Of a stretch of 64,000 nucleotides of DNA, positions 1 through 64,000 are shown piece by piece. The stretch lies in the NCBI GenBank assembly GCA_049523215.1, contig JBEKNC010000006.1, positions 21,105 to 85,104 of the forward strand, given 5' to 3'. The notes under the pieces were generated by a model. The model did not search any database, had not been told where the DNA came from, and saw only the letters and a program-made list of their open reading frames with translations. Position 1 is the first letter of the stretch; the number at the start of each line of letters is the position of its first letter. The stretch comes from Bacteroidota bacterium. GTDB taxonomy: Bacteria; Bacteroidota; Ignavibacteria; UBA10030. A program made the position numbers and the translations under genes.

Positions 1-232
1 GTTTCTGAACAAATTTTGTTACGGCATGCCGGTCTCGTACATCAAGCGCATCGATATATGAATCTGTCTTAAATTGCTTCTTGAATTCTGCTGCAAGTTT
101 TTCCAGTCGTTCTTTGCGGCGGGCGACAAGAATGAGCTTGGCGCCTGCTTCGGCAAATTTATATGCACAGGAGCGTCCAATGCCGCTGCTGGCGCCTGTA
201 ATGAAAACAAGAGAATGGGCAAGGGCTGTCAT
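1..232 (-). CDS. Short-chain dehydrogenase/reductase (SDR) family oxidoreductase. 5' part only; the gene runs off the window start
   Basis: Reverse strand from the ATG at 232 translates to MTALAHSLVFITGASSGIGRSCAYKFAEAGAKLILVARRKERLEKL..., containing the TGxxxGIG Rossmann motif of SDRs. The listed ORF 19..222 is in a different frame and is not the real gene. Confidence 0.7.
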   Translation of the reverse strand, partial: MTALAHSLVFITGASSGIGRSCAYKFAEAGAKLILVARRKERLEKLAAEFKKQFKTDSYIDALDVRDRHAVTKFVQK

Positions 233-594
233 ATTGATCCATGAATAGATGAAGATTCAATGAAAATTTCTCTATAATGGAAAAATACAAAGCAAGGAAG
301 TGAATGTCAATGAATCAAAAAAATACTTGTATGGTTTCGAAAAGGTATTTTTCTGTTTTTTGACGAATTACGTGAATATTTCTTCTCTTTCTACTCCCCG
401 CCTGTTTTCTTTACCAGTCTGCCCTGCCTCATGATAGGGAGATGCCCGGATTGCACCACTTGCATAAGACACTGGAAATGTGTATCAATATGGCTCGATG
501 CCCGATACACGAGTCGTCACTTTGTGAAAGGTGGTCCGTATGTTGAGTGCTCGTAATGGCTTTATATTCACCTTCTTTGGCCTCAATTACCGAG

Positions 595-652
595 TAAAAT
601 ACGACAGGGTGTGTAACGAAATCGTTACAGTCTAATTGTTAAAATACGACAG
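595..652. repeat. 13-nt direct repeat TAAAATACGACAG (595-607, 640-652) flanking the perfect palindrome GTAACGAAATCGTTAC (613-628)
   Basis: Read directly. Lies in a 700-bp non-coding region between divergent genes. Confidence 0.6.
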
Positions 653-943
653 AAAAATAATTCATGATGAAGTAACTTCTATGTGCAAATAACGACAAGA
701 GTATTTGCTTTCTTCGAAAAATGGCAACCTGTAAAGGTCGATCGACCTATGCAGATCCTTTAACTGGCACATATTTTCTGTGAATGTCAGTTCTTTGGTT
801 GCATTGAAGGAGCTCCGAATGTCTAAGATTATCGAATCGCGAAAAAGTCGCTCTCCGCCCAAGTGATTTGAACATTCCTTTAATTTGTTTCTTCATGTGT
901 TCAATGAACAATTTGAGATTATTACTTCCAAAGGAGATTTCAA

Positions 944-1348
944 ATGTCTATTAAGAAAATTGTTGTTACCGTTTCGATCCTTTCAATAATCGCGATTGCA
1001 CTCTTCATCTATCCTTCAATAAATCAATCTGTCAGAGCAGAGCAAGTAAATTTCGCCGGTTATAAAAACCAAAGCATTTCGTTCCAGGAAGCGAAGAGTT
1101 TAATAAAGACCTTTCAGCGCATTACCGCGTCCGACGCAGTCATTGCACAATACTTTGGAAAAAACATCGTTGATAAAATTCTTGCACAGCCCGGATGTGT
1201 CGGAGTACGAATGTACTATGGCAAGCACACAAACGGTAAGCCTGGTATGATTATCATGGGAGTTGATAAAAATGGAAAAGACATTGTATCAGGTGTTTTA
1301 GCTGGGCCGATCATATATTGTCCTCCATTATGTGGTGATACAAAATAG
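944..1348 (+). CDS. Hypothetical exported or membrane-anchored protein
   Basis: N-terminal hydrophobic helix (IVVTVSILSIIAIALFIY). Good RBS aaaggag 8 nt upstream of the ATG. No recognisable catalytic motif. Confidence 0.5.
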   Translation: MSIKKIVVTVSILSIIAIALFIYPSINQSVRAEQVNFAGYKNQSISFQEAKSLIKTFQRITASDAVIAQYFGKNIVDKILAQPGCVGVRMYYGKHTNGKPGMIIMGVDKNGKDIVSGVLAGPIIYCPPLCGDTK

Positions 1349-1397
1349 GGCATGTTGCAGGACGATCATTCATTTACTATCTTAAGATAGTTTTCTG

Positions 1398-1436
1398 ATG
1401 CGGTGGAACTACACGGCACGCAGTTCCACCGCAGTT
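1398..1436 (+). terminator. Stem-loop (about 13-bp perfect stem, 11-nt loop) downstream of the 944 gene, with no U-tract
   Basis: tgcggtggaact-acacggcacgc-agttccaccgca. A perfect inverted repeat, but the following sequence is not T-rich. Confidence 0.3.
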
Positions 1437-1541
1437 GAAATCCGAGGTCGCTTCAAAAGGTAGTTTTATAAATTCGGCAGTACCATACTCTTACACGATT
1501 GTATCTACTCGAACCAGTAAAAGCAGGAACGGTTTCCATAG

Positions 1542-2183
1542 ATGTTTCATTATCCAATACTTGCTTTTGTTGCACTCTTCAGTACTGCAATACCGATCCT
1601 TGCTGGAATCTACAGGTTGGGATCTATAGACCGTGCGATGAAAATCCTAATTGTGTATCTCATTTTTGCGTTTTCCATCGACATCGTTACCATGTGGTTG
1701 ATTAAGGGCTATTGGGTCAATCTTGGTCTTATGCATATCTATTTTCTTATCGAATACATGTTTATTATGTCTATTATTTTCTTCTGGCAAGAGTCGCCGA
1801 AGATGAAGAGGCTATTTCAAACACTGTTGTTGCTCTACATGCTGTTTTGGATCATTGCAAAGTTTACCTTCGAACCGTTCAATGGATTGTATTCCCTCAC
1901 AACGAGTGTTTCACAAGTTCTGCTTGCCCTCGGAGCAGGATACACATTATTTGTTGTCATGGGGAATAGAGTGCAGCCATTAATCAGTCATCAGCGTTTT
2001 TGGGTGCTTCTTTCATTTGTGCTATTTTATGCAGGCACATTAACGTTTTACGCGTTACTAGGAATTTTTCTGCATTATCCTACAGAAGACATGTTTCTTG
2101 CTGTGTCTATCAATTGGAGCCTTAGAATTCTTTTTAACATTTTACTTACAATAGGATTTCTATGTCCTCGGACTCAACCATAA
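1542..2183 (+). CDS. Polytopic membrane protein (about 6 TM). Putative membrane sensor module of the adjacent histidine kinase
   Basis: A run of hydrophobic helices. It overlaps the kinase ORF by 22 nt in another frame. Confidence 0.5.
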   Translation: MFHYPILAFVALFSTAIPILAGIYRLGSIDRAMKILIVYLIFAFSIDIVTMWLIKGYWVNLGLMHIYFLIEYMFIMSIIFFWQESPKMKRLFQTLLLLYMLFWIIAKFTFEPFNGLYSLTTSVSQVLLALGAGYTLFVVMGNRVQPLISHQRFWVLLSFVLFYAGTLTFYALLGIFLHYPTEDMFLAVSINWSLRILFNILLTIGFLCPRTQP

Positions 2184-2977
2184 TACTGACGGCAGTCTTC
2201 AGTGTTACAATTGTAGTGCTGGGACTGTTCTCTTTTTTTGTTCTCATGATGATTCGTAATCATCGCAAGGTTGAAGCAGCACAGCGTGAACGAATTCGCC
2301 AAATGCAGCTCTTTTCAGAAAAACTCCAATCGGCACGGGAAGAAGAACAAAAACGGATTGCCCGTGAATTGCATGACGAACTTGGCGGAACTCTTACAAG
2401 CATCAAATTTGATCTTCTTTGGCTGGAGCAACATACTTCTGCACAGGGTGAAGTAGCGCAGCGTTTCCACGCGATGCGGGATTTAATTGATTCGACGACG
2501 AAGGTCGTACAACGCATCTCTGCCGAACTTCGCCCAAAAATTTTAGACAGTTTTGGTTTAGCGGTAGCCGTTGAATGGCAAACCAATGAATTTAAGAAAC
2601 GAACCGGCATTGATGCACGATTTCGACAGCTCTCAGAACTTCCTCCCATAGACGAAACCGTAACGACGGGAGTCTATCGGATCGTTCAGGAGTCGTTAAC
2701 GAATATTGTACGTCATGCGCAAGCCACATCTGTCGAAGTAAATTTGCAGCTTCGTAATGACCTGTTGCATGTCGAAATCATTGATAACGGGAAAGGTTTT
2801 GATAAAGCATTGCTGGATCATCCGGAGTCTTTAGGTCTTTTAAGCATTCGAGAACGCGCTAGAATGATAGGAGGAAATGCAGTGATAAGCGGAAATCCAG
2901 GGAAGGGAACGCAAGTCGTCTTGGATACACCGTTGCAGAACAAACATCCATCACTAGCGAAGAATGGTTTGTCATGA
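2162..2977 (+). CDS. Sensor histidine kinase, NarL/DesK type (HisKA_3 plus HATPase_c)
   Basis: One N-terminal TM. H-box ELHDELGGTL. ATPase N/G boxes ESLTNIVRHAQA, IIDNGKGF, GLLSIRERARMIGG. Confidence 0.85.
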   Translation: MSSDSTIILTAVFSVTIVVLGLFSFFVLMMIRNHRKVEAAQRERIRQMQLFSEKLQSAREEEQKRIARELHDELGGTLTSIKFDLLWLEQHTSAQGEVAQRFHAMRDLIDSTTKVVQRISAELRPKILDSFGLAVAVEWQTNEFKKRTGIDARFRQLSELPPIDETVTTGVYRIVQESLTNIVRHAQATSVEVNLQLRNDLLHVEIIDNGKGFDKALLDHPESLGLLSIRERARMIGGNAVISGNPGKGTQVVLDTPLQNKHPSLAKNGLS

Positions 2978-3603
2978 GAGTGCTTGTGGTCGATGATCAC
3001 GAATTCACGCGTGAAGGGGTTATCCGAATACTCACAGACAACTTTTCCATTACAAAAATTGTCCGGGCTGGAACGTACGAAGCCGCCATGGAGCAAATAG
3101 AAAATGGTAAATTTGATCTCATGATACTCGACATCAACCTTCCGGGAAAAAGCGGATTAGGAGTGCTCACATCGGTCAGGGCTTCTCAACCGAGTCTTCC
3201 TATCCTCGTTCTGAGTATGGTTCCTGTTTCGCAATATGCACGCAGGGTGTTGCAGGCAGGAGCGACCGGATATATGACGAAGTCCGAACCGGCTGAAGAA
3301 TTTCTAAAAGCTGTCCGCGCGGTTTCGCAAGGTCTGAGATATTTCAGTCCTGAAGTACAGCAAGAAATTCCTGACCTCGTTGATGAATCGATCAATCGGC
3401 CCAAACACGATAAGTTATCTGACCGTGAGTTTGAAATCCTGCAAAGGATGGCAGATGGAAAAAGTTCAAAAGAAATCGCTGGAGAGTTTAAAATTACGTC
3501 GAACACAGTGAATTCGTACCGCAAGAGGATTATGACAAAACTTCATGCAAAGTCCACCGCCGATGTTATCAAATATGCGTATAAAAATAAACTCTTAAAA
3601 TAG
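2974..3603 (+). CDS. Response regulator, NarL/LuxR family (REC plus LuxR-type HTH)
   Basis: MRVLVVDDHEFTREG...LMILDINLPGKSG (receiver). C-terminal LSDREFEILQRMADGKSSKEIAGEFKITSNTVNSYRKRIMTKL (LuxR HTH). ATGA overlap with the kinase. Confidence 0.9.
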   Translation: MRVLVVDDHEFTREGVIRILTDNFSITKIVRAGTYEAAMEQIENGKFDLMILDINLPGKSGLGVLTSVRASQPSLPILVLSMVPVSQYARRVLQAGATGYMTKSEPAEEFLKAVRAVSQGLRYFSPEVQQEIPDLVDESINRPKHDKLSDREFEILQRMADGKSSKEIAGEFKITSNTVNSYRKRIMTKLHAKSTADVIKYAYKNKLLK

Positions 3604-3726
3604 ACAGGTACATTTCCATTCGTCTTGTTCTCTTCTGTCCCCATAATTTTCCATTAGTCTCTCAGTTCATTTCTTTTCACAATGAAAGAGCGATCAAAGT
3701 TTGTGGCAATGAAGCTATGGCTCATG

Positions 3727-3751
3727 TTCAGACTGCCTTCTGAATTTTTTG
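3727..3751 (+). terminator. Weak rho-independent terminator candidate
   Basis: ttcaga-ctgcct-tctgaa followed by tttttt. The stem is only 6 bp. Confidence 0.3.
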
Positions 3752-3821
3752 AATTCATTCACGGTTGCCTATTGGATCGAACATTTTGTTCAGTGAATGA
3801 TTTTTCCTACATTTCTTTAAA

Positions 3822-4388
3822 ATGATTTCAAAACGAACACCCTCACATAATCGTCCGTTATTTCTTGTCGCGATTCTGTCTCTTGCCTTCTGGCAATCAG
3901 CCATATCTCAGGAACAGAAACATCAGAATGGAATTTCCAGTACATGGCTTATACTGCAGGCGCTTCCAAGTTGTTCCTGGACAAGTTTTCTACGACAGAC
4001 AAATTTTGCTTTTGAATGGGAAGCAGCGCCGGTGTTGTATTCATTTGGGATGAATAGGCAGGATCCACACTGGCATTTTTTTCAAGTAACACAACCAGAG
4101 AGATTTGCCGGTTCAATTGAATTGATTGTATCTACACAACTGTATACGAGCAAGGTCGGAACAAACCATTGGGGTTTCTCCGGACAATGCTTAGCACATC
4201 TGCCGCTCGTTGAGTATGGGGAATATATCGGTCTGAACCTCGGTGTTGCCCGCTACACTATTGCCGGGATGTCATCAAACTATATCATCGGGGGGTTCTC
4301 GACATTTTTTGGTTTTCTTCATTACAATATCAAATTTAGTCCGTCTGACAAAATCTGGATGAATACAATCGAATTTAGATTTTTCTAG
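3822..4388 (+). CDS. Hypothetical secreted protein, probably an outer-membrane β-barrel (C-terminal ...EFRFF)
   Basis: Signal-peptide-like N-terminus. Alternating amphipathic strands. Terminal aromatic residue. Confidence 0.4.
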   Translation: MISKRTPSHNRPLFLVAILSLAFWQSAISQEQKHQNGISSTWLILQALPSCSWTSFLRQTNFAFEWEAAPVLYSFGMNRQDPHWHFFQVTQPERFAGSIELIVSTQLYTSKVGTNHWGFSGQCLAHLPLVEYGEYIGLNLGVARYTIAGMSSNYIIGGFSTFFGFLHYNIKFSPSDKIWMNTIEFRFF

Positions 4389-4396
4389 CCTTCGTT

Positions 4397-5353
4397 ATGA
4401 ATTGCAAAGAACGTCTCCTGCGGTTTGCCTGTTTTTCACTTTTCATTCTTCACTGTTCACTTATCACTACAGGTTGTAATCCTTTCCTGATTCGTTTTAT
4501 TGCAAAATCGTTCGAACAAGTACCTGTTTCACCGGACACCGTAGCAGCAAAGATCGAACATCCTGTTTTTCCGCAAGTTGGACTTTCAGTTTTATGGATC
4601 GGTCATGCAACGTGTTTGATTCAAATTGGCGACAAAGTGCTCCTCACAGACCCGATATTTACCAACACAGCAGGTATGATTTCCAAACGCCGAATAGAAC
4701 CAGGCATTCTGCCGTCATCGATTGATCGATTAGATTACATTCTCATTTCGCATATTCATTTCGATCATTTGAGTTATGGTAGTCTGTCGTTACTGCCCAA
4801 AACTGCAACGATGCTTCTCCCGCCTGGTGGCGGAGAATATACTCCAGAGTTCGGTTTTTCAGAATACCGAGAGATGAATGCGTGGACGACGTTTGAAGCG
4901 GATGGTGTGCGCATTACCGCCGTTCCTGTTAAACATTTTAACGGACGATACGGATTTGATAATGCATGGCTGGATCATCATACGTACACAGGTTATGTGA
5001 TTGAGTACCGAGGGCAAACGGTGTTCTTTGCCGGCGACACCGGCTATGATCCGGAGATGTTTAAGGAAATAGGGAAAAAGTTCACCATCGATATAGCGCT
5101 CATTCCCATCGCACCAGTTGAGCCGCATGATTTCATGATGCGAGTGCATACAGACCCAAAGGAAGCATTACAGATTTTTGAAGACGTTAGAGCCAAGTTC
5201 ATGATTCCTATCCACTATCGCACGTTTGTGCAAGGGCTGGATTCTTCATTGACGTTGGCGCAGGATCAATTGAAACAACTTGTTTCTGAAAGACATATCG
5301 AAGATCGCGTGATGATACTTGGGATTGGTGAGCAGCGTATTTTTGTGCCGTAG
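4397..5353 (+). CDS. MBL-fold metallo-hydrolase, probably a lipoprotein
   Basis: HxHxDH motif (ISHIHFDH). Lipobox-like ITTGC. Confidence 0.8.
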   Translation: MNCKERLLRFACFSLFILHCSLITTGCNPFLIRFIAKSFEQVPVSPDTVAAKIEHPVFPQVGLSVLWIGHATCLIQIGDKVLLTDPIFTNTAGMISKRRIEPGILPSSIDRLDYILISHIHFDHLSYGSLSLLPKTATMLLPPGGGEYTPEFGFSEYREMNAWTTFEADGVRITAVPVKHFNGRYGFDNAWLDHHTYTGYVIEYRGQTVFFAGDTGYDPEMFKEIGKKFTIDIALIPIAPVEPHDFMMRVHTDPKEALQIFEDVRAKFMIPIHYRTFVQGLDSSLTLAQDQLKQLVSERHIEDRVMILGIGEQRIFVP

Positions 5354-5479
5354 ATTTGTTTATTCAAACTGAAGAAGAAGGAATACAGCTTCCTCTTCAT
5401 AAATAAATTAGGGCTTTAAAATATTGTGATCCTCGTTGTTATAGACGAAACAATCACCGGACTGTCAACGACATCACCG

Positions 5480-6613
5480 TTACCGTATCAACATCATTTT
5501 ACAAGACTTCACATTTGTCCCTATAGCGATGCGATAGAAATACATGCCCGATGAAAGCGCCTTTGCGTCAAAGGGTACTTGATAATTTCCTGCTTGCTGT
5601 TCTGCATTGACCAGAGGAGCCACACATTGACCCAGAATATTAAATACTTCAAGTCGCACGTTGGATTTTGTTGGCAATTGATATTCGATCGTCGTCGATG
5701 GATTGAACGGGTTAGGATAGTTCTGCGATAAAACTATTTCCTTTGGAAATGAATTGAAATTTTCTCTCTCTATGCCGGTCGTATTTGTCTTGGATTGTGA
5801 AAATACCCATGGTAAAAGAAAAACATTATTGTATGCTATATCCCAGATTGCATGACCGCCATTTTCGTATTCTGTATAAATAAGCCTTGCACCGTTTTTG
5901 AGTGTGTCGGCAATAATGCTATCGGGGAGCCCTGTACAATTCCCATTACGGCAATTAGTATAGACGACTGTGGCACCTGCATTTTCAAAGGCAGTCATCA
6001 TGTCTCTTGAGTATTGCACGGGGACGGTATTATCCTTAGCACCATGGAAATCCCATATCGGAATGTGTTTGATCAATATCACCTTTGATGCATCCCCTCC
6101 TCCACTCATTGGAACAGCAGCCGCAAACTTATTCGGGAAACGAACAATCAAATCCCATGTTGCGTATCCACCCATCGAAAGACCCGTGATATACATACGG
6201 TTTGTATCAACGGAAAATTCAATCAAGAGAGAATCCAGTATATCATTGACGGTGAGTATGATGTTCGAGGTGGTCCACCACCCATTAGCCAGGCATTGCG
6301 GAACAACGATGAAACAAGGCCAGCGTGTTTGATTTGAATCTTTTGCCCATACTGTTGCCATACTATTATTCTTCACGGCTGAAGGATTATCACCCCTTTC
6401 ACCGGCTCCATGCAAACAGAGCACAAGGGGGTATTGGATTTGGGGATCGTAAGCTGCTGGCACAAATATGTAATAGGGAAGCGTCGTGTTCTGAAAGGTG
6501 TGAGACCTCTTAGTGAAGTTGTTGAAGATATCATCAACGGATTGGGCATGAATCATTCCAGAAATACAGCTGATAATAAGCCATGTGAAAACCAACGTTC
6601 TGAAATTATTCAT
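5480..6613 (-). CDS. α/β-hydrolase family esterase with a type IX secretion C-terminal sorting domain
   Basis: CLHGAGERGDN and the nucleophile elbow GLSMGG. C-terminus NYPNPFNPSTTIEY...LEVFNILGQ...LSSGMYFYRI matches the T9SS CTD pattern. Confidence 0.8.
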   Translation of the reverse strand: MNNFRTLVFTWLIISCISGMIHAQSVDDIFNNFTKRSHTFQNTTLPYYIFVPAAYDPQIQYPLVLCLHGAGERGDNPSAVKNNSMATVWAKDSNQTRWPCFIVVPQCLANGWWTTSNIILTVNDILDSLLIEFSVDTNRMYITGLSMGGYATWDLIVRFPNKFAAAVPMSGGGDASKVILIKHIPIWDFHGAKDNTVPVQYSRDMMTAFENAGATVVYTNCRNGNCTGLPDSIIADTLKNGARLIYTEYENGGHAIWDIAYNNVFLLPWVFSQSKTNTTGIERENFNSFPKEIVLSQNYPNPFNPSTTIEYQLPTKSNVRLEVFNILGQCVAPLVNAEQQAGNYQVPFDAKALSSGMYFYRIAIGTNVKSCKMMLIR

Positions 6614-6840
6614 CTCGTTCCTTTGTAAATATTGAAAATAGGTAATAACAGCTATTGTTTTTATAATATAAACTGTAGCGGTTTTCGAAACACATCACTT
6701 TTAAGGTACGACTTACTTTGAGGAAAAGCACAACTGCATCGTAAATTACTCTCTGTTTTCTCACGCTTTTCGTTGATTCTCCTTCAACTTCTCATTACCT
6801 TTCCACGTCATCGTGAGGTGCTTACTCTGGCAAAAGTGGA

Positions 6841-7458
6841 ATGAACATTGCGGTTTTCGCCTCCGGGCGCGGCTCTAACTTTCAAGCAATTCTCAGCGCA
6901 ATCGATGCCGGCCTTCTGTCGGCACGCGTCACCGTACTTATCAGCAATAAGTCTGATGCAGGTGCGTTTGAGATTGCACGCGCTCGCAGAATTCAAACAA
7001 GTCATCTTTCGCAGAAAATGTTTCCGTCGGAGGAAGCGCTTGCAGAGGCGATGCTTAATGTGTTATCCCAGCAGAGAGCAGAACTTCTTGTGCTCGCAGG
7101 ATATTTGAAGAAAATTCCATTGCAGGTGGTACGACGATACCGTAACCGCATTGTGAATATTCATCCTGCTCTGCTGCCGTTGTTTGGCGGAGCGGGAATG
7201 TACGGTCACTTTGTGCACGAAGCAGTCATTGCGAGTGGTATGAAAGTTTCCGGCGCCACGGTTCATCTTGTAGACGAAGAGTATGATCGCGGTCCGATTG
7301 TGATGCAAAAAACTGTCGAAATCATTCAGGAGGACACTCCGGATTTGCTCGCTGCAAAAGTACTAAAAATTGAACATGAAATTTATCCTTTAGCGTTGAA
7401 AGCCTTTGTTGAAGGAAAAGTAAAAATTGAAGGAAGAAAAGCTTGGATAACGTTATAA
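6841..7458 (+). CDS. purN: Phosphoribosylglycinamide formyltransferase
   Basis: [18 protein letters not shown]..., NIHPALLP. Typical PurN length. Confidence 0.9.
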
Positions 7459-9041
7459 TTCTGGATCCTTTTTCAAAACCAACTTCATCAGACCTCGACC
7501 CGTTGCTGAAAATTCGACGGGCACTGATAAGTGTTTCGGATAAAAAAGGAATCGTCGAATTTGCAAAAGCATTGAAAGAATTCGGCGTCGAGATCATTTC
7601 CACCGGCGGAACATTTACTGCGTTGAAAAACGCCGGCATTGATGTGAAATCGGTTTCAGATGTGACCGGTTTCCCGGAGATTCTTGATGGCCGCGTGAAG
7701 ACTCTGCACCCGATCATTCACGGCGGCATTCTTGCGGTGCTCGACAATCCATCGCATCGCGAACAACTGCAGAAACATAATATTGAACCGATCGATCTCG
7801 TGGTTGTGAACTTATATCCGTTCGAACAAACCATTGCTGTTGAGAATGTGAAGCTCGACGAAGCCATTGAACAAATCGATATCGGCGGACCGGCGATGGT
7901 GCGTTCGTCGTCAAAGAATTTCAAGCACACTGCCGTAGTCGTCAACCCCGATTTGTACGGCGTCGTATTGGAAGAAATGCGCGAGAACGACGGTGCGCTC
8001 ACCGTGCAAACACGTTTCCAACTTGCTTGCCGCGCGTTCCAGCACACCGCTCATTACGATTCAGTCATTGCATCGTATCTTGCTGGATTGACGCCGCAGA
8101 ACACGCTGCCAGATTCCATCACCTTGTCGTTAATGAAGGAACAACCGATGCGGTATGGTGAAAATCCCCACCAATCGGCTGCGCTCTATGGAAAATTTGG
8201 TGAACATTTTCAGAAACTGCACGGTAAAGAACTTTCCTATAATAATATCTTAGATATCAACGCGGCAGCACTCCTGTGCGCCGAGTTTGACGAGCCAACC
8301 GTTGTCATCGTAAAACATAATAATCCTTGCGGTGTTGCTACCGATGCAATTCTCGTTGAAGCTTACAAGAAAGCATTGGCGACCGATACCAAGTCGGCAT
8401 TTGGCGGTATTGTCTGTGTAAATCGTCCGCTGGATCGTACAACTGCAGAAGCCATCAATGAGATTTTCACCGAAGTCGTTATTGCTCCGGAGTATGAGCG
8501 AGGAGTCTTGGAACTTCTGACAAAGAAGAAAGACCGCCGGTTGATGAAGCAAACATTTAATCTGCGCAAAGTGCGGGAGTTGGATATCCGTACGGTCGTT
8601 GGTGGTATATTGGTGCAGGAACGGGATCAGCACCGGATTCATCCAACCGATTTGAAGGTTGTTACCAAACGTCAACCGACGGACGAAGAAGTGCAGGCGT
8701 TATTGTTTGCGTGGCGCATTGCGAAGCATGTGAAATCGAACGCTATCGTATACACATTGGGTGATCGAACACTCGGTATCGGTGCAGGACAAATGTCGCG
8801 TGTCGATTCATCCAAGATCGCGGCAATGAAAGCTACGGACGCTGGGTTTGATTTACACGGCTGTGCAGTCTCATCCGATGCGTTCTTCCCGTTTGCAGAT
8901 GGATTGTTGGAAGCGGTAAAAGTAGGTGCAACTGCAGTAATTCAGCCCGGTGGTTCTGTGCGCGATGAAGAAGTTATCAAAGCAGCAGATGAACATGGCG
9001 TGGCGATGGTTTTCACCGGTATTAGACATTTTAGACATTAA
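7443..9041 (+). CDS. purH: Bifunctional AICAR transformylase / IMP cyclohydrolase
   Basis: [17 protein letters not shown]...[10 protein letters not shown] (MGS-like domain) followed by the AICARFT domain. Confidence 0.95.
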
Positions 9042-9082
9042 ATGATACCTTTGTTCACTTTCTAATTAGTCATTGGATACTC

Positions 9083-10108
9083 ATGGGACTCTTTTCATTA
9101 TTTTCTGCTGACCTTGCCATCGATCTTGGCACGGCAAACACTGTCATCTGGATGAAAGGCAAAGGTATCATCCTGAATGAACCTTCCATCGTCGCGTTCG
9201 ATCGAAACACGAAGCGCATTATTGCCATCGGCAATGAGGCGCGTGAGATGCTTGGTCGTACGCATAAAGATATCCGCACAATCCGTCCGATGAAAGACGG
9301 TGTGATAGCGGATTTTGAAATCGCTGAAGGTATGCTGCGTGAGTTTATCAAGAAAATCAGCGCGGGCTGGGTGCCAAGCAGGCGTATCATCGTGTCGGTC
9401 CCATCCGGCATTACAGAAGTGGAAAAGCGCGCTGTGCGTGATTCTGCCGAGCATGCCGGAGCGAAAGAAGTACACTTGCTTGCCGAACCCATGGCAGCCG
9501 CCATCGGCGTCGGTTTAGATGTCGATGCGCCGGTCGGTAATATGGTCGTCGATATAGGCGGCGGTACAACGGAAATTGCCGTCATCGCATTGTCCGGCAT
9601 TGTTAATGAAGAATCGCGGCGCGTTGCCGGCGATGAGATGAACGAGTCGATCATCCAATTCTTCAAACGGAACCACAACATTTTGATTGGTGAGCGAACC
9701 GCAGAGGCTATTAAGTGCGAAGTCGGATCAGCAATGCCTCTCAAAGAAGAAATCACCATCCAAGTAAAGGGCCGCGATCTTGTCAACGGCATACCGAAAA
9801 CAACAGAAGTAAGTTCCGTTGAAATCCGTGAAGCACTCAATGAACCGATTGCACAAATTGTAGAAGGAGTGAAGATCACACTGGAACGCACTCCGCCAGA
9901 ACTCTCCGCCGACATTCTCGACCGCGGTATTATGCTCACCGGCGGCGGCGCCTTACTCAAAGGTCTTGACGAACGACTTCGTCTTGAGACCAATCTTCCC
10001 GTCCACGTTGCCGAAGAACCATTGCTAGCTGTTGTGCGCGGCACCGGCAAGGTGATGGAGAATATGGAAAAGTACTCCAAGGTTCTGCTGAAGGGAAAGA
10101 GATATTAA
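9083..10108 (+). CDS. mreB: Rod-shape-determining protein MreB
   Basis: DLAIDLGTANTVIW..., DIGGGTTE. Actin-like ATPase motifs. Confidence 0.95.
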   Translation: MGLFSLFSADLAIDLGTANTVIWMKGKGIILNEPSIVAFDRNTKRIIAIGNEAREMLGRTHKDIRTIRPMKDGVIADFEIAEGMLREFIKKISAGWVPSRRIIVSVPSGITEVEKRAVRDSAEHAGAKEVHLLAEPMAAAIGVGLDVDAPVGNMVVDIGGGTTEIAVIALSGIVNEESRRVAGDEMNESIIQFFKRNHNILIGERTAEAIKCEVGSAMPLKEEITIQVKGRDLVNGIPKTTEVSSVEIREALNEPIAQIVEGVKITLERTPPELSADILDRGIMLTGGGALLKGLDERLRLETNLPVHVAEEPLLAVVRGTGKVMENMEKYSKVLLKGKRY

Positions 10109-10126
10109 TGATGTAAGATTGGAGAT

Positions 10127-11017
10127 GTGGAATTTGATATTAAACCTGTCTTCAATCTAAAATCTACAATCCTTATTATGCTTCAACGCTTCTACGATAT
10201 TCTTTATGAATTCAGAGAGTACGCCATTTTCACTGGATTAGTTGTGCTTTCTATTCTCCTGATGGCATTGAATGACAATCCGCAGATAAAACAGATTCGC
10301 ACAATTTCAACAGTAGTATTCGGAGTGATGCAGGATAAACTGAGTTTCATTCCTACCTACTTCGGACTTAAATCCGAGAACGAACTTCTTCGCCATATCA
10401 ATATCGAACTCGCAGATGAAGCACAGCGGCTTCGTGAAGCAAAGCTCGAAAATCTTCGGCTTCGCCAGCTGATGGAACTGAAAAGCCAATTACCATATAC
10501 ATTCACAGCGGGTCGTGTCGTCAACAAAAATCTTTCTCTTCTGCGCAACACACTTACACTTGATGTTGGTCTCGCAGACGGCATTCAGGAGCGCATGCCG
10601 GTAGTGAGCAGTGGTGGATTGGTCGGTGTTGTCACATCGGTCACGAAGCATTATTCCATCGTGAATATTCTCATCAACACAGACTTCCGTGTAAGCGCCA
10701 AAATCCAGCGCAGCCGTGTGGATGGAATTATTGCATGGGATGGGAAAACCTTTGCTCTCAAGAACATACCAAAGATGCGAGATATCAAAATTGGCGATTT
10801 GATAACTACCTCCGAATATGGCAACACTTTCCCATCGAACATTCGCATCGGAATTGTGAGTGATGTACGCGAACAAGCAAGCTCGCTATTCAAATCCATC
10901 ACCATGACGCCCAGTGTGGACTTTGTTAAGCTGGAAGAAGTGTTTGTGATAGTTTCCACACCAGACGCGGAGCGAGTTGAACTCGAGCAGCGTTCTATTC
11001 CGCATACCGGTAGATAA
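10127..11017 (+). CDS. mreC: Rod-shape-determining protein MreC
   Basis: Immediately downstream of mreB. N-terminal TM, coiled coil (ELADEAQRLREAKLENLRLRQ) and MreC β-domain pattern (VVSSGGLVGVVTSV). Exact start uncertain. Confidence 0.8.
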   Translation: MEFDIKPVFNLKSTILIMLQRFYDILYEFREYAIFTGLVVLSILLMALNDNPQIKQIRTISTVVFGVMQDKLSFIPTYFGLKSENELLRHINIELADEAQRLREAKLENLRLRQLMELKSQLPYTFTAGRVVNKNLSLLRNTLTLDVGLADGIQERMPVVSSGGLVGVVTSVTKHYSIVNILINTDFRVSAKIQRSRVDGIIAWDGKTFALKNIPKMRDIKIGDLITTSEYGNTFPSNIRIGIVSDVREQASSLFKSITMTPSVDFVKLEEVFVIVSTPDAERVELEQRSIPHTGR

Positions 11018-11151
11018 CCGGACAACCATACTAAGATTTTTATTTGAGTTCAATAATTGAATAATGGACTTGATCGTGCTTTTCTTGCATCTTGCTCGTT
11101 TTTCCGTTACTTTATTTACGAAATAATTCACAAGTACCAACGAATCCACTG

Positions 11152-12123
11152 ATGGCAAAGCTCAAAACAGAAAAGCCCAGCAAATCGCAAGTTCCGTATG
11201 TCTCCATTGTCATTCCTCTTCTGAATGAAGAAGAATCATTGCGCGAGTTATTTTCGCATATCAGAGAGACGATGCGACGGATAAACAAGCGCTACGAAGT
11301 CATCTTTGTTGATGACGGAAGTATAGATAAATCGTTTAAAGTGTTAGCGATATTACACGCTGAGCATCCGGATAATATTAAAGTGATTCGCTTTCGGCGA
11401 AATTTTGGTAAGTCGGCAGCGCTTTCGGCAGGATTCAAAGAAGCAGAGGGTGACTTTGTCATTACGATGGACGCCGATTTGCAGGATGATCCCCAAGAGA
11501 TCCCCTTGCTCATCGAAGCATTGGGTGATTCGTACGATCTTGTATCGGGATGGAAGAAAAAGAGACACGATTCCGCCATCTTCACGTTGCCATCACGCAT
11601 CGCTAACGCTATTACAAGTAAGTTGACTGGATTGCGTATCCATGATTTGAATTGTGGTTTAAAAGTATACCGAAACGAGGTTGTAAAGGAATTGAAAATT
11701 TACGGCGACCTCTATCGCTATATTCCTATTTTGGTGCATCAAGCCGGTTTTCGTGTGGGAGAGAAAGTTGTTCAACATCATCCACGAAAGTTTGGTCACT
11801 CAAAGTACACGGTTGGAAAATTTTATCGTGGCTTTCTTGATTTGCTGACAATTCTTTTCACTGCAAAGTACATTCGCCGTCCACTTCATCTTTTTGGTAT
11901 CTGGGGACTCATCTCGTTTTTTATCGGTGCAGCGATCGATGGCTATTTGTCTATCGAATGGTTTTTAGGCATCACATCGCTCAGCAATCGTCCACTCTTC
12001 CTTGTCGGGTTTCTCTTTATTATTATAGGCGTTCAATTTGTATCCCTCGGTTTGCTCGGTGAGATGATCTCACGCCACGAACGCAACGAAGAGACTTATT
12101 CCATACGTGAAATTTTGAAGTAA
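11152..12123 (+). CDS. GT2 polyprenyl-phosphate sugar synthase (ArnC/GtrB/DPM1-like) with C-terminal TM helices
   Basis: VSIVIPLLNEEESL, VIFVDDGSIDKS, ITMDADLQDDPQ (DxD). Two C-terminal TM helices. ATG at 11152 preferred over the listed 11092. Confidence 0.8.
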   Translation: MAKLKTEKPSKSQVPYVSIVIPLLNEEESLRELFSHIRETMRRINKRYEVIFVDDGSIDKSFKVLAILHAEHPDNIKVIRFRRNFGKSAALSAGFKEAEGDFVITMDADLQDDPQEIPLLIEALGDSYDLVSGWKKKRHDSAIFTLPSRIANAITSKLTGLRIHDLNCGLKVYRNEVVKELKIYGDLYRYIPILVHQAGFRVGEKVVQHHPRKFGHSKYTVGKFYRGFLDLLTILFTAKYIRRPLHLFGIWGLISFFIGAAIDGYLSIEWFLGITSLSNRPLFLVGFLFIIIGVQFVSLGLLGEMISRHERNEETYSIREILK

Positions 12124-12203
12124 GACTCTGTGTCTATCTGTTCTTCAATCATCGATTCCCATTTTCTATACATCGGATAGTATATACAAACCCGACAGGT
12201 GGA

Positions 12204-12941
12204 ATGACAAACATCGACCGACATCAATTTGAAATTTTGAAGAATAAGCATACGTGGGAATCCAAACGCTTGCTTCGTACCATCTATGCCATGTTTTATC
12301 ATCAGATTGCCAAATTGATCGATCCGACTATTGAGGGAAAGATCGTTGAACTTGGTTCTGGTATCGGTAATTTAAAGTTGGTAATTCCATATGCCTTATG
12401 TACGGATCTGTTCCCGAATCCATGGCTCGATGCGGTTTGCAACGCGTACTCGATGCCATTCGAAAACAGATCCATTTCGCATCTTGTGCTCTTTGATGTG
12501 TTTCATCATCTTGAACGACCCAATGCTTTCTTTCAAGAAGCGTTTCGTGTCTTAAAGAAAGGCGGACGTATCATTATTTTTGAACCTTATATCAGTGTAA
12601 CTTCAATGGTTGTGTATGGGCTTTTCCACCATGAACCAATAGCATGGAACTCGGTCATCGATCCATCGGATCAGCCGCCTATCAATGACCGTTACTACGC
12701 TGCTCAAGGAAACGCCACACGCCTTTTCTTCCGGCAGGAAACGACAAATTGGATAGGGAATTGGAAGGTGTTTCACCGTGAAGCAATTGTGAGTTATAGT
12801 TACCTGTTCTCCGGTGGATATAGCAAACCGGCGTTCTATCCCGAGAAAGCGCTGCCATTTGTCCAAAGGGTTGATGCAGTTCTTTCGCGATGGCCATCGC
12901 TGTTTGCTGCACGTTGTATCGTAGGATTAATGCACATATGA
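12204..12941 (+). CDS. Class I SAM-dependent methyltransferase
   Basis: Motif I VELGSGIGN. Post-I LKKGGRIIIFEP. Confidence 0.75.
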   Translation: MTNIDRHQFEILKNKHTWESKRLLRTIYAMFYHQIAKLIDPTIEGKIVELGSGIGNLKLVIPYALCTDLFPNPWLDAVCNAYSMPFENRSISHLVLFDVFHHLERPNAFFQEAFRVLKKGGRIIIFEPYISVTSMVVYGLFHHEPIAWNSVIDPSDQPPINDRYYAAQGNATRLFFRQETTNWIGNWKVFHREAIVSYSYLFSGGYSKPAFYPEKALPFVQRVDAVLSRWPSLFAARCIVGLMHI

Positions 12942-14365
12942 TAAAGAATACCGACATAACAATTCCCTTGAAAGAATATTTTGACTCCATCGCAGATCGA
13001 TGGGATCGATGGAAAAAGCGTAACCGCTATTATCATACGAGTGTTGAACGTTTGCTGCAATTTCTCGTCACTCCACGCTCTTCTGTACTTGAAATCGGCT
13101 GCGCTACAGGTGATTTACTTCATGCCGTTCAACCGACAGAGGGTGTCGGCGTGGATATTAGTCCTGCAATGATTCAACTAGCTCAGCAAAAGCATCCGCA
13201 TTTAATATTTCATGTAATGAATGCGGAAGAATTATCGCTTGATCAAAAGTTTGACTATGTTATAATGTCTGATCTCGTTGGGCATTTATATGACATCCAG
13301 CTTGCTCTGGAAAAAGCCCATACTGTCATGAGACCGCGCTCCCGCCTTATTATTACATACTATAATTTTTTGTGGGAGCCGGTTCTTCTTCTAGCAGAAA
13401 GAATCGGCATCAAGACTCCCCAACCGCGTCAGAATTGGATCAACACACATGACTTGCATAACTTGCTCGATTTGGCAGATTTTGAAATTATCCGCAATGG
13501 ATATCGATTGCTCCTGCCAAAGAACATTCCTGTAATCTCATGGCTCTTCAACAAATATTTTTCTCAACTTCCCTTGTTAAGAAAATTTTGCGTCGTCAGG
13601 TTCATTGTTGCACGCCCGCGGGTTCAGGAAACCAATTCTGATCGATTTTCTGTTTCTGTCATTATTCCAGCACGGAACGAACGCGGCAATATCGAGACAG
13701 CCGTACAACGCATTCCTAATATGGGCAGCAAAACTGAAATAATTTTTGTGGAAGGTGGCTCTAAAGACGGAACACTTGATGAAATTAAACGTGTTATAAA
13801 TCTTTACGGTGAGAAACAAAATATTACCTATTGCGTACAAAGCGGCAGTGGAAAAGCGAATGCAGTACGCGATGGCTTTGCCCGTGCAACCGGCGATGTT
13901 CTCATGATTCTTGACGGTGACTTGACTGTAGTTCCAGAAGATTTGCCAAAGTTTTTCAACGCACTCACTACAAACCATGGAGAGTTTGTCAACGGCAGCC
14001 GGCTCGTCTATCCAATGGAAAAAGAAGCAATGCGTTTTCTAAATCTCATTGGCAATAAGTTCTTCAGTATAATGTTCACTTACCTGCTAGATCAAAAATT
14101 CAAAGATACACTCTGTGGAACAAAAGTGCTCTTTAAATTAGATTACGAAAAAATTGTAGCAAATCGTTCTTACTTCGGGGAGTTTGATCCGTTCGGCGAT
14201 TTCGATCTTATCTTCGGCGCTGCAAAACAGAATATGAAAATTGTCGAAATGCCAATTCGCTACACTGAACGTACGTACGGTACAACCAATATCCAACGCT
14301 GGCGGCATGGATTATTACTGCTAAAAATGGTAGCAGTTGCAGCACGCCGAATGAAATTTGTTTAA
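12938..14365 (+). CDS. Fusion protein: N-terminal SAM methyltransferase plus C-terminal GT2 glycosyltransferase
   Basis: N-terminal half: VLEIGCATGDLL (motif I). C-terminal half: SVIIPARNERGNIE, ILDGDLTVVPEDL (DxD). ATGA overlap with the upstream methyltransferase gene. Confidence 0.75.
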   Translation: MIKNTDITIPLKEYFDSIADRWDRWKKRNRYYHTSVERLLQFLVTPRSSVLEIGCATGDLLHAVQPTEGVGVDISPAMIQLAQQKHPHLIFHVMNAEELSLDQKFDYVIMSDLVGHLYDIQLALEKAHTVMRPRSRLIITYYNFLWEPVLLLAERIGIKTPQPRQNWINTHDLHNLLDLADFEIIRNGYRLLLPKNIPVISWLFNKYFSQLPLLRKFCVVRFIVARPRVQETNSDRFSVSVIIPARNERGNIETAVQRIPNMGSKTEIIFVEGGSKDGTLDEIKRVINLYGEKQNITYCVQSGSGKANAVRDGFARATGDVLMILDGDLTVVPEDLPKFFNALTTNHGEFVNGSRLVYPMEKEAMRFLNLIGNKFFSIMFTYLLDQKFKDTLCGTKVLFKLDYEKIVANRSYFGEFDPFGDFDLIFGAAKQNMKIVEMPIRYTERTYGTTNIQRWRHGLLLLKMVAVAARRMKFV

Positions 14366-14378
14366 GTGAATTTCGCTC

Positions 14379-16115
14379 ATGGCAAAACACAATCGTTCAG
14401 ATAATAGCAAAACTAAGACTTATGCGAAACTTACAAAATATGATCGCATGAGTTTGTGGTTCGAAAAAAACACACAACTGTGGCTCTTCTGTGTGCTTGT
14501 TATTGGATTGAGCGCCGGCATCTTATCATTCGACATAAAACCAAGTGTTGATGGCGATGACACCTCGTATGTACTGCAAGCGATGAACATTGTTTCTACA
14601 GGTCAGTTTCCGGTTGGATTCAGAACCCCGGGTTATCCAATTATTCTGGCATTGTTTATCTTTGTTTTCGGTACAAACTTGATACTGCTGAAAGCAACAT
14701 CGTTAATATTTTTTCTTGGAATTATTCTTTCGTTATTCTTCGTTTTCCGCAAACGCCTCAAGCCGATGATGCTTTTTCCAACCTTACTATTCATCGCTCT
14801 CAATCCGCTGATGTTAAGATATTCGCATCAGACATTTAGCGAAATATTTTTTGCACTGTTACTGGTATGGGCAATCTATTGCATTCTGCGCGCTAGTGAA
14901 ACAAACTCGTTTATCTTCACGATCTTTGCCGCCATCATTACCATGGCATCATTTTATATCCGCATTGCAGGCATTACAGTTGTTGTAGCAACGGTTCTTT
15001 TCTTCGCACTGCAACGTTGCTGGAAACAAGGCGGTGTATTTATCATTGCATGTATAATACTTTATAGTCCGATAAAGATTTATGAGTGGTCATCCGGAAC
15101 AGCGGCATTCGGACAAGCTTCCATTCTCCTGTTAAAGAATCCGTATAACTCAACACTGGGATTAGAAACACTCGGCGGATTTATCGAACGATTCATCAAT
15201 AACATTATCAATCAATTGAATTATCAAATTCCATTCGCGCTAGGATTGCCTATGCCGCCCGAAATAGGCACTGCCGACGGCAGGTTGTTATCTTTTCCCA
15301 ATGGTTATGGAACCGAGTCAATAAATTGGATTGCATGTTTAGGGATTCTTGTTTCCATCGTTGTACTCATTGGTCTCATCACGTCTCTTGTAAAACGTAA
15401 AATTACGACTACATCTTTCATTGGAATTTTTATCATGGTGTATATTGCCTTCATCTCACTGGCATTGCAAAATCTTTTTGCCACACCACGCATGCTTGTT
15501 CCAATTATCCCATATTTATTTTTTGGAATATTTGAAGGATTCCGCTGGCTCGGCAATCGTTGGGCAAAAGTGACAAATGCAGAAACCGTTTCAGCACGCG
15601 CTAAAACGCTTACGCTTATTGCATGTTGCGGATTGATATTTGCTGGAGTAACGGGAACAAAACAAGCTGTCGATGAAAATTATCCAATACTGAAAGCAAA
15701 CCTTGGTGGAAATAAATTCGCCGGTTTCACGGAAGATTGGGTAAATTATCTGCGGGCATCACTATGGATCAAAGAGCAACTGCCGGCACAAACCACCGGC
15801 ATCATCTGCCGAAAACCTGAATTGTTTCTTATCTACGCCGGTAATTATTCTGTTTATGGAACTTACAAAATTGATCAGACAAATCCGGATTCAATTGTTG
15901 CAAAGTGGAAGTCGCTTAAGATGACACACCTTCTTTACGACAACTTCCAGTGGTCCTCCACGCTGCGCCGATACGTGCAGCCGGTTGCAGAAAAGTACCC
16001 GCAGATGTTTGAACTTGTACATCAAGAAGGCTCGCAATTCCCCAGTTATATTTTTCGTCTTAATTATTTGGCAGCGACCGACTCAGCAGTACTCCAAAAA
16101 GGACGGATGCATTGA
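14379..16115 (+). CDS. GT-C fold membrane glycosyltransferase (ArnT/PMT, GT39/GT83-like)
   Basis: About 12 TM. Acidic DGDD motif in the first extracytoplasmic loop (SVDGDDTSYVLQA). Typical length of about 580 aa. Confidence 0.55.
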   Translation: MAKHNRSDNSKTKTYAKLTKYDRMSLWFEKNTQLWLFCVLVIGLSAGILSFDIKPSVDGDDTSYVLQAMNIVSTGQFPVGFRTPGYPIILALFIFVFGTNLILLKATSLIFFLGIILSLFFVFRKRLKPMMLFPTLLFIALNPLMLRYSHQTFSEIFFALLLVWAIYCILRASETNSFIFTIFAAIITMASFYIRIAGITVVVATVLFFALQRCWKQGGVFIIACIILYSPIKIYEWSSGTAAFGQASILLLKNPYNSTLGLETLGGFIERFINNIINQLNYQIPFALGLPMPPEIGTADGRLLSFPNGYGTESINWIACLGILVSIVVLIGLITSLVKRKITTTSFIGIFIMVYIAFISLALQNLFATPRMLVPIIPYLFFGIFEGFRWLGNRWAKVTNAETVSARAKTLTLIACCGLIFAGVTGTKQAVDENYPILKANLGGNKFAGFTEDWVNYLRASLWIKEQLPAQTTGIICRKPELFLIYAGNYSVYGTYKIDQTNPDSIVAKWKSLKMTHLLYDNFQWSSTLRRYVQPVAEKYPQMFELVHQEGSQFPSYIFRLNYLAATDSAVLQKGRMH

Positions 16116-17239
16116 AAATCGTTATCGTTGGTCCAGCCTATCCTCTACGGGGAGCAATGGCACAATTAAATATCATACTCGGATGGTATTTATCCAAGAA
16201 CCATGATGTGCAAATTGTTTCATTTATAAGGCAGTATCCTTCGTTGCTTTTTCCAGGCAAGTCACAGATAGATCCAGGGAAACCATTGTTCAATATTCCC
16301 ACTGTTTCATTGATAGATTCCATTAATCCAATCTCTTGGTACCGTGCTGCTCGATATATTACAAACCAAAAGCCAGACGTTATCATCTTCCGGTACTGGA
16401 TGCCATTCTTTGCACCATGCTTTGGTTCGATTGCCCGACTAGTAAAGCGTAAAACCAACACACAGGTGATTTTCATTTGTGACAATATCATCCCGCATGA
16501 AAAACGACCTGGCGATGCAGCGCTGACAAAGTATGCATTCCATTCTGTCGATGCGTTTGTCGTGTTATCTAAAACAGTAGAAGAAGATCTTCATCGGTTT
16601 CTTCCAAAGGCGCGATATGTTTTGACGCCTCTTCCCTTGTTCAATGTTTTCGGGGAACTTCAACCAAAGCGAGAAGCACGGATGAAGCTTGGAATATCCG
16701 ACGATCATGTAATGCTTTTCTTTGGCTATGTGCGGGCTTACAAAGGACTTAGTGTATTACTCGATGCAATGCCGCTCATTCTAAAAAAAATATCTGGGAT
16801 GCTTCTTATCGCGGGAGAATTTTATGAGGATGAAGAAAAATATCGGAAAAAAATTCGGGAACTTGGGTTGGAAAAACATATTCGGTTGCATTCCGATTAT
16901 GTTCCGAATGAAGAAATTTCGACATATTTCTCTGCTGCCGATGTCGTTGTTCTTCCTTATGTTTCTGCGACACAAAGTGCAATTGTACCGATTGCCTATC
17001 ACTTTAATAAACCGGTGATTGTTACGAATGTTGGTGGTTTATCCGAAGTGGTTACAAACGGGCGCACAGGATTCATCGTTCCCCCACAGAATCCCAAAGC
17101 GTTTGCGGACGCTGTAGTGAAGTTTTATCAGGAAAAATGTGAGGGCGGGTTCGCATTAAACATTCAAAAAGAAAAGAAACAATACGGATGGGATACATTC
17201 GTCGAGCGACTCGAAAGTTTACTTGAGCAAAATATTTGA
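16112..17239 (+). CDS. Glycosyltransferase family 4 (GT-B)
   Basis: C-terminal EX7E-like region FLIAGEF...VVLPYVSATQSAIVPIAYHFNKPVIVTNVGGLSEVV. Confidence 0.8.
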   Translation: MKIVIVGPAYPLRGAMAQLNIILGWYLSKNHDVQIVSFIRQYPSLLFPGKSQIDPGKPLFNIPTVSLIDSINPISWYRAARYITNQKPDVIIFRYWMPFFAPCFGSIARLVKRKTNTQVIFICDNIIPHEKRPGDAALTKYAFHSVDAFVVLSKTVEEDLHRFLPKARYVLTPLPLFNVFGELQPKREARMKLGISDDHVMLFFGYVRAYKGLSVLLDAMPLILKKISGMLLIAGEFYEDEEKYRKKIRELGLEKHIRLHSDYVPNEEISTYFSAADVVVLPYVSATQSAIVPIAYHFNKPVIVTNVGGLSEVVTNGRTGFIVPPQNPKAFADAVVKFYQEKCEGGFALNIQKEKKQYGWDTFVERLESLLEQNI

Positions 17240-18051
17240 CTATGCAATACGATCCAATTAAAAAGATTTTTGGCGATGTAGCACGGAACAAACCATTGCT
17301 ACGAATTCTATTCTACAAACTGCTCGGTGTGATGTTTCTACGCGAGTGGTATGTGAAGCGCGAACTCCATCGACAACTGGACAATCGTCGTGAACCGTTC
17401 ACCGTGTACGATGCCGGCAGCGGCTTCGGGCAATATTCATACTTTATTGCGAAACAATTTCCGCTTGCGACTATCTATGGTATTGATTTGAAAGAGGAGC
17501 AGGTTGCCGACTGCAATCAATTCTTCCGCACGATTGGTATGGTGCGGTGCTCCTTTGCCATTGAAGACCTGACGCAAATTCAGCATACAGACAAATTTGA
17601 TGCTATCCTTTCGGTAGACGTGCTGGAACATATACAGGATGACGTAACGGTCTTTCAAAATTTTTATCGCGCACTCAAGAAAAACGGACAGCTTTTTATC
17701 AATACACCTTCGAACCTCGGCGGATCCGATGTACATTCGGAAGGCGACCACAGCTTTGTCGAAGAACATGCACGTAACGGCTATGGTATGGAGGAGATAC
17801 GGAACAAATTGGAGGCTGTCGGTTTTCGCGTGGAGATGATACGCTACACGTATGGACATTGGGGCACCGTTGCATGGCGATTGGGCATCAAATTCCCGCT
17901 GCTGCTTTTGAATGCCTCAAAGGGATTTTTTATCTTGCTGCCACTCTACTACCTCATCGTATTACCGTTGGTTTTACCGATGATGTGGTTGGATTACAGT
18001 ACCGATAACAAAACTGGTACAGGATTGAATGTAGTGGCAAAGAAAGTGTGA
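17236..18051 (+). CDS. Class I SAM-dependent methyltransferase with C-terminal TM segment
   Basis: VYDAGSGFGQYS (motif I), LKKNGQLFINTP. Hydrophobic C-terminus. Confidence 0.75.
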   Translation: MTMQYDPIKKIFGDVARNKPLLRILFYKLLGVMFLREWYVKRELHRQLDNRREPFTVYDAGSGFGQYSYFIAKQFPLATIYGIDLKEEQVADCNQFFRTIGMVRCSFAIEDLTQIQHTDKFDAILSVDVLEHIQDDVTVFQNFYRALKKNGQLFINTPSNLGGSDVHSEGDHSFVEEHARNGYGMEEIRNKLEAVGFRVEMIRYTYGHWGTVAWRLGIKFPLLLLNASKGFFILLPLYYLIVLPLVLPMMWLDYSTDNKTGTGLNVVAKKV

Positions 18052-18135
18052 TGTTGTGTGTGCCATTGAATTTGTTGAAAGTAACTCCTTTTCTCTGTAT
18101 TATATTTTCAGGAGAGAATCGAAGCAAGCTCCTCA

Positions 18136-20715
18136 TTGTCAAAAATTTCTCACCATATTCATGAGGGATTAAAATTATTTATGGCAAAGAAAGTAAGAGA
18201 ACAGGTTCGTAACCCCAAAACCATGGCGGAGCATCCCATCATCCCGCCGAAGTATCAACACACCGCAGCGATTGCTATACTTTTCTTGAGCATCATTATC
18301 TTTTTTGCTCCAATAGTCTTTGGAGGTAAAATATTTGTCAGTGTAGATTCTATAGGTTCTCACAGTTGGGAAACGCTGCAACGTGATGCAAAGGAACAGG
18401 GTATCTTTCCTTTATGGAATCCATATATCTTCTGCGGTATGCCGGGATATGCAAGTCTCAGCTTTGCAGGCGAGCGGTTGTTCGATCTTTCTGCTGTAGT
18501 GTTAGGATACGTACATACGATTTTCCAATATATCGTCTTGAATGCTTCTCAAGGTTGGGTATTGTTCTATTACCTTGTCTTTGCCGTTGGTATCTATACG
18601 CTGACGTTTAGCAAGCTAAATAATAAAATTTCCGCTCTGATTGCTGCGCTTGGTGCAACATTTTCCACACGCATCATTGTGTGGGTTATGATCAGTCATC
18701 TTACAAAAATGCCGGTGATGTGCTGGTTCCCATGGATCATTCTGTGCCTTGATAAATTGCGAATGCGTTTCGATTGGAAGTATTTTCTTGGGCTTGTATT
18801 GCTGATCCACTTCAGTTTTCTGCCAAGCCACATGCAAATGATTTTCTATCTATTTCTTGCATTAGGATTATATCTGCTCTACGAGCTTTTAGCTGCAATA
18901 ATAAAGAAGACTGATTGGAAACCTGTTTTGCGATTAATCGGATCTCTTGTTGTTGCAATAGGCATTGCTTTTGCAATGAATGCAGATCAGTACCTTTCCG
19001 TTTTGGAGTACGGTTCATATTCTATTCGCGGCTCAGCGCCGATTGTCAAAGCTCCAGGGGAAGATGCAAAAACTCAAGAAGGCGGGCTTGGCTATGAGTA
19101 TGCTACAAACTGGTCATTTGCCCCAAGTGAAATGATGACATTTGTTGTGCCATCGTGGTACGGTTTCGGTGATCACGAGTATAGCGGAAGATTGGTAAAT
19201 CGTCCGATGCATGTCAACACATACTGGGGACCACAGTCGATGGTAGATTGTCCGAATTATATGGGTATCGTCATTCTCGCATTTGCATTGGTTGGTATTG
19301 TGCGTTATCGCAAAGATTCTTTTGTGCAATATATGGGTATCACAATCATTATTGCGACACTGATTAGTTTTGGAAGAGAATTTTCACTCGTGTATGATCT
19401 TATGTTTAAATATTTCCCTGGATTTAATAAATTCCGCGTACCGATTACGATTCTCGTACTCATGCAAATCTTTCTTCCTATTCTTGCGGCATATGGCATT
19501 ACATCGCTTATGGCGCTAAGAGGAGAACGAGGAAACACAGCAGGGATGAAGAAAATAAAATATGCTATGTATGGACTTGGGATTTTCTTGGTGCTTACAG
19601 TTATCGGTCGAAGCTCTTTTGAAAGTTTATACAGCGGCTTCTTCCCATTAAATGAAGCTGGACCGCATTTGGCGAGAGCAATTGGTACTGGAGATCCTGG
19701 AGTTATTTCAGAATTCTATAATTTCGTTGTCAATGCAGTAATGTCCGATCTCTATTTGGGATTGGTATTACTTCTAGTGAGTTTTGGCAGCATCTGGCTT
19801 TTCTTGAAGGGCTCTCTCAAAGCTACTACACTCAGTGTTATTCTTATTCTTGCTGTAGTTGTTGATTTATGGCGTGTTGACAAAAAACCCATGGAACCGC
19901 AAGAGAAGCGGGTTCAAACAAACCTCTTCGATACTCCAGATTACGCCTCGTATTTACTGAAAGACAAAACTCTTTACCGCACGCTCGAATTCGAAAATGG
20001 CCAACCTCCCTATAGCAATATGCTCGCATATTGGCGTATTCAAAGCGCGTATGGCTATCAGGGTGTGAAGATGCGGCAAATTCAAGATGTATTTGATATC
20101 GTTGGTCTCAGTAATCCGCTTTTATGGGGATTGATGAATGTGAAATATATCATTTCAGATCGGTCTGATTCGAATCAGATACTGCAGCCTATGTTCAAAG
20201 GAAAAGATAAATTCATCCTTTACAATCGCGCAGAATTGCCTCGCGCGTTTTTTGTGAATAGATATGAAATCGCAAAGGGCTTGGATATATTAAACAGAAT
20301 AAAGTCGATGGATTTTAACCCGCGAGATGTAGCATTCGTTTTAGAAGATCCAAAGCTTCAGATCGAAACGCCAAAATCAGACGCAGAAGTTCATTACACA
20401 CATTATGGAATTCAAGATCTTGAAGTACGTGCAACGGCGACAGGGAATAATCTTTTATTTCTCAGTGAAGCTTACTATCCTAAGGGATGGAAAGCGGATA
20501 TCGATGGGAACGAGGTGGAAATTCTTCGGCTTGATTATCTCTTCCGCGGTGTTATTATTCCTCCAGGAACTCATACACTGACGATGAAGTTTGAACCGGC
20601 ATCATTTATTCTTGGAAAGAGTATTAGCTTAGGAACGAATCTGTTGGTTCTCAGCGGTCTTCTGGTGTTCGCGATACAATTCTTCGTTCGAAAAAAGAAA
20701 GAATCACAATTCTAA
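18136..20715 (+). CDS. Large polytopic membrane protein, YfhO-like (putative GT-C glycosyltransferase)
   Basis: 859 aa. More than 10 TM helices in the N-terminal two-thirds and a soluble C-terminal domain, the architecture typical of the YfhO family. Family assignment by architecture only. Confidence 0.5.
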   Translation: MSKISHHIHEGLKLFMAKKVREQVRNPKTMAEHPIIPPKYQHTAAIAILFLSIIIFFAPIVFGGKIFVSVDSIGSHSWETLQRDAKEQGIFPLWNPYIFCGMPGYASLSFAGERLFDLSAVVLGYVHTIFQYIVLNASQGWVLFYYLVFAVGIYTLTFSKLNNKISALIAALGATFSTRIIVWVMISHLTKMPVMCWFPWIILCLDKLRMRFDWKYFLGLVLLIHFSFLPSHMQMIFYLFLALGLYLLYELLAAIIKKTDWKPVLRLIGSLVVAIGIAFAMNADQYLSVLEYGSYSIRGSAPIVKAPGEDAKTQEGGLGYEYATNWSFAPSEMMTFVVPSWYGFGDHEYSGRLVNRPMHVNTYWGPQSMVDCPNYMGIVILAFALVGIVRYRKDSFVQYMGITIIIATLISFGREFSLVYDLMFKYFPGFNKFRVPITILVLMQIFLPILAAYGITSLMALRGERGNTAGMKKIKYAMYGLGIFLVLTVIGRSSFESLYSGFFPLNEAGPHLARAIGTGDPGVISEFYNFVVNAVMSDLYLGLVLLLVSFGSIWLFLKGSLKATTLSVILILAVVVDLWRVDKKPMEPQEKRVQTNLFDTPDYASYLLKDKTLYRTLEFENGQPPYSNMLAYWRIQSAYGYQGVKMRQIQDVFDIVGLSNPLLWGLMNVKYIISDRSDSNQILQPMFKGKDKFILYNRAELPRAFFVNRYEIAKGLDILNRIKSMDFNPRDVAFVLEDPKLQIETPKSDAEVHYTHYGIQDLEVRATATGNNLLFLSEAYYPKGWKADIDGNEVEILRLDYLFRGVIIPPGTHTLTMKFEPASFILGKSISLGTNLLVLSGLLVFAIQFFVRKKKESQF

Positions 20716-20756
20716 GATGTTGTTGAATGTATCAAAGCAATGAGAAAGGGTTCTAA

Positions 20757-21539
20757 ATGAAAGCGGTGATTTTATGCGGTGGTAAGGGGACACGGATCAA
20801 AGGGATATCCGAATTACTTCCTAAACCAATGGTGCCCATCGGCGGCATGCCTATTTTATGGCACATCATGAAGAACTATTCTCATCACGGGATCAAGGAA
20901 TTTATTCTGTGTTTGGGTTATAAATCATGGGAGATTAAAGAATTCTTTGTGAACTATAAGGCCATTTGCCATAATTTCACAATAAATCTTAAGAACGACC
21001 ATATGGACATTCACGATACTTTGGAAGACTCAGATTGGAAAGTGACGCTTGTCGATACCGGAGAAAACACCATGACAGGCGGACGCCTGTCGCGAGTGAA
21101 AAAATATTTAGAAGGTGAAGAGCTATTTTGTCTAACCTATGGTGACGGTCTTTCTGATATAAACATCCGGGAGAGTATAGAATTCCACAAGAAATCCGGA
21201 AAAATCGGTACATTAGCTGCCGTACATCCATCTTCGCGATTTGGTGAAATTACATTTAAAGATTCCACCGTCACAAATTTCAATGAAAAAGCAAATCTTG
21301 GACAAGGATGGATAAACGGCGGATTTATGATCTTCGACAATAAAAGACTCTGGGATTATTTGTGGTCAGATGATGATCTAGTGTTAGAGCGAGACACACT
21401 CCCTGCCCTAGTAAAAGACAATCAGCTGGGGGCATTCCAGCATGAGGGTTTCTGGCTTGGTATGGATACACCGCGAGAATATGAATCCTTAAACGAAATG
21501 TGGGCAAGCGGTACTGCTCTCTGGAAAACCTGGACTTAA
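20757..21539 (+). CDS. rfbF: Glucose-1-phosphate cytidylyltransferase
   Basis: MKAVILCGGKGTRIKGISELLPKPMVPIGGMPILWHIM... Confidence 0.9.
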   Translation: MKAVILCGGKGTRIKGISELLPKPMVPIGGMPILWHIMKNYSHHGIKEFILCLGYKSWEIKEFFVNYKAICHNFTINLKNDHMDIHDTLEDSDWKVTLVDTGENTMTGGRLSRVKKYLEGEELFCLTYGDGLSDINIRESIEFHKKSGKIGTLAAVHPSSRFGEITFKDSTVTNFNEKANLGQGWINGGFMIFDNKRLWDYLWSDDDLVLERDTLPALVKDNQLGAFQHEGFWLGMDTPREYESLNEMWASGTALWKTWT

Positions 21540-21546
21540 TAACTTT

Positions 21547-22650
21547 ATGGAACATTCATTTAAGAACTTTTATCAGAACAAACGTATTTTAGTAACAGGG
21601 CATACGGGTTTTAAGGGAGCATGGCTCAGCATCTGGCTCAACGAGCTTGGTGCAAAAGTATTTGGATATTCATTGGATCCTCCATCGCAACCGAATATCT
21701 ATGAATCGAGCGGTCTGCAAAGCCGCATTGAAGAACTCCATGCCGATGTTCAGAATTATGATACATTAAAAAAATATGTTTCAGAAGTGAAACCTGATGT
21801 CGTGTTCCATTTAGCTGCTCAGGCACTGGTACGATATTCCTATGATGTTCCCCATCTGACCATAAGAACCAATGTTCTCGGAACTTTAAATATTCTCGAA
21901 GCTGTCAAAGAATCTGATTCGGTTAAATCGCTCGTCATTGTCACAAGCGATAAATGCTATGAGAATCATGAACAGGTTTGGGGATATAAGGAGAGCGATC
22001 CTCTAGGCGGGGAAGATCCGTACAGCGCCTCAAAGGCTGCTGCAGAAATTGTTTTTCGTTCGTATCTCAAATCTTTCTTTCGACATAAGGAGAATCTCGG
22101 TGCCGTGAGCGTGCGCGCAGGAAATGTCATTGGAGGAGGAGATTGGGCAAAGGATAGGATCGTACCGGATGCCATCAGATCCTTGAGCAAAGGTGAGTTA
22201 ATTCAAATACGGAACCCCATGGCCATGCGTCCATGGCAGCATGTGTTAGAACCGCTCAGTGGTTATTTATGGCTGGCTGCACGTGCAAGCGATGATCCGA
22301 CCGGATTTTCCGGAGCCTGGAACTTTGGGCCAAACGATAATTCTGCAAAGTGTGTACGTGATCTTGTGGAAGCGATCATTGGTAAATGGAAAAGCGGCGG
22401 ATTCGAAGTTATGCAGCAAGAGGGACGAAAACTCCATGAAGCAGGCTGGTTACGATTGACCTGTGACAAGGCCCATGTCATGCTGCCCTGGTCTGCGGTG
22501 CTCACGTTCGATGAAAACATGAAACTTACTGTAGACTGGTATAAAAAGTATCACGAGAGCCCGGATCAAAACCTGTATCATTACACTGTCCACCAGATAC
22601 GCCAGTATACAGAATTGGCACGAAAGAGAGATCAAGTCTGGGCGACTTAA
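21547..22650 (+). CDS. rfbG: CDP-glucose 4,6-dehydratase
   Basis: ILVTGHTGFKGAWLSIWL, YSASKAAAE (YxxxK). Extended SDR. Confidence 0.9.
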   Translation: MEHSFKNFYQNKRILVTGHTGFKGAWLSIWLNELGAKVFGYSLDPPSQPNIYESSGLQSRIEELHADVQNYDTLKKYVSEVKPDVVFHLAAQALVRYSYDVPHLTIRTNVLGTLNILEAVKESDSVKSLVIVTSDKCYENHEQVWGYKESDPLGGEDPYSASKAAAEIVFRSYLKSFFRHKENLGAVSVRAGNVIGGGDWAKDRIVPDAIRSLSKGELIQIRNPMAMRPWQHVLEPLSGYLWLAARASDDPTGFSGAWNFGPNDNSAKCVRDLVEAIIGKWKSGGFEVMQQEGRKLHEAGWLRLTCDKAHVMLPWSAVLTFDENMKLTVDWYKKYHESPDQNLYHYTVHQIRQYTELARKRDQVWAT

Positions 22651-22692
22651 CACCAGAAATGAGGCTCTGATATTCACGTGTTTTGTATCTGA

Positions 22693-23982
22693 TTGATGTC
22701 TTTTTTAACAAGAACCTGTTATGTGAAAATGAATATGAATCACACAGAGATTTTTTGCCGTTCATGTAGTTTTAACCGGCTTGTATCAATTTTATCGTTA
22801 GGTCACATGCCATTAGCGAACGCCTTACTGACTCAAGCTCAACTCGGCCAGCCGGAATCGACCTATCCGCTGGATCTTGTATTTTGTCCGCAATGCAGCT
22901 TAGTACAGATCACCGAGACAATTTCTCCGGAACAGTTATTTCGAGAATACTTTTATTTTTCTTCTGTCTCTGACACAGTATTGGAAAATGCCAAGAACAT
23001 TGCAAACCGTTTAGTCACAAACAGAAATTTAACTTCATCAAGTTTGGTCGTTGAGATTGCCAGCAACGACGGCTATCTTTTAAAGAACTATCTGAACAAG
23101 AATATTCCCGTCTTAGGAATAGAACCAGCAGCAAATATCGCACACGTAGCAGAAAAAAGCGGTATTCGTACTCTCTGTGAATTTTTCGATGAAACAGTAG
23201 CTCAACGATTACGGACACAAGGGGAACAGGCGGATGTGGTCCATGCCAATAATGTTGTCGCACATGTCGCAAACCTTCATAGTGTTGTGGCGGGAATCAA
23301 TGTGCTTTTGAAACCCGATGGTGTCGCTGTCATTGAAAATCATTATGTAAAGGATCTTATCGATCATGTTGAGTTTGATTCCATTTACCACGAACACTTG
23401 TGCTATTACTCAGTGACATCGTTTCAAAAATTGTTCCGCCAGCACAATCTCGTTCTGGTAGACGCTGAGAGGCTGCCAATCCAGGGAGGTTCCATACGAG
23501 TCTTCTTTCAACGTGCGGACGGTCCATGCAGCATGGCGCACGAGGGTGCCATACGAGTAAAGAGATTGCTTGAAGAAGAAGCTACGTGGGGTGTTGATCG
23601 CTTTGATTGGTATAAAGGTTTTAGCGAAAAAGTAGAGCAGACAAAACGAGAATTGGTTTCGGTTTTACAAAAGTTAAAAACGGAGGGCAAGAAGATTGCC
23701 GTCTATGGGGCGTCTGCAAAGAGCACCACCTTGCTGAACTACTATGGGATCGGATCAGATATTCTCAGTTATGTGGTCGACAGGGGACCAGCGAAGCAGG
23801 GACGCTATACGCCGGGAACCCATCTTCGCATCTATCCGCCGGAACAGTTGCTGGAAACCCAGCCGGATTATGTACTCCTGCTCTCGTGGAATTTTGCAGA
23901 CGAGGTACTGCTTCAGCAAGCTGAATATCGCCGGCGCGGCGGAAAGTTTATCATACCTATCCCCCATCTAAGAATTGTGTGA
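22693..23982 (+). CDS. NDP-hexose C-methyltransferase-like (Zn-ribbon N-terminus plus SAM methyltransferase plus C-methyltransferase C-terminal domain)
   Basis: CRSC...CPQC Zn-ribbon at the N-terminus. [12 protein letters not shown] (motif I). About 420 aa, typical of TylCIII-like sugar C-methyltransferases. Confidence 0.7.
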
Positions 23983-24518
23983 TCAACATGATCTTTTCTA
24001 AAACAACCATCCCTGATGCTTTTCTTATTTCTCTGAATCGTAATGAAGATGAGCGGGGTTTTTTCGCTCGTACATTTTGCCGTTCTGATTTTACAGAACA
24101 TGGACTCAATCCCGATCTTGTACAGTGCAGCATCTCTTTTAATAAGCAGAGGGGCACTTTGCGCGGTATGCATTTCCAGAAACCGCCGTACGAAGAGACC
24201 AAAGTAGTGCGCTGCACGATGGGTGCAATGTTCGATGTTATTATTGATCTGAGACCTAACTCGCCGACATTTAAGCAATGGCTGTCGTTTGAATTAAATG
24301 CTGAGAACCGATCAATGTTGTATATCCCCCGGGGTCTTGCTCACGGATTCCTGACACTGGAAGATAACACTGAAGTGTTTTATCAGATGTCTGATCGATA
24401 CGTCCCTGAATCTGCCGCAGGCGTTCGATGGAACGACACGGCCTTCGGGATCCAATGGCCTGAGACCCCACGGATTATTTCAGTGAAGGATCAGGAGTAC
24501 ACGGATTTCATCTTATGA
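23979..24518 (+). CDS. NDP-4-keto-6-deoxyhexose 3,5-epimerase (RmlC-like cupin)
   Basis: ERGFFARTF...RGMHFQ. RmlC family pattern. About 180 aa. Confidence 0.85.
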
Positions 24519-25435
24519 AGAAGGTTCTCGTAACCGGAGGAAGTGGATTTATCGGTCGTCACTGTTTACCAGTGCTCGTAGCAAACGGTTATGAGGTTCA
24601 CGCTGTGTCTATCGCACCAGAGGATCCTCTACCACAAATTCATTGGCATGTCGTCGACTTGCTGAATCCGGGTGAAGTGAACGAACTCATCGCAAAAGTA
24701 AAACCGACACACCTGCTTCACTTATCCTGGTATACAGTCATGGGAAAGTACTGGACGTCACTGGAGAACATCCGCTGGGTTCAGGCAAGTTTGGAATTAC
24801 TTCGAGTATTTGCGGCAAACGGTGGAAAGAGGGTTGTGATGGCAGGAACGTGTGCGGAGTACGATTGGAAATATGAATTGTATTCCGAGCAAACCACACC
24901 TCTTGTACCCGCGACACTTTATGGAGCCTGCAAACATGCACTGCATATCATGGTTGATGCTTTTTGCAAGCAAACCGGGTTAAGCTATGCCTGGGGGCGA
25001 ATTTTCTTTCTCTATGGCCCGCACGAGCATCCGGATCGACTCGTCTCTTCTGTGATTTGTTCACTCTTGAAAGGAGAACCGGCACGTTGTTCTCATGGCA
25101 ATCAGATGCGGGATTTCCTTCATGTGGAAGATGTCGCTTATGCATTTGTTATGCTTCTCGATTCCGATATGGAAGGTGCTGTGAACATTGGACGAGGAAC
25201 ACCGACAGCAATTCGTGAGGTTATTGAGATAATCGGCGACCAATTACATGGTAAGCATTTAATTCAGCTCGGAGCGCTGCCCGCGCCGCCCAATGATCCA
25301 CCTGCCTTGATTGCCGATGCACATCGCCTCAAAAGTATTGGCTGGCTCCCGAAGTACGATTTGAAAACCGGATTAGAACATACAATTGCTTGGTGGAAAA
25401 CGAACCTTATCACTGTAAAAAGATCGCAAAAATGA
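24515..25435 (+). CDS. NAD(P)-dependent NDP-sugar 4-reductase/epimerase (extended SDR)
   Basis: VLVTGGSGFIGRH. YGACK (YxxxK). Confidence 0.8.
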   Translation: MKKVLVTGGSGFIGRHCLPVLVANGYEVHAVSIAPEDPLPQIHWHVVDLLNPGEVNELIAKVKPTHLLHLSWYTVMGKYWTSLENIRWVQASLELLRVFAANGGKRVVMAGTCAEYDWKYELYSEQTTPLVPATLYGACKHALHIMVDAFCKQTGLSYAWGRIFFLYGPHEHPDRLVSSVICSLLKGEPARCSHGNQMRDFLHVEDVAYAFVMLLDSDMEGAVNIGRGTPTAIREVIEIIGDQLHGKHLIQLGALPAPPNDPPALIADAHRLKSIGWLPKYDLKTGLEHTIAWWKTNLITVKRSQK

Positions 25436-26196
25436 AACTCACCATAGATACGAATTCGAAAATATTAGCTTATGAGATTGACGGCCGCACGCAAAACATT
25501 GATTTGTACTCAAAAGAAGCATTTGAATTGATATCGAAACAATGGCTCAAGGTAGGATGGAATCAAAAATATCTGTATACCTTTAGTTGGATGGGACGAC
25601 CTATCATTCAATTACCCGAGGATATGATTCGCATCCAGGAGGTGATCTATCGCATCAAACCGGATGTGATCATTGAAACTGGAATTGCGCATGGCGGCTC
25701 CCTGATTTATTATGCCAGCCTATGTAAAGCGATGGGAAAAGGAAGAGTTATTGGAATCGATATCGAGATTCGTCCACACAACGCCCAAGCAATTCAAGCA
25801 CATGAATTATTTGGATTTCTTACTCTTGTCGAGGGAAATTCAACTGATCCTGAGATTATTGCGAGAGTGAAGAGTATGGTCAAGCCCGGAGAAACCGTTC
25901 TGGTGATTCTCGACTCCAACCATACAAAGCAGCATGTCGCTGACGAACTTGAAGCGTATTATACTCTTGTGACTCCCAATTCATATATTGTTGCAACAGA
26001 TGGCAGCATGCTCGATTTATTTGATGTACCGCGAGGAAAACCAGATTGGAAATGGAATAACCCTACGGCTGCTGCTGCCGAATTCCAGCACAACCATCCT
26101 GAGTTTATTATAGAACAACCACAGTGGCCTTTTAATGAAAGCGAGCTTTCGCTCAATATTACTCATTGGCCGGGCGCCTGGCTGAAGAAGAAATAA
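25432..26196 (+). CDS. CmcI-family (cephalosporin hydroxylase-like) sugar O-methyltransferase
   Basis: IQLPEDMIRIQEVIYRIKPDVIIETGIAHGGSL. Pattern of rhamnosyl O-methyltransferases. ATGA overlap with the upstream gene. The listed ORF start 25390 is a TTG. Confidence 0.7.
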   Translation: MKLTIDTNSKILAYEIDGRTQNIDLYSKEAFELISKQWLKVGWNQKYLYTFSWMGRPIIQLPEDMIRIQEVIYRIKPDVIIETGIAHGGSLIYYASLCKAMGKGRVIGIDIEIRPHNAQAIQAHELFGFLTLVEGNSTDPEIIARVKSMVKPGETVLVILDSNHTKQHVADELEAYYTLVTPNSYIVATDGSMLDLFDVPRGKPDWKWNNPTAAAAEFQHNHPEFIIEQPQWPFNESELSLNITHWPGAWLKKK

Positions 26197-26202
26197 CGCT
26201 TC

Positions 26203-27693
26203 ATGTCTTCAATAAAAAAAAATGTCGTTGCAAATTTTGCCGGGAGTGCTTGGACCGGCCTAATGGGGGTGATCTTTGTTCCCATTTACATCCGGTTGAT
26301 GGGTGTAGAGTCCTATGGAGTTATCGGAATTTTCGCCTCTCTTCAGGCAATGTTTGCGGTGCTTGATCTGGGCTTATCTCAAGCCCTTGCCAGAGAAATG
26401 GCACGCCTTTCCGTAGATCAGAAAAACACAAACCGCATGGCTGATACGGCACGCACATTGGAAATTATTTATTGGGGAATTGCTTTGGTCGTCATTGCCG
26501 TCATCACAGTGGCGTCTCATTTCATCGCTTATCATTGGTTGAATCCGGAAAAAATATCCCGGGAATACCTGTTGGAAGTCCTCTGGATCATGGCGCTGGT
26601 CGTGGGCTTGCGTTGGCCTGTGTCGTTGTATATGGGAGGCCTCAACGGTTTGCAGCGCCAAGTCCTTGTGAATTCGGTCCTCGCGATTTTCGCAACGCTG
26701 CAAGGAGCGGGTGCGGTAGCAGTGTTATGGCTGATACAACCAACAGTTCAGACGTTCTTCTTTTGGCAGGCACTGATGGCGCTGGCCCAAGTGATCGTGC
26801 TGCGGATTGCATTGTGGCGGAACCTTTCTTCTGAACGGAAAGGAATGTTTCGCGGAGATGTGTTGAAGGAAATCTGGCGGTTTGCAGCGGGCATGACCGG
26901 CATCTCCCTGGTATCAACGATTCTGATGCAAACGGATAAAATCTTGCTCAGCAAGCTGCTTTCTCTCTCTGACTTCGGGTACTACACCTTCGCTGCAACG
27001 GTGGCGGCAGTACTGTACAGGCTCATCGCACCTGTGTTCACAGCGTACTATCCCCGTTTGACAGAGTTGGTTTCCAAAGATGATCAGCCTGGATTAGTGA
27101 GAACATATCATCAGGGCTGCCAATTTATGGCGGTTGTTATTCTTCCGTCAGCGCTTACTCTCGCTTTCTTTTCTAAAGAAGTGCTTAGCTTGTGGGTAAG
27201 GGATCCCGGAGTTATTGCCCATGCAAGTTTATTGGTGAGTTTGTTGGTGATCGGGAATACTCTGCATGGCTTTATGCATCTACCCTATGCATTACAACTC
27301 GCACATGGATGGACAAAGCTTTCCTTTTCTACGAATCTGGTTGCCGTAATTTTTTTCGCTCCTGCAATCTATTTCTCAACGATGGCTTGGGGTACTGTGG
27401 GAGCTGCCAGCATGTGGATCGTCCTGAATATAGGATATCTCCTTATCGTTATTCAGCTCATGCATCTCCGCTTATTGAAACATGAAAAATGGTCATGGTA
27501 TCGCAATGATGTAGGTAAGCTGCTAGCGATAACTCTGGCTGTCACTGGTGTAGGGCGATTGATCATGAGGGATGGTTTGGAAGACATTCTAAAATTCGTG
27601 ATATTAATGATAGTTTTTGGAGTGGCAACGTTGAGTACAGTTATGGGAACAGCATGGTTACGTGATGCATTTAAGATTCGGCGGATTTTATGA
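26203..27693 (+). CDS. wzx: Oligosaccharide flippase (Wzx/MOP superfamily)
   Basis: About 12-14 TM. N-terminal NFAGSAWTGLMGVIFVPIYIRLMG typical of polysaccharide biosynthesis protein family. Confidence 0.8.
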   Translation: MSSIKKNVVANFAGSAWTGLMGVIFVPIYIRLMGVESYGVIGIFASLQAMFAVLDLGLSQALAREMARLSVDQKNTNRMADTARTLEIIYWGIALVVIAVITVASHFIAYHWLNPEKISREYLLEVLWIMALVVGLRWPVSLYMGGLNGLQRQVLVNSVLAIFATLQGAGAVAVLWLIQPTVQTFFFWQALMALAQVIVLRIALWRNLSSERKGMFRGDVLKEIWRFAAGMTGISLVSTILMQTDKILLSKLLSLSDFGYYTFAATVAAVLYRLIAPVFTAYYPRLTELVSKDDQPGLVRTYHQGCQFMAVVILPSALTLAFFSKEVLSLWVRDPGVIAHASLLVSLLVIGNTLHGFMHLPYALQLAHGWTKLSFSTNLVAVIFFAPAIYFSTMAWGTVGAASMWIVLNIGYLLIVIQLMHLRLLKHEKWSWYRNDVGKLLAITLAVTGVGRLIMRDGLEDILKFVILMIVFGVATLSTVMGTAWLRDAFKIRRIL

Positions 27694-27742
27694 TTGATCA
27701 TAAATTATTACGATGGAAACTATTAGACATAATTGCTAAACA

Positions 27743-28948
27743 ATGAGCGAGAGTAATAAATACACTGTCATTATTCCAACGCGAGAAAGAGCAGAGACAC
27801 TGTATCACACTCTGCGCACGGTCGTAGAGCAAGAGTACGACAATCTCAATATTATTGTAAGCGATAATTTCAGCCAGGATAACACAAAGGATGTTGTTAC
27901 ATCCTTTTCCGATTCACGTATTCGATACATCAATACTGGCAGACGTATGAGTATGTCGGAGAATTTCGAGTTTGGACTAAATCATGTCAGCGAGGGTTTT
28001 GTCATGTTTATCGGCGATGATGACGGACTGCTTCCGGGAGCAATTCGGCGTGTAAACGCCATTGTTGAGAAGACCGGCATGCGCGCAGTGACATCCGGCA
28101 TCGCACAGTATGTTTGGCCGAACCATCCCGATGAGCGTTCACGACATAAAATGTCATGGTCCATTCGGGATGATGTTGAAATTCGGCGTTCCTCCGAATG
28201 GATTAGGAACGTTCTGAGTTTTAGACCACTGTATACATTCGATCTTCCAGGACTGTATTGCGGTTTTGTCCATATCGACGTGATCAACTCCATGAAAAAA
28301 GATGGTGTGTTTTTCCGATCACAAACACCTGATGCCTATTCAGCGTTTGCCTGTGCCGTTGCACTCAACACGTATGCGTTTTCACATCGACCGTTTGCAA
28401 TTCATGGTGCCTCGGGACGCAGTAACGGCGCCTCTTATCTCGGTGGCGGGGACAAATCAGAATCAGAAAAGTTCTTTAAAGAAAACACTATTCCATTTCA
28501 CCCGATGCTTCGGGTGTGTCCATCATTTCGTGTGATTGCATCCGAGACGTTTCTGCAACTGAGAGATGCATTCCCGGAAAAGACTAGCCAATACAAATTT
28601 GATTTACCGGCACTCTTATCTGTCACCCTCAGCGAACGCAACGACCATTCTCGTATCGCAATTGAACAAGCTGTTTCGGAGATGGCCACTGTAAACAACA
28701 TTGATATGAACCGTGTTCTCCGACTCGCCCAAAAAAAATGGCCACGAGTTCAACGGTATCTCTTTGAGTTATCAAAATTACTACCGTTACGTGTAAGATA
28801 TTCCCGTGTTCCCGACTCATCCAAGATAGGTGTGTGGAATATTTATGATGCGGCAAAGGCTATGGCTGTCTTTTTTGGGCTGAACGATGGCATTGTTACT
28901 TCTCGTTATCATTTTTATGTGAAGCGGTTTTTAGGACTCTTCAAATAG
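27743..28948 (+). CDS. Glycosyltransferase family 2
   Basis: YTVIIPTRERAETL, IVSDNFSQDNT, FIGDDDGL (DxD). Confidence 0.8.
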   Translation: MSESNKYTVIIPTRERAETLYHTLRTVVEQEYDNLNIIVSDNFSQDNTKDVVTSFSDSRIRYINTGRRMSMSENFEFGLNHVSEGFVMFIGDDDGLLPGAIRRVNAIVEKTGMRAVTSGIAQYVWPNHPDERSRHKMSWSIRDDVEIRRSSEWIRNVLSFRPLYTFDLPGLYCGFVHIDVINSMKKDGVFFRSQTPDAYSAFACAVALNTYAFSHRPFAIHGASGRSNGASYLGGGDKSESEKFFKENTIPFHPMLRVCPSFRVIASETFLQLRDAFPEKTSQYKFDLPALLSVTLSERNDHSRIAIEQAVSEMATVNNIDMNRVLRLAQKKWPRVQRYLFELSKLLPLRVRYSRVPDSSKIGVWNIYDAAKAMAVFFGLNDGIVTSRYHFYVKRFLGLFK

Positions 28949-29025
28949 TCAAAGGGTCCAAGCTCTCGTGTTACCAAATAACTGAATTATCGACACCATC
29001 TGATAACCTGATCATATCATGTAGT

Positions 29026-29967
29026 ATGCAGACTAAACCATTCACTACTCCAATTCTTTTTCTCATCTTCAATCGACCTGATACCACTGAAAAAGTATTT
29101 CAACAGATTCGTAAAATTCGTCCCAAGCAGTTTTTCATTTCTGCAGATGGACCACGTCAACACAAAAGGGGTGAAGACCGGCTATGTGCCGAGACACAAA
29201 AGATTGTTGAAAAAGTAGATTGGAAATGCGAACTCCAGACAAACTTTTCGAAAAAGAACTTAGGATGTCGAATAGGTGTCAGCTCCGGCATCGACTGGTT
29301 CTTCAGTCACGTAGCCGAAGGAATTATTCTTGAAGATGATTGTCTTCCGGATATTTCATTTTTCCATTTTTGTAAAGTTCTCCTTAAATATTATAGAAAT
29401 GACGAACGAGTCATGCACATAGGTGGTGTCAACTTCCAGGATGGCATTGTTCGCGGTGCCGGTAATTACTATTTTTCAAAATTGAATCATATCTGGGGAT
29501 GGGCAACATGGAAAAGAGCTTGGGATAAATATGATGTGAACATATCGACATATCCACAATTGCTTGAGCAGAATCTGCTTTCTTCCATATGTGAGGAGCC
29601 ATCGATGAGGAAATATTGGCAGAAGAAATTTGGCCTCGTATATAAGAAAGAAGTGGATACTTGGGATTATCAATGGCAGTATGCACTGTATATTCATAAC
29701 GGATTAGCAATTCTTCCCAATCATAATCTTGTCTCAAACATAGGATTTGATGTTCATGCAACACACACCATTGACAATTTTCATACGCTTGCTAACCGCT
29801 CAACGGCGCGCATCGATACAGTGATCCATCCACCATTTATTGTTCCCGATTATTTAGCAGACGCATATACTTTCAAAAAATACTTGAATCCCAATAAATT
29901 GCTGAAATTGTGGCGGTTACTTCCCGTTAAATCTGCTTTGGCAAACATTATAAAGGAATATATCTGA
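29026..29967 (+). CDS. GT-A fold glycosyltransferase, GnT-I / HlpA-like
   Basis: ILFLIFNRPDTTEKV. EDD motif in IILEDDCLP. Confidence 0.55.
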   Translation: MQTKPFTTPILFLIFNRPDTTEKVFQQIRKIRPKQFFISADGPRQHKRGEDRLCAETQKIVEKVDWKCELQTNFSKKNLGCRIGVSSGIDWFFSHVAEGIILEDDCLPDISFFHFCKVLLKYYRNDERVMHIGGVNFQDGIVRGAGNYYFSKLNHIWGWATWKRAWDKYDVNISTYPQLLEQNLLSSICEEPSMRKYWQKKFGLVYKKEVDTWDYQWQYALYIHNGLAILPNHNLVSNIGFDVHATHTIDNFHTLANRSTARIDTVIHPPFIVPDYLADAYTFKKYLNPNKLLKLWRLLPVKSALANIIKEYI

Positions 29968-30032
29968 TTTGTCGGTAAAATTTGCGTCAATACTTCTTTA
30001 ATAAACAACATATTTCGTTTTCAAGGGGTATT

Positions 30033-30839
30033 ATGAAAAAAATCCTGCCTCCAATAGTATATGATATACTAATTCGCTTATACAGATTCTGTATTCCTTC
30101 CAACCCTCGCTGGAATACTATTCAGTCGGGCATACTGAAAGGAAATGAGATATATGTAAATCAACGGACGCCGCATTTCAAAATGATGGTGGATGGTAAT
30201 TATGATCTTTTTTTTACCGATTATCTTAATCGCTGTTCATGGTCAGGTGCTGTAGTATTGGATATAGGAGGTCATATAGGTTATTCAGCGCTTACTTTTG
30301 CCGCTTTAACTGGAGCAGAGGGTAAGGTAGTTGTTTTTGAGCCCAACCGATTTAATTTGGAAAGATTAATGATGAATGTTTCCAGGAATAAGAACTTAAG
30401 AGAGATCATTCGTATTGAACCTGTTGCATTATCAGATTTTAACGGGGAATCAGAGTTTAATCTTTCTTCCAATATTGATGATGAAACAAGCAGTGGAGGT
30501 TTTTTGGAAGGTGCTGCCAAACCTTTGGAAAATGTTATTTATTCGGAATATGGTTTCAGGAAAGAAAAAGTTAAGGTGGTCAGATTAGATGATTACATAA
30601 AGAAATTAGAAATTGCCAAAGTAGATCTTATCAAAATTGACGTGGAAGGTGCTGAGTACATGGCATTGGCTGGAGGTATTGAACTATTGAAAAGAGACAA
30701 ACCTACGCTACTTATTGAGGTGCATTCTATTATAGCTATGATGAAGACATGCGAACTTCTTCTTCCACTCGGTTATAAGATAGAGATTTTGGATAAGGAT
30801 CAGCTAAGCAGATGTTTTATCTCTGCAGTATACTCATAG
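30033..30839 (+). CDS. FkbM-family methyltransferase
   Basis: VVLDIGGHIGYSALTFAAL...VVVFEPN. RBS aagggg upstream of the ATG at 30033. Confidence 0.7.
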   Translation: MKKILPPIVYDILIRLYRFCIPSNPRWNTIQSGILKGNEIYVNQRTPHFKMMVDGNYDLFFTDYLNRCSWSGAVVLDIGGHIGYSALTFAALTGAEGKVVVFEPNRFNLERLMMNVSRNKNLREIIRIEPVALSDFNGESEFNLSSNIDDETSSGGFLEGAAKPLENVIYSEYGFRKEKVKVVRLDDYIKKLEIAKVDLIKIDVEGAEYMALAGGIELLKRDKPTLLIEVHSIIAMMKTCELLLPLGYKIEILDKDQLSRCFISAVYS

Positions 30840-30915
30840 TTTGTACAAGTTGAAGCACCATCCAATATTAGTGAAATGGCAATCGGAAGTTGTATCCAGT
30901 TGAGATATCTATTAT

Positions 30916-30978
30916 AAAAAATGATCTTGTCGAGCAAATGTTCGTAATTTCCTTAGACGCAAGATCATGCATTTTTTA
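30916..30978. terminator. Possible bidirectional terminator between convergent genes (9-bp stem, long loop, T-run)
   Basis: aaaaatgatcttg...caagatcat-gcatttttt. Confidence 0.25.
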
Positions 30979-31035
30979 CACCATGCAGTTACGTTTTATC
31001 GGCTATTTTACAGAATTCTTCACACTCCCCAAAAA

Positions 31036-32277
31036 TTATTTCTGAATGTTTTCAAATAGTCTTTGATACCGTTTTGCTATTGTAGCCAGGTTAAACTTTT
31101 CCACGGCATAGGTTCTTGCATTTTTACTGAACTCCTCATATTTATTTTTGTTTTGAAGTAGTTCAAATGTTTTTTCTGCTGCGAGTTTGTAATCCCCGTT
31201 TGGTATACTGAAACCATTGTAACCATCTTTAATAATGCCTACAGTACCGCCCATTGCAAACGACACACAAGGAATCCCACAGGCTATTGCCTCCATGAGT
31301 ACCAGAGATACACTATCTGCTTTAGTAGGATATACGAATACATCACAGGTATTATATGCCTCCGACATTCTTTCATCTGAATTAATATATCCAAGATTAA
31401 CTGGCTGTATATTTTTCAAATATTCGATATTTTCCAAGTTATCTTTTCCAGCTAGAAGAACATAAATCTTTTCTTTTGTTAAATGATTAAGATAATTTAA
31501 AACCTTTATAAGATCCGCTCCACCTTTGAAAATATTGTTTTTGAGTTTTTCTGCAGAAAACATGATGACAGAAGCATGCTCAGGAATATACATTTTCTTC
31601 CTGAGATCAAATTTTCCCATAGGCTTAAAAATATCGGTGTCAATTCCATGCGGAATCAATTCTATTTTTCTCTTTTTCAGTAAAGGGCTCTGAATAGAAA
31701 GATTATACATCCATTCGGAAGGTGCAATAAAGGTAATGGAGGAACAGTCATAAATTTTTTTCTTTCTTTTGATGAGCCAGTTTCCTGTAGGCAAACCTAT
31801 TGCCGGGTAAATATTTTTCTCATTTTTCCCCGCTTTCATATTTTTCCAAGATTCATCGCCGAAGGTATGAGATGCATTTGCAGTGAAAGGCCACATGTCA
31901 TGCATCGTCCATACGGTACTAGCAATTTTGGAAATTTTAATAAGGTCTCCAATTACAAAGTATCCCCCGATTAAGTTATTGAGCCAGATGACATCCGGTT
32001 TTTCCTGTTTAAGTTTCTTGTAAATAAACCGTGGTGAAAAAGGAAGCCAAAGGTATTGTAATCCCAGAAGATTCATACCTATGTTAAACAATCTTTCAAT
32101 TTTTGATAAAAATTTATTGGCAGTAGTAGTGTAGATGCTGGCATGATTTACCGACTTTGTCCTTACCAAATAAAATACCTCATTATGCAAATCTTTTCTC
32201 AGTGCTTCGGCAACCCTGTATGTAGCAATGCCTGATCCTCCAATACGGTCTGATATATTGATTATAACAATTTTCAT
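31036..32277 (-). CDS. Glycosyltransferase family 4
   Basis: MKIVIINISDRIGGSGIATY... C-terminal GT-B donor-binding region. Confidence 0.8.
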   Translation of the reverse strand: MKIVIINISDRIGGSGIATYRVAEALRKDLHNEVFYLVRTKSVNHASIYTTTANKFLSKIERLFNIGMNLLGLQYLWLPFSPRFIYKKLKQEKPDVIWLNNLIGGYFVIGDLIKISKIASTVWTMHDMWPFTANASHTFGDESWKNMKAGKNEKNIYPAIGLPTGNWLIKRKKKIYDCSSITFIAPSEWMYNLSIQSPLLKKRKIELIPHGIDTDIFKPMGKFDLRKKMYIPEHASVIMFSAEKLKNNIFKGGADLIKVLNYLNHLTKEKIYVLLAGKDNLENIEYLKNIQPVNLGYINSDERMSEAYNTCDVFVYPTKADSVSLVLMEAIACGIPCVSFAMGGTVGIIKDGYNGFSIPNGDYKLAAEKTFELLQNKNKYEEFSKNARTYAVEKFNLATIAKRYQRLFENIQK

Positions 32278-32505
32278 CCTTAATACAGGTGTTATTTAAT
32301 TAATGATACAATCATTGTTCACAAACTGAGTAGTAGATGAGTGATTCCTATAAGTTATTGTCATTGTAACTGTTAAGATATTTTTCGATCCTCTTCTATT
32401 TCAATGCAAGAATGTTATATAAACTTGAAATAAATCAAAAGTTATTCAACAACAATGTAATGGCAAAGAACTTAAAAGGAGAGTCAATAGTATAGTAAGG
32501 ATAAT

Positions 32506-33798
32506 TCATCCTAAAATCTCTGCAAGTTCTTTCGCTATTACTTCTCTACTGAATTGTTTTGCAATCTCCGGATTGGGACTGCACGAAGAAAGTTGTTGAA
32601 AAATGTCTGTAGTGTCATAACTGTAAGAAAAGATTTTCCCGGCATTTGCCTTCCGTAAAATGCTTTCTACTTCGTTGTTCTCATCTCCGAAGACAATAAT
32701 TTTATTTCCTGTGCGTAAATATTCAAATAGTTTTCCAGGTATGTGGCGCTTCTCCGTCGGACATACAAGCAGGTATGTGGCATTCAGCATCTCTTCTATA
32801 ACTTTATTGTATGGAAGGAATCCGGCGTAGTCAGTCCAATCAGCAAGGTTATTTTCTTCTATTGCTCGTCTGATCCCAGGGCTTACCGTTCCAATAAATT
32901 TGAGGCGAAGTTTTCTTCCTCTATTGATTTCTTGTCGAATTGTTTTCCACAATATTCGCGGATTTTGGTAATCAAAAATATTCCCTGCATGAAGAATCGT
33001 TTCAACATTACTTGAAGATTGTCTCGTTAATCCATCGAAATTCTCTTCGTTGTAACCCCAATAAAGGACATGCGATTTGTCGTTTAGCCATGAATATTTT
33101 CTCACATAATCTTCTTTCATGCTTTCCGTAACAAACACTATATGTGAAGCTTCTTCTAGGACTGACCGTTCTAGGTGACGATCAAGCGCAAGTGTAATTA
33201 CGCTTCGTTTGAAATCACGGTAGTACGTGATATCAACCCACGGATCGATGAATACAGGAATATGCGGAATGCCAAATTCCTTGCTCAACTTTTTCCCAAC
33301 CAACAATGTCGTATGCGGCGGACCAATAGATACAATTGCCTGAATGTTTTCTGAACGAAGAATTTGTTTTCCCTTGCGGACGGCATTCCAGTACCAGCCA
33401 ATTCGTGCATCCGGTACAAAGAGATTCATCCGAATCCAAATTGCAAGTCGATGCCGCAGCCCGCGGTTGGTCGTTGATATTGTTTCCGATGCTGTCAATG
33501 GCGTGTTCTTCTCTTTTCCTAACAAGCGGCGGTAGAGGTCGAACGGTTCTACTGCTCGTGCTTTGAAGACCTTCAGATCAGGATCAACTTCCTTAAGCAA
33601 GGATTCATCTTGAGAAGAAAATGTGTCTTCATCTGCAGTGAGAACAATCGGTTGCCATCCAAAACCTGGCAGGTGCTGGATCATCTTTAACGGCCAGTGC
33701 AGGGTTGCTTTGCCGGACGGAGGCCAGAAATATGTAACAAAGAGGACTTGCTTCATTGATGGTGATGGATAACCGCTGTAATGTATCGTGATTTTCAC
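32506..33798 (-). CDS. Glycosyltransferase family 4 (WcaI-like)
   Basis: VLFVTYFWPPSGKA N-terminus typical of the WcaI-like GT4 subgroup. Start may be M15. Confidence 0.7.
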   Translation of the reverse strand: MKITIHYSGYPSPSMKQVLFVTYFWPPSGKATLHWPLKMIQHLPGFGWQPIVLTADEDTFSSQDESLLKEVDPDLKVFKARAVEPFDLYRRLLGKEKNTPLTASETISTTNRGLRHRLAIWIRMNLFVPDARIGWYWNAVRKGKQILRSENIQAIVSIGPPHTTLLVGKKLSKEFGIPHIPVFIDPWVDITYYRDFKRSVITLALDRHLERSVLEEASHIVFVTESMKEDYVRKYSWLNDKSHVLYWGYNEENFDGLTRQSSSNVETILHAGNIFDYQNPRILWKTIRQEINRGRKLRLKFIGTVSPGIRRAIEENNLADWTDYAGFLPYNKVIEEMLNATYLLVCPTEKRHIPGKLFEYLRTGNKIIVFGDENNEVESILRKANAGKIFSYSYDTTDIFQQLSSCSPNPEIAKQFSREVIAKELAEILG

Positions 33799-33894
33799 GG
33801 AATGTCAAAAAACATTCCTTCGATAAAAAGGAAATGGCTTCCTTCTGAACAACCGAAAAGAAGCCATCCAAATTCTTTCAAAAAGAATAGCTCG

Positions 33895-35520
33895 CTATTT
33901 CACTTGCAGCATTGTAGAATCACGAGGGAACAGTTGATCACGCATTGCTGCATTGTAAGCGAACAATGCCATAATTGTCGCTGCTTGTTTCATATCATCC
34001 TCAACAAGCCGGTCGTACACATCCATATTGGAATGACGCGTGCGGAGACTGTAATCCATCGGATCCTGTATGAATTGAAATCCCGGCAGTCCGACACCAT
34101 CGAACGCCTGATGGTCAGTGCCGCCCGTATTCGCAATCGTCAATGTCTGCGCAACAGGATCATCATAGGCCGCCAGCCAAGAACGGAAAATAGACCGCGC
34201 TCCTTCATTGCTCTGCAGATACACCCCGCGCACTCTGCCTCCGCCATTATCATTATTGAAATAGACACTGAATGAGCTTGCTTCAGGCTTAAAGATAACC
34301 GGGCCGGTTGTATTTGTTCCTTGCTGCCCGCTGGAATTCTGACGTTCGGCATAATGTTGCTTGACATATGCATGCGATCCAAGCAATCCTTCTTCTTCGC
34401 CGCCCCAGAGACAAATGCGGATCGTCCGTCGCGGCTGCAATCCGAGCTTTTTGATGATACGAAGACTTTCAAAACAGACTGTCACACCGCTGCCGTTATC
34501 CGTAGCGCCGGTACCGGAATGCCATGTGTCGAAGTGCGCACCGATCAACACTGTTTCATTCTTCAGATCTGTTCCGGGAATTTCTGCAATGATGTTGAAG
34601 CTGGAGTCTGCCTTCGTCGTTTCTACATCCAGTCGCATTTCTGCTTTCACCGAAATACCTTTTTGAATTGTTCGGACAAGACGATTATACTGCTCCGCCG
34701 ATACGGTTATCTGCGGAAGAAATGCCGGTGCATCGGCATCATAGGGATTTTTTCTGTTGTTAAAATACTCTACCGGGTCTTGCGGCATCTGCGGCACTGT
34801 TGCTCCCTGCACATACAGCAATGTCCCATCGTCACCCGGATTTGCTTCGAGTACCGCAGCAGCACCTTCCGACTGACAGAATTCTAACTTTCTAAAACCG
34901 AATCGGAACCGTTGAACACTCGCCGAGTCACCCCGCTCACGGCGAAAAAATCTGTTTTGATCGCTGATATTCCGGTTCGCAAGCTGCAACAGCGTTGAAT
35001 CTGCCCTGCGTGATGCATCCGGTTGAAAGTGCGGCTGCACCTTTACGGGTTCGCTGATCAACACCAACTTACCTTTTAACTTTCCATGAAATTTTGCCAG
35101 ATCGGACTCGTTCACAGCGTCCAAATAGATTACCTTGGCATCGACCGTTCCTCTGGTGCCGGGCGACCATGCTTTTGGATAGGCAATTACAGGAAACATC
35201 CGCGGTTCAGTAATGTTCAGGAAAAACTTTTTCAAACTCCATCCTTTTCCAACCGGAGCAAAGTTTTCAAAATGGACATTCTCAGCGCCGTATTCCTTCA
35301 GTTTGGCAACTGCCCATTCCGCGGCTTCCCGATATTCCGGGGACCAATTCAGCCGCGGAGCATGGACATCCGATAACCAACTCGAGATTTCCATCACAAG
35401 CGAGCGATTCAACCCCTCCTCTTTGATCTTTGTAATGGCAGCGGTATCGAGTTTTTCCTGTGCCGATGATAGCTGCATGCAGACTGCTAAAAGAAAAAAA
35501 AGAATAAATATGCGATTCAT
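33895..35520 (-). CDS. M28-family zinc aminopeptidase with PA domain, secreted
   Basis: Signal peptide. GAHFDTWHSGTGATDNGSG and CLWGGEEEGLLGSHAYV metal-ligand motifs. Confidence 0.8.
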   Translation of the reverse strand: MNRIFILFFLLAVCMQLSSAQEKLDTAAITKIKEEGLNRSLVMEISSWLSDVHAPRLNWSPEYREAAEWAVAKLKEYGAENVHFENFAPVGKGWSLKKFFLNITEPRMFPVIAYPKAWSPGTRGTVDAKVIYLDAVNESDLAKFHGKLKGKLVLISEPVKVQPHFQPDASRRADSTLLQLANRNISDQNRFFRRERGDSASVQRFRFGFRKLEFCQSEGAAAVLEANPGDDGTLLYVQGATVPQMPQDPVEYFNNRKNPYDADAPAFLPQITVSAEQYNRLVRTIQKGISVKAEMRLDVETTKADSSFNIIAEIPGTDLKNETVLIGAHFDTWHSGTGATDNGSGVTVCFESLRIIKKLGLQPRRTIRICLWGGEEEGLLGSHAYVKQHYAERQNSSGQQGTNTTGPVIFKPEASSFSVYFNNDNGGGRVRGVYLQSNEGARSIFRSWLAAYDDPVAQTLTIANTGGTDHQAFDGVGLPGFQFIQDPMDYSLRTRHSNMDVYDRLVEDDMKQAATIMALFAYNAAMRDQLFPRDSTMLQVK

Positions 35521-35595
35521 AAGAAATATCCTTCCGTTTTAGATTCCCACGTAAATGTACCCTGAATCCTATGGAATGTCAAAAGAGGAATAGAA

Positions 35596-36360
35596 TTACT
35601 TGCAGAGAAAATCTCCTTCGAGGAGGAGATGTCCGTTCTTCTGCCTCACCTGCGGTATCGGCATTTCATCGAAGGTTCTTCCGGAGAGCTCGCGGCCGGC
35701 TGCTTTCTTGCGGACACCACCCCATTGCTTAAAGAAAAATGGAACTTCTGCTTCCCGGCAGCGGCGCTTAATCTGCGTTACCCAGTCACGCTCCATCGGG
35801 CGCGCACCCGGACCCGATTCGCCGCCGACAATAACCCAATCAATTCCTCTCAGTGGAAGTCTTGAGATGGGGCCAAGCAGCGGTTCTAAGGAAAGAAATC
35901 TCACAGCTGCTGGCACTTTGACCAGTTCATGGATCCGGTCTGTATATTTTTGAGATTCGACGCTCACGCCCATCCAGACATTTTCCGGCCACGGGAGATA
36001 CGGCGCAATTTGTACTAACCGATCCGATCTCTTCGTGAGTATCTGGAAAGTATGCCAATGTGCACGCTTCATGGTATCAAAAACTTTTACGATGAAATCG
36101 CAGGGAACATCTTTATGCAATAAATCGCTCATCGAGTTCACAAAAATGACGCGCGGTTGTTTCCATTCGAGCGGCAATTCAACGATATCTTCCTGGAGCG
36201 TGACTTGAAATCCATTCCGATACCGTGATGATCCCATTGCCTGAAGCCGCATAGCCATCCGCTCTGCGTAGCAATTCTTGCAGCCCGGACTGATTTTACT
36301 GCAGCCGGTTACCGGGTTCCAGGTAGATTCAGTCCATTCAATATGAGATTTTATCGCCAT
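35596..36360 (-). CDS. Phage Gp37/Gp68-family (DUF5131) protein with an N-terminal three-Cys motif
   Basis: N-terminus [36 protein letters not shown] matches the hallmark IEWT..TWNP.TGC...SxGCxxCYA signature of PF07505. Confidence 0.7.
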
Positions 36361-36362
36361 GA

Positions 36363-37247
36363 TTAATCCTCGAAAAGAGGTCTTTGATCTGATGCATATT
36401 TTTTAACTTCTTTCCAATATCGATATCCTAAAGAATGGCGAGAAAAAAATGCCAAATGATATAGAGATAAATTTTTTTCATCTGATTTGATTTCAAGCAT
36501 TTGTTTAATCGATTCTTCTTTATAATTTAATGTAACCATTTGTTGTGCATATTCGTTCGCTAGAAATTTACGAAAACTTTTCCCTTTAATTTGTTCATTT
36601 TTCCAGCGACCTCTCCATTCTGATAATCCAAGAAATTTATCGATTCTTTGATTGTTATTCTCTATATAAATAGATTCGTTTCTGACTCCATCCATAGAAA
36701 GAGCAAGAAGAATCAAAAAATCAACATATCTTTGTGCACATAGAGTTCTGATCGTATCAAATTCTATATTTAAAGAGAATGGATCCACAAAACAGAAAGT
36801 TAAAACTTTGTTATTCCGAGAAGGCGTTGGAATAAGCTTTAAAACATCAGTGATTTTTTTATTGCAGTCACCTAATATATAATGTGCATTCACTTGTGGA
36901 TATTCAGATTCTACCCTTGTTTGCAACGCCTGTAATAATCCTTCATTTTCTTCACAAAAAATGTATTGATCAAATTTATTTGCTAGTCCTAAAGCAAGAA
37001 GGGGCGAACCCGCTAAGATTTTATCTGTGTTCCTAACTTTTGCCTTTCCCGAACCAGCAAAAAGATCAATATAGACAAGTTGATTCCATGAATGCCTTAT
37101 ACCCTTTAAAAAAAGATCACAATAGAGATGCACTAATTTATATTTTCTCTCTGCCCAACTCCCGACTTCTGGAATAATAAGCCCATCATCAGATGAACAA
37201 ATACCTGAATGGTCAATATTTAAGCTGTTATCAATTTTATTCCCCAT
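36363..37247 (-). CDS. TcmP-like 'three-Cys-motif partner' protein. Methyltransferase-fold with RsmD-like motifs
   Basis: Sits 3 nt upstream of the Gp37/68 gene. Motif I-like IDLFAGSG. Motif IV-like FCFVDPF (DPPF-like). Confidence 0.55.
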
Positions 37248-37361
37248 TTTTTCCCTTTCATGACAATTAATTTACTTCTTCGCTTCCTTTTCCTTCCTTA
37301 CACTCTCTGAATCACCTTCACCACCCACCTCCTTCCGCCTCAACAATGTCCCTAATCCCGG

Positions 37362-37787
37362 TTATTTCTTTTTCCCGCACTCAATACAATATCCTTTGTG
37401 AACACAAATCGTACCTTTACATCGGGAACAAGTCCATCTTATATCTTCGTTCTTTAAAAATTTTCTCATACTGAAATTTTTAATATTTTCAAGATTTTCG
37501 ATCATGCTCATATCGTATTTAGTTCGGTATCTTGTATCCAAATGTTTCAAATTATCGCAGGGGAAATTTCGGCATTCAAAACAAAACTTCGCTTTGCCTT
37601 TTTGAAATATTGTGCAGGTCTTGATTTTACATCTAACACGGGTGATCGGTTTATCGGTGTCCACTCCTCTACAACCGGGACATTTATTTTTTTCTCTCAA
37701 ATAAGCCATGCAAATGCCGCAGTTCATTCCGCAGGGGGCTACAAGAGAAAATTTATTCAAGGATTCCATCTTTTCTTTCTCACACAC
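37362..37787 (-). CDS. Cys-rich small protein, DUF3795-like
   Basis: APCGMNCGICMAY, CPGCRG, CFEC, CSRC, CIEC. 18 cysteines in 141 aa. Overlaps the repressor gene by 8 nt. Confidence 0.5.
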   Translation of the reverse strand: MCEKEKMESLNKFSLVAPCGMNCGICMAYLREKNKCPGCRGVDTDKPITRVRCKIKTCTIFQKGKAKFCFECRNFPCDNLKHLDTRYRTKYDMSMIENLENIKNFSMRKFLKNEDIRWTCSRCKGTICVHKGYCIECGKKK

Positions 37788-38442
37788 TCTTAATCACTTT
37801 TATGACGCGCCACATGAAAGTCACGTCCTTCTTGCGCACGACCATCGGTTCGTATTCGGGATTGAGTGGAATCAAATGTACAAACTGCTCATCGATTTTG
37901 ATCCGCTTCACGGTGTCCTCCTCATCCACGCGCACCACGCAGATATCACCGCTTCTCACTTCTAATTTTGGCGTTACCACGATGATGTCGCCGTTCTCAA
38001 TGCGGGGCGCCATGCTGTTTCCCTTCACTTCGAGTGCGAAAGCATTCGGGTCGCGAACATCATCCACCGTAATGTATCGGTCAGCATGATCGGAATGAAA
38101 CCGCTGACTCAATGCACCAGCTGGCACAGAGGCAAGCAAGGGGAGTGAAACGAGGTCTACTTTTTTATAACGGCTTGTCGGTAATGGTATAACCTTGGAT
38201 TTGTGCTGTTCAGCAGAAACCATCTCTCCTTCACCAGTCAGTAGCCAGTGAGCCGTTATGCCGGTTGCTTTGGCAATGCGCATGAGATAATTACTGTCAG
38301 GCACCTGTTCGCCTTTTTCCCAGCGTTGAACGGTGCGAGTGGCAATATCGATCTTCGCGGCAAGGTCAGCTTGATCAAATTGTTTTAACAACCGCGCTTC
38401 GCGGATGCGTTGTGCAATTGTAGATTTCATAGAGTTATTCAC
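37780..38442 (-). CDS. LexA-like / phage cI-like repressor (XRE-type HTH plus S24 autopeptidase)
   Basis: HTH: IAQRIREARLLKQFDQADLAAKIDIATRTVQRWEKG. Ala-Gly cleavage site VPAGAL. Ser in GNSMAP and Lys in TVKRIK. Confidence 0.8.
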   Translation of the reverse strand: MNNSMKSTIAQRIREARLLKQFDQADLAAKIDIATRTVQRWEKGEQVPDSNYLMRIAKATGITAHWLLTGEGEMVSAEQHKSKVIPLPTSRYKKVDLVSLPLLASVPAGALSQRFHSDHADRYITVDDVRDPNAFALEVKGNSMAPRIENGDIIVVTPKLEVRSGDICVVRVDEEDTVKRIKIDEQFVHLIPLNPEYEPMVVRKKDVTFMWRVIKVIKSV

Positions 38443-38471
38443 TTTCTTCGGAATTTTTTTCCACCACCCCT

Positions 38472-38882
38472 TTATCCCCTCCTCACAGAGGAGGGGACAT
38501 GGGGAGGAGTAATTTTCTCATTGTATCTTGTTGTCCATTCGTAAATCGTTTGAAGAACACCATCTATATTGTTGCAAACATCATCGTTGGTAAAGCGCAT
38601 AAAATGAATACCGAAAGATTCAATATACTTCTGCCGTTCGTTGTCATATTTCTCAGAGAGATAGCCATAGTGACTATCTCCATCAATTTCGATAGCGAGC
38701 TTGAGTTCTGGACAATAGAAATCAATGACATACTGATTCACACTATATTGCCGGCGAAATTTGAATCCATTCATTTGTTTTCGTGAAAGATGCAACCAGA
38801 TAACCGCTTCCGCCTTCGAAAGTGATCGACGTAATGCTTTACGTCGTGCTGTATATGTTTTGTTATTAAAGACAATCGACAT
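38472..38882 (-). CDS. DUF559 (Vsr-like endonuclease domain) protein
   Basis: YVIDFYCPELKLAIEIDGDSHY pattern. A GC-rich hairpin encodes the last 8 codons. Confidence 0.65.
   Translation of the reverse strand: MSIVFNNKTYTARRKALRRSLSKAEAVIWLHLSRKQMNGFKFRRQYSVNQYVIDFYCPELKLAIEIDGDSHYGYLSEKYDNERQKYIESFGIHFMRFTNDDVCNNIDGVLQTIYEWTTRYNEKITPPHVPSSVRRG
38476..38496. repeat. Perfect 9-bp-stem hairpin cccctcctc-aca-gaggagggg (REP-like). A related copy lies at 39160-39186
   Basis: Read directly from the sequence. Confidence 0.5.
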
Positions 38883-38913
38883 AGTCTTTTCATTATCAAC
38901 AGTTCAGGTTAAT

Positions 38914-38929
38914 ACGACATAAATGTCAT
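38914..38929. promoter_or_regulatory. Candidate operator site 1: ACGACAT-AA-ATGTCAT imperfect palindrome
   Basis: About 35 nt upstream of the DUF559/repressor operon start. Inverted copy of the same motif at 39023-39040. Confidence 0.35.
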
Positions 38930-39014
38930 AATCAAAATAATGCTTTTTATCCCATATTGTCAATAGCTTTGTGATAGAGCGGAAAACGACGACGGATAGC
39001 ATCGGAATCACTTC

Positions 39015-39043
39015 TTGACAAGATGACAAAAATGTCGTATTCT
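39015..39043 (+). promoter_or_regulatory. σ70-like promoter candidate TTGACA-17-TATTCT pointing toward the imuA-like/polB genes, with operator site 2 (ATGACA-AAAA-TGTCGT) filling the spacer
   Basis: TTGACA at 39015-39020. Operator at 39023-39040. TATTCT at 39038-39043. Confidence 0.35.
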
Positions 39044-39199
39044 TTTTTAGGAATATAAGTTCTCATTACTCAATGAGAGTGTTAATAATGATAGAGGAAC
39101 AATTCCCTCTCCTCATAAAAGAGGGTTAGGGTGAGGTCAAAAAAACTGACCCCCATCTTAGTCCTCCCCTTGGAAGGGAGGAGACTAATAAAAGAATTT

Positions 39200-39991
39200 A
39201 TGAGCAAAATAAAACCCATATCTCCCGCCCAGCATCACCGCCGGTACCCTGCTCCGCAGCCAACCGTGGATATACACGATGATGCGGTGCCTATTCGCTC
39301 TGAGCGGATGATTCATGCCTTTGCAGACAAGCCCGGCAAGGTATTTCTGCTGTACGGCGAGCGGTCTATTTTTCAACTATCGCTTCAGATGGCCGCACAC
39401 GCGATGGTTCAGGGAAATCCTATTGCCGTTGTAGACGGCTGCAACCGTTTCGATGTGCACGCGCTTTCACGATTTGCACGCGTACGGAAAATAGACCCGA
39501 ACAAGTTCCTCAATCATATCTTCATCTCGCGCGGCTTCACGTGTTATCAAATGGAACAGGCTATTACACATAAGCTGCCGGCGTTTCTTGCTACCATTCA
39601 TTCAAGCACTGCACTGGTCTTTGGACTGCTCGACACCTTTTACGACGAACAGGCATCTCTGCGTGAAGTGCGGCAGATTCTTCAGAGACTGCTCGGCTCG
39701 TTTCAAGAAATGAAATCGAAAGGAGTCTCGCTCCTGCTGGTGTGTTTGGAAAGGACCGTTGCACCGCAGGAACGCAATCAGTTATTTACCACACTCAAAA
39801 ACGGTGTGGATCGCGTGTATAAACTCGATACCAATGAACGCGGATCGCTTCAGCTCTACTTAGAATCTCAACAGCCCGTGCACGAACAAATAAAAGGAAC
39901 ATTGAATTATGGGACGAACCGTACCCACCTTTACCAACCTGATCGATGCGGAACTGGCAAGCTGGTCGAAGTTCCGCCGCGGACTGCGTAA
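39200..39991 (+). CDS. ImuA/SulA-like RecA-fold protein (degenerate Walker A)
   Basis: KPGKVFLLYGERSIFQLSLQMAAHA...IAVVDGCNRFDVHALSRFA...VSLLLV. Matches the ImuA/SulA family pattern. No GKS/T lysine. The listed ORF begins at a GTG at 39131. ATG at 39200 used here. Confidence 0.5.
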   Translation: MSKIKPISPAQHHRRYPAPQPTVDIHDDAVPIRSERMIHAFADKPGKVFLLYGERSIFQLSLQMAAHAMVQGNPIAVVDGCNRFDVHALSRFARVRKIDPNKFLNHIFISRGFTCYQMEQAITHKLPAFLATIHSSTALVFGLLDTFYDEQASLREVRQILQRLLGSFQEMKSKGVSLLLVCLERTVAPQERNQLFTTLKNGVDRVYKLDTNERGSLQLYLESQQPVHEQIKGTLNYGTNRTHLYQPDRCGTGKLVEVPPRTA

Positions 39992-40206
39992 AGACGATCA
40001 GGAAGTCTTCGACGAAATATTCCGCGCTGCAAAACTGCATCTGGCAGAAAATTTTTATGCGATGCGTGCAGTTCCGTTCGAAAGCATGATGATGTCGATT
40101 GTAGTAGAACAGCAGAAGACGCTTCGGCGATTAGAGGAAGAAAGGAAGAAGTTAAGTAGATGAGTCTGTGAGTAGATGAGTAAGAGAAGGATGGAATAAT
40201 AGAACT

Positions 40207-42537
40207 ATGATTCAATCAGGCAATCACCCAATGGCTCAATCACGCCTCTCTGCCTGGCTGTTCGATGTGTATCCGTCTGAACGCGGCGTTACACTCTGGT
40301 TCATCGGCCGGAACGGTGTACGGCTGCGCTGCTTCCGAAAATTCACGCCCTCGTTCTTTCTTCACCTGAACAATTTCGACGCCAAGCGTGCGGCGGTTCT
40401 TGCCAATCAGTGCCCTATTCCAATATCACTTGTACCAACCACCCGTACGGAAATTTATTCCGGCGATTCCATCGACGTGCTGCAAGTCTTTGTTCATGAT
40501 CCGATGCGGTTCAAGAAAGTTGTATGGTACTTCGAGAAATTTTTTCCACACTTTGCATTTTTTAATTCCGATGTTTCCGTGGAACAGCAATTTCTGTATG
40601 AAACACAGCTGTTTCCGCTGGCACTTGGCGAGTATGAGGTCAGCAAGGAAGAAGAACTTCTCTCCTGGCATCTCAATGACAACCGTGAAGCGCCGGAATA
40701 TGAGCTGCCGCCGTTTTCCATTATGCAGCTTCGCAACAGTCCCGACTTTGTCGGGATGCCGCCGAAGTACCAAAAGTTTCTGCAATTAGAGATCAGTTAC
40801 GACAGCCGGACATATGCTTTAGAACAAAATTCGCCGCGCGAACTGCTCGAAGCGTTCAACTGGCATCTGCATCACTGCGATCCCGACTTGCTCGTTACCG
40901 ATTACGGCGATGCTGTTCTTCTTCCGAAGATTCTGCAGCTTTCCAAACAGTTCAACATTCCTTTGCTTCTCAATCGAGACACTGAGGCACAGCACCGCAC
41001 GACGAAGGAATCAAGTTTCTTTCAGTACGGAAAGATTGTCCACAAAGACGGCGCATTCACGCTCGCCGGGCGCTGGCATGTCGATGCGAACAATTCTTTT
41101 ACCGTGAGCGAAGCCGATCTTGACGGATTATTCGAGATGACACGTCTGACACAAATGTGCGGACAGCGGCAGGGACGCGCGAGCATCGGCACATCGATGT
41201 CATCGATGCAGCTTTCGTGGGCTTACCGCAACAATGTTCTTATTCCGTCGAAGAAGCGCGAACCGGAGGAGTTCAAGTCAGCTGCAACACTGCTGCTTGC
41301 CGACCGCGGTGGACTTATTTTTAACCCTCCGCTTGGCTATCACGAAGATGTTGCTGAACTCGATTTCGTCTCGATGTACCCAAACATTATGGTCAACAAC
41401 AATGTCTCGCCGGAAACGATCAACTGTCGATGCTGTAAAAATGAAGTTGTTCCGGAACTCGGTTACACAATCTGCGAAAAGCGGAGAGGCGTTGTGCCGG
41501 AGACACTTCGCGCTGTTGTCGCCAAACGTGCGTACTACAAACGGAAGAAAAAAGAATTCAAGGGAAAAGATGAAGCGCTTTTTAAACGGTACGATTGCCA
41601 GCAAAGTGCGCTCAAGTGGATGCTGGTAAGCTGTTTCGGATATCTCGGCTACAAGAATGCGCGCTTCGGCCGCATCGAAGCGCACGAATCAGTCAATGCC
41701 TTTTCGCGGGACGCCATTCTCACTGCAAAAGAAATTGCCGAGAGCCGCGGCTACAAGCTTCTCCACGCTATCATCGATTGTGTGTGGCTGAAAAAGCCGG
41801 GCGCGACACAGAACGATTACGAAGAGCTTACGCGTGAAATCTCCACACGTGTCGGTATTGATATTTCGCTGGAAGGCATGTACAACTGGATTCTTTTCCC
41901 TGCTTCCAAAACTGATCCGTATATCGCTACAGCAAATCACTATGTGGGATGGTACCGGCATGGTGACATCAAAATGCGCGGCATTGAAGCGCGCCAGCGT
42001 GATACGCCGAAGTTCATCAAGAACATGCAGAAAGCAATGCTGGATAAAATGTCCGCCGCAAAGAATGTCGAGGAAGTATCGGCACTCGTGCCGGAGATGT
42101 TGGAGATCGCACGCGACTTCATTGCAATTCTTCAAAGCGGCCGCGCAAACCCGATGGAGCTTGTTCTCAAACGCCACATCACGCATGAGGCCGATGAATA
42201 TCTCAATAACAGCATCAGCGCGGTTGTCTCAAAGATGGTAGAAGAAATGGGAGTACATCTCTCAGCAGGCGAGTCGATCGAGTTCATTATTCTCGATCAA
42301 TCCGGCAAGAAAAAGCCTGAAAAAGCTAAACCTGTTGCGTTGTACGCATTCGAGGATGGCTACGATATTGAGCAGTATACCGAGCTTGCCTTGCGGGCAG
42401 TGGAAACGCTTCTCCTTCCTTTCGGCTACGATGTACAGCGGTTGAAAGCACATTTTAAAATCGGCATACCAAAACAAAAGCGCCTGCAGGTACCCCAAAA
42501 AAGTCAGGAACTCCCGTTGTTCCGAATCCAGGTCTAA
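40207..42537 (+). CDS. Family B DNA polymerase (Pol II-like) with apparently degenerate 3'-5' exonuclease motifs
   Basis: Motif A DFVSMYPNIM. Motif B KWMLVSCFGYLGY. Motif C region HAIIDCVWL. Pol II-like N-terminus AWLFDVYPSERGVTLWFIGRNG. Expected Exo I (F/V)D(I/V)E(T) position is occupied by FSIMQL. Alternative start ATG 40231. Confidence 0.75.
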   Translation: MIQSGNHPMAQSRLSAWLFDVYPSERGVTLWFIGRNGVRLRCFRKFTPSFFLHLNNFDAKRAAVLANQCPIPISLVPTTRTEIYSGDSIDVLQVFVHDPMRFKKVVWYFEKFFPHFAFFNSDVSVEQQFLYETQLFPLALGEYEVSKEEELLSWHLNDNREAPEYELPPFSIMQLRNSPDFVGMPPKYQKFLQLEISYDSRTYALEQNSPRELLEAFNWHLHHCDPDLLVTDYGDAVLLPKILQLSKQFNIPLLLNRDTEAQHRTTKESSFFQYGKIVHKDGAFTLAGRWHVDANNSFTVSEADLDGLFEMTRLTQMCGQRQGRASIGTSMSSMQLSWAYRNNVLIPSKKREPEEFKSAATLLLADRGGLIFNPPLGYHEDVAELDFVSMYPNIMVNNNVSPETINCRCCKNEVVPELGYTICEKRRGVVPETLRAVVAKRAYYKRKKKEFKGKDEALFKRYDCQQSALKWMLVSCFGYLGYKNARFGRIEAHESVNAFSRDAILTAKEIAESRGYKLLHAIIDCVWLKKPGATQNDYEELTREISTRVGIDISLEGMYNWILFPASKTDPYIATANHYVGWYRHGDIKMRGIEARQRDTPKFIKNMQKAMLDKMSAAKNVEEVSALVPEMLEIARDFIAILQSGRANPMELVLKRHITHEADEYLNNSISAVVSKMVEEMGVHLSAGESIEFIILDQSGKKKPEKAKPVALYAFEDGYDIEQYTELALRAVETLLLPFGYDVQRLKAHFKIGIPKQKRLQVPQKSQELPLFRIQV

Positions 42538-42697
42538 TTTCGAGAAGATATTCTGTTTTGCTGAGATGATTATGCAAAACAAGATTTGAATTTCAGATGA
42601 TCTCAGATTATCTTCCAGTGTGGTATGTTGTACGACGTTAAGACTTCAAATGCTGTCTATGGTGTTTGAGGTCATTTCAAAAACTAAAGGTGACTTC

Positions 42698-44116
42698 ATG
42701 AAAAATTTTATTGTGTTTCTTTCCGCAGCTCTTGTACTTGCGCCTTTTCTCTTTGCAGATGCACATGCTGTCAAAGAAGATACGACGCTGTCCCGATCGC
42801 AAAAAATGCCGGAGAATACTGCCAACAGCATCGACAGAAATGCACCCGTTTTTTCTCGTGATAAGAATGTCCAAGATTCGGATACACTCAATGTGAATGG
42901 TGTTGCAGGATATGAAGATACAATACTAACGGAAACAAAAAGTTACCGGGAAACGCGTAAGAATTTTTCGCAATCAAGTCGAACTTTTGATGTATTATGG
43001 CGAAGCGAGCAAACCAATTGGGATAATTTTATTTTTCGGTATAACCGCGTGGAAAGTCTTTTCCTCGGCCTCGGTACGGGAAAGAAATTCTATTGGGATG
43101 GTGAAAAAGTCTGGAATGCGTACGGCAGCATCGGTTGGGGATTTAAATCGCACACGTGGCGCAGCAATTTGGGATTAGTGCGGCAGTTTGCGCTTCTTTC
43201 CGATGAAGGATCGGGAATTATTGAACTGGGAGCAGAAGGATATACTCTTACCGACACGAAAGACCAATGGATTATTTCACAAAACGAAAATACAGCGTCA
43301 GCCTTAGTGATTCATGAAGATTTTCGTAATTACTTTGAGCGCAAAGGTTTCACGATCCATACAGCGTACTATTTGAAGCATGATTATTGGAAGGGTGAAT
43401 TGACGCTGGCATATCTGGCGGATTCTTACGATTCTCTTACTAACAAAGTCGATTGGGCATTATTGGGCGGTAGGAAGAAGTTTCGTGCGAATCCTGCCAT
43501 TGATCCGGGCAAGATGCGCAGCGTGATGCTGAGCGGCGGAATCAGTACTGTGACAAAAACAAGCCGGGCACAAGAAGGATGGTGTTTGTTTGGGTCCGCC
43601 GAGTTTGCTAAAAAGAACTTGGGAAGCGAATTTGAGTTCTATCAATATATCTTCGATATACGGCGTTTCCAACCATTGGGACGATATGAGAATTTTAATG
43701 TGCGTGTACGCGTAGGCACTGCAACCGGTGTGCTCCCGCCTCAGAAAGAATACGAGTTAGGCGGATTGGGAACGATGAATGCATTTCCCTTCAAGTCAGA
43801 CATTGGCAACCGGATGATGCTCGTTAATATGGAATTCATTTTAAGCGGCAGTATTATGGATGATTTGAACTTTTGGCCGACATGGATTTTTCAGTATGTG
43901 AATATCATCCTCACCTCGGATGCCGGATTCACACGTTCCGTTCTTCCGTGTGCTAGTGCGACCCAGGCATTCGGCGGAATGAAATTGAACGAATTTCAGC
44001 ACAACTTTGGCGTAGCATTAGGAAACCGGATCGGCTCCTACAGGATTGGATTTGCATGGCGAACAGATCGACCAGCCCCGGTACAATTTCTTCTCAGGTT
44101 TAACAGGCCATTCTAA
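42698..44116 (+). CDS. Hypothetical secreted protein, probably an outer-membrane β-barrel (C-terminal ...RFNRPF)
   Basis: Signal peptide MKNFIVFLSAALVLAPFLFADAHA after the RBS aaagg. Terminal Phe. β-rich composition. Confidence 0.5.
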   Translation: MKNFIVFLSAALVLAPFLFADAHAVKEDTTLSRSQKMPENTANSIDRNAPVFSRDKNVQDSDTLNVNGVAGYEDTILTETKSYRETRKNFSQSSRTFDVLWRSEQTNWDNFIFRYNRVESLFLGLGTGKKFYWDGEKVWNAYGSIGWGFKSHTWRSNLGLVRQFALLSDEGSGIIELGAEGYTLTDTKDQWIISQNENTASALVIHEDFRNYFERKGFTIHTAYYLKHDYWKGELTLAYLADSYDSLTNKVDWALLGGRKKFRANPAIDPGKMRSVMLSGGISTVTKTSRAQEGWCLFGSAEFAKKNLGSEFEFYQYIFDIRRFQPLGRYENFNVRVRVGTATGVLPPQKEYELGGLGTMNAFPFKSDIGNRMMLVNMEFILSGSIMDDLNFWPTWIFQYVNIILTSDAGFTRSVLPCASATQAFGGMKLNEFQHNFGVALGNRIGSYRIGFAWRTDRPAPVQFLLRFNRPF

Positions 44117-44191
44117 AAAGATAACCGTCCTACATTTTTCTGCTAAAGGTAGAGCGTAGCGAATTGTTCAATAATTATGTGATTTTTTACT

Positions 44192-44208
44192 TGCATAATT
44201 ATTCAGAT
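44192..44208. promoter_or_regulatory. ARG-box-like operator (TGCATAATTATTCA) upstream of argC
   Basis: One mismatch to the TGAAT-wwww-ATTCA core. argR is encoded in the same cluster. Confidence 0.4.
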
Positions 44209-44265
44209 TATTGTATATTCATACAAGTAACAAGAGCAAGAAACTGAAAGGAAAACACTCAACCG

Positions 44266-45282
44266 ATGATATCTGTTTCTGTGGTTGGCGCGTCAGGATA
44301 CTCCGGCGCTGAACTTATAAAACTTCTCATCAAGCATCCCGGTGTGCGGATCGATAAGCTCTTCGCGCATACTTCGGCAGGGAAAAAGCTTGCCGATATC
44401 ATGCCGTCGTTCAACAAAACGCTGGATGTTGTTCTTGAATCGTACTCCGTTGAGTCTATCGCCAAGAGCGATCTGATTTTTATTGCTTTGCCGTCTGGTG
44501 AGGCGATGAATCTTGTCCCGGGCATGCTGTCGGCAGGAAAAAGAGTGATCGATCTCGGCGGCGACTTCCGCTTGCAAGATACTTCACTCTATGAGCGATA
44601 TTACAAACGTACTCACTCGGCAAGCACGATATTGAAACAAGCGGTGTACGGTTTACCTGAATGGAATTTTAATCAAATCAAGTCGGCTGCTCTCATTGCG
44701 AATCCCGGTTGTTACCCGACAAGCGCCATTCTTCCGCTTGCTCCATTGTTGAAGGAAGGTATTATTGAATCGAAAGGAATTGCCGTGAGTTCGCTCTCAG
44801 GTGTCTCCGGCGCTGGAAAGAGTACGGCTGTCGATATGTCGTTTGCGGAAGTGAACGAATCGGTTCGAGCATATAAAGTTGGTGTACATCAGCATCTTCC
44901 GGAAATTCGTACTGTTTTAAAGATGCTCTCGGGCGCACTACCTTCGCTCTCATTTGTGCCGCACCTTCTTCCGATAACGCGCGGCATCTATACGACCATC
45001 TATGCGACGTTGTTGAAACAGCTTGATGACCAAGCGATACTTACTATCTATGAAAAGTATTATGGGAAAGCGCCGTTCGTTCGTTACTCGGCATCAGCAA
45101 TTCCAGAAATAAAAAATGTTAATTATACAAATTTTATCGATATCGGATTCCGTGTTAATCAAGAAGACGGGCAGATCGTCGTTCTTTCCGCTATCGATAA
45201 CTTGATCAAAGGTGCGGCGGGACAGGCAGTACAAAATATGAATATCATGTTTGGATTTGGTGAAACAGAAGGATTGAGGTAA
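44266..45282 (+). CDS. argC: N-acetyl-γ-glutamyl-phosphate reductase
   Basis: MISVSVVGASGYSGAELIKLL. Catalytic Cys region NPGCYPT. Confidence 0.9.
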   Translation: MISVSVVGASGYSGAELIKLLIKHPGVRIDKLFAHTSAGKKLADIMPSFNKTLDVVLESYSVESIAKSDLIFIALPSGEAMNLVPGMLSAGKRVIDLGGDFRLQDTSLYERYYKRTHSASTILKQAVYGLPEWNFNQIKSAALIANPGCYPTSAILPLAPLLKEGIIESKGIAVSSLSGVSGAGKSTAVDMSFAEVNESVRAYKVGVHQHLPEIRTVLKMLSGALPSLSFVPHLLPITRGIYTTIYATLLKQLDDQAILTIYEKYYGKAPFVRYSASAIPEIKNVNYTNFIDIGFRVNQEDGQIVVLSAIDNLIKGAAGQAVQNMNIMFGFGETEGLR

Positions 45283-46499
45283 TGGGACTTGAAACAATTC
45301 AGGAATGTGACGGCGGTGTGACTGCTGCTCAAGGATTCTTTGCTGGCGGATTGTCCTGTGGTATACGAAAAGTAAAAAAAGATATCGCACTTGTTCAATC
45401 GACAAAACCCGCACTTACTGCCGGTGTGTTCACGCTGAACAAAGTTATGGCAGCGCCGTTGCTGGTGGATAAGTTACAGCTTCAGAAGTCAAACCTGTGT
45501 TCTGCCATTGTTGTGAATAGCGGCAATGCCAATGCATGCACAGGTGAGCAGGGAATGAAGGATGCATGGACGATGGTCGATATGACGGCGAACGCTCTTC
45601 ATCTACCGCGTGAGCAAGTGCTTGTCTCTTCCACTGGAGTGATCGGACAATATCTCCCAATAGAAAAAGTCACAGAAGGAATTCGTGAGCTTTCCACCAA
45701 CCTCTCAACGGATGGAAATAAAGATGCCGCTGAAGCGATCATGACAACAGATCTATTTTCAAAAGAATGTGCTGTTCGTTTCACATGCGGTTCATCTGTT
45801 GTGACAATAGGCGGAATGGCAAAAGGTTCCGGAATGATTGCGCCGAACATGGCTACGATGCTGGCATTTGTCACGACTGATGCTGTCATTGCACCTTCAG
45901 CTCTGCAAGCGGCTCTGAATGCTGCGAACAGTCATTCTTTCAACTGTATTTCTGTCGATGGGGATATGAGCACGAATGATATGGTGCTCGTGCTTGCCAA
46001 TGGTTTGGCAAAGAATGAAGAGATTCGGCAAAACACTCCTGCATTCCAGCAATTTCTAACTGCATTGGAATATGTTCTCGTCAAACTTGCCAAAATGATT
46101 GTACGTGACGGTGAAGGTGCGACAAAGTTCGTGGAAATTATCGTCCAAGGTGCTCGAAGCGAAGAAGAAGCAATGCAAGCGGCGCGCTCAGTGGCAAATT
46201 CTAATTTGGTAAAAACTGCACTTCACGGTGCGGATGCAAATTGGGGACGTATTCTTGCCGCTGTCGGGTACTCCGGCATTGAATTTAATCCGGCGAATGT
46301 ATCGATCAGTTTTAACGGCTTGCCGGTCTTCAAACCGAATTACGAAATTGTCCTCGATGAAATGAAAGCAAAAGCGGCCCTATTACAAGAAAACATCACT
46401 GTATTGATCGACCTGAATCAGGGTTCCGCTGAAGCGCACTTCTGGACATGCGATCTGTCAAAAGAATATGTGGATATTAATGCGAGTTATAGATCATAA
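45282..46499 (+). CDS. argJ: Bifunctional glutamate N-acetyltransferase / amino-acid acetyltransferase
   Basis: ATMLAFVTTDA autoprocessing Thr region. ArgJ length and pattern. Confidence 0.9.
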   Translation: MGLETIQECDGGVTAAQGFFAGGLSCGIRKVKKDIALVQSTKPALTAGVFTLNKVMAAPLLVDKLQLQKSNLCSAIVVNSGNANACTGEQGMKDAWTMVDMTANALHLPREQVLVSSTGVIGQYLPIEKVTEGIRELSTNLSTDGNKDAAEAIMTTDLFSKECAVRFTCGSSVVTIGGMAKGSGMIAPNMATMLAFVTTDAVIAPSALQAALNAANSHSFNCISVDGDMSTNDMVLVLANGLAKNEEIRQNTPAFQQFLTALEYVLVKLAKMIVRDGEGATKFVEIIVQGARSEEEAMQAARSVANSNLVKTALHGADANWGRILAAVGYSGIEFNPANVSISFNGLPVFKPNYEIVLDEMKAKAALLQENITVLIDLNQGSAEAHFWTCDLSKEYVDINASYRS

Positions 46500-46592
46500 A
46501 GATGCAGAATTTTGAAGATGGAATGTAGAACATAAAAATTAGCTGTTAATGCTAAAAACTCAGAACTCTTAACTGATTACTGAAAAAATAAT

Positions 46593-47441
46593 ATGATCGA
46601 TACTCAAACAAAAGAAGAAGTTCTCATTAAGGCATTACCGTACATTCAAACGTACGAAGGCAAAACATTCGTCATCAAGTACGGCGGCGCGGCAATGAGA
46701 GATGAACGTCTGAAGGTGACATTCGCTCAGGATGTAACGATTCTGCGAAAGATAGGCATCAATATTATCATTGTGCATGGCGGAGGAAAAGATATTACCG
46801 ATCTTGCAGCTGCACTGAATATTGAATCGCGATTTGTTGATGGTCAACGTTATACCGATGAACAAATGGTGGATGTGGTGCTGATGGTGCTTGCAGGAAA
46901 GTTGAATAAAGAAATAGTGAATCTTATTAATTCGAACGGCGGGAATGCGATTGGATTGTGCGGTGTGGACAACGGATTGCTCAAGGCAAAGCGGAATTCA
47001 GAAAAAGATCTTGGTTTGGTGGGAGAAGTAAATTTTGTGAACGTAACTTTTCTCAACTTACTTCTCAATAATGGAATGATGCCGGTGATCGCCCCACTTG
47101 CTGTAGGAGAGGACGGTAAAATTCTTAACATTAATGCCGATCTCGCAGCCGGTGCCATTGCAGCGGAATTGAAAGCAGAAAAATTAGTGTACCTGAGCGA
47201 TATTGAAGGTGTGCTCGTGGATCAGAAGCTTATTTCATCGCTCACGCATTCGGAAGCGGAATCGCTTGTCGAACGTGGTGCTATTCACGGTGGAATGATT
47301 CCAAAAGTACGCTCGGCGTTCGCAACACTCAATCGCGGTGTTCGAAAGGTTCACATCATCGACGGGCGCATCAAGCATTCACTGCTGCTTGAAATTTTTA
47401 CCGACGAAGGAATTGGAACCCAAATGATACACGAATCATAG
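46593..47441 (+). CDS. argB: Acetylglutamate kinase
   Basis: FVIKYGGAAM, IIVHGGG. Amino-acid kinase family. Confidence 0.9.
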   Translation: MIDTQTKEEVLIKALPYIQTYEGKTFVIKYGGAAMRDERLKVTFAQDVTILRKIGINIIIVHGGGKDITDLAAALNIESRFVDGQRYTDEQMVDVVLMVLAGKLNKEIVNLINSNGGNAIGLCGVDNGLLKAKRNSEKDLGLVGEVNFVNVTFLNLLLNNGMMPVIAPLAVGEDGKILNINADLAAGAIAAELKAEKLVYLSDIEGVLVDQKLISSLTHSEAESLVERGAIHGGMIPKVRSAFATLNRGVRKVHIIDGRIKHSLLLEIFTDEGIGTQMIHES

Positions 47442-47452
47442 GGAACACGCAT

Positions 47453-47908
47453 ATGGAAAAACAGCGACGCCATCTGGCAATCAAACAAATCATTGCCAAC
47501 CGCACCATTAACACACAAAGCGAGTTGGCATCGGCCATGCGGAAAGAAGGATTTAAAACAACTCAGGCGACGCTCTCGCGTGATATGAAGGAGCTCGGTA
47601 TTGCATGGGTGTACACCCCGAGCGGTGCAAAGTACATGCTCAATCCGGAACAGGAAGAAGAACGGCTGACAACGCTCATCGGTATGGAAGTCGAAAACAT
47701 TGAAGCGAATGAGACCGTGGTAGTTGTCAAAACACTTCCTGGTCGTGCACAAGGTGTTGCAGAAATTATTGACCATCTTCGGTTGCCGTCTGTGCTTGGC
47801 ACACTTGCCGGCGATAATACAGTGTTCATTTTGCCGCGTTCAATCAAGAGGATCAAAGCAACTATTCAAGCACTGCGCGATGTGCTCGCAAAGACAAAAC
47901 AACGATAA
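47453..47908 (+). CDS. argR: Arginine repressor
   Basis: N-terminal winged-helix QSELASAMRKEGFKTTQATLSRDMKELGI. C-terminal oligomerisation domain. Confidence 0.85.
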   Translation: MEKQRRHLAIKQIIANRTINTQSELASAMRKEGFKTTQATLSRDMKELGIAWVYTPSGAKYMLNPEQEEERLTTLIGMEVENIEANETVVVVKTLPGRAQGVAEIIDHLRLPSVLGTLAGDNTVFILPRSIKRIKATIQALRDVLAKTKQR

Positions 47909-47947
47909 CCGTTTTTACCACGCACGGTTTCAGAGGAATATACTTTC

Positions 47948-48286
47948 ATGGTTGTTCGTACTATTGACATTGCGCATCCGCCGCTGAAGTCTGATGATGC
48001 TGAACAATTGTTGGAAAATGAATTGCGAAGCGCCCGCTTGTCAAAAGAACGACGTGTGTTGAAAGTGATCCATGGTTACGGTAGTCATGAACGGCCCGGC
48101 GTGTTAAAGGAAATCGTTCGCAATTGGACGTATCGAAACCGTGCGAAGCTGCTAGCAGTTATTCCTGGAGAAGAGTATCACATGTTTGATGCGAAGACGA
48201 TCGAAATGCGGAAGGCGTGCGGACAGATGTCCGATCCCGATCTCGGTGCGAGCAATCCCGGTATTACATTGATTTGGATAAAATGA
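47948..48286 (+). CDS. Smr-domain protein
   Basis: VLKVIHGYGSHERPGVLKEIVRNW matches the Smr hGxG...l...v..w pattern. Confidence 0.6.
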   Translation: MVVRTIDIAHPPLKSDDAEQLLENELRSARLSKERRVLKVIHGYGSHERPGVLKEIVRNWTYRNRAKLLAVIPGEEYHMFDAKTIEMRKACGQMSDPDLGASNPGITLIWIK

Positions 48287-48378
48287 GTTTTTGAGAAGTT
48301 GAGTCGATGGCAGTTGAGCTGAAAAACCTTTAGAAATAATTTTAATACTTGGAATAGCAGAAAATAAATCTTAGGAGA

Positions 48379-49605
48379 ATGAACGTGAAAAAGGAACGCA
48401 TTGCCGTCGCATATTCTGGCGGTCTCGATACCTCAGTCATTGTGAAATGGCTGCAGGAAAAATACAACGCCGAAATTATCACTGTCACAGGAAATCTGGG
48501 ACAGAAAAAAGAACTGATCGGCGTGAAAGAGAAAGCACTGAAGACCGGTGCGAAGAAAGCATACGTCCAGGATCTCCGCAAGGAATTTGTGGAAGAGTAC
48601 ATCTATCCTGCACTCAAAGCTGGTGCATTGTACGAATACAACTATCCGATGGCAACAGCGATAGGGCGTCCCTTGCTGGCAAAATCTTTGGTAGAAGTTG
48701 CGAAGAAAGAAGGATGCACGGCAGTTGCGCACGGTTGTACTGGAAAAGGAAACGATCAAGTCCGCTTTGAAGTCGCTGTGGCGGCGCTTGCTCCGGAGTT
48801 GAAAGTGCTGGCTCCTGTGCGCGAGTGGGAATTCAAATCGCGCGAAGAAGAGATTGCCTATTGTGAAAAGCATGGCATTCCGGTTTCTGCGACGAAGAAG
48901 AATCCATACTCCATTGATGAAAATCTCTGGGGTACTGCCATCGAGTGCGGTGTGTTGGAAGATCCGATGGTTGAGCCGCCTGCCGATGCATACCAACGTA
49001 CCGTACCACCCAATCTCGCACCGGACGAACCTACCTACGTAACGATCGAATTTAAAGAAGGTGTTCCGGTCGGATTGAATGGAAAGAAAATGTCGGGTGT
49101 TGATTTAATTAATCGTTTGAATGAACTTGGGGGCGCAAATGGCGTCGGCAGACTTGATCTTGTCGAGAACCGATTGGTCGGCATCAAATCGCGCGAGGTG
49201 TACGAAGCTCCGGCTGCAACTATTCTCCATTTTGCACACCGTGAGCTTGAGCGCCTTGTACTCGATAAAGATACCTCGCACTTCAAAGCGAAGCTTGCCG
49301 CCGATTATGCCGATATGATTTATAATGGCCTGTGGTTCACACCTTTGCGTGTTGCTATGGATGCATTTGTGAATGAGACGCAGAAAGTCGTTTCCGGTTT
49401 TGTGAAAGTAAAACTCTACAAAGGCAACATCGATATAGCCGGACGCACATCGCCCTCTTCGCTGTATGACACAAAGCTGGCAACATATACGGAAGAGGAT
49501 TCGTTCGATCACAAAGCGAGCGTCGGCTTCATCAAAATCTATGGTTTACCGGTGAAGACGTTTTATTCGGTGAACAAACAATTGCTAAAGAAAAAAAAGA
49601 AGTAA
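48379..49605 (+). CDS. argG: Argininosuccinate synthase
   Basis: [14 protein letters not shown]-loop. RBS taggaga. Confidence 0.9.
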
Positions 49606-49742
49606 CCCAAGAAGTAAATTTTTACTATCAAAAAGCCATTCCATGTTATAGGATAGCTTTTCTATTTTGGGTTTGTGCTTGAATTTCATCTTATTTCTTG
49701 ATTGATTGATACCAGTCATTTATATCTATATCAGGAATTCTC

Positions 49743-51602
49743 GTGCTTCGTTCAATCATCACAACATTTTTTATTACAACAAGTCTCTTAGCTCAAAACA
49801 AAGTTGACACGGTCCAACTGCTGCCACCTATACAAGCCAACATAAAGAAAGACACACTTTTCTTGCAAGTACAGCGTCCGGATAAGGATACTATTTGGAC
49901 ATTTGCCTCGCGTTATCGGATAGCCGCTTGCACACGTCCGGATGCGAAAGCATTTATTAACGGGAAGCAAACAAAAGTATATGCAAGCGGAGCGTTTGTT
50001 GAACTTGCACATATTAACGTCGATACAAATATTATTCGTTTCACCGTAAAGTCGGCAGCCGGTGATTCGTTGTGGAAGGAGTTTGTCATCATTTGTCCCG
50101 AACCGATGAAGAACTCACCGCACGACACGCTTGTCATCGAACAAGCTATGATGGAACCATCCGAAGATATGTGGTTGACAACAGGCGATGTGCTGGAAGT
50201 AAAATTTAAAGGAAGCCCGGGATGGGAAGCATCGTTTGATATTCCGAAAGTTGAATCAGGAATTCCAATGCGCGAAGTGCCGCCGAGCGAAGGCGGCGGA
50301 TTTACCGGCATCTACATCGGCCGCTACAAAGTAAAAGCGACTGACGTAACGCATGAAGTACAGATCGAATTCCGACTGAAGAAAGGTTTCTGGAGCCGTG
50401 AGAAAGCATACTCTACAGCGAAGATTTCTATTCTTCCAAAAGAATTACCGCGCGTTGCAGAAGTTATTGGCAAGCGTCCGTATCTCAATGCCGGGCTTGG
50501 TGAGGATCGGCTTGGTGGTTCAAAACTTGGTTTTCTTCAAGCGGGTGTGCGGGTAGAGGTAACAGGAAAAATCGGATCGCAGTACCGCATACGCTTATCA
50601 GAAACAATGGAAGCATGGCTGTCGGAAGAATTTGCAAAACTCCTTTCGCCGGATACGCCAGTAGTACGATCGCTCGCCGGCGCAATTTCTGCAACCGGCA
50701 GTAGTACAGAAGATATTGTTACGGTTGCTCTTTCTGAAAAGCTTCCTTTCACAAGCGAGCAGTCAGTCAATCCCAATGCAATTGTTGTGGATATCTATGG
50801 TGCAACATCGAATACAAATTGGATTTCGCAGCAGCTTTCTGCAAAAGGAATCGAAAGCATAACATGGAAACAAGTTGCTGCAAACCAGTACCAAATCATC
50901 ATCAGTCTTCTGCATTCACATTGGGGATATGATATTGACTATGCAAGTAATTTGCTGCGCGTGAAGATCCGTCGCGCGCCAATGATGGCGTCGCCCGATT
51001 CAGTTCTTTCCGGACTCACCATTGCCGTTGATGCAGGACATGGCGGCGACAATCACGGTGCAATCGGTGCAACGGGCGTACAAGAAAAAGATATGACCAT
51101 CTCGATGGTTCATTACGTTGATTCTATTCTAACCGCCAAGGGTGCAAAGGTTGTACTAACACGAACGGAAAATGACGGCGCGGCAATGTCCGAGCGCATA
51201 GATAAAATTGTTCGTTCAGGTGCGCGCCTGCTAGTAAGTCTTCATTGTAATTCTGCCGGTGATGCCTCCGATCCGCTTGCTCTTCGCGGGGTCAGCACGT
51301 ACTACCGACATATTGGTTTTAAACCACTTGCCGACATTATGTATGACAAGATGCTTGCTATCGGACTAAAACAGTTTGGTGTTGTAGGTGGCTTTAACTT
51401 TATGCTCAATTCACTAACACAATTGCCCAATGTGCTCATAGAAACGGCGTTTCTTTCTCATCCAGAAGATGAAATGCTTTTGTTGGATAATGGATTCCGA
51501 AAGAAGGTGGCGGAGCAGATTGTAAAAGGACTTGAAGAATTTGTGAAAATTAATGCAGATGGATCGGAAATTGCAAAGGATAAACTAAGAAGTAAAAAGT
51601 AG
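49743..51602 (+). CDS. N-acetylmuramoyl-L-alanine amidase (Amidase_3) with a long N-terminal domain
   Basis: C-terminal IAVDAGHGGDNHGAIG...VSLHCNSA Zn-ligand pattern. Confidence 0.85.
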   Translation: MLRSIITTFFITTSLLAQNKVDTVQLLPPIQANIKKDTLFLQVQRPDKDTIWTFASRYRIAACTRPDAKAFINGKQTKVYASGAFVELAHINVDTNIIRFTVKSAAGDSLWKEFVIICPEPMKNSPHDTLVIEQAMMEPSEDMWLTTGDVLEVKFKGSPGWEASFDIPKVESGIPMREVPPSEGGGFTGIYIGRYKVKATDVTHEVQIEFRLKKGFWSREKAYSTAKISILPKELPRVAEVIGKRPYLNAGLGEDRLGGSKLGFLQAGVRVEVTGKIGSQYRIRLSETMEAWLSEEFAKLLSPDTPVVRSLAGAISATGSSTEDIVTVALSEKLPFTSEQSVNPNAIVVDIYGATSNTNWISQQLSAKGIESITWKQVAANQYQIIISLLHSHWGYDIDYASNLLRVKIRRAPMMASPDSVLSGLTIAVDAGHGGDNHGAIGATGVQEKDMTISMVHYVDSILTAKGAKVVLTRTENDGAAMSERIDKIVRSGARLLVSLHCNSAGDASDPLALRGVSTYYRHIGFKPLADIMYDKMLAIGLKQFGVVGGFNFMLNSLTQLPNVLIETAFLSHPEDEMLLLDNGFRKKVAEQIVKGLEEFVKINADGSEIAKDKLRSKK

Positions 51603-51718
51603 AATAAAGTTTATTTTGCATTTATCTTTTTTTACTTCGCGCCATTGTTCCCTCCAACAAATTTGAGTAAATTGATTAAACTAATTTTTTATCAACTCTT
51701 ATTATATGGACGCCGGTT

Positions 51719-53110
51719 ATGCCAAATCAAACGCTTTGGGGTGGACGATTCAAAGAACCTCTCGCTGAAATTGCATTGAAGTTTTCTTCTTCCATTGAAT
51801 TCGATAAACTTTTGTACGTAGAAGACATTGCAGGAAGTATCGCCCACGTCGAAATGCTTGCCGCATGTAAGATTCTTACTGCAACAGAAGGACGGCGCAT
51901 TCGCACAGCCCTGAAGGCAATCCAGAAAGACATTGAAACTGGAAAATTTAAATTGACGTCTGAGTATGAAGACGTGCACTCGGCAATCGAGCAACGGCTC
52001 ACACAAAAAATCGGTGCGCTTGGCGGAAAACTCCACACAGCCCGCAGCCGCAACGATCAGATTGCACTTGATGAACGATTATTTCTCCGCACCGCTATAC
52101 GTGAAATCAGCAAACTCGTCATTAATCTTCAGCGAGTGCTGCTCTATAAAGCGGAAAAGAATTATGGCGTTTTGATGCCGGGCTATACCCACGCACAGCG
52201 GGCGCAAGCCATTATGTTGTCGCATCACCTGCTGGCGTATATCAGCATGTTAGAACGCGACTTCGAGCGCTTGCAGGATTGTAGCAGGCGTCTGAATAAA
52301 TCTCCGCTTGGCGCTGCGGCATTTGCCGGAACACCGTTCCCGATCAACCGTGCATTGGTAGCAAAGAAATTAGGCTTTGATGGTATCGTGGACAATAGTA
52401 TCGATGCCGTGAGCGATAGGGATTTCATTCTTGAATTCATCTCTGCATGCAGTTTGATGATGATGCACCTGAGCCGTTGTGCTGAAGAGCTCGTGCTTTG
52501 GACCACGAAAGAATTTTCCTTCGCTCAAATCAGCGACTCCTACACGACCGGCAGCAGTATTATGCCGCAGAAAAAGAATCCGGATATGGCGGAACTGGTT
52601 CGCGGTAAAACAGGACGTGTGTATGGAGCATTGGTGAATCTTTTGACGACGATGAAAGGACTGCCGCTCGCATACAACCGCGATATGCAGGAAGACAAAC
52701 AGCCAATGTTCGATGTCGTGAAGACGGCGCGAGAGTCTCTCTTTATCCTTGCGCATGTCTTGGTCCATACGACGTTTGACAAATTCCATCTGGAAGAAGA
52801 ACTCCGCACAGATTTTCTCACCGCAACGGATATGGCTGACTATCTTGTCACGAAAGGTATTCCCTTCCGCGAGGCACATACGATCACAGGCGAAGTCGTT
52901 CAATACTGCGTGACACGTAAGATGTATTTCGGCAATCTGGATCTTGGCACGCTGAGGGAATTCTCACCGAAGTTCGAGTCGGATATCTTTGATTTTATTT
53001 TGCCTCAAACAAGCGTTGAGCGCAAGCAATCGGCAGGAAGCACAAGCCCGCAGGAAGTAAAAAAACAAATTGTGCATTGGACTCGAGTGTTGAATAAACG
53101 AAGAGTCTAG
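51719..53110 (+). CDS. argH: Argininosuccinate lyase
   Basis: LWGGRFKEPLAEIALKFSSSIEFD. Fumarate-lyase signature GSSIMPQKKNPD. Confidence 0.9.
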   Translation: MPNQTLWGGRFKEPLAEIALKFSSSIEFDKLLYVEDIAGSIAHVEMLAACKILTATEGRRIRTALKAIQKDIETGKFKLTSEYEDVHSAIEQRLTQKIGALGGKLHTARSRNDQIALDERLFLRTAIREISKLVINLQRVLLYKAEKNYGVLMPGYTHAQRAQAIMLSHHLLAYISMLERDFERLQDCSRRLNKSPLGAAAFAGTPFPINRALVAKKLGFDGIVDNSIDAVSDRDFILEFISACSLMMMHLSRCAEELVLWTTKEFSFAQISDSYTTGSSIMPQKKNPDMAELVRGKTGRVYGALVNLLTTMKGLPLAYNRDMQEDKQPMFDVVKTARESLFILAHVLVHTTFDKFHLEEELRTDFLTATDMADYLVTKGIPFREAHTITGEVVQYCVTRKMYFGNLDLGTLREFSPKFESDIFDFILPQTSVERKQSAGSTSPQEVKKQIVHWTRVLNKRRV

Positions 53111-53132
53111 TGCTGTCTTTGTGCTGATTATA

Positions 53133-53176
53133 AAAAAGCCGTCCTGTTCCATCAAGACGGCTTTTGTGTTTTTCTA
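53133..53176. terminator. Rho-independent terminator, bidirectional position between argH and the convergent gene
   Basis: aaaagccgtcctg-ttccatc-aagacggctttt followed by gtgtttttc. Confidence 0.6.
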
Positions 53177-53211
53177 TGCAACTCCATAATTGCTATATGT
53201 TCACTGCTTAA

Positions 53212-54774
53212 CTACCAGTTATATCGTATGGTATAGGTAATTATTTTTTCTTCGTCCTTTTTCAGCTTCACAGAAAACTTGATTGTAGTCTGATCTACTT
53301 TTTCCCAAGAGGCATTGTTTTTTGTAATATCCCATTCATTCCAGCGCCATGGATGTTCATAGACGAGAATTTCGACCGGTTCTGATTTGTGGTTGCGTAC
53401 TTTTATCTCAAATGTCTCATCGACGACGTGGCCAGAAACAACGACACGAAAATCTTTCTGTGCTCTTTCGCCGACAATGTCGAATGCGTTTCCGAGATAC
53501 AGTTTAATTTCTTCATCCTTTGGTGTGTGATCGATTTCATCTTCACCAATGAATTGTTCTTTACCATCATCATCTCGTTTGTAGACGCGCACTTTGCCCT
53601 TCGGTAATGCGATGCCGAGCCCGGCTTTCTCTTCGTTCTTAAAAGTCATAAATACACCGACTTTTTTGTTCGATTCCTGGCCGAAACTTCCCTGCGCACG
53701 ATACGAGTAGTTATTGTACCAATACCGCCACTGATCAGAAAGACCGTCATAGATAAAGACTTTTTTTGAAAGAACATTTTTTGCAGATGTTAGCTCAATC
53801 TGCTTTGTTTCGTTATTACCAAGATCTGTTTTGCGCTGGAGCGAATAGAGTTTGTATTCAAACAGTTCTTTTTGCTGAAATTGTGGTGCGGCAACTTTCT
53901 CGTCCATCGCCATCCTAGATTTCATCATGCCGCTATAACTGGCTTGCTCTTCCTTTACAAGATTGACGTCACCTGCGACAAGTTTAAGTCCGGCATTTTT
54001 AAATGTTGTGCCGGAGTTATTTATCACGGTAACCCAGCCTGTGAGATCGATTTCTGTATCTCCCGCACTTAATAGAGCAACATAATTGCAGCTCCAAGTC
54101 AACTGATTGGCAAGGTAACTGATTTCCGTTTTGTGCTGGCCTGCCTTTGTTGTATTGACGAGCCACTCAAGCTGCGGTTTGAGAATCAATCCCTCCGGCA
54201 AACTGGGAAGGACAAGCCGACCCTCGGGACCGATTTCGATCTTTCCGTTGATCTCTGCAATCATTTGTCCTGACATATAATACGGTGCATTACCGCCATA
54301 TTGATTATAATTTAGCTGCGGCTGCCAACCGGTAGCAAGAAGTTTTCCTTTGACGGTGTAATCTTTCTTTGATTCGTTGTCTGTTCGGATAAATTCCACT
54401 TCTTTGCCGATGTATTTTTCCATTAACTTAGCTTGGTGTACAAGGTCGTACTGGTAGTTTTGTTCTAGCACTTTCACTGCTGCCGGGTCGGTGAGACTTG
54501 AAAAGTGCAGCGACGTGCCGTCGATGGTGGCAGGAATATCGGGAATAACGACGCGGTTCAATCCTTTCGCCAAGTCGATTGTGCGTTCCTCACGAACCAG
54601 TGCAAGATTAGCATTATAGATAGTGAGGTCGACCGATTGGCGATTGCTTGCCGGCGTGATAGGCTGTGCTGATGTTTCATACCAGCCACTCATCAACACA
54701 CCAACAACAGTGAACAACGAGCAAAAGAGATTTTTCATAGCGAACTCCTTTCGTTTATGGTTAACGAATACCAT
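53212..54774 (-). CDS. Hypothetical secreted protein (possibly DUF4139-like)
   Basis: Signal peptide MKNLFCSLFTVVGVLMSGWYETSAQ (alternative start 54739). No catalytic motif recognised. Confidence 0.5.
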   Translation of the reverse strand: MVFVNHKRKEFAMKNLFCSLFTVVGVLMSGWYETSAQPITPASNRQSVDLTIYNANLALVREERTIDLAKGLNRVVIPDIPATIDGTSLHFSSLTDPAAVKVLEQNYQYDLVHQAKLMEKYIGKEVEFIRTDNESKKDYTVKGKLLATGWQPQLNYNQYGGNAPYYMSGQMIAEINGKIEIGPEGRLVLPSLPEGLILKPQLEWLVNTTKAGQHKTEISYLANQLTWSCNYVALLSAGDTEIDLTGWVTVINNSGTTFKNAGLKLVAGDVNLVKEEQASYSGMMKSRMAMDEKVAAPQFQQKELFEYKLYSLQRKTDLGNNETKQIELTSAKNVLSKKVFIYDGLSDQWRYWYNNYSYRAQGSFGQESNKKVGVFMTFKNEEKAGLGIALPKGKVRVYKRDDDGKEQFIGEDEIDHTPKDEEIKLYLGNAFDIVGERAQKDFRVVVSGHVVDETFEIKVRNHKSEPVEILVYEHPWRWNEWDITKNNASWEKVDQTTIKFSVKLKKDEEKIITYTIRYNW

Positions 54775-54823
54775 AAGTTAATATGATGGAATTCAAAAAG
54801 GTAAATAAATCTTTCTATGTTTT

Positions 54824-55735
54824 TTATTTTGTAGATGCAGATTTCCGTTTTGCCATTTTATCCCACAACTTTATCAACAATGGAGCAAGAGCAAGCGCAA
54901 GGAATGCAACTGCAATACCTACCACTGCATCGGTCACATAATGATAACGGCAATAGAACGTAGAAATGTACAGTGAGAGTACGATTGGTGACAAAATCCA
55001 GAACGATGGGCGATGATATCGATATGCCATCATCCACATAATTGTTGCGGCGGCTGTATGCGGACTGGGGATCGATCCGCCGGCAAAGTGCAGGTACTTC
55101 CGCATGCACTCACCAAGAAATGTCCAGACCCAACCATCTAATGGAACAGTGTATAATTGTTTGATGTAATACATCGGACTCGCGACGGGAAAAAGGATGA
55201 AGCCAATATCACAGAGAATGTTGGTGAAGCCGAGCGTGAAGAAGTAATCCTCCATTGCCAGCTCGCCGCGCAAATAATAAATGATTCCGCAAAGCACGGG
55301 ATACATAGGAACATAAATCACGTAAGAGAACATCATCCATTCCGTCAGAGGTTTAGAGATGAAGTCTTCAAGCCATAAAGTTGGTTGTACACCGAAAACC
55401 CATTGTTCGAAATCGGTAACATAATAATCCATCCATTCACCATGAATCAGCAATTGGAATTTATCGACGGCACCGAAAAGATAAGCATAGGTCAAAGTTA
55501 CTGTTGCAACGCGCAGAAAAAATCGCCAGAATTTCTTCGAAGTTTTCTCACTCAACCGGTTGAAGAGAATGTATGCAATCGCAACGGCAATGTTTTTCAG
55601 GACCAACATCCACCATCCTTCGATCCGATTGAAAAAGATAATTGCAAGTAAACTGAAGAAGGCAAGTGTTGCGAGAATTAATCCATCTGTCGCTCCAAGT
55701 TGTAATTTTCCGATTGTGAATTTTTTATTTGTCAT
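54824..55735 (-). CDS. PAP2-superfamily membrane protein (AUR1 / inositol-phosphorylceramide-synthase-like, PAP2_3)
   Basis: PAP2 motifs PSPHTA (C2) and RYHYVTD (C3) in a polytopic membrane protein. Confidence 0.6.
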   Translation of the reverse strand: MTNKKFTIGKLQLGATDGLILATLAFFSLLAIIFFNRIEGWWMLVLKNIAVAIAYILFNRLSEKTSKKFWRFFLRVATVTLTYAYLFGAVDKFQLLIHGEWMDYYVTDFEQWVFGVQPTLWLEDFISKPLTEWMMFSYVIYVPMYPVLCGIIYYLRGELAMEDYFFTLGFTNILCDIGFILFPVASPMYYIKQLYTVPLDGWVWTFLGECMRKYLHFAGGSIPSPHTAAATIMWMMAYRYHRPSFWILSPIVLSLYISTFYCRYHYVTDAVVGIAVAFLALALAPLLIKLWDKMAKRKSASTK

Positions 55736-55798
55736 AGTTTATCCACAATGACCTTGCGAAGGTTGTCTTCATCGAAGACATAAGAACCTTCGTAAAAG

Positions 55799-56524
55799 TT
55801 ACCTCGCAAAGCAAATGAAATAATCGAGTGAGATACCAAGAAGCCAATGTGTTGTAATCGCCGGCCAGATTGATTTGGAACGGAACACCAATATTCCCCA
55901 CACCAAAGCACCGAGAATGGAGCCATATATTTCGCTATCCGGTTTGCCGATATGGACGATACATGAGAGAGCAACCTGTACCAGAATGGCGCCCCAAATG
56001 CCGAATCGCGGTGTCAATCCGGTCTGCATAAAACCGCGGAAGAAAATTTCCCAGCTGATGTAATAAATGAGATAGGCAAAAGCGTGCATCGCAAATAGCT
56101 GCATTGAATCACCTGCACCTTTGTACAGCGGATATTCTGCAATATATTGCGGATCTTTTGATGATGGATAGGAGAGCCCAATCATTACCGCCCCGACGAC
56201 AAGCGCTGTCGGAATCCAAAATTTCCAATCGCCAACTTGCAATCCGTAATCAGCAAGCGATTCCTTAAACACCAATTTAATAATAGCGATGGAAGACACA
56301 CCTAGTAAAACAAAGGCAGAAAAATAATTATACCACTCCGCTGTCATTGCGGCACTGTTGAATAAAACAAACGTGTTGCTAAGATGAGCAAGGTAAAACG
56401 ATTTGGTGCCGTAGTACTTCCACGTGGTCAGGACAAGCGGAGCGATGAGGAGAATGATAGTTGGTTTTTTATTCTCTTTGGAAAAAAGCCCAGGAAGAGA
56501 AAAGAAGTCTTCGAATCTGTTCAT
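55799..56524 (-). CDS. CPBP (CAAX/Abi) family intramembrane metalloprotease
   Basis: EIFFRGF (EExxxR), SCIVH (FxxxH), ITTHW motifs. ATGA overlap with the upstream epimerase gene supports the start at 56524. Confidence 0.6.
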   Translation of the reverse strand: MNRFEDFFSLPGLFSKENKKPTIILLIAPLVLTTWKYYGTKSFYLAHLSNTFVLFNSAAMTAEWYNYFSAFVLLGVSSIAIIKLVFKESLADYGLQVGDWKFWIPTALVVGAVMIGLSYPSSKDPQYIAEYPLYKGAGDSMQLFAMHAFAYLIYYISWEIFFRGFMQTGLTPRFGIWGAILVQVALSCIVHIGKPDSEIYGSILGALVWGILVFRSKSIWPAITTHWLLGISLDYFICFAR

Positions 56525-57540
56525 GATATTTTCTTCTTGAGTTGGCGTTGTTGGAGAATCCATTCGTAGGTCAAACGAATTCCTTCCTTGAGAGGTGTGA
56601 ATGTATAACCAAGTTCTCGTTCGGCTTTTGCACACGAATAAGCCCAATCCTGCAAAAATGTTTCTACCCAGCCGGTAGTTATCTGTGGATAAACGCCGAA
56701 TCTATTGGCTGCAAATTTTTGGATACCGCCGTACGCAAGTCCTGCTTTCGGTGGAAGATTCACTTGAAAATGCTTCTTGCCACTGACTTCATCCACCAAT
56801 TCGAAGAAACGTTTCAATGATGCATTCTCACCGCCAATGATATATCGTTCGCCAATGCGTCCTTTTTCCATCGCAAGAATGTGTCCGCGCACTAGATCGT
56901 CGACGAGAACATAATTTCCGATGTTGACGCCGCGATTTAAAAGGATTGGGATTTGACCTCGATCGTATTGGTCAATCATTAAGCTCACAGAGTTACCTTC
57001 AGTCAGTTTTCCGGGACCGTACACACGCGTGGGGTTCACGATAACAAAAGGAAATCCTTCCGCGGCAAACTTGATTGCCTCTTGCTCCGCAAGAGCTTTC
57101 GTTTCTTCATATTCGGTATAATATTTTTTTGTTATACGCGGCATTGTTTCATCGCCAATAACTCCAGATGTAGTTGGTCCAAATGTAACAATAGTAGATG
57201 TCCATACGACACGCTGAACTCCGATTTGTCTGGCGGCTTCAAAGACGTTCCGCATACCGATGACATTATGGTCATAAAAAATTTTCTGATCAGGTGCCCA
57301 GTTCTTCGTATACGCCGCAAGGTGGAAGACATGCGAACTGTCCTTCATCCCAGCAATAAGCGATTCACGGTTCATAATATCACCTTGTACCAGCTTAATG
57401 TGTTCGTGATCAAGTCCTTCGCGGTTGCTCTTTGCACGTGTTAGTGCGTGAACGGTGTGTCCTTGCCGGACAAGTTCGTTCACAAGCTTCGTGCCGATAA
57501 AACCTGTGGCACCGGTAACAAAAATAGTTGTTGGGTTCAT
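56521..57540 (-). CDS. NAD-dependent epimerase/dehydratase family protein
   Basis: IFVTGATGFIGTKLV. YxxxK in YEETK. Confidence 0.8.
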   Translation of the reverse strand: MNPTTIFVTGATGFIGTKLVNELVRQGHTVHALTRAKSNREGLDHEHIKLVQGDIMNRESLIAGMKDSSHVFHLAAYTKNWAPDQKIFYDHNVIGMRNVFEAARQIGVQRVVWTSTIVTFGPTTSGVIGDETMPRITKKYYTEYEETKALAEQEAIKFAAEGFPFVIVNPTRVYGPGKLTEGNSVSLMIDQYDRGQIPILLNRGVNIGNYVLVDDLVRGHILAMEKGRIGERYIIGGENASLKRFFELVDEVSGKKHFQVNLPPKAGLAYGGIQKFAANRFGVYPQITTGWVETFLQDWAYSCAKAERELGYTFTPLKEGIRLTYEWILQQRQLKKKIS

Positions 57541-57771
57541 AATATTAGGGGCGGATAACAATCCGCCCAAGGGGCGATGTATTCATCACCCAATGAACAT
57601 AGATGTTCAGGTCGTGAGCAAGGTAGAAAAAAATGAGGCGAGAGACAATGAAGAATTTCGAATTCTGCTCACTTGGAAGAACATCTTTTCTCTGGGAGTT
57701 TATAATTCGTACGAAAAAAATCCGTGCAACTCTCGCTGCACGGACACTCCTTTACTTACCCGCACTATCTT

Positions 57772-59445
57772 CTACTCCTGTTTTACCGCATTAACCTTCA
57801 CGTTTACATCAAGCTCGACCGCTTTTTTTGCTTGCTTGAGATCGACACCAATAAGACGGATATTTTCCGAAGTTTCTCCAACAACCTTAACAAACACATC
57901 GGCTGCCGCGGGATATGAGCCCCCATTGATAGTAACATTGCGGCTTGAGATGATATTGAACACTGCACCTGATTGAGGAACAATTCTGCATCCATTCAAT
58001 TGAATTCCATCCGCATCGGCAATGTATACACCTCGTTTTGATGTAATAGATACATTCTCAAGATTCATGTTCTTGATCGACATTTCTGGAAGTCCGTTGA
58101 TAACCACCGCTCGATCTGCTCCGTTGCAGACGATATTCTTAACGTAGAAATCTTTGAATTGCGGCGTCATGTTTGTCACAACCTCCGCTTTCCGGATAGT
58201 CAAGTCCTTTCTTGCTTCCACATCGGGTGCACCGCCGGAATAATACATATCGAAGAGAATAGCGTCGGTCACGATCTCGCGCATTTGTATACCATCGAAG
58301 AATACCTTTTCTATGATACCACCCCTATCCCGCGCCGATTTGAATCGAAGTCCCACATCCGTTCCGATAAAGACACAGTTGCGGACGGAAACGTTGCGCA
58401 CACCTCCATAACTTTCGCTGCCAATGACAAAACCTCCATGTGCATGGTAAACGACACAGTCAGCAACCACGATATTCTCACACGCCGGCCCTGGCATTTG
58501 GCTCTCAGCAACGGCTCCCGGTTTAAGACAAATTCCATCATCGCCGACATCGATCAGACAGTTGTAGATTACAACATTGCGGCAAGATGCTGGATCAATC
58601 GCGTCTGTGTTTTTTCCGGATACAGGTGCAAACACTTTCACATTGCGGATGATCAGGTTTTCACATTGTACTAGAAGGATGTGATACCTGGGAGAATTCT
58701 CGAAGGTCGGGCCATCAAATAAAATATCATTGCATTGAATAAGATTTACAAGATTGGGACGCAGGTATTCCCGTGTCTTTTTATAATCCGCCACCGTGAG
58801 TTCCTTTTTCAATTGTGCGATATCTTTCAAAAACCGTTCTCCCTCCATTGCTTCTTTTGATGGCCACCATGCTTCGCCATTCGCCGACACAACGCCTCCA
58901 GAAGCAGTGAGCGCTTTCCATTGCAGTTCAGTTAAATCTTCCCGTAAGACATAACGCCAGACTTCTCCGGCGCCGTTGAAAACACCTTCACCGGTAAAAG
59001 CAATGTTGGATGCTTTATTAGCACTGATCAGCGGAGTTTTACCATAACGTTCTGATCTGCCATCAGGACTTTGGATGAACGGATAATCATCAATATTCTT
59101 GCTGAACTGAACAAGCGCACCCTTTTCCACATGAAGATTGATATTGCTTTCCAGTTTGATCGGTCCTGTGAGCCATGTTCCTGGAGGGACGAGCACCGTT
59201 CCGCCTCCTGCTTTAACACATGCTGCAATCGCATCGGCAAATGGTTTGGTATTCATCGTATGCCCATCGGCAATAGCACCGTACTCCACAATACTAAATG
59301 TGCGGTTCGGAAACTGCGGCTCTTTCATTTCCGGCATCGTGAACGAAAGGTTGGCAAGATAATCCTTCAGTTGCTTCTGACCTCTTGCATTGACACTAAA
59401 GACAAACACGAAGATACAGGCTATAATAGCATATTTGCGGAACAT
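57772..59445 (-). CDS. Glycoside hydrolase family 28 (polygalacturonase-like), secreted
   Basis: NTDAID, HAHGGFVIGSE, RFKS. The GH28 NTDGID / G(H/D)G.S.GS / R.K triad. Signal peptide. Confidence 0.75.
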   Translation of the reverse strand: MFRKYAIIACIFVFVFSVNARGQKQLKDYLANLSFTMPEMKEPQFPNRTFSIVEYGAIADGHTMNTKPFADAIAACVKAGGGTVLVPPGTWLTGPIKLESNINLHVEKGALVQFSKNIDDYPFIQSPDGRSERYGKTPLISANKASNIAFTGEGVFNGAGEVWRYVLREDLTELQWKALTASGGVVSANGEAWWPSKEAMEGERFLKDIAQLKKELTVADYKKTREYLRPNLVNLIQCNDILFDGPTFENSPRYHILLVQCENLIIRNVKVFAPVSGKNTDAIDPASCRNVVIYNCLIDVGDDGICLKPGAVAESQMPGPACENIVVADCVVYHAHGGFVIGSESYGGVRNVSVRNCVFIGTDVGLRFKSARDRGGIIEKVFFDGIQMREIVTDAILFDMYYSGGAPDVEARKDLTIRKAEVVTNMTPQFKDFYVKNIVCNGADRAVVINGLPEMSIKNMNLENVSITSKRGVYIADADGIQLNGCRIVPQSGAVFNIISSRNVTINGGSYPAAADVFVKVVGETSENIRLIGVDLKQAKKAVELDVNVKVNAVKQE

Positions 59446-59672
59446 TTTGTTTTCCTTTCTTTATGATTGAATGGTCAACACTCTAATATACGACGAAACA
59501 AGATCGAATGACAAACGAAAATGACGCCGGAATTATTTTGTTATTTATTGAAAAGGGCAGAAATTTGCTTGATTTTTTTTTAGTTCTCTTTTTTTTTCTA
59601 ATGTATGAAATAGTTGCAATTGAATATTCCTTGTAATATAATGAATCATTCACCTATTTACTTATCCATGGA

Positions 59673-60035
59673 GTGTGTATGAAATACGTCATTCTCTGTA
59701 TTCTCGCATTATCTTTTATTTCATGTCAAGAAATCGTTAACACACCGCCGCTTACCTATGATTTGAAACAGAATTATCCTAATCCGTTTACCGATACCAC
59801 ACGGATAGTCTATGGTGTTCCGTCTGTCGGGGCAAATGCTACAGGACCGTGGATACGCATCGTTATCAAGGATCGATTCAATCATACGGAAGCCACACTT
59901 ATTGATACCTACAATCATCCGGCGGGTTATGACACAGTTGTATGGAACGGCCGTAGAGCAAATTATCAAAAAGTTTCAGCTGGAATATATTACATCGAAC
60001 TTCAACAATTGACTCAAGGTGATGTGTATGTTTAA
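59673..60035 (+). CDS. Small lipoprotein consisting essentially of a T9SS-CTD-like β-sandwich domain
   Basis: Lipobox FISCQ. LKQNYPNPFTDTTRIVY...SAGIYYIEL resembles the T9SS C-terminal domain. Confidence 0.5.
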   Translation: MCMKYVILCILALSFISCQEIVNTPPLTYDLKQNYPNPFTDTTRIVYGVPSVGANATGPWIRIVIKDRFNHTEATLIDTYNHPAGYDTVVWNGRRANYQKVSAGIYYIELQQLTQGDVYV

Positions 60036-60072
60036 GGCCGCCGGGTCGCACTAAAACAATAAGGAACCTGCA

Positions 60073-60633
60073 ATGAAAACAATTCTCTTTATTCTCTCAT
60101 TGATACTGCTCCTACCGTCATTACAAGCACAAGATACCGTCTCTTCTCCCGTTCTTTCGAAATACAAATTTTCATTCAGCTATGGAATCTATTCTATCAA
60201 TCCGAGTGATATCAATGATCATATATCAACATCAAATGATGTATTTGGAAGTACAACCCGAACCATAAGATCTATTCCTGAAATTGCAGCAACATTTTCT
60301 GTGCGTCCGCTGCAAGACAATCAAATTCTTTTCCTTCGAGGCGGATATATGTCCATCCAGCGCTCCTATCAAGTTTCTATTCCAGAAACACAAAACACTC
60401 CGGTGGCAACAGCGTACACTACAGGTACTATTAAGGAAATCTATACCGCATATCCTCTTTCCATCGGTGTAGGCCTTGCATCGTTCACATTCGATTCACA
60501 AATTCAACTAGAAATTATTTACGGACTGGGATACATCAAAGAAGAAACATCCTATACTTCTTCAACAGGTAAAGGGACATCCTATTCAAGATCTTTCTTT
60601 AGCCCGGCGTACGGTTTTAGGATTACCGGATAA
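60073..60633 (+). CDS. Hypothetical secreted β-rich protein
   Basis: Signal peptide ending LQAQD. Alternating β pattern. Confidence 0.4.
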   Translation: MKTILFILSLILLLPSLQAQDTVSSPVLSKYKFSFSYGIYSINPSDINDHISTSNDVFGSTTRTIRSIPEIAATFSVRPLQDNQILFLRGGYMSIQRSYQVSIPETQNTPVATAYTTGTIKEIYTAYPLSIGVGLASFTFDSQIQLEIIYGLGYIKEETSYTSSTGKGTSYSRSFFSPAYGFRITG

Positions 60634-60942
60634 ACAACAGTCCGATTTTCAGACAAAATCGGTGTAACACTTGAACTTGGGTACCGTGGACTTGTCTTCG
60701 ATGAATATGAAGATGACACTTCTACACAACCTGCAAATATTAAGTTTTCGTATTCTGGTGTGAATGGCTCTGCCGGATTGTCGATTATATTTTAACTCAA
60801 CTTCTACCGGATATTGGATGCGGTAAGTGTGAAAAATGTCTGTTGCGCAAATTGTTCTTCATCATAGCCGATTGGTACGCAATAACACACTAATCAAGAT
60901 GGATTTTTCAAATGTATGTGTTAGTATTTCCGCCGCAGACAA

Positions 60943-61278
60943 CTACTTCACGATATAGTGCATCTGAGTCAGCTTTTCAGTGACACGTGCGCGTTGATCT
61001 CCCTGTAGTTCGATCTTTCCTTCTTTGACTGTTCCTCCGGCTCCGCAATATTGTTTTAATATCCGGCCAATTTCTTCCATTGTTGTCGGATTATGCCGTA
61101 AATCGCTCACGATTGTGACACTCTTTCCTTTTCTTCCATGCGTATCTAGCAAAACATGAACAGTGCTGCCTTTTCCGTCGTGTTGACCTTTTGGAGGGAC
61201 AGCACGAACCGGCTGCGGTTCGATGAGTTGCTTTAGATCGGAGAGAGCGCGATATTTCTTTTGATGTTCCAAGTGCAA
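60943..61278 (-). CDS. yciH: SUI1/YciH-family translation initiation factor
   Basis: GKSVTIVSDL...CGAGGTVKEGKIELQGDQR. SUI1 signature. Confidence 0.8.
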   Translation of the reverse strand: MHLEHQKKYRALSDLKQLIEPQPVRAVPPKGQHDGKGSTVHVLLDTHGRKGKSVTIVSDLRHNPTTMEEIGRILKQYCGAGGTVKEGKIELQGDQRARVTEKLTQMHYIVK

Positions 61279-61300
61279 TATTCTATCATGACTTCCTAAA

Positions 61301-61459
61301 CTATTTCAATCCGCGTTTCTTTTTCTCTATAACAACCTGAGCATCCACAGGAACAGCGCAGAGAGGACACACGTAGCGTCGCGTGGTTTCATTGAAGTCG
61401 GGTTCATGGACCTGCTTGCAATTCGGACATCGTATCAAGAGCGGTTTTTCGTCTTTCAC
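61301..61459 (-). CDS. Small zinc-ribbon protein (52 aa), not in the ORF track because it is under 60 aa
   Basis: GTG start with aagga 9 nt upstream. VKDEKPLLIRCPNCKQVHEPDFNETTRRYVCPLCAVPVDAQVVIEKKKRGLK. CPNC...CPLC. Confidence 0.35.
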   Translation of the reverse strand: MKDEKPLLIRCPNCKQVHEPDFNETTRRYVCPLCAVPVDAQVVIEKKKRGLK

Positions 61460-61461
61460 CT

Positions 61462-62595
61462 TTATCCTTTTGTTCCTTGATTAACGTTCTTTCTTTTTTT
61501 CGATATAAGAGGAATATTTTTAACTGGTATCTCCGGTCCGAGTAATACTGCAAGCCACCGCGTTTGTTCATGATTCTCTAATGCAAATTTTAATGTCATG
61601 GTGAAAGGGATACACAAAACCATGCCGATCAGGCCTAGTAAGTTACCCCAGAAAATTAATGAAAGAAAAACAACGAGTGTCGACAAACCGACACCGCGTC
61701 CCACGAGTTTTGGTTCAACAGCTGTGCCAATAATAAAATTTACTGCTAAATACCCGCCAGCTGCAAGCGCCGCATGACCCGGCCCAAATTGGATCAGAGT
61801 GAGAAGTACTGCGGGTGCAGCCGCAATTATTACTCCAAGATTCGGTATATAATTAAGCAGGAAAGCCAGAAAACCCCAGAGCACTGGAAAATCTACGCCG
61901 AGAATGGACATCCAAATTCCGATAAGGATACCTGTGGATACGCTGACACCGGTTTTGATGAGCAGATAGCGGTTGAGATCCTCGATAAATTTTTTGAATT
62001 GTGAAAATTCTGCTTTTGGATCTTCGAGAATAGCACGAAGCTTAACGGGAAAACTTGAGACTTCGAGCAGGATGAATGCGACCGTGAGCAGGATGAGAAA
62101 AATGCTGGAAAGTGTTGAAGTTAATCCTAAAAGCAAACTGGCAGTCAAACCCATCACCGCTCCCGGATTGGCATATTCGAGCACAGTATTATCCTTGATC
62201 GTGAAACCTTTGTTTGCCAAGAATCCTCTCAATGCTTGGACTTCCTCCTGTATGCGTCGCTGATAGAACGGCATACTATCGGAAAAGTGAGCGAGCGATG
62301 TGCCGACGAGTCCGCCGATCATGAGCAGAATGGTGACCATACACGTTAGAACTACCAGCACCGCAAGAACAGAAGGAATTCGCTTCTCTTTGAGCCACAG
62401 TACCAGCGGCGCTCCGATGACAGCAAGGAATAGAGCGACGAGCATAAGCACCAGAATAGATTGTGCCTGAACGATGCCCCAGACAATAATGACAAGTGAT
62501 GCCGCGACGACGAGAAAACTCGTTCTGCGTTGAGTGTTGTTTTTTTCATTCATACTAAAATCTCTTTCCGAGTCCTTTGTGGACATCTTCTTCAT
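61462..62595 (-). CDS. AI-2E family transporter (PerM/UPF0118)
   Basis: 8-TM topology. Conserved G-rich C-terminal segment. Family pattern. Confidence 0.8.
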   Translation of the reverse strand: MKKMSTKDSERDFSMNEKNNTQRRTSFLVVAASLVIIVWGIVQAQSILVLMLVALFLAVIGAPLVLWLKEKRIPSVLAVLVVLTCMVTILLMIGGLVGTSLAHFSDSMPFYQRRIQEEVQALRGFLANKGFTIKDNTVLEYANPGAVMGLTASLLLGLTSTLSSIFLILLTVAFILLEVSSFPVKLRAILEDPKAEFSQFKKFIEDLNRYLLIKTGVSVSTGILIGIWMSILGVDFPVLWGFLAFLLNYIPNLGVIIAAAPAVLLTLIQFGPGHAALAAGGYLAVNFIIGTAVEPKLVGRGVGLSTLVVFLSLIFWGNLLGLIGMVLCIPFTMTLKFALENHEQTRWLAVLLGPEIPVKNIPLISKKRKNVNQGTKG

Positions 62596-62819
62596 CTCCC
62601 CTTGAGAGAGGAGAGTTCTTACTTTCTCTAAAGCGCACTCCGCTAACTATCATAGAACATCCTAAATCATACAAAAAATGTATCTGTTTTCTTGAGAGAA
62701 TGCAAGAGCATGGGGAAAGATGAAGACAGAGAATTAGAAGTGCGAAATGGAAAAATGAGGAAATCGCAAAACGGCGATTAAGTGAGAATTCTAACAGACA
62801 CGAGTCATCGTTCGTCCAA

Positions 62820-63962
62820 TCAATCGCCGCCGGCGGAAGAGAGGCCATGCTTCGCTGAATCAAGGATACCCATGAAGCGATCAATATTCTCAAAACTCCA
62901 ATTTACTTTATTGCACAGCACGATAATCGTTGTTTTATCATGAAGTCTTCTCACAAAGATACTACTGTACCCGCGCCACAAACCGGCGTGGTACACAATC
63001 TTACTGCTGTCGTTCGTCGTTGCGATGCGCCATCCATAGCCATAACTATTGTCGTTCCGCCAGTCATAGCTGAAGGGTGTAAACGCTTCCTGAAGAGTTG
63101 TTTGTTTGATTAATTGTTCGGTGTACAGCGCTTGGTCCCACTTGAACATATCTTCCACGGTGGAGTAAATCCCTTTATCTCCGACCACACCGCTTAAATA
63201 ATCTTCCTCCGCTCTGCGCTTATTTTTCTTGTATCCCAATGTACGGTATTCAACATCCAACATATTCTTCGTGTTATAGATGAACGTCCTCTTCATGCCG
63301 AGCGGCTTGAAAATCCGTTTTTCCAGAAAAATATGGAACTGTAATCCCGATACCTGCTCAACGATACACGCAAGAATCACATATCCTGTATTGTTGTATT
63401 TGTATTTTCGATCCGGTACAAAAACCAATCCCGGATGATGCGTGATCAACATATCCAAAATGTCATCGTTGCTCATGAGACGTCTCTTATTTTTCCAGTA
63501 CCGCTTGGCGAAACTCATATATTCTGGCAAGCCGGAGCGATGTGTAAGCAATTGGCGAATGGTTATGTCATGGTAGGGAAATCCGGGAAAGAATCGCTGC
63601 AGCGTATCGGTAAAGTTGAGCTTGCCTTCATCGTGCAGCATCATAATCGCCATTGCCGTAAACTGTTTCGTTATTGAGGCGAGTTGGAAAGTGGATTCGA
63701 TATGGAGCGGCGTTTTCTCTTTCAGGTCGGCATAACCGAAGGCGTTTTCATAGATAACTTTCCCTCCCTGTGCAATCAGAACGTTACCGTTAAATCCTCT
63801 CTTTGTTGAAAGGACTTGAAAGAGGGAATCTATCTTGAAGACGATATCGCCGGATGCGTGATCGTTAGCCGGGATACTGCCGGAAATTGTTGACGAAGTC
63901 GTATCGTTCGTGAAACATGCGGAAAACAACGTCAGCAAGAAGCAGAAAAAAAAGGAAATCAT
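62820..63962 (-). CDS. Serine hydrolase, β-lactamase / PBP family (class C-like)
   Basis: SxxK motif FQLASITKQFTA. YxN-like region. N-terminal lipoprotein signal. Confidence 0.8.
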   Translation of the reverse strand: MISFFFCFLLTLFSACFTNDTTSSTISGSIPANDHASGDIVFKIDSLFQVLSTKRGFNGNVLIAQGGKVIYENAFGYADLKEKTPLHIESTFQLASITKQFTAMAIMMLHDEGKLNFTDTLQRFFPGFPYHDITIRQLLTHRSGLPEYMSFAKRYWKNKRRLMSNDDILDMLITHHPGLVFVPDRKYKYNNTGYVILACIVEQVSGLQFHIFLEKRIFKPLGMKRTFIYNTKNMLDVEYRTLGYKKNKRRAEEDYLSGVVGDKGIYSTVEDMFKWDQALYTEQLIKQTTLQEAFTPFSYDWRNDNSYGYGWRIATTNDSSKIVYHAGLWRGYSSIFVRRLHDKTTIIVLCNKVNWSFENIDRFMGILDSAKHGLSSAGGD

Positions 63963-64000
63963 TTCAAGTTAACCGTATAAAATTAAATTACCTGTCATCA

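Follow-up and report, generated by a model that had tools for sequence, protein, structure and literature searches.

A six-gene module in an Ignavibacteriota glycan locus predicted to make a C- and O-methylated CDP-6-deoxyhexose

Which sugar is made by a run of genes that pairs CDP-glucose enzymes with two dissimilar methyltransferases, and on what do those methyltransferases act? The genes in question, six co-directional + strand open reading frames in the ORF list, span positions 20757-26196 of the window (the whole 64,000-nt stretch of DNA that was analysed). They belong to a locus for a cell-surface polysaccharide in an Ignavibacteriota bacterium that is uncultured. Judged from their sequences, it is very probable that their product is a CDP-activated 6-deoxy sugar bearing one carbon-linked and one oxygen-linked methyl group. 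We assigned them as follows:

20757..21539, + strand: glucose-1-phosphate cytidylyltransferase of the RfbF/DdhA type, 260 aa (TIGR02623 equivalog, 327.5 bits vs. a cutoff of 300.25)
21547..22650, + strand: CDP-glucose 4,6-dehydratase of the RfbG/DdhB type, 367 aa (TIGR02622, 467.8 bits vs. 278.45)
22729..23982, + strand: NDP-hexose C-methyltransferase of the TylC3/TcaB9/KijD1 type, 417 aa (PF08421, PF13489, PF08484)
23988..24518 (alternative GTG start 23979), + strand: RmlC-type NDP-4-keto-6-deoxyhexose epimerase, 176 aa (PF00908, 4.4e-64)
24515..25435, + strand: extended-SDR NAD(P)-dependent oxidoreductase, the candidate reductase, 306 aa (PF01370, 1.6e-44)
25432..26196, + strand: CmcI/RMNT-family SAM-dependent O-methyltransferase, 254 aa (PF04989 RMNT_CmcI, 242.7 bits, 4e-72)

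An earlier note on this DNA had proposed the same six enzymes, and its assignments are borne out by family thresholds, closest solved structures and catalytic residues; the E-values of all six are strong, far beyond chance, and the catalytic residues that were checked are intact. The note had also described the genes as mostly ATGA-overlapping; there are five junctions, and this is true of only two, at 24515 between epimerase and reductase and at 25432 between reductase and O-methyltransferase. Of the other three, cytidylyltransferase and dehydratase are separated by 7 nt, dehydratase and C-methyltransferase by 42-78 nt, and C-methyltransferase and epimerase either overlap as GTGA (start at GTG 23979) or leave a 5-nt gap (start at ATG 23988). 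The C-methyltransferase probably starts at ATG 22729, downstream of the mechanical ORF start at TTG 22693, and the O-methyltransferase probably at ATG 25432, overlapping the reductase stop codon, where the mechanical ORF opens at TTG 25390. The gene order, with its stop/start codon overlaps, is that of the proposed reactions.

The first two steps are strongly supported by sequence. The cytidylyltransferase, which matches the Salmonella RfbF structure over its full length (1tzf, E = 1.6e-73), would convert CTP and Glc-1-P to CDP-D-glucose, and the dehydratase (1wvg, 4e-107; 1rkx, 2e-101), in which we found GHTGFKG, T133 in TSDKCY and Y159/K163, would convert this to CDP-4-keto-6-deoxy-D-glucose by NAD-dependent 4,6-dehydration. 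Both enzyme types (RfbF/DdhA and RfbG/DdhB) are shared with the Salmonella/Yersinia pathways to the 3,6-dideoxyhexoses (tyvelose, abequose, paratose, ascarylose) and to yersiniose, but the analogy with yersiniose and tyvelose that had been drawn earlier holds for these two steps only, because the window contains neither E1 (DdhC) and E3 (DdhD) of the 3,6-dideoxy route nor a ThDP-dependent YerE-like gene for yersiniose synthesis. Without these genes in the window, C-3 would not be deoxygenated and the branch would come from SAM, not from pyruvate; as the window also has no aminotransferase gene, the expected product is a 6-deoxyhexose that keeps its 2- and 3-oxygens.

The branch is assigned to the C-methyltransferase, a three-domain protein with a Zn domain (PF08421, 2.8e-22), a class I methyltransferase domain and a PF08484 C-terminal domain (5.3e-58), whose only solved relatives, all matched over the full length, are the sugar 3-C-methyltransferases KijD1 (5t64, 1.3e-84), MtmC (4rv9, 2.4e-82) and TcaB9 (3ndi, 1.3e-74). 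Cys10/13/53/56, Y74/Y76, H179 and Y220-H221-E222-H223 are invariant over 17 homologues. The window enzyme thus shares its domain architecture, Cys4 site and Y-x-E-H motif with the TylC3, TcaB9, KijD1 and MtmC type of the mycarose, tetronitrose and kijanose pathways, but the substrates of that group are dTDP-linked 2,6-dideoxy or 3-amino-4-keto sugars of actinomycete antibiotic pathways, whereas the predicted substrate here is CDP-linked, retains its 2-hydroxyl and is bound for a surface glycan. The dTDP-sugar enzymes KijD1, MtmC and TcaB9 are better precedents than those of yersiniose or tyvelose. As the supported enzyme type implies, the Zn-ribbon protein would deprotonate a carbon adjoining the 4-keto group, most likely C-3, and methylate it from SAM.

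The RmlC-type enzyme would then epimerise the remaining acidic position or positions. It exceeds the TIGR01221 cutoff (179.2 bits vs. 155.75) and is close to genuine RmlC enzymes (7pvi, 2.5e-46; 1dzr, 9.2e-40); its H62, K72 and Y132 align to H63, K73 and Y133 of 1dzr, and the C-terminal K-D (D168) is kept. If C-3 is by then quaternary, C-5 is the one position left for epimerisation, and an L-series sugar would result. Reduction of the 4-keto group is attributed to the SDR protein from the need for such a step, the position of the gene and the catalytic triad (GGSGFIG, T112 and Y136xxxK140 were found). No NCBIfam equivalog scores above its cutoff for this protein, and its best solved structures, UXS, MoeE5 and GalE-like enzymes at about 1e-23, are decarboxylases and epimerases, which counts against the C-4 reductase role; an orthologue (39-56% identity) occupies the same slot of the module in other phyla.

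For the last step, the CmcI-family enzyme would probably O-methylate the sugar while it is still CDP-linked; analogy with vinelose (see below) and with the mycobacterial rhamnosyl 2-O-methyltransferase makes O-2 the probable site. The enzyme belongs to the same Pfam family (PF04989) as CmcI, of cephamycin 7-alpha-methoxylation, and Rv2959c, that rhamnosyl 2-O-methyltransferase. The match to the CmcI structure (2bm8, 2.2e-07) is limited to residues 50-164, a region in which the SAM motif and acidic and His residues are conserved, and the rhamnosyl O-methyltransferase equivalog NF045824 gives 76.9 bits, below its cutoff of 400. E82-T-G-x-A-H-G-G-S, D110, D161/H164 and D190 are invariant in alignment A2. 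Unlike CmcI and Rv2959c, the window enzyme falls in a very large clade of its own, whose genes sit within nucleotide-sugar modules, and has very numerous orthologues at 71-88% identity. The full six-step model, with a CDP-6-deoxy-3-C-methyl-O-methyl-L-hexose of the vinelose type feeding a Wzx-dependent glycan, is the reading towards which these sequences incline us, at somewhat better than even chances.

The ordered module is also found in Chloroflexota, Acidobacteriota, FCPU426 and Pseudomonadota, including the cultured Herbaspirillum sp. ST 5-3; it was recovered in other phyla when the C-methyltransferase was the starting point of sampling (L007, L013, L016, L021, L022, L025, L027), and its order is kept in all five contexts sampled from the O-methyltransferase side (L062-L066). 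Its neighbours vary, with Wzx, ABC transporter or TPR/GT41 giant genes and differing glycosyltransferases. The O-methyltransferases of Ignavibacteriota and Pseudomonadota are nevertheless 73-77% identical, more than the C-methyltransferases or reductases, and the combination suggests a constant small-molecule substrate. Natural fusions of CmcI-family proteins to an SDR (P0246, P0249) and to a full C-methyltransferase (P0308), taken with the differing export and glycosyltransferase genes, likewise suggest that each of the six works at the level of the nucleotide sugar. The product class proposed earlier, a C-methyl-branched, O-methylated CDP 6-deoxyhexose, thus gains support from thresholds, structures, residues, cross-phylum gene order and fusions, but not the view that sugars of this kind are rarely met beyond Yersinia and the antibiotics of actinomycetes, which fails at the gene level: as the same module recurs in many phyla, the pathway is, on sequence grounds, uncharacterised but common, and not exotic. 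Coxiella (PMC3539893) and Burkholderia (Robbsia) andropogonis (PMC7203242) are both known to have C-methyl 6-deoxyhexoses in their LPS.

The module is flanked on both sides by genes for glycan assembly, identified by Pfam and NCBIfam matches:

11092-12123, + strand: ArnC/PgfS-like polyprenyl-phosphate GT2
12204-12941, + strand: methyltransferase
12890-14365, + strand: methyltransferase-GT2 fusion
14379-16115, + strand: PMT_2/ArnT-like membrane protein
16112-17239, + strand: GT4
17236-18051, + strand: methyltransferase
18136-20715, + strand: YfhO-like membrane protein
26203..27693, + strand: Wzx-type (MOP) flippase, 6 nt 3' of the O-methyltransferase gene (PF01943, PF13440)
27743-28948, + strand: GT2 glycosyltransferase (PF00535)
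29026-29967, + strand: 313-aa protein with no Pfam or NCBIfam family match
29982-30839, + strand: FkbM-family methyltransferase (PF05050/TIGR01444)
31036-32277 and 32506-33798, - strand: two convergent GT4-type glycosyltransferases closing the locus (PF00534, PF13692, PF13439)

The upstream gene order (11092..20715) recurs in L001 and L003-L005, and the Ignavibacteriota loci L003-L005 also keep the downstream GT2 and 313-aa protein. A flippase gene follows the module in L002-L005, L022, L025, L027 and L065 as well; the flippase of the window scores 60.5 bits against the MOP flippase family model NF007773, below the cutoff of 273. The sugar would be used by the glycosyltransferases of the locus, and the glycan exported by the adjacent Wzx flippase.

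The closest precedent for the product is CDP-vinelose (CDP-6-deoxy-3-C-methyl-2-O-methyl-L-talose), which Azotobacter vinelandii accumulates and which was reportedly described by Okuda, Suzuki and Suzuki in J Biol Chem in 1967-68. It belongs to the class predicted here, a CDP 6-deoxyhexose that is both C-methyl-branched and O-methylated; the talo configuration belongs to vinelose and does not carry over to the window product. We know of no assignment of the vinelose methyltransferase and reductase genes. According to the citation of Hausman 1998 in PMC3769361, A. vinelandii carries an rfbF-rfbG-rfbC cluster, with cytidylyltransferase, CDP-glucose dehydratase and RmlC genes together as in the window. 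In Campylobacter jejuni HS:41, the cytidylyltransferase and the route from CDP-glucose through the 4,6-dehydratase, an RmlC-type 3,5-epimerase with CDP-4-keto-6-deoxy-D-glucose as its substrate and an NADPH-dependent C4-reductase have been demonstrated biochemically (PMC12369002); these four enzyme types are shared, by type, with the window, but the HS:41 pathway has no methyltransferases and ends in a pyranose/furanose mutase, which is absent from the window. CDP-vinelose and the HS:41 route are better precedents than yersiniose and tyvelose. Synechocystis PCC 6803 has, in a polysaccharide-export cluster, slr0983-slr0984-slr0985-slr1610, annotated as rfbF, rfbG, rfbC and a 'putative C-3 methyltransferase', and deletion of slr1610 changes its EPS (PMC3769361). 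That cluster resembles the window in these four genes, compared by annotation, but is linked to an ABC transporter and has no reported CmcI-type gene (PMC3769361).

Because the other four enzymes alone form a complete pathway of the HS:41 kind (PMC12369002), the module might make an ordinary CDP-6-deoxyhexose, e.g., 6-deoxy-L-altrose or D-fucose as in that strain, with methyltransferase-like proteins that have no activity or use substrates other than sugars. We regard this as highly improbable, since both proteins keep SAM motifs and catalytic or metal-binding residues that are invariant across phyla, have kept their places in the ordered module from phylum to phylum, occur in fusions, and are encoded by intact reading frames with stop/start overlaps or very short gaps to their neighbours. 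It is also improbable, to a lesser degree, that the C-methyltransferase acts at C-5 like NovU, with the RmlC-type enzyme serving only as a 3-epimerase like NovW, to give a noviose-related CDP 5-C-methyl (5,5-gem-dimethyl) 6-deoxyhexose. Both C-3 and C-5 adjoin the 4-keto group, and the noviose enzyme types match the module (4,6-dehydratase, NovW, the TylC3-family NovU, 4-ketoreductase and O-methyltransferase); NovW (2c0z) is detectably related to the window epimerase (E = 5e-24), which is, however, far closer to genuine 3,5-epimerases (2.5e-46). Every solved relative of the C-methyltransferase acts at C-3, and the sole known CDP-sugar of this kind, vinelose, is also 3-C-methylated. The C-methyl 6-deoxyhexoses reported from bacterial glycans are all 3-C-methyl, namely virenose (PMC3539893) and 3-C-methylrhamnose (PMC7203242).

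A rather unlikely but more serious alternative retains the pathway as far as CDP-6-deoxy-3-C-methyl-hexose and places O-methylation after glycosyl transfer, on the C-methyl residue itself, on one next to it or at the end of the chain, so that no O-methylated CDP-sugar is formed. The PF04989 members that have been characterised are not known to use nucleotide sugars as substrates (Rv2959c acts on glycolipid rhamnose, CmcI on a cephalosporin), with which the family name agrees, and most O-methylations of natural-product sugars follow transfer. CmcI-family relatives fused to GT2 domains (P0248, P0348) would fit methylation coupled to glycosyl transfer, and at least four other methyltransferases make the locus heavily methyltransferase-rich, with glycan-level methylation clearly in use. 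Against this stand the position of the O-methyltransferase gene directly after the reductase gene in all five independently sampled contexts despite differing glycosyltransferases and export genes, its cross-phylum conservation and its fusions to SDR and C-methyltransferase partners, as well as CDP-vinelose, an existing 2-O-methylated CDP-sugar of the same class. Against the six-step model, a closing O-methylation is not encoded in every related locus: in the nearest related genome (L005), a hexapeptide acyltransferase occupies the slot of the O-methyltransferase, and the last decoration would thus be exchangeable.

At 20757-26196, six co-directional ORFs on the plus strand have exactly the boundaries given in the earlier note, and Pfam and NCBIfam models assign all six to families.

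Genes of the module (window coordinates, strand, product and family match)
20757-21539, +, glucose-1-phosphate cytidylyltransferase (TIGR02623 equivalog, 327.5 bits vs. cutoff 300.25)
21547-22650, +, CDP-glucose 4,6-dehydratase (TIGR02622 equivalog, 467.8 bits vs. cutoff 278.45)
22693/22729-23982, +, C-methyltransferase (PF08421, 2.8e-22; class I methyltransferase PF13489, 3.7e-16; PF08484, 5.3e-58)
23979/23988-24518, +, RmlC-family epimerase (PF00908, 4.4e-64; TIGR01221, 179.2 bits vs. cutoff 155.75)
24515-25435, +, extended SDR (PF01370, 1.6e-44)
25390/25432-26196, +, CmcI/RMNT methyltransferase (PF04989, 242.7 bits vs. gathering score 23.2)

The genes are closely packed, and a Wzx gene starts 6 nt 3' of the module. 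Their description as mostly ATGA-overlapping was a slight overstatement: the epimerase/reductase and reductase/O-methyltransferase junctions are true ATGA overlaps, and the other three consist of one possible GTGA overlap or 5-nt gap, one 7-nt gap, and one gap of 42-78 nt 5' of the C-methyltransferase gene. Scanning of 17800-32500 detected no convincing terminator inside the module; promoter counts in the same region were close to the shuffled expectation, and these organisms probably do not use a sigma-70-type consensus. A foreign origin of the module was ruled out as far as composition is concerned (GC content 0.447 in the module, 0.436 in the rest of the window, and 0.421 in the glycan locus).

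For five of the six module proteins, clear relatives of known structure can be recognised from the sequence. The cytidylyltransferase matches Salmonella RfbF over its full length (1tzf, E = 1.6e-73, residues 2-259), and the dehydratase likewise matches Salmonella RfbG (1wvg, 4e-107) and keeps the NAD-binding motif GHTGFKG along with the catalytic residues T133, Y159 and K163. Homology and family thresholds strongly back the first two steps of the predicted pathway, in which CTP and Glc-1-P would yield CDP-D-glucose, and this would be dehydrated to CDP-4-keto-6-deoxy-D-glucose. Among solved structures, the epimerase comes nearest to genuine RmlC enzymes (7pvi, 2.5e-46; 1dzr, 9.2e-40), with H62, K72 and Y132 aligned to H63, K73 and Y133 of 1dzr, and the C-terminal K167-D168 aligned to the K-D of 7pvi. 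The reductase contains the motifs GGSGFIG (G8-x-S-G-x-x-G), T112 and Y136xxxK140; the solved structures most similar to it are those of UXS, MoeE5 and GalE-like proteins (~1e-23), and no NCBIfam equivalog reaches its cutoff for this protein. Its position and conservation in the module, with the catalytic motifs kept, suggest a putative role as C-4 ketoreductase.

The C-methyltransferase has the three-domain architecture of TylC3/TcaB9, namely, an N-terminal Zn-binding domain (PF08421), a class I SAM methyltransferase domain, and the C-terminal PF08484 domain. All ten of its solved relatives at E of 0.001 or better are sugar 3-C-methyltransferases that match end to end, including KijD1 (5t64, 1.3e-84), MtmC (4rv9, 2.4e-82) and TcaB9 (3ndi, 1.3e-74). 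In an alignment of 17 homologues, the zinc cysteines C10, C13, C53 and C56, the SAM motif E109-IASNDG, and Y74/Y76, H179 and Y220-H221-E222-H223 are invariant, and the four cysteines and the Tyr/His/Glu positions align with the corresponding motifs of KijD1 and MtmC. We take Y76, H181, Y222, E224 and H225 of TcaB9 to be the active-site residues equivalent to this Tyr/His/Glu set, and the Y220-H221-E222-H223 motif to be the site of the catalytic base, as in the work on TcaB9. The family is large, with more than 8000 database clusters at E of 1e-30 or better, many of which show about 70% identity.

The earlier note had placed the module by analogy with the tyvelose and yersiniose routes, and this analogy turned out to be only partly apt. 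We scanned all ORFs of at least 150 aa in the window, except for eight antisense shadow ORFs and a free-standing 186-aa ORF (60073-60633), which are too short for E1 or E3 (the 3-deoxygenation enzymes of the 3,6-dideoxyhexose route) or for YerE (the ThDP-dependent branching enzyme of the yersiniose route). Among the scanned ORFs, there was no E1 (DegT/DnrJ-like, PF01041), no E3 (ferredoxin-reductase-type), no aminotransferase and no member of any ThDP-enzyme family, YerE-type enzymes included. With these enzymes absent from the window, the route can be neither that of a 3,6-dideoxyhexose nor that of yersiniose, so that the analogy is rejected at the level of the pathway. It follows that both O-2 and O-3 should be retained in the sugar, and that the branch carbon must derive from SAM.

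The O-methyltransferase matches CmcI over residues 50-164 only (2.2e-07), and scores 76.9 bits against the mycobacterial rhamnosyl O-methyltransferase equivalog NF045824, below the cutoff of 400. In the alignment of its orthologues, the SAM motif E82-T-G-x-A-H-G-G-S, D110, D161, H164 and D190 are invariant, and the segment LDSNH (160-164) aligns to IDNAH of CmcI, with Asp and His conserved. A full scan of representatives at 50% identity yielded 4325 clusters of the CmcI family, of which 309 were at E of 1e-30 or better. Multidomain proteins containing the CmcI domain bear on whether this enzyme would act on the nucleotide sugar or later. Predicted fusions of an SDR with CmcI (P0246 and P0249), of CmcI with a complete C-methyltransferase that is 37% identical to that of the window (P0308), and of an MT23/MT14 protein with CmcI (P0350) support a functional link between these activities, and predicted fusions of CmcI with a GT2 glycosyltransferase (P0248 and P0348) count against action at the nucleotide-sugar level. 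Comparison ruled out the SDR half of P0246 as an orthologue of the window reductase; it resembles a shorter SDR that adjoins the O-methyltransferase gene in a Herpetosiphon locus (L009), so this fusion backs a link between CmcI and NDP-sugar SDRs in general terms only. The constancy of the module, while the flanking glycosyltransferases and export systems vary, argues that all six enzymes act on the nucleotide sugar, and O-methylation at that level by the CmcI-family enzyme is probable. We know of no description of such an activity in the CmcI family.

The remaining steps are proposed on several grounds taken together: the type of each enzyme, its conserved residues, precedent in the literature, the conservation of the module, and a gene order that would equal that of the reactions. 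The C-methyltransferase would deprotonate the carbon alpha to the 4-keto group and methylate it, most likely at C-3 rather than C-5; the RmlC-type enzyme would invert C-5, and C-3 as well only if it acts before methylation; the SDR would reduce C-4; and the CmcI-type enzyme would methylate one hydroxyl, with O-2 as the best guess. Judged from families, residues and conservation of the module, the central prediction of the earlier note, a CDP-linked 6-deoxyhexose that is both C-methyl-branched and O-methylated, is reasonable.

Such sugars had been described as rare, which does not hold at the level of genes, given that the module order is found across many phyla. Among 60 genome loci recovered with the two most conserved peptides of the C-methyltransferase, the order cytidylyltransferase-dehydratase-C-methyltransferase-epimerase is common, often with the reductase and O-methyltransferase downstream of it. 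This order was seen in Chloroflexota, Aminicenantes, Acidobacteriota, FCPU426 and Desulfobacterales. The C-methyltransferase, epimerase and reductase are present in Kaiserbacteria and Saccharibacteria of the same sample, and the carriers from the Candidate Phyla Radiation have a partial module without the O-methyltransferase. The complete six-gene order was found in all 5 contexts that were sampled independently from the O-methyltransferase side.

Loci sampled from the O-methyltransferase side (locus, source, flanking genes)
L062, cultured Herbaspirillum sp. ST 5-3, giant TPR/GT41 proteins
L063, metagenome contig, flanks not notable
L064, Pyrinomonadaceae, ABC transporter
L065, Mariprofundaceae, Wzx
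L066, another contig, Wzx

In these five loci, the O-methyltransferase is 73-77% identical to its window counterpart, the epimerase 56-63%, the reductase 49-56%, and the C-methyltransferase only 43-59%. The closest relatives of the C-methyltransferase (87-95% identity, same flanking genes) all come from MAGs (L001-L005), four of them labelled Ignavibacteriae, Ignavibacteriota or Ignavibacteriaceae, and one Bacteroidota. The Ignavibacteriota lineage also agrees with the T9SS sorting domain of a protein encoded in another part of the window.

Downstream of the reductase gene, related loci differ in the gene they carry, as expected of an exchangeable slot for tailoring enzymes. A hexapeptide acyltransferase takes the place of the O-methyltransferase in an Ignavibacteriaceae locus (L005:12665-13315), and some Chloroflexota loci have a hexapeptide-repeat acyltransferase or an N-formyltransferase in the slot (L008:11763-12458; L010:8316-9176). 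An extra MT23/MT14 protein without the Zn ribbon adjoins the O-methyltransferase in three loci (L002:7083-8246, L007 and L062), and a weak second C-methyltransferase-like match (19-23% identity) occurs at the same place in L016 and L021. With this extra gene, the Herbaspirillum module (at about 2,155,400-2,161,850 within locus L062, CP176528.1 2152086-2170850) comprises seven genes. Of the very large TPR-repeat proteins at its flanks, one carries a GT41 (O-GlcNAc-transferase-like) domain and one a Methyltransf_24 domain, a hint that this locus may serve to glycosylate proteins, flagellin for instance, instead of making a polysaccharide. In L008-L012, L014 and L064, the second gene encodes a shorter SDR that is 30-33% identical to the window dehydratase (21547-22650), and the flanking cytidylyltransferase is still 45-47% identical to that of the window. 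In many Chloroflexota modules and in the one from Pyrinomonadaceae, a non-orthologous SDR seems to have taken the place of the dehydratase.

The CDP-vinelose of Azotobacter vinelandii is said to have been described by Okuda, Suzuki and Suzuki in J Biol Chem in 1967-68 as CDP-6-deoxy-3-C-methyl-2-O-methyl-L-talose. This is the same product class as that predicted for the module, and a link of the module to the orphan CDP-vinelose pathway is possible. Chemists have known sugars of this class since the 1960s, and to our knowledge no genes have been assigned to them. An rfbF-rfbG-rfbC cluster is reported for A. vinelandii (Hausman et al. 1998, cited in PMC3769361). The published precedent for the proposed steps comes from Campylobacter jejuni HS:41, in which an RmlC-type 3,5-epimerase and a C4-reductase were shown to act on CDP-4-keto-6-deoxy-D-glucose (PMC12369002). 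Synechocystis PCC 6803 carries rfbF, rfbG, rfbC and a 'putative C-3 methyltransferase' (slr0983-0985 and slr1610), and deletion of slr1610 changes its EPS (PMC3769361). Two O-antigens are documented to contain a 3-C-methyl 6-deoxyhexose: that of Coxiella has virenose (PMC3539893), and that of Burkholderia (Robbsia) andropogonis has 3-C-methylrhamnose (PMC7203242). The ddhA-ddhB-C-methyltransferase cluster on pSymB of S. meliloti (PMC4053727) was rejected as a cultured equivalent: it includes a cytidylyltransferase, an SDR and a C-methyltransferase (52% identity), and is a different cassette, with no RmlC or CmcI gene nearby.

Our literature search found neither a characterised CDP-dependent sugar C-methyltransferase or CDP-sugar C-methylation pathway nor a paper characterising the six-gene module. 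The enzyme families and the pathway logic of this uncharacterised module are well known; its annotation is well founded and changes no concept. What lifts it above routine annotation is the very wide distribution and high conservation, the probable O-methylation by a CmcI-family enzyme at the nucleotide level, and the possible link to CDP-vinelose. A broader reading of the sequences is that the module encodes vinelose-type sugars (6-deoxy-3-C-methyl-2-O-methyl-L-hexoses), with a CmcI member acting at the nucleotide-sugar level, that it is shared horizontally across many phyla, with Ignavibacteriota, Chloroflexota, Acidobacteriota and Pseudomonadota among its carriers, and that such sugars are common and overlooked in environmental surface glycans; we put this reading forward tentatively, as possible but somewhat short of probable. 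If the prediction holds, it would provide a gene-level route to the CDP-vinelose class of sugar, add a CDP-dependent, 2-hydroxyl-retaining type of substrate to those of sugar C-methyltransferases, and reveal a CmcI-family member that O-methylates a nucleotide sugar. Given the wide occurrence of the module in uncultured phyla, hydrophobic deoxysugars with C- and O-methyl groups may be frequent on the surfaces of environmental cells, where they could matter for phage receptors, adhesion and glycan analytics. Enzyme engineers would gain a compact, co-linear set of six enzymes that starts from cheap CTP and Glc-1-P.

The module lies within a glycan locus of ~23 kb (11092-33798), directly after mreB and mreC, that also holds GT4 and GT2 glycosyltransferases, Wzx and the following genes, four of which encode methyltransferases beyond the two of the module.

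Further genes of the glycan locus (window coordinates, product)
11092-12123, ArnC/PgfS-like polyprenyl-phosphate GT2
12204-12941, class I methyltransferase
12890-14365, methyltransferase-GT2 fusion
14379-16115, PMT_2-like large GT-C-like membrane protein
17236-18051, class I methyltransferase
18136-20715, YfhO-like large GT-C-like membrane protein
29982-30839, FkbM methyltransferase

This gene content suggests that the glycan is heavily methylated and that some sugars may be added in the periplasm from lipid-phosphate donors. Between a GT2 gene and the FkbM methyltransferase gene lies a gene for a 313-aa protein without a Pfam or NCBIfam match (29026-29967), which has counterparts at 60-71% identity in Ignavibacteriota (L003-L005) and a weak one (28%) in Desulfobacterales (L017).

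The region adjoining the glycan locus (35596-44116) has low GC (0.38 at 36001-38000) and a strongly negative GC skew. Its genes encode a DUF5131 (phage Gp37/Gp68-like) protein, a LexA/CI-like S24 repressor (37780-38442), a family-B DNA polymerase (40207-42537) and three proteins that match no family, one of 294 aa and the others at 39131-39991 and 42620-44116. The block may be under SOS control or derive from a mobile element. The arginine-biosynthesis cluster at 44266-53110 (argC-like, argJ, argB, argR, argG and argH) is broken by a gene for a 619-aa protein with an N-acetylmuramoyl-L-alanine amidase domain (49743-51602). A 336-aa ORF on the minus strand (9070-10080) is antisense to mreB (9083-10108, PF06723, 7e-141), and is almost certainly a shadow ORF and not a gene.

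Follow-up and report, generated by a model that had tools for sequence, protein, structure and literature searches.

Known systems related to the TcmP-DUF5131 pair

Spore photoproduct lyase (SPL), a DNA repair lyase, is the sole characterised structural relative of the DUF5131 (phage Gp37/Gp68) proteins. Both belong to Megacluster-5 of RadicalSAM.org, in which DUF5131 constitutes Megacluster-5-2 and carries a CX6CX2C motif (PMC9477430). SPL (PF20903/TIGR04070) has instead a CX3CX2C motif, which is not shared by DUF5131 proteins, and acts without a methyltransferase-fold partner. The closest folds to TcmP are those of RNA methyltransferases, RlmJ and Trm1. RlmJ, the 23S rRNA m6A2030 methyltransferase, works alone on rRNA, unlike the paired TcmP, and the RlmJ/ComJ family possesses a DPPY motif in contrast to the DPF, DPY, DPT or DPH of TcmP, with no detectable sequence homology between the families.

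The pair is already catalogued and is not new, being represented by the PADLOC candidate PDC-M41/M30 and by RadicalSAM.org subgroup 5-2. With regard to anti-phage activity, we encountered only listings of PDC-M30 in the literature. The searchable literature contains no functional study of DUF5131/PF07505, TcmP, PDC-M41/M30, COG4422, Gp37Gp68 or GMT-wHTH, and no reported modified nucleoside, activity or phenotype for any family member, in agreement with the preliminary description of this locus, according to which the function of the pair is unrecorded.

Two further systems are relevant to the genomic setting described below. The SplB-like COG1533 proteins and the COG4277 radical-SAM and UDG pair are LexA-regulated radical-SAM systems to which no substrate has been assigned (PMC8565304), but these enzymes belong to radical-SAM families other than DUF5131 and none has a TcmP-type partner. 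The PolB2 mutasome cassette (iRadA-PPB2-PolB2 with lexA) has neighbours enriched in lexA, SRAP and DUF72 genes (Timinskas et al. 2025, PMC11791011); neither the text of that paper nor the supplements covered here mention DUF5131 or TcmP.

The gene pair and its structural relatives

The pair is located on the minus strand of a 64 kb stretch of DNA from a Bacteroidota bacterium, referred to here as the window:

35596..36360, minus strand: DUF5131 / phage Gp37-Gp68 gene, encoding a 254 aa protein of a radical-SAM superfamily subgroup
35611..35630, minus strand: hairpin resembling a terminator, 3' end of the DUF5131 gene, where the operon probably ends
36363..37247, minus strand: tcmP, encoding a 294 aa class I Rossmann methyltransferase-fold protein

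The DUF5131 protein matches PF07505 with 340.1 bits (E=9e-102, gathering threshold 28.9) and TcmP matches the curated model TIGR04474 with 143.2 bits (E=1.4e-41, cutoff 53). These scores, well above the cutoffs, uphold the family assignments made earlier for both proteins, and all of the motifs quoted for them were located in the translations. The genes are co-oriented and are separated by 2 nt (TAA-TC-ATG) rather than by the 3 nt initially given. PADLOC models are matched by the adjacent genes (PDC-M41A with 90 bits and PDC-M41B with 397 bits), and the pair resembles PDC-M41, which is listed as a candidate only, in components, adjacency and orientation. It differs from a PADLOC defence candidate in its surroundings, which consist of an SOS/PolB2 cassette and housekeeping genes and not of a defence island. 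Neither protein gave a meaningful match when its sequence was searched against PDB chains.

The DUF5131 protein contains the IEWT motif (residues 7-10) followed by C20-x6-C27-x2-C30-Y31, and the three cysteines are invariant across 54 homologues. Its fold is of the radical-SAM/Fe-S type, a partial (beta/alpha) barrel whose strand 1 leads into the cluster loop, for which SPL is the best structural match. This fold, together with the listing of CX6CX2C in RadicalSAM.org, supports the earlier suggestion of a Cys-cluster (possibly Fe-S) enzyme. Neither of the SPL models PF20903 and TIGR04070 matched the DUF5131 protein, and its comparison by hhalign with the SPL-like domains of TcmP fusions gave a probability below 1%.

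The fold of TcmP is that of a Rossmann methyltransferase, in which a Gly-rich motif I is present, strand 2 is followed by an acidic residue and strand 4 by motif IV. The preliminary description of TcmP as a methyltransferase-fold protein thus holds, as does its identification of SAM motif I, which is intact as DLFAGSG at residues 61-67 (D61...G67). The DPPF-like motif IV that it also proposed is not conserved. The region reads VDPF (154-157) in the window protein, with D155-P156-F157 followed by S, and its counterpart in relatives is DPY, DPT or DPH and then G/S; over 108 diverse TcmPs only D155-P156 is kept, the next residue being F, Y, T or H. Since the residue after D-P varies, motif IV is not a canonical DPPF/DPPY, and TcmP lacks the (D/N/S)PP(Y/F/W) signature with a conserved aromatic residue that is expected of an amino-methyltransferase (m6A/m4C/m2G). 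Other motif residues are K35/Y42 in the N-terminal helix, E99/E100 and G126-D127. A Pfam search of TcmP returned zero matches, the RlmJ family included, and comparison of the TcmP profile by hhalign with an approximate RlmJ query sequence gave a probability of 1%; the resemblance of TcmP to RlmJ is structural only and is not seen at the sequence level. Cysteines C98, C128 and C152 of TcmP were considered as an Fe-S site and rejected, because the broad family does not retain them. Long relatives of TcmP carry a winged-helix domain (PF22560).

Pairing, fusion and distribution

In 79 of the 80 genome loci tcmP is followed immediately by the DUF5131 gene, the remaining locus being broken by a contig end, and this adjacency is far above chance. 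Among 80 DUF5131 loci from IMG/VR, TcmP is adjacent in 41, in three gene arrangements, and 39 are without TcmP. A TcmP lacking a radical-SAM partner was found neither among the genome loci (n=80) nor among the TcmP fusion clusters. The partnership is therefore obligate from the TcmP side, and the radical-SAM partner is often solitary. The TcmP/Gp37-Gp68 partnership noted earlier is thus borne out.

The partner can also be supplied by a different radical-SAM family. In dozens of sequence clusters (586 matches examined) a single polypeptide joins TcmP and a radical-SAM domain of the SPL family, and one such fusion, P0387, matches solved SPL structures with E=5e-8. Full-length fusions of this type, approximately 630 aa in length, are present as more than 50 cluster representatives, and a second class of approximately 710 aa contains PF22560 in addition.

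Pairwise identities of TcmP correlate with those of DUF5131 (r=0.69, Mantel p=0.001). The GC content of tcmP is below that of flanking DNA in 74 of 74 loci, and the TcmP of the window shows 48% identity to that of the syntenic locus L023, compared with 78-89% for the flanking genes. This divergence is even over the whole protein, which led us to reject a swap confined to the N-terminus, and no hypervariable target-recognition region is apparent in TcmP.

The TcmP family comprises some 4,700 clusters at 50% identity, and the DUF5131 family search returned at least 8,000 matches. Representatives occur in many bacterial phyla and some archaea, as well as on plasmids and in 180 sequenced phages; most matches derive from soil Acidobacteriota, and SMa2243 of S. 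meliloti is a TcmP. A tblastn search with the window TcmP against the phage collection (180 records with DUF5131) gave zero matches.

The repressor operon and the divergent PolB2 mutasome

Upstream of tcmP in the window are the genes of a repressor operon, followed by a divergently oriented PolB2 mutasome operon:

37362..37787, minus strand: DUF3795 Cys-rich gene (PF12675), 141 aa with 16 Cys, GC 36%
37780..38442, minus strand: LexA-like repressor gene, lambda CI-type HTH (PF01381/PF07022) and S24 peptidase (PF00717)
38472..38882, minus strand: DUF559 / Vsr-like endonuclease-fold gene (PF04480), GC 39%
38914..38929, no strand assigned: operator-like palindrome ACGACATAAATGTCAT, just downstream of the minus-strand -10 box
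38934..38963, minus strand: sigma-70-like promoter TTGACA-18-TATTTT, for the DUF559-lexA-like-DUF3795-tcmP-DUF5131 unit
39015..39043, plus strand: sigma-70-like promoter TTGACA-17-TATTCT, for the divergent PolB2 mutasome operon
39023..39038, no strand assigned: operator-like palindrome ATGACAAAAATGTCGT, in the spacer of the plus-strand promoter
39131..42537, plus strand: PolB2 mutasome operon (PF00136 and PRK05761 matches), divergent and probably co-regulated
39131-39991, plus strand: iRadA, PolB2 mutasome gene
39909-40163, plus strand: PPB2, PolB2 mutasome gene, product starting MGRT
40207-42537, plus strand: PolB2, PolB2 mutasome gene

The window matches the PolB2 cassette in gene order, MGRT start and link to lexA. 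The repressor has the domain architecture of the non-canonical LexA of Bacteroidetes (PMC8565304) and retains the residues for self-cleavage (Ala108-Gly109 site, Ser143 and Lys179). The published Bacteroidetes LexA boxes do not account for its operators, as CTAA-N5-TTAG is absent and GGA-N5-TCC was found 14 times against 12.4 expected. We propose instead that a palindrome of the GACAWAAATGTC type is the putative operator. Only two exact GACAWAAATGTC sites are present in the 64 kb, at 38914..38929 and 39023..39038, and each overlaps one of the two divergent promoter-like sites, that of the repressor operon or that of the PolB2 mutasome. Both palindromes are identical in L023, where the spacer around the 38914..38929 site has diverged and the -35 box of the promoter at 38934..38963 is kept.

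The preliminary description had the pair co-transcribed with a DNA-damage-type repressor. The link to the repressor is real, as seen from the cleavage residues, the conserved operators and its recurrence in other lineages. The repressor gene is not adjacent to tcmP, however, and because the DUF3795 gene and a 114-nt gap intervene, co-transcription of the two is only inferred; no terminator-like site was found in the 114-nt gap upstream of tcmP. The DUF3795 gene overlaps the repressor stop by 8 nt and is missing from all 80 related loci, including the syntenic L023, so that we regard it as a lineage-specific insertion and not as a third conserved component; a role for its product as an electron donor is pure speculation. 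In this lineage the DUF559 gene separates the promoter/operator from the repressor gene as an insertion, which is absent at this position in L023. A GC-rich hairpin near 38479 is present as a single copy in the window and was rejected as a dispersed repeat.

Neighbourhoods in other genomes and mobile elements

Genes for lexA, the PolB2 mutasome or SplB-like proteins lie upstream of the pair in 7 of the 80 loci as well as in the window. The pair is preceded by a canonical LexA in L066 and L080, by a CI-type LexA in L023 and the window, and by PolB2 in L004 and L012. In L017 and L053 it is preceded by an iRadA-like gene and an SplB-like radical-SAM gene of the Rv2578c/PA0069 family, the SplB-like gene being located directly upstream of TcmP-DUF5131. 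RadC and recR/recO are also among the neighbours of the module. A large downstream ORF in L049 was considered as DnaE2, for which no support was obtained.

A second type of arrangement consists of operons in which MmeI/Eco57I-type restriction-modification genes precede TcmP and the radical-SAM enzyme, in some cases with RadC or SIR2; the order where these are present is RadC, the MmeI/Eco57I-type methyltransferase, SIR2 if there is one, TcmP and the radical-SAM enzyme. The MmeI/Eco57I-type methyltransferases of these operons are mutually divergent, with 21-27% identity. An N6_N4 methyltransferase adjoins one TcmP fusion, and C5 DNA methylases adjoin DUF5131 in phages Bakery, Che9c and RcapNL. 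Solitary DUF5131 genes are not generally tied to DNA methylases, since the association seen in 3 of 7 curated phages is weak in an unbiased sample of TcmP-less IMG/VR loci, where only 2 of 81 immediate-neighbour proteins matched a DNA methyltransferase family.

The module is also found on mobile elements. The TcmP-DUF5131 pair of Gordonia phage Angelique has the integrase on one side and the immunity repressor on the other, a Burkholderia pseudomallei plasmid carries the pair as transposon cargo, and one plasmid-borne DUF5131 is flanked by two TcmPs. No defence-island signature was found in the window or in most of the 80 genome loci, which have housekeeping neighbours; defence-island neighbourhoods are seen at P0007, P0010, L006 and several fusion loci.

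Possible functions of the module

We tentatively favour, at somewhat less than even confidence, the reading that the pair is a SAM-dependent module of two enzymes directed at DNA, whose outcome is covalent modification of a base, with a self/non-self or anti-restriction use. DNA is most likely the substrate, because the long TcmPs carry the winged-helix domain PF22560 and the neighbours are DNA enzymes. Adjacency, correlated identities and the fusions speak for a functional unit. Links to modification, defence and mobile elements are provided by the PADLOC listing, the MmeI/Eco57I-type operons, the methyltransferases beside one fusion and beside phage DUF5131 genes, the Angelique and B. pseudomallei loci, the low GC content of tcmP and its divergence from L023. 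DUF5131 would be the catalytic core, in which C20, C27 and C30 may hold a [4Fe-4S] cluster that cleaves SAM to give a 5'-deoxyadenosyl radical, and this radical would remove a hydrogen from a base or sugar of the DNA, in a manner analogous to SPL. TcmP would be an obligate accessory that binds the DNA target and either methylates it or offers it to DUF5131. Because the methyltransferases found nearby differ in chemistry (C5, N6 and N4/N6), DUF5131 is unlikely to have one methylated substrate. The operator-bearing promoter would drive the unit in which the pair lies downstream of the gene for the self-cleaving LexA-like repressor, with the PolB2 translesion mutasome divergent from it; because of this position and the putative operator in the promoter, we infer that the pair is made upon DNA damage, by SOS induction. 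The base-modifying role assigned in the preliminary description is nevertheless not established: the sole characterised structural relative is a repair lyase, and a neighbourhood of SOS, PolB2 and SplB-like genes is at least as suggestive of repair as of modification. Modification is also disfavoured by the scarcity of DNA methyltransferases next to DUF5131 in TcmP-less viral loci, by the lack of a defence-island signature at most loci and of a hypervariable target-recognition region in TcmP, by the similarity of TcmP to RNA methyltransferase folds and by the unconserved aromatic position of motif IV.

It is possible, with rather less confidence, that the module repairs DNA damage. DUF5131 would then be an SPL-like lyase that reverses a bulky or cross-linked pyrimidine lesion, for example a dimer of the spore-photoproduct type in dehydrated or condensed DNA, such as that of soil bacteria under desiccation or of phage genomes once packaged. 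The role of TcmP would be to bind the lesion or flip the base, and possibly to re-methylate it, and the operon would be an SOS unit alongside the PolB2 mutasome. LexA-controlled UV-protection genes are common on mobile elements. The structural match to SPL and the shared Megacluster-5 are consistent with repair, as are the fusions of TcmP to bona fide SPL-family domains, the position of the pair behind LexA, PolB2 or iRadA-like and SplB-like genes, the conserved operator-like palindromes of the window, the RadC and recR/recO neighbours, and the soil Acidobacteriota from which most matches come; SplB-like radical-SAM genes are known members of LexA regulons (PMC8565304). However, a lyase has no obvious use for a SAM-binding methyltransferase-fold partner with a conserved D-P, and it is unusual for a repair protein to be fast-evolving, AT-rich and allele-swapped between close relatives, as TcmP is. 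Nor would a repair gene be expected to share operons so closely with MmeI/Eco57I-type restriction-modification genes and SIR2, and DUF5131 has the CX6CX2C motif rather than CX3CX2C and does not match the SPL models.

An action on RNA appears improbable. Many radical-SAM enzymes act on RNA, including RlmN/Cfr, MiaB and TYW1, and the PrrC anticodon nuclease, which is embedded in restriction-modification loci, provides a precedent for RNA-directed modules. TcmP, whose closest folds are RlmJ and Trm1, might therefore methylate a tRNA or rRNA base on which DUF5131 carries out a radical step at the same nucleotide, possibly to counter or mimic tRNA-targeting defence. Yet the informative neighbours (LexA, PolB2, SplB-like proteins, DNA methyltransferases and RadC) are all DNA enzymes, the radical-SAM domain of the fusions is from a family that includes a DNA lyase, and TcmP has no match to the Pfam RlmJ family. 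It is very unlikely that the pair follows a restriction-modification-like logic, in which DUF5131 is an effector that damages DNA by radical chemistry and TcmP is the methyltransferase that protects against it, although strict adjacency and co-evolution of the genes, the PADLOC candidate status, the location in the prophage immunity region of phage Angelique and the plasmid DUF5131 between two TcmPs would all fit such an arrangement. The distribution is the reverse of that expected, as the supposed toxin is solitary in 39 of 80 viral loci, the phage tblastn search with TcmP is blank and the supposed protective TcmP never occurs without a radical-SAM partner. Moreover, the fusions place both activities on one polypeptide and TcmP has no variable specificity domain.

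Implications

These observations suggest, as testable hypotheses, that the radical-SAM enzyme is the core of the module and TcmP its obligate accessory. They also suggest that an SPL-family domain can be the partner of TcmP on the same polypeptide, and that two kinds of setting have taken up the module, SOS/translesion cassettes and type IIG restriction-modification operons. It is conceivable, if somewhat doubtful, that the module represents the first radical-SAM machinery to act directly on DNA in conflict biology, either writing a hypermodified base not seen before or assisting restriction-modification systems of the MmeI/PglX type as effector or accessory, and placed repeatedly under LexA control beside translesion polymerases. 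If so, immunity or epigenetic marking would be tied to the DNA-damage response. Should the chemistry prove to be a new DNA modification or a direct-reversal repair, it would provide an extra reaction class for DNA biology, explain the PADLOC candidate and add a component to the bacterial PolB2 mutasome cassette.

The tcmP and DUF5131 genes

ORF calling placed two ORFs in region 35596-37247, both on the minus strand. The downstream ORF (35596-36360, 254 aa) gave a 340-bit match in a profile search with PF07505 (DUF5131, phage Gp37/Gp68), the family to which the preliminary description had assigned it, and also matches phrog_2045. The upstream ORF, tcmP (36363-37247, 294 aa, TIGR04474), has no match in a Pfam profile search; its exact sequence is already recorded in a Bacteroidota metagenome-assembled genome. 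All motifs quoted in that description were located in the translated ORFs, namely IEWT and C20-x6-C27-x2-C30-Y31 in DUF5131, and DLFAGSG (residues 61-67) and VDPF (154-157) in TcmP. The spacing of the genes is 2 nt (TAA TC ATG) and not 3 nt.

AlphaFold2 models derived from homologue alignments are confident (pLDDT 92 for TcmP and 83 for DUF5131). They uphold the methyltransferase fold suggested earlier for TcmP and give DUF5131 a radical-SAM/Fe-S type fold. Sequence searches with both proteins detected no relative among solved structures. The nearest folds to TcmP are RNA methyltransferases. An alignment of 108 bacterial, plasmid and viral TcmPs contains invariant K35 and Y42 in the N-terminal helix, D61, G65 and G67 in SAM motif I, D155-P156 in motif IV, and W211 and L265, but no cysteine conserved across the family. 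Since D-P can be followed by F, Y, T or H, motif IV is not a canonical DPPF/DPPY, and the RsmD/DPPF analogy drawn previously is imprecise. RadicalSAM.org lists DUF5131 as Megacluster-5-2, beside spore photoproduct lyase (SPL) at 5-3, and notes the CX6CX2C motif (PMC9477430), so that classification work had already put DUF5131 forward as a possible Fe-S or radical-SAM-like enzyme; the modelled fold agrees with this placement.

The probable local operon and its predicted control

The pair ends a minus-strand series in the order DUF559/Vsr-like, LexA-like, DUF3795, tcmP and DUF5131, with a 114-nt gap upstream of tcmP. Features surrounding the pair are as follows:

35611-35630: predicted terminator-like hairpin
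37362-37787, minus strand: DUF3795 Cys-rich protein (16 Cys in 141 aa), overlapping the repressor stop codon
37780-38442, minus strand: LexA-like repressor, lambda CI-type HTH and S24 peptidase domain
38472-38882, minus strand: DUF559/Vsr-like endonuclease-fold gene (Pfam-based; 39% GC)
38914-38929: palindrome ACGACATAAATGTCAT, overlapping one predicted divergent promoter
39023-39038: palindrome ATGACAAAAATGTCGT, overlapping the other predicted divergent promoter
39131-39991, plus strand: iRadA of the PolB2 mutasome, divergent from the repressor operon
39909-40163, plus strand: PPB2, with an MGRT start and an 83-nt overlap with the end of iRadA
40207-42537, plus strand: PolB2, the mutasome polymerase gene

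The repressor carries Ala108-Gly109, Ser143 and Lys179 and has the same architecture as the non-canonical Bacteroidetes LexA (PMC8565304). The iRadA-PPB2-PolB2 cassette is complete and matches that of Timinskas et al. 2025 (PMC11791011), in which lexA is enriched beside polB2; that study reports neither DUF5131 nor TcmP. The two highest-scoring sigma-70-like promoters in the scan, each with 10/12 consensus matches, lie in the 250-bp divergent region, one per strand. The two palindromes are near-identical and share a GACA-N4-TGTC core; GACAWAAATGTC has no other exact match in the 64-kb window. L023 is the locus of an Ignavibacteriaceae genome whose synteny with the window, at about 78% nucleotide identity, suggests that the window comes from an Ignavibacteria-like organism. 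It has both palindromes and both -35 boxes in identical form, with diverged DNA between them. Of the two published Bacteroidetes LexA motifs, one is absent from the window and the other is not enriched; the palindromes represent a candidate operator motif for the CI-type LexA that differs from both. SOS-type control of the repressor and PolB2 operons is thus predicted. The repressor residues and the promoter-overlapping palindromes conserved in L023 bear out the link to a DNA-damage-type repressor suggested from the first reading.

The DUF559 and DUF3795 genes are low-GC, lineage-specific insertions, and the order in L023 is promoter/operator, lexA-like, tcmP and DUF5131. The DUF559/Vsr-like gene separates the repressor gene from the promoter/operator, a position at which it is absent in L023; a hairpin with 17-bp arms (38468-38504) overlaps its 3' end. 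The DUF3795 product may bind an Fe-S cluster or Zn, but the other 80 loci show no link between it and the TcmP-DUF5131 pair. Beyond the cassette, arginine-biosynthesis genes and an M28 peptidase indicate a chromosomal rather than a prophage locus. An ORF between PolB2 and argC (42620-44116, plus strand, 498 aa) has a signal-peptide-like N-terminus and no recorded Pfam match.

The composition of tcmP differs from that of its neighbours: its GC is 32%, compared with about 50% for DUF5131, lexA-like and PolB2, and across the 2-nt junction GC shifts from 32% to 50% and GC3 from 22% to 53%. The GC of tcmP falls below that of its flanks in 74/74 loci, by a mean of 7.9 points, and that of DUF5131 by 2.5 points. 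Flanking proteins of the window and L023 are 78-89% identical and the TcmPs 48%, uniformly along their length, implying either a replacement of TcmP or its much faster evolution in one of the two lineages. This is the most extreme of three discordant cases among 69 locus pairs with DUF5131 more than 80% identical.

Pairing, rearrangement and fusion

A one-genome-per-species scan yielded 483 TcmP relatives, the best 80 of which were examined for neighbours. DUF5131 follows immediately on the same strand in 79 of these 80 loci, the last being cut by a contig end. No third gene is conserved within two genes on each side of the 80 loci, where neighbours form a broad housekeeping mix. Pairwise identities of TcmP correlate with those of DUF5131 (r=0.69, Mantel p=0.001). 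In a phage collection in which 180 records carry DUF5131, TcmP was undetected by tblastn; divergent TcmPs convergent to DUF5131 are found in Synechococcus phage Ssp-JY39 and Gordonia phage Angelique (TIGR04474, 216 and 125 bits respectively). TcmP adjoins DUF5131 in 41/80 IMG/VR loci, in three arrangements (upstream co-oriented, downstream co-oriented and convergent). Adjacency retained through rearrangement is strong evidence for a functional linkage.

Long TcmPs (370-430 aa) have an extra C-terminal winged-helix domain (PF22560). A whole-library profile search revealed about 4,700 TcmP clusters and also brought out P0387, a 634-aa protein. Its TcmP part (residues 27-300) is joined to a radical-SAM domain with CPFDCSWCYL, which has sequence similarity to spore photoproduct lyases of solved structure (E=5e-8). 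The fusion recurs: over 50 cluster representatives, each about 630 aa long, align over their full length and contain PF20903 (SPL), and in another class, of about 710 aa, PF22560 and PF20903 occur together. Hosts are Deltaproteobacteria, Marinimicrobia, Nitrospirota, Latescibacterota and one Methanophagales archaeon. Family members (P0387, P0391-P0509; loci L173-L185) are often preceded by RadC and an Eco57I/MmeI-type methyltransferase. DUF5131 and the fused domain show no profile-level similarity; they are related only through fold and superfamily membership.

TcmP is therefore always partnered by a radical-SAM enzyme from the SPL neighbourhood of the superfamily, supplied in trans by DUF5131 or in cis by a fused SPL-family domain, and the partnership described from the first reading is genuine and, from the side of TcmP, obligate. 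DUF5131 is frequently found without TcmP, which was itself never seen alone. By this asymmetry the radical-SAM enzyme is the core and TcmP an accessory, the reverse of restriction-modification logic.

Genomic contexts

Damage-response neighbours recur. In L066 and L080, the gene immediately upstream of tcmP encodes a canonical LexA (LexA_DNA_bind and S24); in L023, a CI-type LexA lies upstream of it. An SOS box of the canonical E. coli type (TACTGAAAATATTTTCAGTA, 7040-7075) is present in the lexA promoter of L066, 315 nt upstream of tcmP. In L004 and L012, PolB2, tcmP and DUF5131 follow one another on the same strand. In two Methylomirabilia loci, L017 (2780-6712) and L053 (1627-5948), iRadA-like and SplB-like (Rv2578c/PA0069-family) radical-SAM genes lie directly upstream of TcmP-DUF5131, so that two different radical-SAM enzymes share one putative damage-response cluster. 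These seven SOS-linked loci (7/80) come from at least four lineages, and their frequency is far above chance adjacency given the rarity of the genes.

The closest metagenomic relatives of the window TcmP are found in operons with type IIG/IIL-like enzymes. For example, P0010 (60% identical) is preceded by RadC-N and a 1155-aa MmeI/Eco57I methyltransferase, whose gene end it overlaps, and followed by DUF5131; P0007 (55% identical) follows an HSDR_N+MmeI_Mtase+TaqI_C protein and SIR2_2 and precedes DUF5131, with gaps of 0-32 nt. A weakly MmeI-like gene lies upstream of P0003, and a 1355-aa MmeI-like gene two genes upstream in L006. Among the fusions, one follows RadC and a 1388-aa Eco57I/MmeI-type methyltransferase; another follows RadC, an HSDR_N_2+N6_Mtase protein and an S subunit, inserted between ybaB and recR; a third precedes a 271-aa protein and an N6_N4 methyltransferase. 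Mutual identities of 21-27% among these methyltransferases imply that the linkage to TcmP is old or has arisen repeatedly. The close relatives P0011 and P0013 and the fusion P0434 are without restriction-modification-type neighbours. Locus L191 (800-6610) is a tight operon of a type IIG enzyme (HSDR_N+MmeI_Mtase+TaqI_C), SIR2_2, TcmP and DUF5131, which may be a multi-gene defence system.

C5 methylases adjoin DUF5131 in phages Bakery, Che9c and RcapNL; DNA methyltransferase neighbours are only rare in an unbiased sample of TcmP-less viral DUF5131 loci. In Angelique the pair sits between integrase and immunity repressor. The Burkholderia pseudomallei plasmid NZ_CP009155.1 (L169, 3610-6792) has one DUF5131 with a TcmP on each side, the long one co-oriented and the short one divergent, in a Tni-type (TniB/TniQ) transposon context.

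PADLOC lists TcmP and DUF5131 as two components of the candidate systems PDC-M41 and PDC-M30. In a table of genes upregulated in S. meliloti nolR+, SMa2243 (TcmP) directly follows the Hna defence gene SMa2245. The full-text literature on both families and on PDC-M41/M30 yielded annotation-level mentions only, with no functional study found.

Possible function

The evidence firmly supports a real module here, in which TcmP is obligately tied to a radical-SAM enzyme and which belongs to a catalogued, uncharacterised kind. In the window it sits, together with a PolB2 mutasome, in what is predicted to be an SOS-type regulatory unit. The nucleic acid on which the module acts is very probably DNA; the RNA methyltransferases nearest to TcmP in fold would favour RNA, which we consider improbable. 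We tentatively favour a DNA base modification serving self/non-self or anti-restriction biology, on the following grounds: TcmP has conserved SAM and D-P motifs and evolves fast; the module is linked to restriction-modification genes, SIR2 and RadC as well as to phages, plasmids and transposons; and PADLOC lists the pair as a candidate. A close rival, possible though somewhat doubtful, is an SPL-like lyase directly reversing a DNA lesion, as suggested by the SPL relationship, the TcmP::SPL fusions and the LexA, PolB2 and SplB-like gene contexts. A classical toxin with a protective methylase is disfavoured by the asymmetric distribution of TcmP and DUF5131, and is the least probable of these explanations. 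Of the nucleic-acid modification module originally proposed, the folds, partnership and damage-type regulation are supported, and a modifying function is plausible.

The SPL-family fusion, the recruitment to SOS/PolB2 cassettes and the linkage to MmeI-type restriction-modification operons are new here, and these associations make the function of the TcmP-radical-SAM module directly testable.

Follow-up and report, generated by a model that had tools for sequence, protein, structure and literature searches.

The region at 35596-42537 of the analysed stretch (64,000 nt in full, here called the window) is, with a probability of about 80%, a chromosomal SOS-type locus of an Ignavibacteria-like bacterium (FCB group), to which small foreign pieces were added later. 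We reject a single acquired island and regard the locus as a DNA-damage unit conserved in the lineage, in which the gene of a predicted self-cleaving repressor stands opposite the PolB2 operon iRadA-PPB2-PolB2, the two diverging from a region of 248 bp (counted from the DUF559 ORF to the longest iRadA ORF). The first-pass annotation had listed seven genes here. All seven ORFs are present at or near the places assigned to them, and profile searches upheld the family calls DUF5131/Gp37Gp68, TcmP, DUF3795, HTH_3 plus Peptidase_S24, DUF559 and DNA_pol_B; however, the list had overlooked the PPB2 gene (39909-40163), which brings the total to eight, and the polymerase module had not been recognised as a published system. 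The features are as follows.

35596-36360, minus strand: DUF5131 (phage Gp37/Gp68 family) three-Cys protein, B component of PDC-M41 (PF07505 at 9e-102; PDC-M41B at 6e-120)
36363-37247, minus strand: TcmP (three-Cys-motif partner protein), A component of PDC-M41 (TIGR04474 at 1e-41; PDC-M41A at 4e-26)
37362-37769, minus strand: DUF3795 Cys-rich small protein, 135 aa (PF12675 at 7e-9)
37780-38430, minus strand: non-canonical LexA-type repressor (Pfam HTH_3 and Peptidase_S24)
38432-38913, minus strand: lineage-specific insertion of 482 bp, separating operator 1 from the repressor start codon (alignment to relatives)
38472-38882, minus strand: DUF559 gene (Vsr-like endonuclease fold) within the 482-bp insertion (PF04480 at 5e-33)
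38914-38963, minus strand: promoter and operator 1 (10/12 promoter match; exact motif copy)
39015-39043, plus strand: promoter of the polymerase operon, TTGACA-17-TATTCT (10/12 promoter match)
39051-39199, plus strand: 149-bp GC-hairpin element separating the promoter from the iRadA start codon (gap in blastn, aligned sequences)
39200-39991, plus strand: iRadA, first gene of the PolB2 mutasome operon (Rad51/RadA fold by AF2 and Foldseek)
39909-40163, plus strand: PPB2 (PolB2-binding protein; Pfam DUF8156), 84 aa (ORF, MGRT motif and operon position)
40231-42537, plus strand: PolB2, archaeal-type family-B DNA polymerase (PF00136 at 2e-33)

The polymerase operon

The right half of the region is the bacterial PolB2 mutasome operon of type 1a (Timinskas, Timinskas and Venclovas 2025, PMC11791011; Makarova et al. 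2014), whose order iRadA-PPB2-PolB2 is the only one reported in bacteria. This identity follows from the gene order, the MGRT motif of PPB2, the IID of PolB2 motif C, the lost exonuclease residues and the iRadA fold without Walker A. Dpo2 of Sulfolobus is the archaeal prototype of the PolB2 system.

The annotated start of iRadA is the ATG at 39200 and not the GTG at 39131. The protein matched no Pfam or NCBIfam family, and its best PDB sequence matches were RadA/Rad51, at a weak E of 0.075. When its AF2 model (core pLDDT generally 81-95) was searched with Foldseek, the top 50 matches were all Rad51/RadA/DMC1 (E 1e-9); a Walker A motif is absent from the sequence. iRadA is a catalytically inactive RadA/Rad51 homologue, and the earlier ‘ImuA-like’ identity of 39200-39991 was dropped. 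None of its 565 homologues carries a name.

PPB2, which overlaps the tail of iRadA by 83 nt in a different frame, has a conserved N-terminal MGRT arm, and both the motif and the operon position agree with the published description (PMC11791011). Across six loci its first 27 residues show conservative changes only, at five positions. The orthologues in the related loci L161, L163 and L168 carry PF26485, and the protein also matches phrog_26583 at 1e-10.

For PolB2, the start giving 768 aa follows the deposited annotation. Among NCBIfam models it matches PRK05761 (archaeal type B) best, and the polymerase domain alone aligns with archaeal PolB structures (E 2e-46). Motif C reads HAIIDCVWL, so that the first catalytic Asp is lost; IID is also found in S. 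islandicus Dpo2. The supplement of PMC11791011 already includes operons from Ignavibacteriales whose motif-C string is identical, and the surroundings of the motif nearly match the PolB2 entry given there. In an alignment to a KOD polymerase sequence, other residues stand at the Exo I, II and III positions, with independent support from the PDB alignment for Exo II only, and the exonuclease domain appears from its sequence to be decayed. The C-terminal QELPLF resembles a beta-clamp-binding motif, as a resemblance only.

The repressor and its operators

The repressor combines an N-terminal cI/434-type HTH (HTH_3) with a C-terminal S24 autopeptidase, in which the Ala-Gly bond for cleavage (VPAGA), the nucleophilic Ser (GNSMAP) and the Lys (VKRI) are all retained. 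A PDB alignment to E. coli LexA (2e-12) spans all three positions, and in the same database the HTH aligns with the repressors of 434 and P22. The best 120 of the 692 homologues share at least 71% identity and have a typical length of 216 aa, defining a highly conserved family from Ignavibacteria-like MAGs.

A palindrome, (C/T)GACA-W4-TGTC(G/A), occurs in two inverted copies on two divergent sigma-70-type promoters; both copies fit the search pattern exactly and sit on the two best promoter matches. On the minus strand (-35 TTGACA at 38963-38958, 18-nt spacer, -10 TATTTT at 38939-38934), operator 1 (38914-38929, ACGACATAAATGTCAT) lies directly downstream of the -10. This arrangement is kept in position and sequence in the related loci L081, L161, L165 and L166, where the operator stands 13-17 nt from the repressor ATG. 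On the plus strand, operator 2 (39023-39038, ATGACAAAAATGTCGT) occupies the -35/-10 spacer of the polymerase-operon promoter, a 29-nt block that is 96.6% identical to L081. The polymerase-side site is TACGACATTTTTGTCG in all seven other loci carrying the polymerase operon, and that of the window, TACGACATTTTTGTCA, departs from it by one base. One or two GACA-W4-TGTC sites lie at most 150 bp upstream of the repressor orthologue in the window and in 8/8 other loci that retain this region, and the operator with an A/T spacer was found nowhere else in about 210 kb.

An S24 autocleaving repressor between two divergent promoters with a common conserved operator supports the damage-inducible cI/LexA-type logic put forward in the first-pass annotation. 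Repressor dimers on both operators would keep both promoters shut. Upon DNA damage, RecA on single-stranded DNA would induce self-cleavage of the repressor at Ala-Gly and both promoters would be derepressed. iRadA, a PPB2 trimer and PolB2 could then form an error-prone translesion polymerase as described for archaeal Dpo2, probably tethered to the beta clamp via the conserved C-terminal Q(E)LPLF of PolB2.

Instead of acting as the general SOS regulator, the repressor might serve the PolB2 cassette alone, as a second, cassette-linked LexA, or its trigger might not be RecA* but another signal. Of the nine contexts in which the upstream side is retained, seven (the window, L081, L161, L163, L165, L166 and L168) have it next to the PolB2 operon in divergent orientation, and within the 64-kb window no further good operator site was found besides those at this locus. 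In L164 and L167, however, the repressor orthologue with the same operator stands alone without PolB2, which fits a global role but is not proof of it, and the conservation of the protein is extreme across hundreds of clusters. Canonical LexA is reported to be absent from the Bacteroidetes/Chlorobi group. In Bacteroidetes, cI-type LexA proteins act as global SOS regulators (PMC8565304). We consider a purely local role, or a signal other than RecA*, unlikely.

Inserted pieces and conserved position

In addition to the SOS-type core, the locus contains three small AT-rich foreign pieces, inserted or swapped into it: TcmP, DUF3795 and the DUF559 cassette. The two leaders received later additions, the 482-bp DUF559 cassette on the repressor side and the 149-bp hairpin element on the polymerase side, and both insertions have boundaries resolved to the base. 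The former contains a GC-rich hairpin at 38468-38504; because it was inserted into the repressor leader, DUF559 now lies behind the operator. In the MAG of a close relative, DUF559 and the repressor have consecutive accessions. The 149-bp element, with related hairpins at 39106-39125 and 39163-39181, is missing from L165 and L161.

Between the repressor and the M28 peptidase gene lies a variable slot, filled here by DUF3795 and a mobile TcmP/DUF5131 pair. The DUF3795 protein has 15 Cys (16 from a GTG start), five CxxC pairs and one CPGC motif, fewer than the 18 Cys and two CPGC motifs counted before. Its start is ATG 37769, both in the NCBI annotation and in the L081 orthologue (METLNKF), so that the gene begins 10 nt after the repressor stop codon. 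The 8-nt overlap noted earlier holds for the longest ORF (GTG 37787) but not for this start, and the translational coupling read from it depends on an unlikely start codon and on a partner gene that is not conserved. DUF3795 follows the repressor in L081 and L082; elsewhere its place is taken by a cupin gene, a TcmP-like gene, an ORF of 72 aa or other, unrelated genes. DUF3795 thus counts as variable cargo on the downstream side of the repressor and not as a conserved partner.

The AF2 model of TcmP (pLDDT 88.6) has a class-I SAM methyltransferase fold nearest to the rRNA m6A methyltransferase RlmJ, which made up the top 11 Foldseek matches in the PDB (E 6e-8); the motifs DLFAGxG and DPF are conserved. 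The region 36343-37304 has zero nucleotide similarity to L082, yet both flanks align at 78-80%, and TcmP is a singleton cluster whose closest relative is 73% identical. TcmP is therefore a swapped allele, only this half of the pair having been exchanged in the lineage. The DUF5131 protein is 85-93% identical to its relatives in L082, L165 and L166. It matches phrog_2045, as well as TIGR04471 at 5e-21 (under the family cutoff), and is a distant relative of ‘radical SAM mobile pair protein A’. The two genes form a self-contained unit in unrelated contexts elsewhere and are a candidate defence pair (PADLOC PDC-M41), that is, a candidate phage-defence or nucleic-acid-modification module.

Could the whole minus-strand block (DUF559, repressor, DUF3795, TcmP and DUF5131) be one damage-inducible transcript, so that the candidate defence or modification pair and DUF559 are under SOS control? 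All five genes point the same way, separated by 29, 10, 114 and 2 nt, the DUF559 cassette has the operator on one side and the repressor start codon on the other, and we found no convincing terminator between the genes and no 10/12 promoter match before the M28 promoter at 35582. In the window, L082, L165 and L166 the repressor has DUF5131 downstream of it, accompanied or not by TcmP; in L083, DUF5131 adjoins M28, in a sequence that breaks off within this gene, so that the repressor side is out of view. On the other hand, outside the lineage the TcmP-DUF5131 pair has no S24 neighbour, the slot content varies (cupin, TfoX-like or RAYT-like genes and others) and a weak promoter-like site precedes TcmP (37261..37234). 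As judged from sequence, SOS control of this cargo is a doubtful proposition.

Long ORFs in the window have a mean GC of 0.445 (sd 0.039); the core genes share the GC of M28, slightly above this mean, and do not look foreign. The minus-strand block had been called AT-richer than polB, which holds for TcmP (GC 0.321, GC3 0.217), DUF3795 (0.358) and DUF559 (0.392) but not for DUF5131 (0.503) and the repressor (0.495), which match PolB2 (0.498). The suspected mosaic is thus real in composition, but its source is three small local events and not a 7-kb acquisition.

The repressor//PolB2 unit recurs in L081, L161, L163, L165, L166 and L168, and its position relative to the left flank (a glycosyltransferase gene, with or without M28) is the same in relatives, down to an M28 identity of 66-69% at which synonymous sites are nearly saturated. 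At the right flank the relatives have the his operon and the window has OMP/arg genes, and homology stops at the PolB2 stop codon. Identity at four-fold synonymous sites was 0.28-0.41 for the flanking glycosyltransferase and M28 genes and 0.32-0.46 for lexA, while the PolB2 operon was somewhat more alike between relatives (0.44-0.52) than the flank genes, which could reflect a shared GC3 bias or some later cassette exchange.

The first-pass model, in which the whole 7 kb is one acquired accessory island or domesticated prophage remnant wedged between M28 and the OMP/arg genes, can point to the mosaic composition, to the cI-type HTH of the repressor and its match to the phage repressor family phrog_4, to DUF5131 as a phage Gp37/Gp68 family and to the reported ancient archaeal transfer of the PolB2 operon as a class (PMC11791011), but it is largely refuted and now highly improbable, since the unit keeps its left-flank position despite the near-saturated divergence, the core genes have the GC of M28, and the AT-rich parts are three separate events with defined boundaries. 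Among 160 loci anchored on M28, none shows an empty site, and in no relative does the peptidase adjoin OMP/argC. Signs of mobility are lacking. For integrase, capsid and tRNA genes the first-pass annotation had itself remarked on this: the eight proteins gave no match to an integrase or capsid family, and 28000-50000 contains no tRNA gene. Nor do direct repeats bracket 35596/42537. The prophage likeness extends to the HTH type of the repressor only, as 2.9 million viral contigs contained no close relative of it.

Comparison with known systems

The conserved unit resembles the published PolB2 mutasome operon (PMC11791011) in its three genes, their order and the MGRT arm on PPB2, in a PolB2 with IID and a dead exonuclease domain, in an iRadA with a RadA fold but no ATPase site, and in an SOS-type regulator next door. 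In that work, however, the neighbouring ‘LexA’ is a canonical winged-helix protein (PF01726 plus PF00717), whereas the neighbour here is an S24 repressor of HTH_3/cI type, and the Ignavibacteriales passage of the supplement places DUF72, and no LexA, before iRadA. Genes for DUF72, SRAP and glyoxalase are found in the Ignavibacteria loci L163 and L168 and are absent from the window locus. The published iRadA and PPB2 genes are separate or fused, while those in the window overlap out of frame.

The non-canonical LexA of Bacteroidetes (Sanchez-Osuna et al. 2021, PMC8565304) is likewise a chromosomal S24 repressor of the FCB group in which a cI-type HTH replaces the winged helix, and whose short palindromic operator is found both in the repressor's own promoter and ahead of an error-prone polymerase operon. 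The likeness is one of architecture. The operators differ (GACA-N4-TGTC versus GGA-N5-TCC or CTAA-N5-TTAG), as do the polymerase targets (PolB2 versus umuDC, dinB or imuA-imuB-dnaE2), and the paper mentions neither Ignavibacteria nor Chlorobi, the window lineage being Ignavibacteria-like.

By analogy, the locus may also be compared with the imuA-imuB-dnaE2 cassette and E. coli umuDC (Pol V), damage-induced multi-subunit error-prone polymerases under an S24 repressor with a RecA-superfamily accessory protein, a likeness that the ‘ImuA-like’ call had sensed. Yet the polymerase here belongs to family B, not to family C or Y, its accessory protein is neither ImuA nor RecA but a RadA/Rad51-type protein of archaeal origin, and there is no equivalent of ImuB or UmuD, to both of which PPB2 is unrelated.

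Both components of PADLOC PDC-M41 (DUF5131 and TcmP; TIGR04474) match strongly, with TcmP first, DUF5131 second and 2 nt between them, and the pair moves as a unit in unrelated genomes. In S. meliloti, TcmP is found near the defence gene Hna (SMa2243 and SMa2245 in a single expression table) and is also among prophage cargo. PDC-M41 is a candidate system only, and in the window lineage it stands downstream of an SOS-type repressor, with the TcmP half alone exchanged.

Finally, the immunity region of lambda cI and other temperate phages shares the HTH plus S24 layout with AG/Ser/Lys and divergent promoters with common operators. The window locus differs from it in having no phage genes, integrase or viral relatives, and its predicted targets are the polymerase operon and the repressor's own gene.

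The polymerase operon and its genes

The region at 35596-42537 holds all seven open reading frames (ORFs) named in the first-pass annotation, and their family assignments were upheld, but the count of seven did not stand: an eighth ORF, at 39909-40163 on the plus strand, had been overlooked.

Genes of the region (coordinates, strand, assignment and its basis)
35596-36360, minus: DUF5131/Gp37Gp68; ORF and family match
36363-37247, minus: TcmP; ORF and family match
37362-37787 (longest ORF), minus: DUF3795; family match
37780-38442 (longest ORF), minus: HTH_3 + Peptidase_S24 (the repressor); family match
38472-38882, minus: DUF559; family match
39131-39991 (longest ORF), plus: iRadA, without family assignment; ORF
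39909-40163, plus: PPB2, 84 aa, starting MGRT; ORF
40207-42537 (longest ORF), plus: family-B polymerase; family match

The deposited annotation uses starts shorter than the longest ORFs for iRadA (ATG at 39200, 263 aa), the repressor (ATG at 38430, 216 aa), DUF3795 (ATG at 37769, 135 aa, the same start as in the orthologue of the metagenome relative L081) and PolB (ATG at 40231, 768 aa). With the ATG start, 10 nt separate the repressor stop codon from DUF3795, and the 8-nt overlap proposed earlier disappears. The Cys-rich DUF3795 protein has 15 Cys residues (16 with a GTG start) and one CPGC motif, instead of 18 and two. The idea that DUF3795 is translationally coupled to the repressor as its conserved partner is rejected because of the start codon and of the varying content of the slot between the repressor and M28 peptidase genes.

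For archaeal PolB2 and its homologues in bacteria, Timinskas et al. 2025 (PMC11791011) describe operons of fixed order iRadA-PPB2-PolB2. In these, iRadA is a RadA homologue without the ATPase residues, PPB2 bears a conserved MGRT arm at its N-terminus, and PolB2 lacks both the exonuclease active site and the first Asp of DxD (IID in Sulfolobus Dpo2); the same study reports lexA as enriched around the bacterial operons. Here iRadA (39200-39991), PPB2 (39909-40163) and PolB2 (40231-42537) are adjacent and co-directional on the plus strand, and the order is the same in L161 and L165, two loci with a repressor orthologue. In motif C the polymerase reads HAIIDCVWL, compared to YSDTDG/IDTDG, so that the first Asp is replaced, while motif A is intact (DFVSMYP); a PolB2 entry in the supplement of PMC11791011 contains the identical HAIIDCVWL string. 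The Exo II Asp position is a Leu when aligned by HMMER to the P. abyssi PolB (PDB 4fm2). A MAFFT alignment to a KOD polymerase reference gave HxN in place of the Exo I DxE and no Exo III; Exo II is the one position at which exonuclease loss has support independent of that reference. Archaeal PolB structures matched the polymerase half of the protein only (E 2e-46). Among their last 30 residues, the PolB2 proteins from five loci keep SQELPLF or KQIPLF, which resembles the QLxLF beta-clamp motif.

The PPB2 N-terminus, MGRTVPTFTNLIDAE..., is near-identical across six loci, and PPB2 orthologues carry PF26485 (DUF8156) in precomputed annotations; our Pfam scan of PPB2 and iRadA, with a copy that may predate PF26485, returned no family. 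The 263-aa product had been described as ImuA-like. We found no Walker A motif in it, and all 50 of the 50 top Foldseek matches to its AlphaFold2 model (core pLDDT generally 81-95, N-terminal 28 residues disordered) were Rad51/RadA/DMC1 ATPase domains (E ~1e-9). The protein is therefore iRadA and not ImuA; the archaeo-eukaryotic Rad51/RadA type of these matches and the operon context rule out the latter. Judged by its sequence-level features, all of which are present, the operon is a PolB2 mutasome operon. Type 1a operons with the same motif-C string and near-identical flanks are already known from Ignavibacteriales, as the supplement of PMC11791011 records. By analogy with that study and the Sulfolobus work that it cites, the products may form a PolB2-iRadA-(PPB2)3 heteropentamer that is induced by DNA damage and extends across lesions.

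The iRadA and PPB2 genes overlap by 83 nt (39909-39991), and PPB2 is read in the +1 frame with respect to iRadA; in L165 the overlap is 104 nt. In the alignment the tail of iRadA (YGT...KLVxVPPRTA) seems conserved; it is modelled as disordered (pLDDT <50) and is missing from homologues with earlier ends. Its conservation probably reflects constraint on the PPB2 N-terminus. As iRadA-PPB2 fusions exist in the published set (PMC11791011), one may ask whether a frameshift ever fuses the two products at this locus.

A cI-type repressor and its predicted operators

The divergent repressor (216 aa) has an HTH of the 434/P22/cI type followed by an S24 domain. Its VPAGA, GNSMAP and VKRI motifs align with A84-G85, S119 and K156 of E. 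coli LexA, and it therefore retains the cleavage site and the Ser/Lys dyad. The canonical LexA winged HTH (PF01726) was not found in it, the N-terminus being HTH_3/Phage_CI_repr; the match to TIGR00498 was limited to residues 74-219 and scored under the cutoff. The family is highly conserved: a search for it gave 692 matches, the best 120 of which are at least 71% identical. The sources, where named, are Ignavibacteriales, Bacteroidota or Bacteroidetes MAGs, and many members bear the JGI label 'repressor LexA'. Viral contigs searched with the repressor gave only partial matches of 26-40% and no close viral relative, on which ground a prophage origin of this copy was rejected.

The intergenic region contains a predicted plus-strand promoter, TTGACA-17-TATTCT (39015-39043), and a predicted minus-strand promoter, TTGACA-18-TATTTT (38963-38934), each with a 10/12 match to the sigma-70 type. 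Within it lie two exact inverted copies of the pattern ATGACANNNATGTCGT: operator 1 directly 3' of the -10 of the repressor-side promoter, and operator 2 occupying the spacer of the polymerase promoter. We found GACA-N4-TGTC at most 150 bp 5' of the repressor gene of the window and of its orthologues in L081, L161, L162, L163, L164, L165, L166, L167 and L168, with one or two sites per locus and an A/T-only spacer in all except one. The metagenome relative L082 was left out of this count because its sequence breaks off within the repressor gene, leaving no upstream part. In the window and in all 8 further loci with the upstream region retained, the sites occupy fixed promoter positions. On the polymerase side the site is TACGACATTTTTGTCG in all seven other loci with the polymerase operon, and TACGACATTTTTGTCA, one base different, in the window.

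No A/T-spacer operator was found elsewhere in ~210 kb, operators 1 and 2 were the only good sites in the 64-kb window, and the 20-kb loci gave no further ones. A third GACA-N4-TGTC site (50124) was judged to be chance because of its GC spacer and its position within an amidase gene. A scan of the window allowing two mismatches gave unconvincing matches, and the one that we checked (33967) sits within the M28 gene. This strong phylogenetic footprint predicts an autoregulated operator that would also control the polymerase operon, and the damage-inducible logic proposed for the locus is upheld at the level of sequence.

Two promoter-like sites that share one pair of hexamers (TTGACA-17-TACATT) are present on the minus strand, at 35582-35554 in front of the M28 gene and at 33808-33780 in front of the glycosyltransferase (GT) gene that comes next. 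Bacteroidetes promoters are of the TTTG type. Because of these identical-hexamer sites before M28 and GT, the lineage seems to use sigma-70-type -35/-10 promoters, unlike the TTTG type.

Composition, insertions and linkage of the locus

The minus-strand block had been described as AT-richer than the polymerase gene. This is true of TcmP (GC 0.321; GC3 0.217, ~3.5 sd low), DUF3795 (0.358) and DUF559 (0.392), but not of DUF5131 (0.503) or the repressor (0.495), which together with iRadA (0.506) and PolB2 (0.498) form a uniform core similar to M28 (0.489); the long ORFs of the window have a mean GC of 0.445 (sd 0.039). Each outlier corresponds to a discrete event. A glycosyltransferase/polysaccharide cluster to the left (29000-32500) is AT-rich too (GC 0.31-0.39), and low GC is therefore not specific to the region.

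In relatives 13-17 nt separate the operator from the repressor start codon, whereas the window has a 482-bp insert there (38432-38913) that contains DUF559 as well as a GC hairpin; promoter and operator are undamaged by it. In a close relative's MAG the accessions of DUF559 and the repressor are consecutive, so we take the insertion to be common to both. On the other side, a 149-bp hairpin-rich element (39051-39199) lies between the polymerase promoter and the iRadA start codon; it is absent from L165 and L161, and L081 has a different, shorter insert with a GC hairpin at this position.

Related GC-rich hairpins (38468-38504, 39106-39125 and 39163-39181; for example CCCCTCCTC-ACA-GAGGAGGGG and CCTCCC-CTTGGA-AGGGAGG) go with both leader insertions, and the GC hairpin of L081 is at ~715-760, the equivalent leader position. 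In the variable slot of L081, 2512-3060 encodes a product that, by eye from the translation, resembles a REP-associated tyrosine transposase. The leader hairpins may be a REP/MITE-like family; the 19-nt hairpin motif (39163-39181) has no second copy in the 64-kb window.

We asked whether an empty site exists, using 160 M28-anchored loci from GTDB species representatives and metagenomes. By M28, the nearest GTDB relatives are Ignavibacteriota MAGs at 50-54% identity, a distance at which the finding of no shared neighbours in the 80 M28-anchored GTDB loci is uninformative on an empty site. The metagenome scan gave three useful relatives only (L081-L083). M28 adjoins OMP/argC in 0 of the 160 loci.

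Gene order in relatives and in loci with a repressor orthologue (// marks divergent genes)
L081: iRadA // repressor - DUF3795 - four unrelated genes - M28 - GT
L082: repressor - DUF3795 - divergent TcmP - DUF5131 - M28 - GT
L161: his operon - ACT_7 - PolB2 - PPB2 - iRadA // repressor - cupin - M28 - GT
L165: his operon - ACT_7 - 364-aa ORF - PolB2 - PPB2 - iRadA // repressor - TcmP-like - DUF5131 - OmdA-like - GT; no M28
L166: his operon - ACT_7 - PolB2 (fragmented calls) - PPB2 - iRadA // repressor - 72-aa ORF - DUF5131 - SBBP, Por_Secre_tail, AHSA1 genes - GT; no M28
L163, L168: repressor divergent from DUF72 - SRAP - iRadA - glyoxalase - PPB2 - PolB2
L164, L167: repressor alone with its own operator

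In the Ignavibacteria-like loci L163 and L168 (at ~6-10 kb) the operon predicted to be under repressor control is enlarged by DUF72, SRAP and a glyoxalase-fold gene, and L163 has in addition a Cdd1/HHH gene between iRadA and PPB2. The presence of DUF72 and SRAP agrees with their enrichment in PMC11791011.

In relatives the divergent repressor-PolB2 unit stays joined to the left flank (GT, with or without M28). Nucleotide homology to L161 and L166 ends at 42539, the PolB2 stop codon, and beyond it the window has OMP and argC-argJ-argB-argG, compared to ACT_7 and the his operon in L161, L165 and L166. A rearrangement breakpoint thus coincides with the operon end. Four-fold synonymous identity is near saturation in GT and M28 (0.28-0.41) and in the repressor (0.32-0.46). 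Subject to GC3 bias, this speaks against the locus being recently acquired. The polymerase operon is somewhat less diverged (0.44-0.52); this difference from GT and M28 is ambiguous and confounded by GC3 bias, and a recent acquisition of the PolB2 cassette was not adopted on this ground.

A single acquired island of 7 kb, as first proposed, accords with the mosaic composition of the minus-strand block. It does not agree with the linkage of the repressor-PolB2 unit to the left flank, with the synonymous divergence, or with 160 loci that gave no empty site, and conservation among relatives is piecemeal and not block-wise; the single-island model is rejected. A prophage or integrative island is rejected on this piecemeal conservation and the missing empty site together with the flanks, in which we found no direct repeats and, around the locus, no tRNA gene; PHROG matches were to a generic repressor, polymerase and DUFs only, and there is no close viral relative. 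The original observation was confirmed in part, and so was its interpretation: the damage-inducible logic stands, a 7-kb acquired island does not.

The TcmP-DUF5131 pair, the wider reading and known systems

Compared to L082, nucleotide identity is 80% over the DUF5131 gene and 78% over DUF3795 plus the repressor, while the TcmP segment between them (36343-37304) has no nucleotide similarity and 25% protein identity. The window TcmP is a singleton cluster, its closest relative being 73% identical, and TcmP of L165 is related to it in the 3' part; DUF5131 belongs to a 62-member 90% cluster. The breakpoints at 36343 and 37304 show the TcmP coding region precisely exchanged with DUF5131 kept (80% nucleotide identity), which by analogy resembles the specificity-subunit swapping of defence systems.

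TcmP and DUF5131, separated by 2 nt, both match the PADLOC candidate system PDC-M41 (A, B). DUF5131 has a three-Cys motif and a distant relationship to 'radical SAM mobile pair protein A'. The TcmP model (pLDDT 88.6) has a class-I SAM methyltransferase fold with the rRNA m6A methyltransferase RlmJ as its best fold match (E 6e-8), and DLFAGxG and DPF motifs are conserved in the alignment. A PDB sequence search with DUF5131, DUF3795 and TcmP gave nothing useful, and the literature on DUF5131/TcmP held incidental mentions only, near an Hna defence gene and in prophage cargo. Self-contained units of TcmP followed by DUF5131 occur in the unrelated contexts of L173-L175 (Melioribacter, an Acidobacteriota MAG and a site next to an IS3-type transposase and a further DUF559), with no S24 neighbour in any of these. 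In L175 (7001-9220; an unrelated 3-Mb contig) the pair adjoins the IS3-family transposase and is followed by DUF559; TcmP, DUF5131 and DUF559 are all in the window too. We interpret the pair as a mobile module, a candidate for defence or nucleic-acid modification, that is parked in the variable slot.

All five genes on the minus strand run in one direction and are separated by short gaps, we found no convincing terminator between them, and the next strong promoter past the block is that of M28 at 35582. Read-through from the repressor promoter into this cargo is possible from the arrangement.

In the widest reading, the HTH_3-S24 protein is a general SOS regulator of an Ignavibacteria-like lineage, and its leader and slot are a landing pad that brings cargo under DNA-damage control; we consider this unlikely, with about one chance in five. 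If it were true, the non-canonical LexA solution would reach past Bacteroidetes, (C/T)GACA-W4-TGTC(G/A) would be a previously undescribed operator, and the cargo, selfish or defensive, would be the nuclease-like DUF559 cassette together with TcmP-DUF5131, a modification or defence pair whose TcmP alleles can be exchanged. Stress that induces prophages would in this way be linked to the expression of an archaeal-type mutasome and of a module for anti-phage action or DNA modification.

What had been a puzzling island contains one case of the bacterial PolB2 mutasome, a recently described system, with its likely regulator. The polymerase operon has already been catalogued for Ignavibacteriales in the supplement of PMC11791011. 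Modestly new are the cI-type S24 SOS partner of PolB2, in place of a canonical LexA, in an Ignavibacteria-like lineage; the new, well-footprinted operator and promoter architecture, concrete enough for testing; the precision with which small elements have colonised SOS leaders; and the TcmP fold assignment and allele exchange. Small mobile pieces settle in the SOS-controlled leader with promoter and operator spared, and the predicted RlmJ-like methyltransferase fold would be the first fold-level clue for the uncharacterised TcmP half of the candidate defence pair. The locus opens a direct experimental handle on PolB2 damage induction in bacteria and a route to the SOS regulon of a phylum-level group without one described; a joint literature search for Ignavibacteria, LexA and SOS had as its sole match a survey of polymerase III alpha subunits.

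The arrangement would work in a similar way to the non-canonical LexA of Bacteroidetes (PMC8565304), a family of which the repressor here is at most a candidate member. Those proteins have an extra C-terminal helix, and their operators, GGA-N5-TCC and CTAA-N5-TTAG, differ from the GACA-N4-TGTC sites here (PMC8565304). The survey of PMC11791011 sets the neighbouring 'LexA' as PF01726 plus PF00717, whereas the neighbour here is of the cI-type S24 kind, and the Ignavibacteriales passage of its supplement places DUF72, not LexA, ahead of iRadA. For these reasons the cI-type partner was probably missed by the PolB2 survey.
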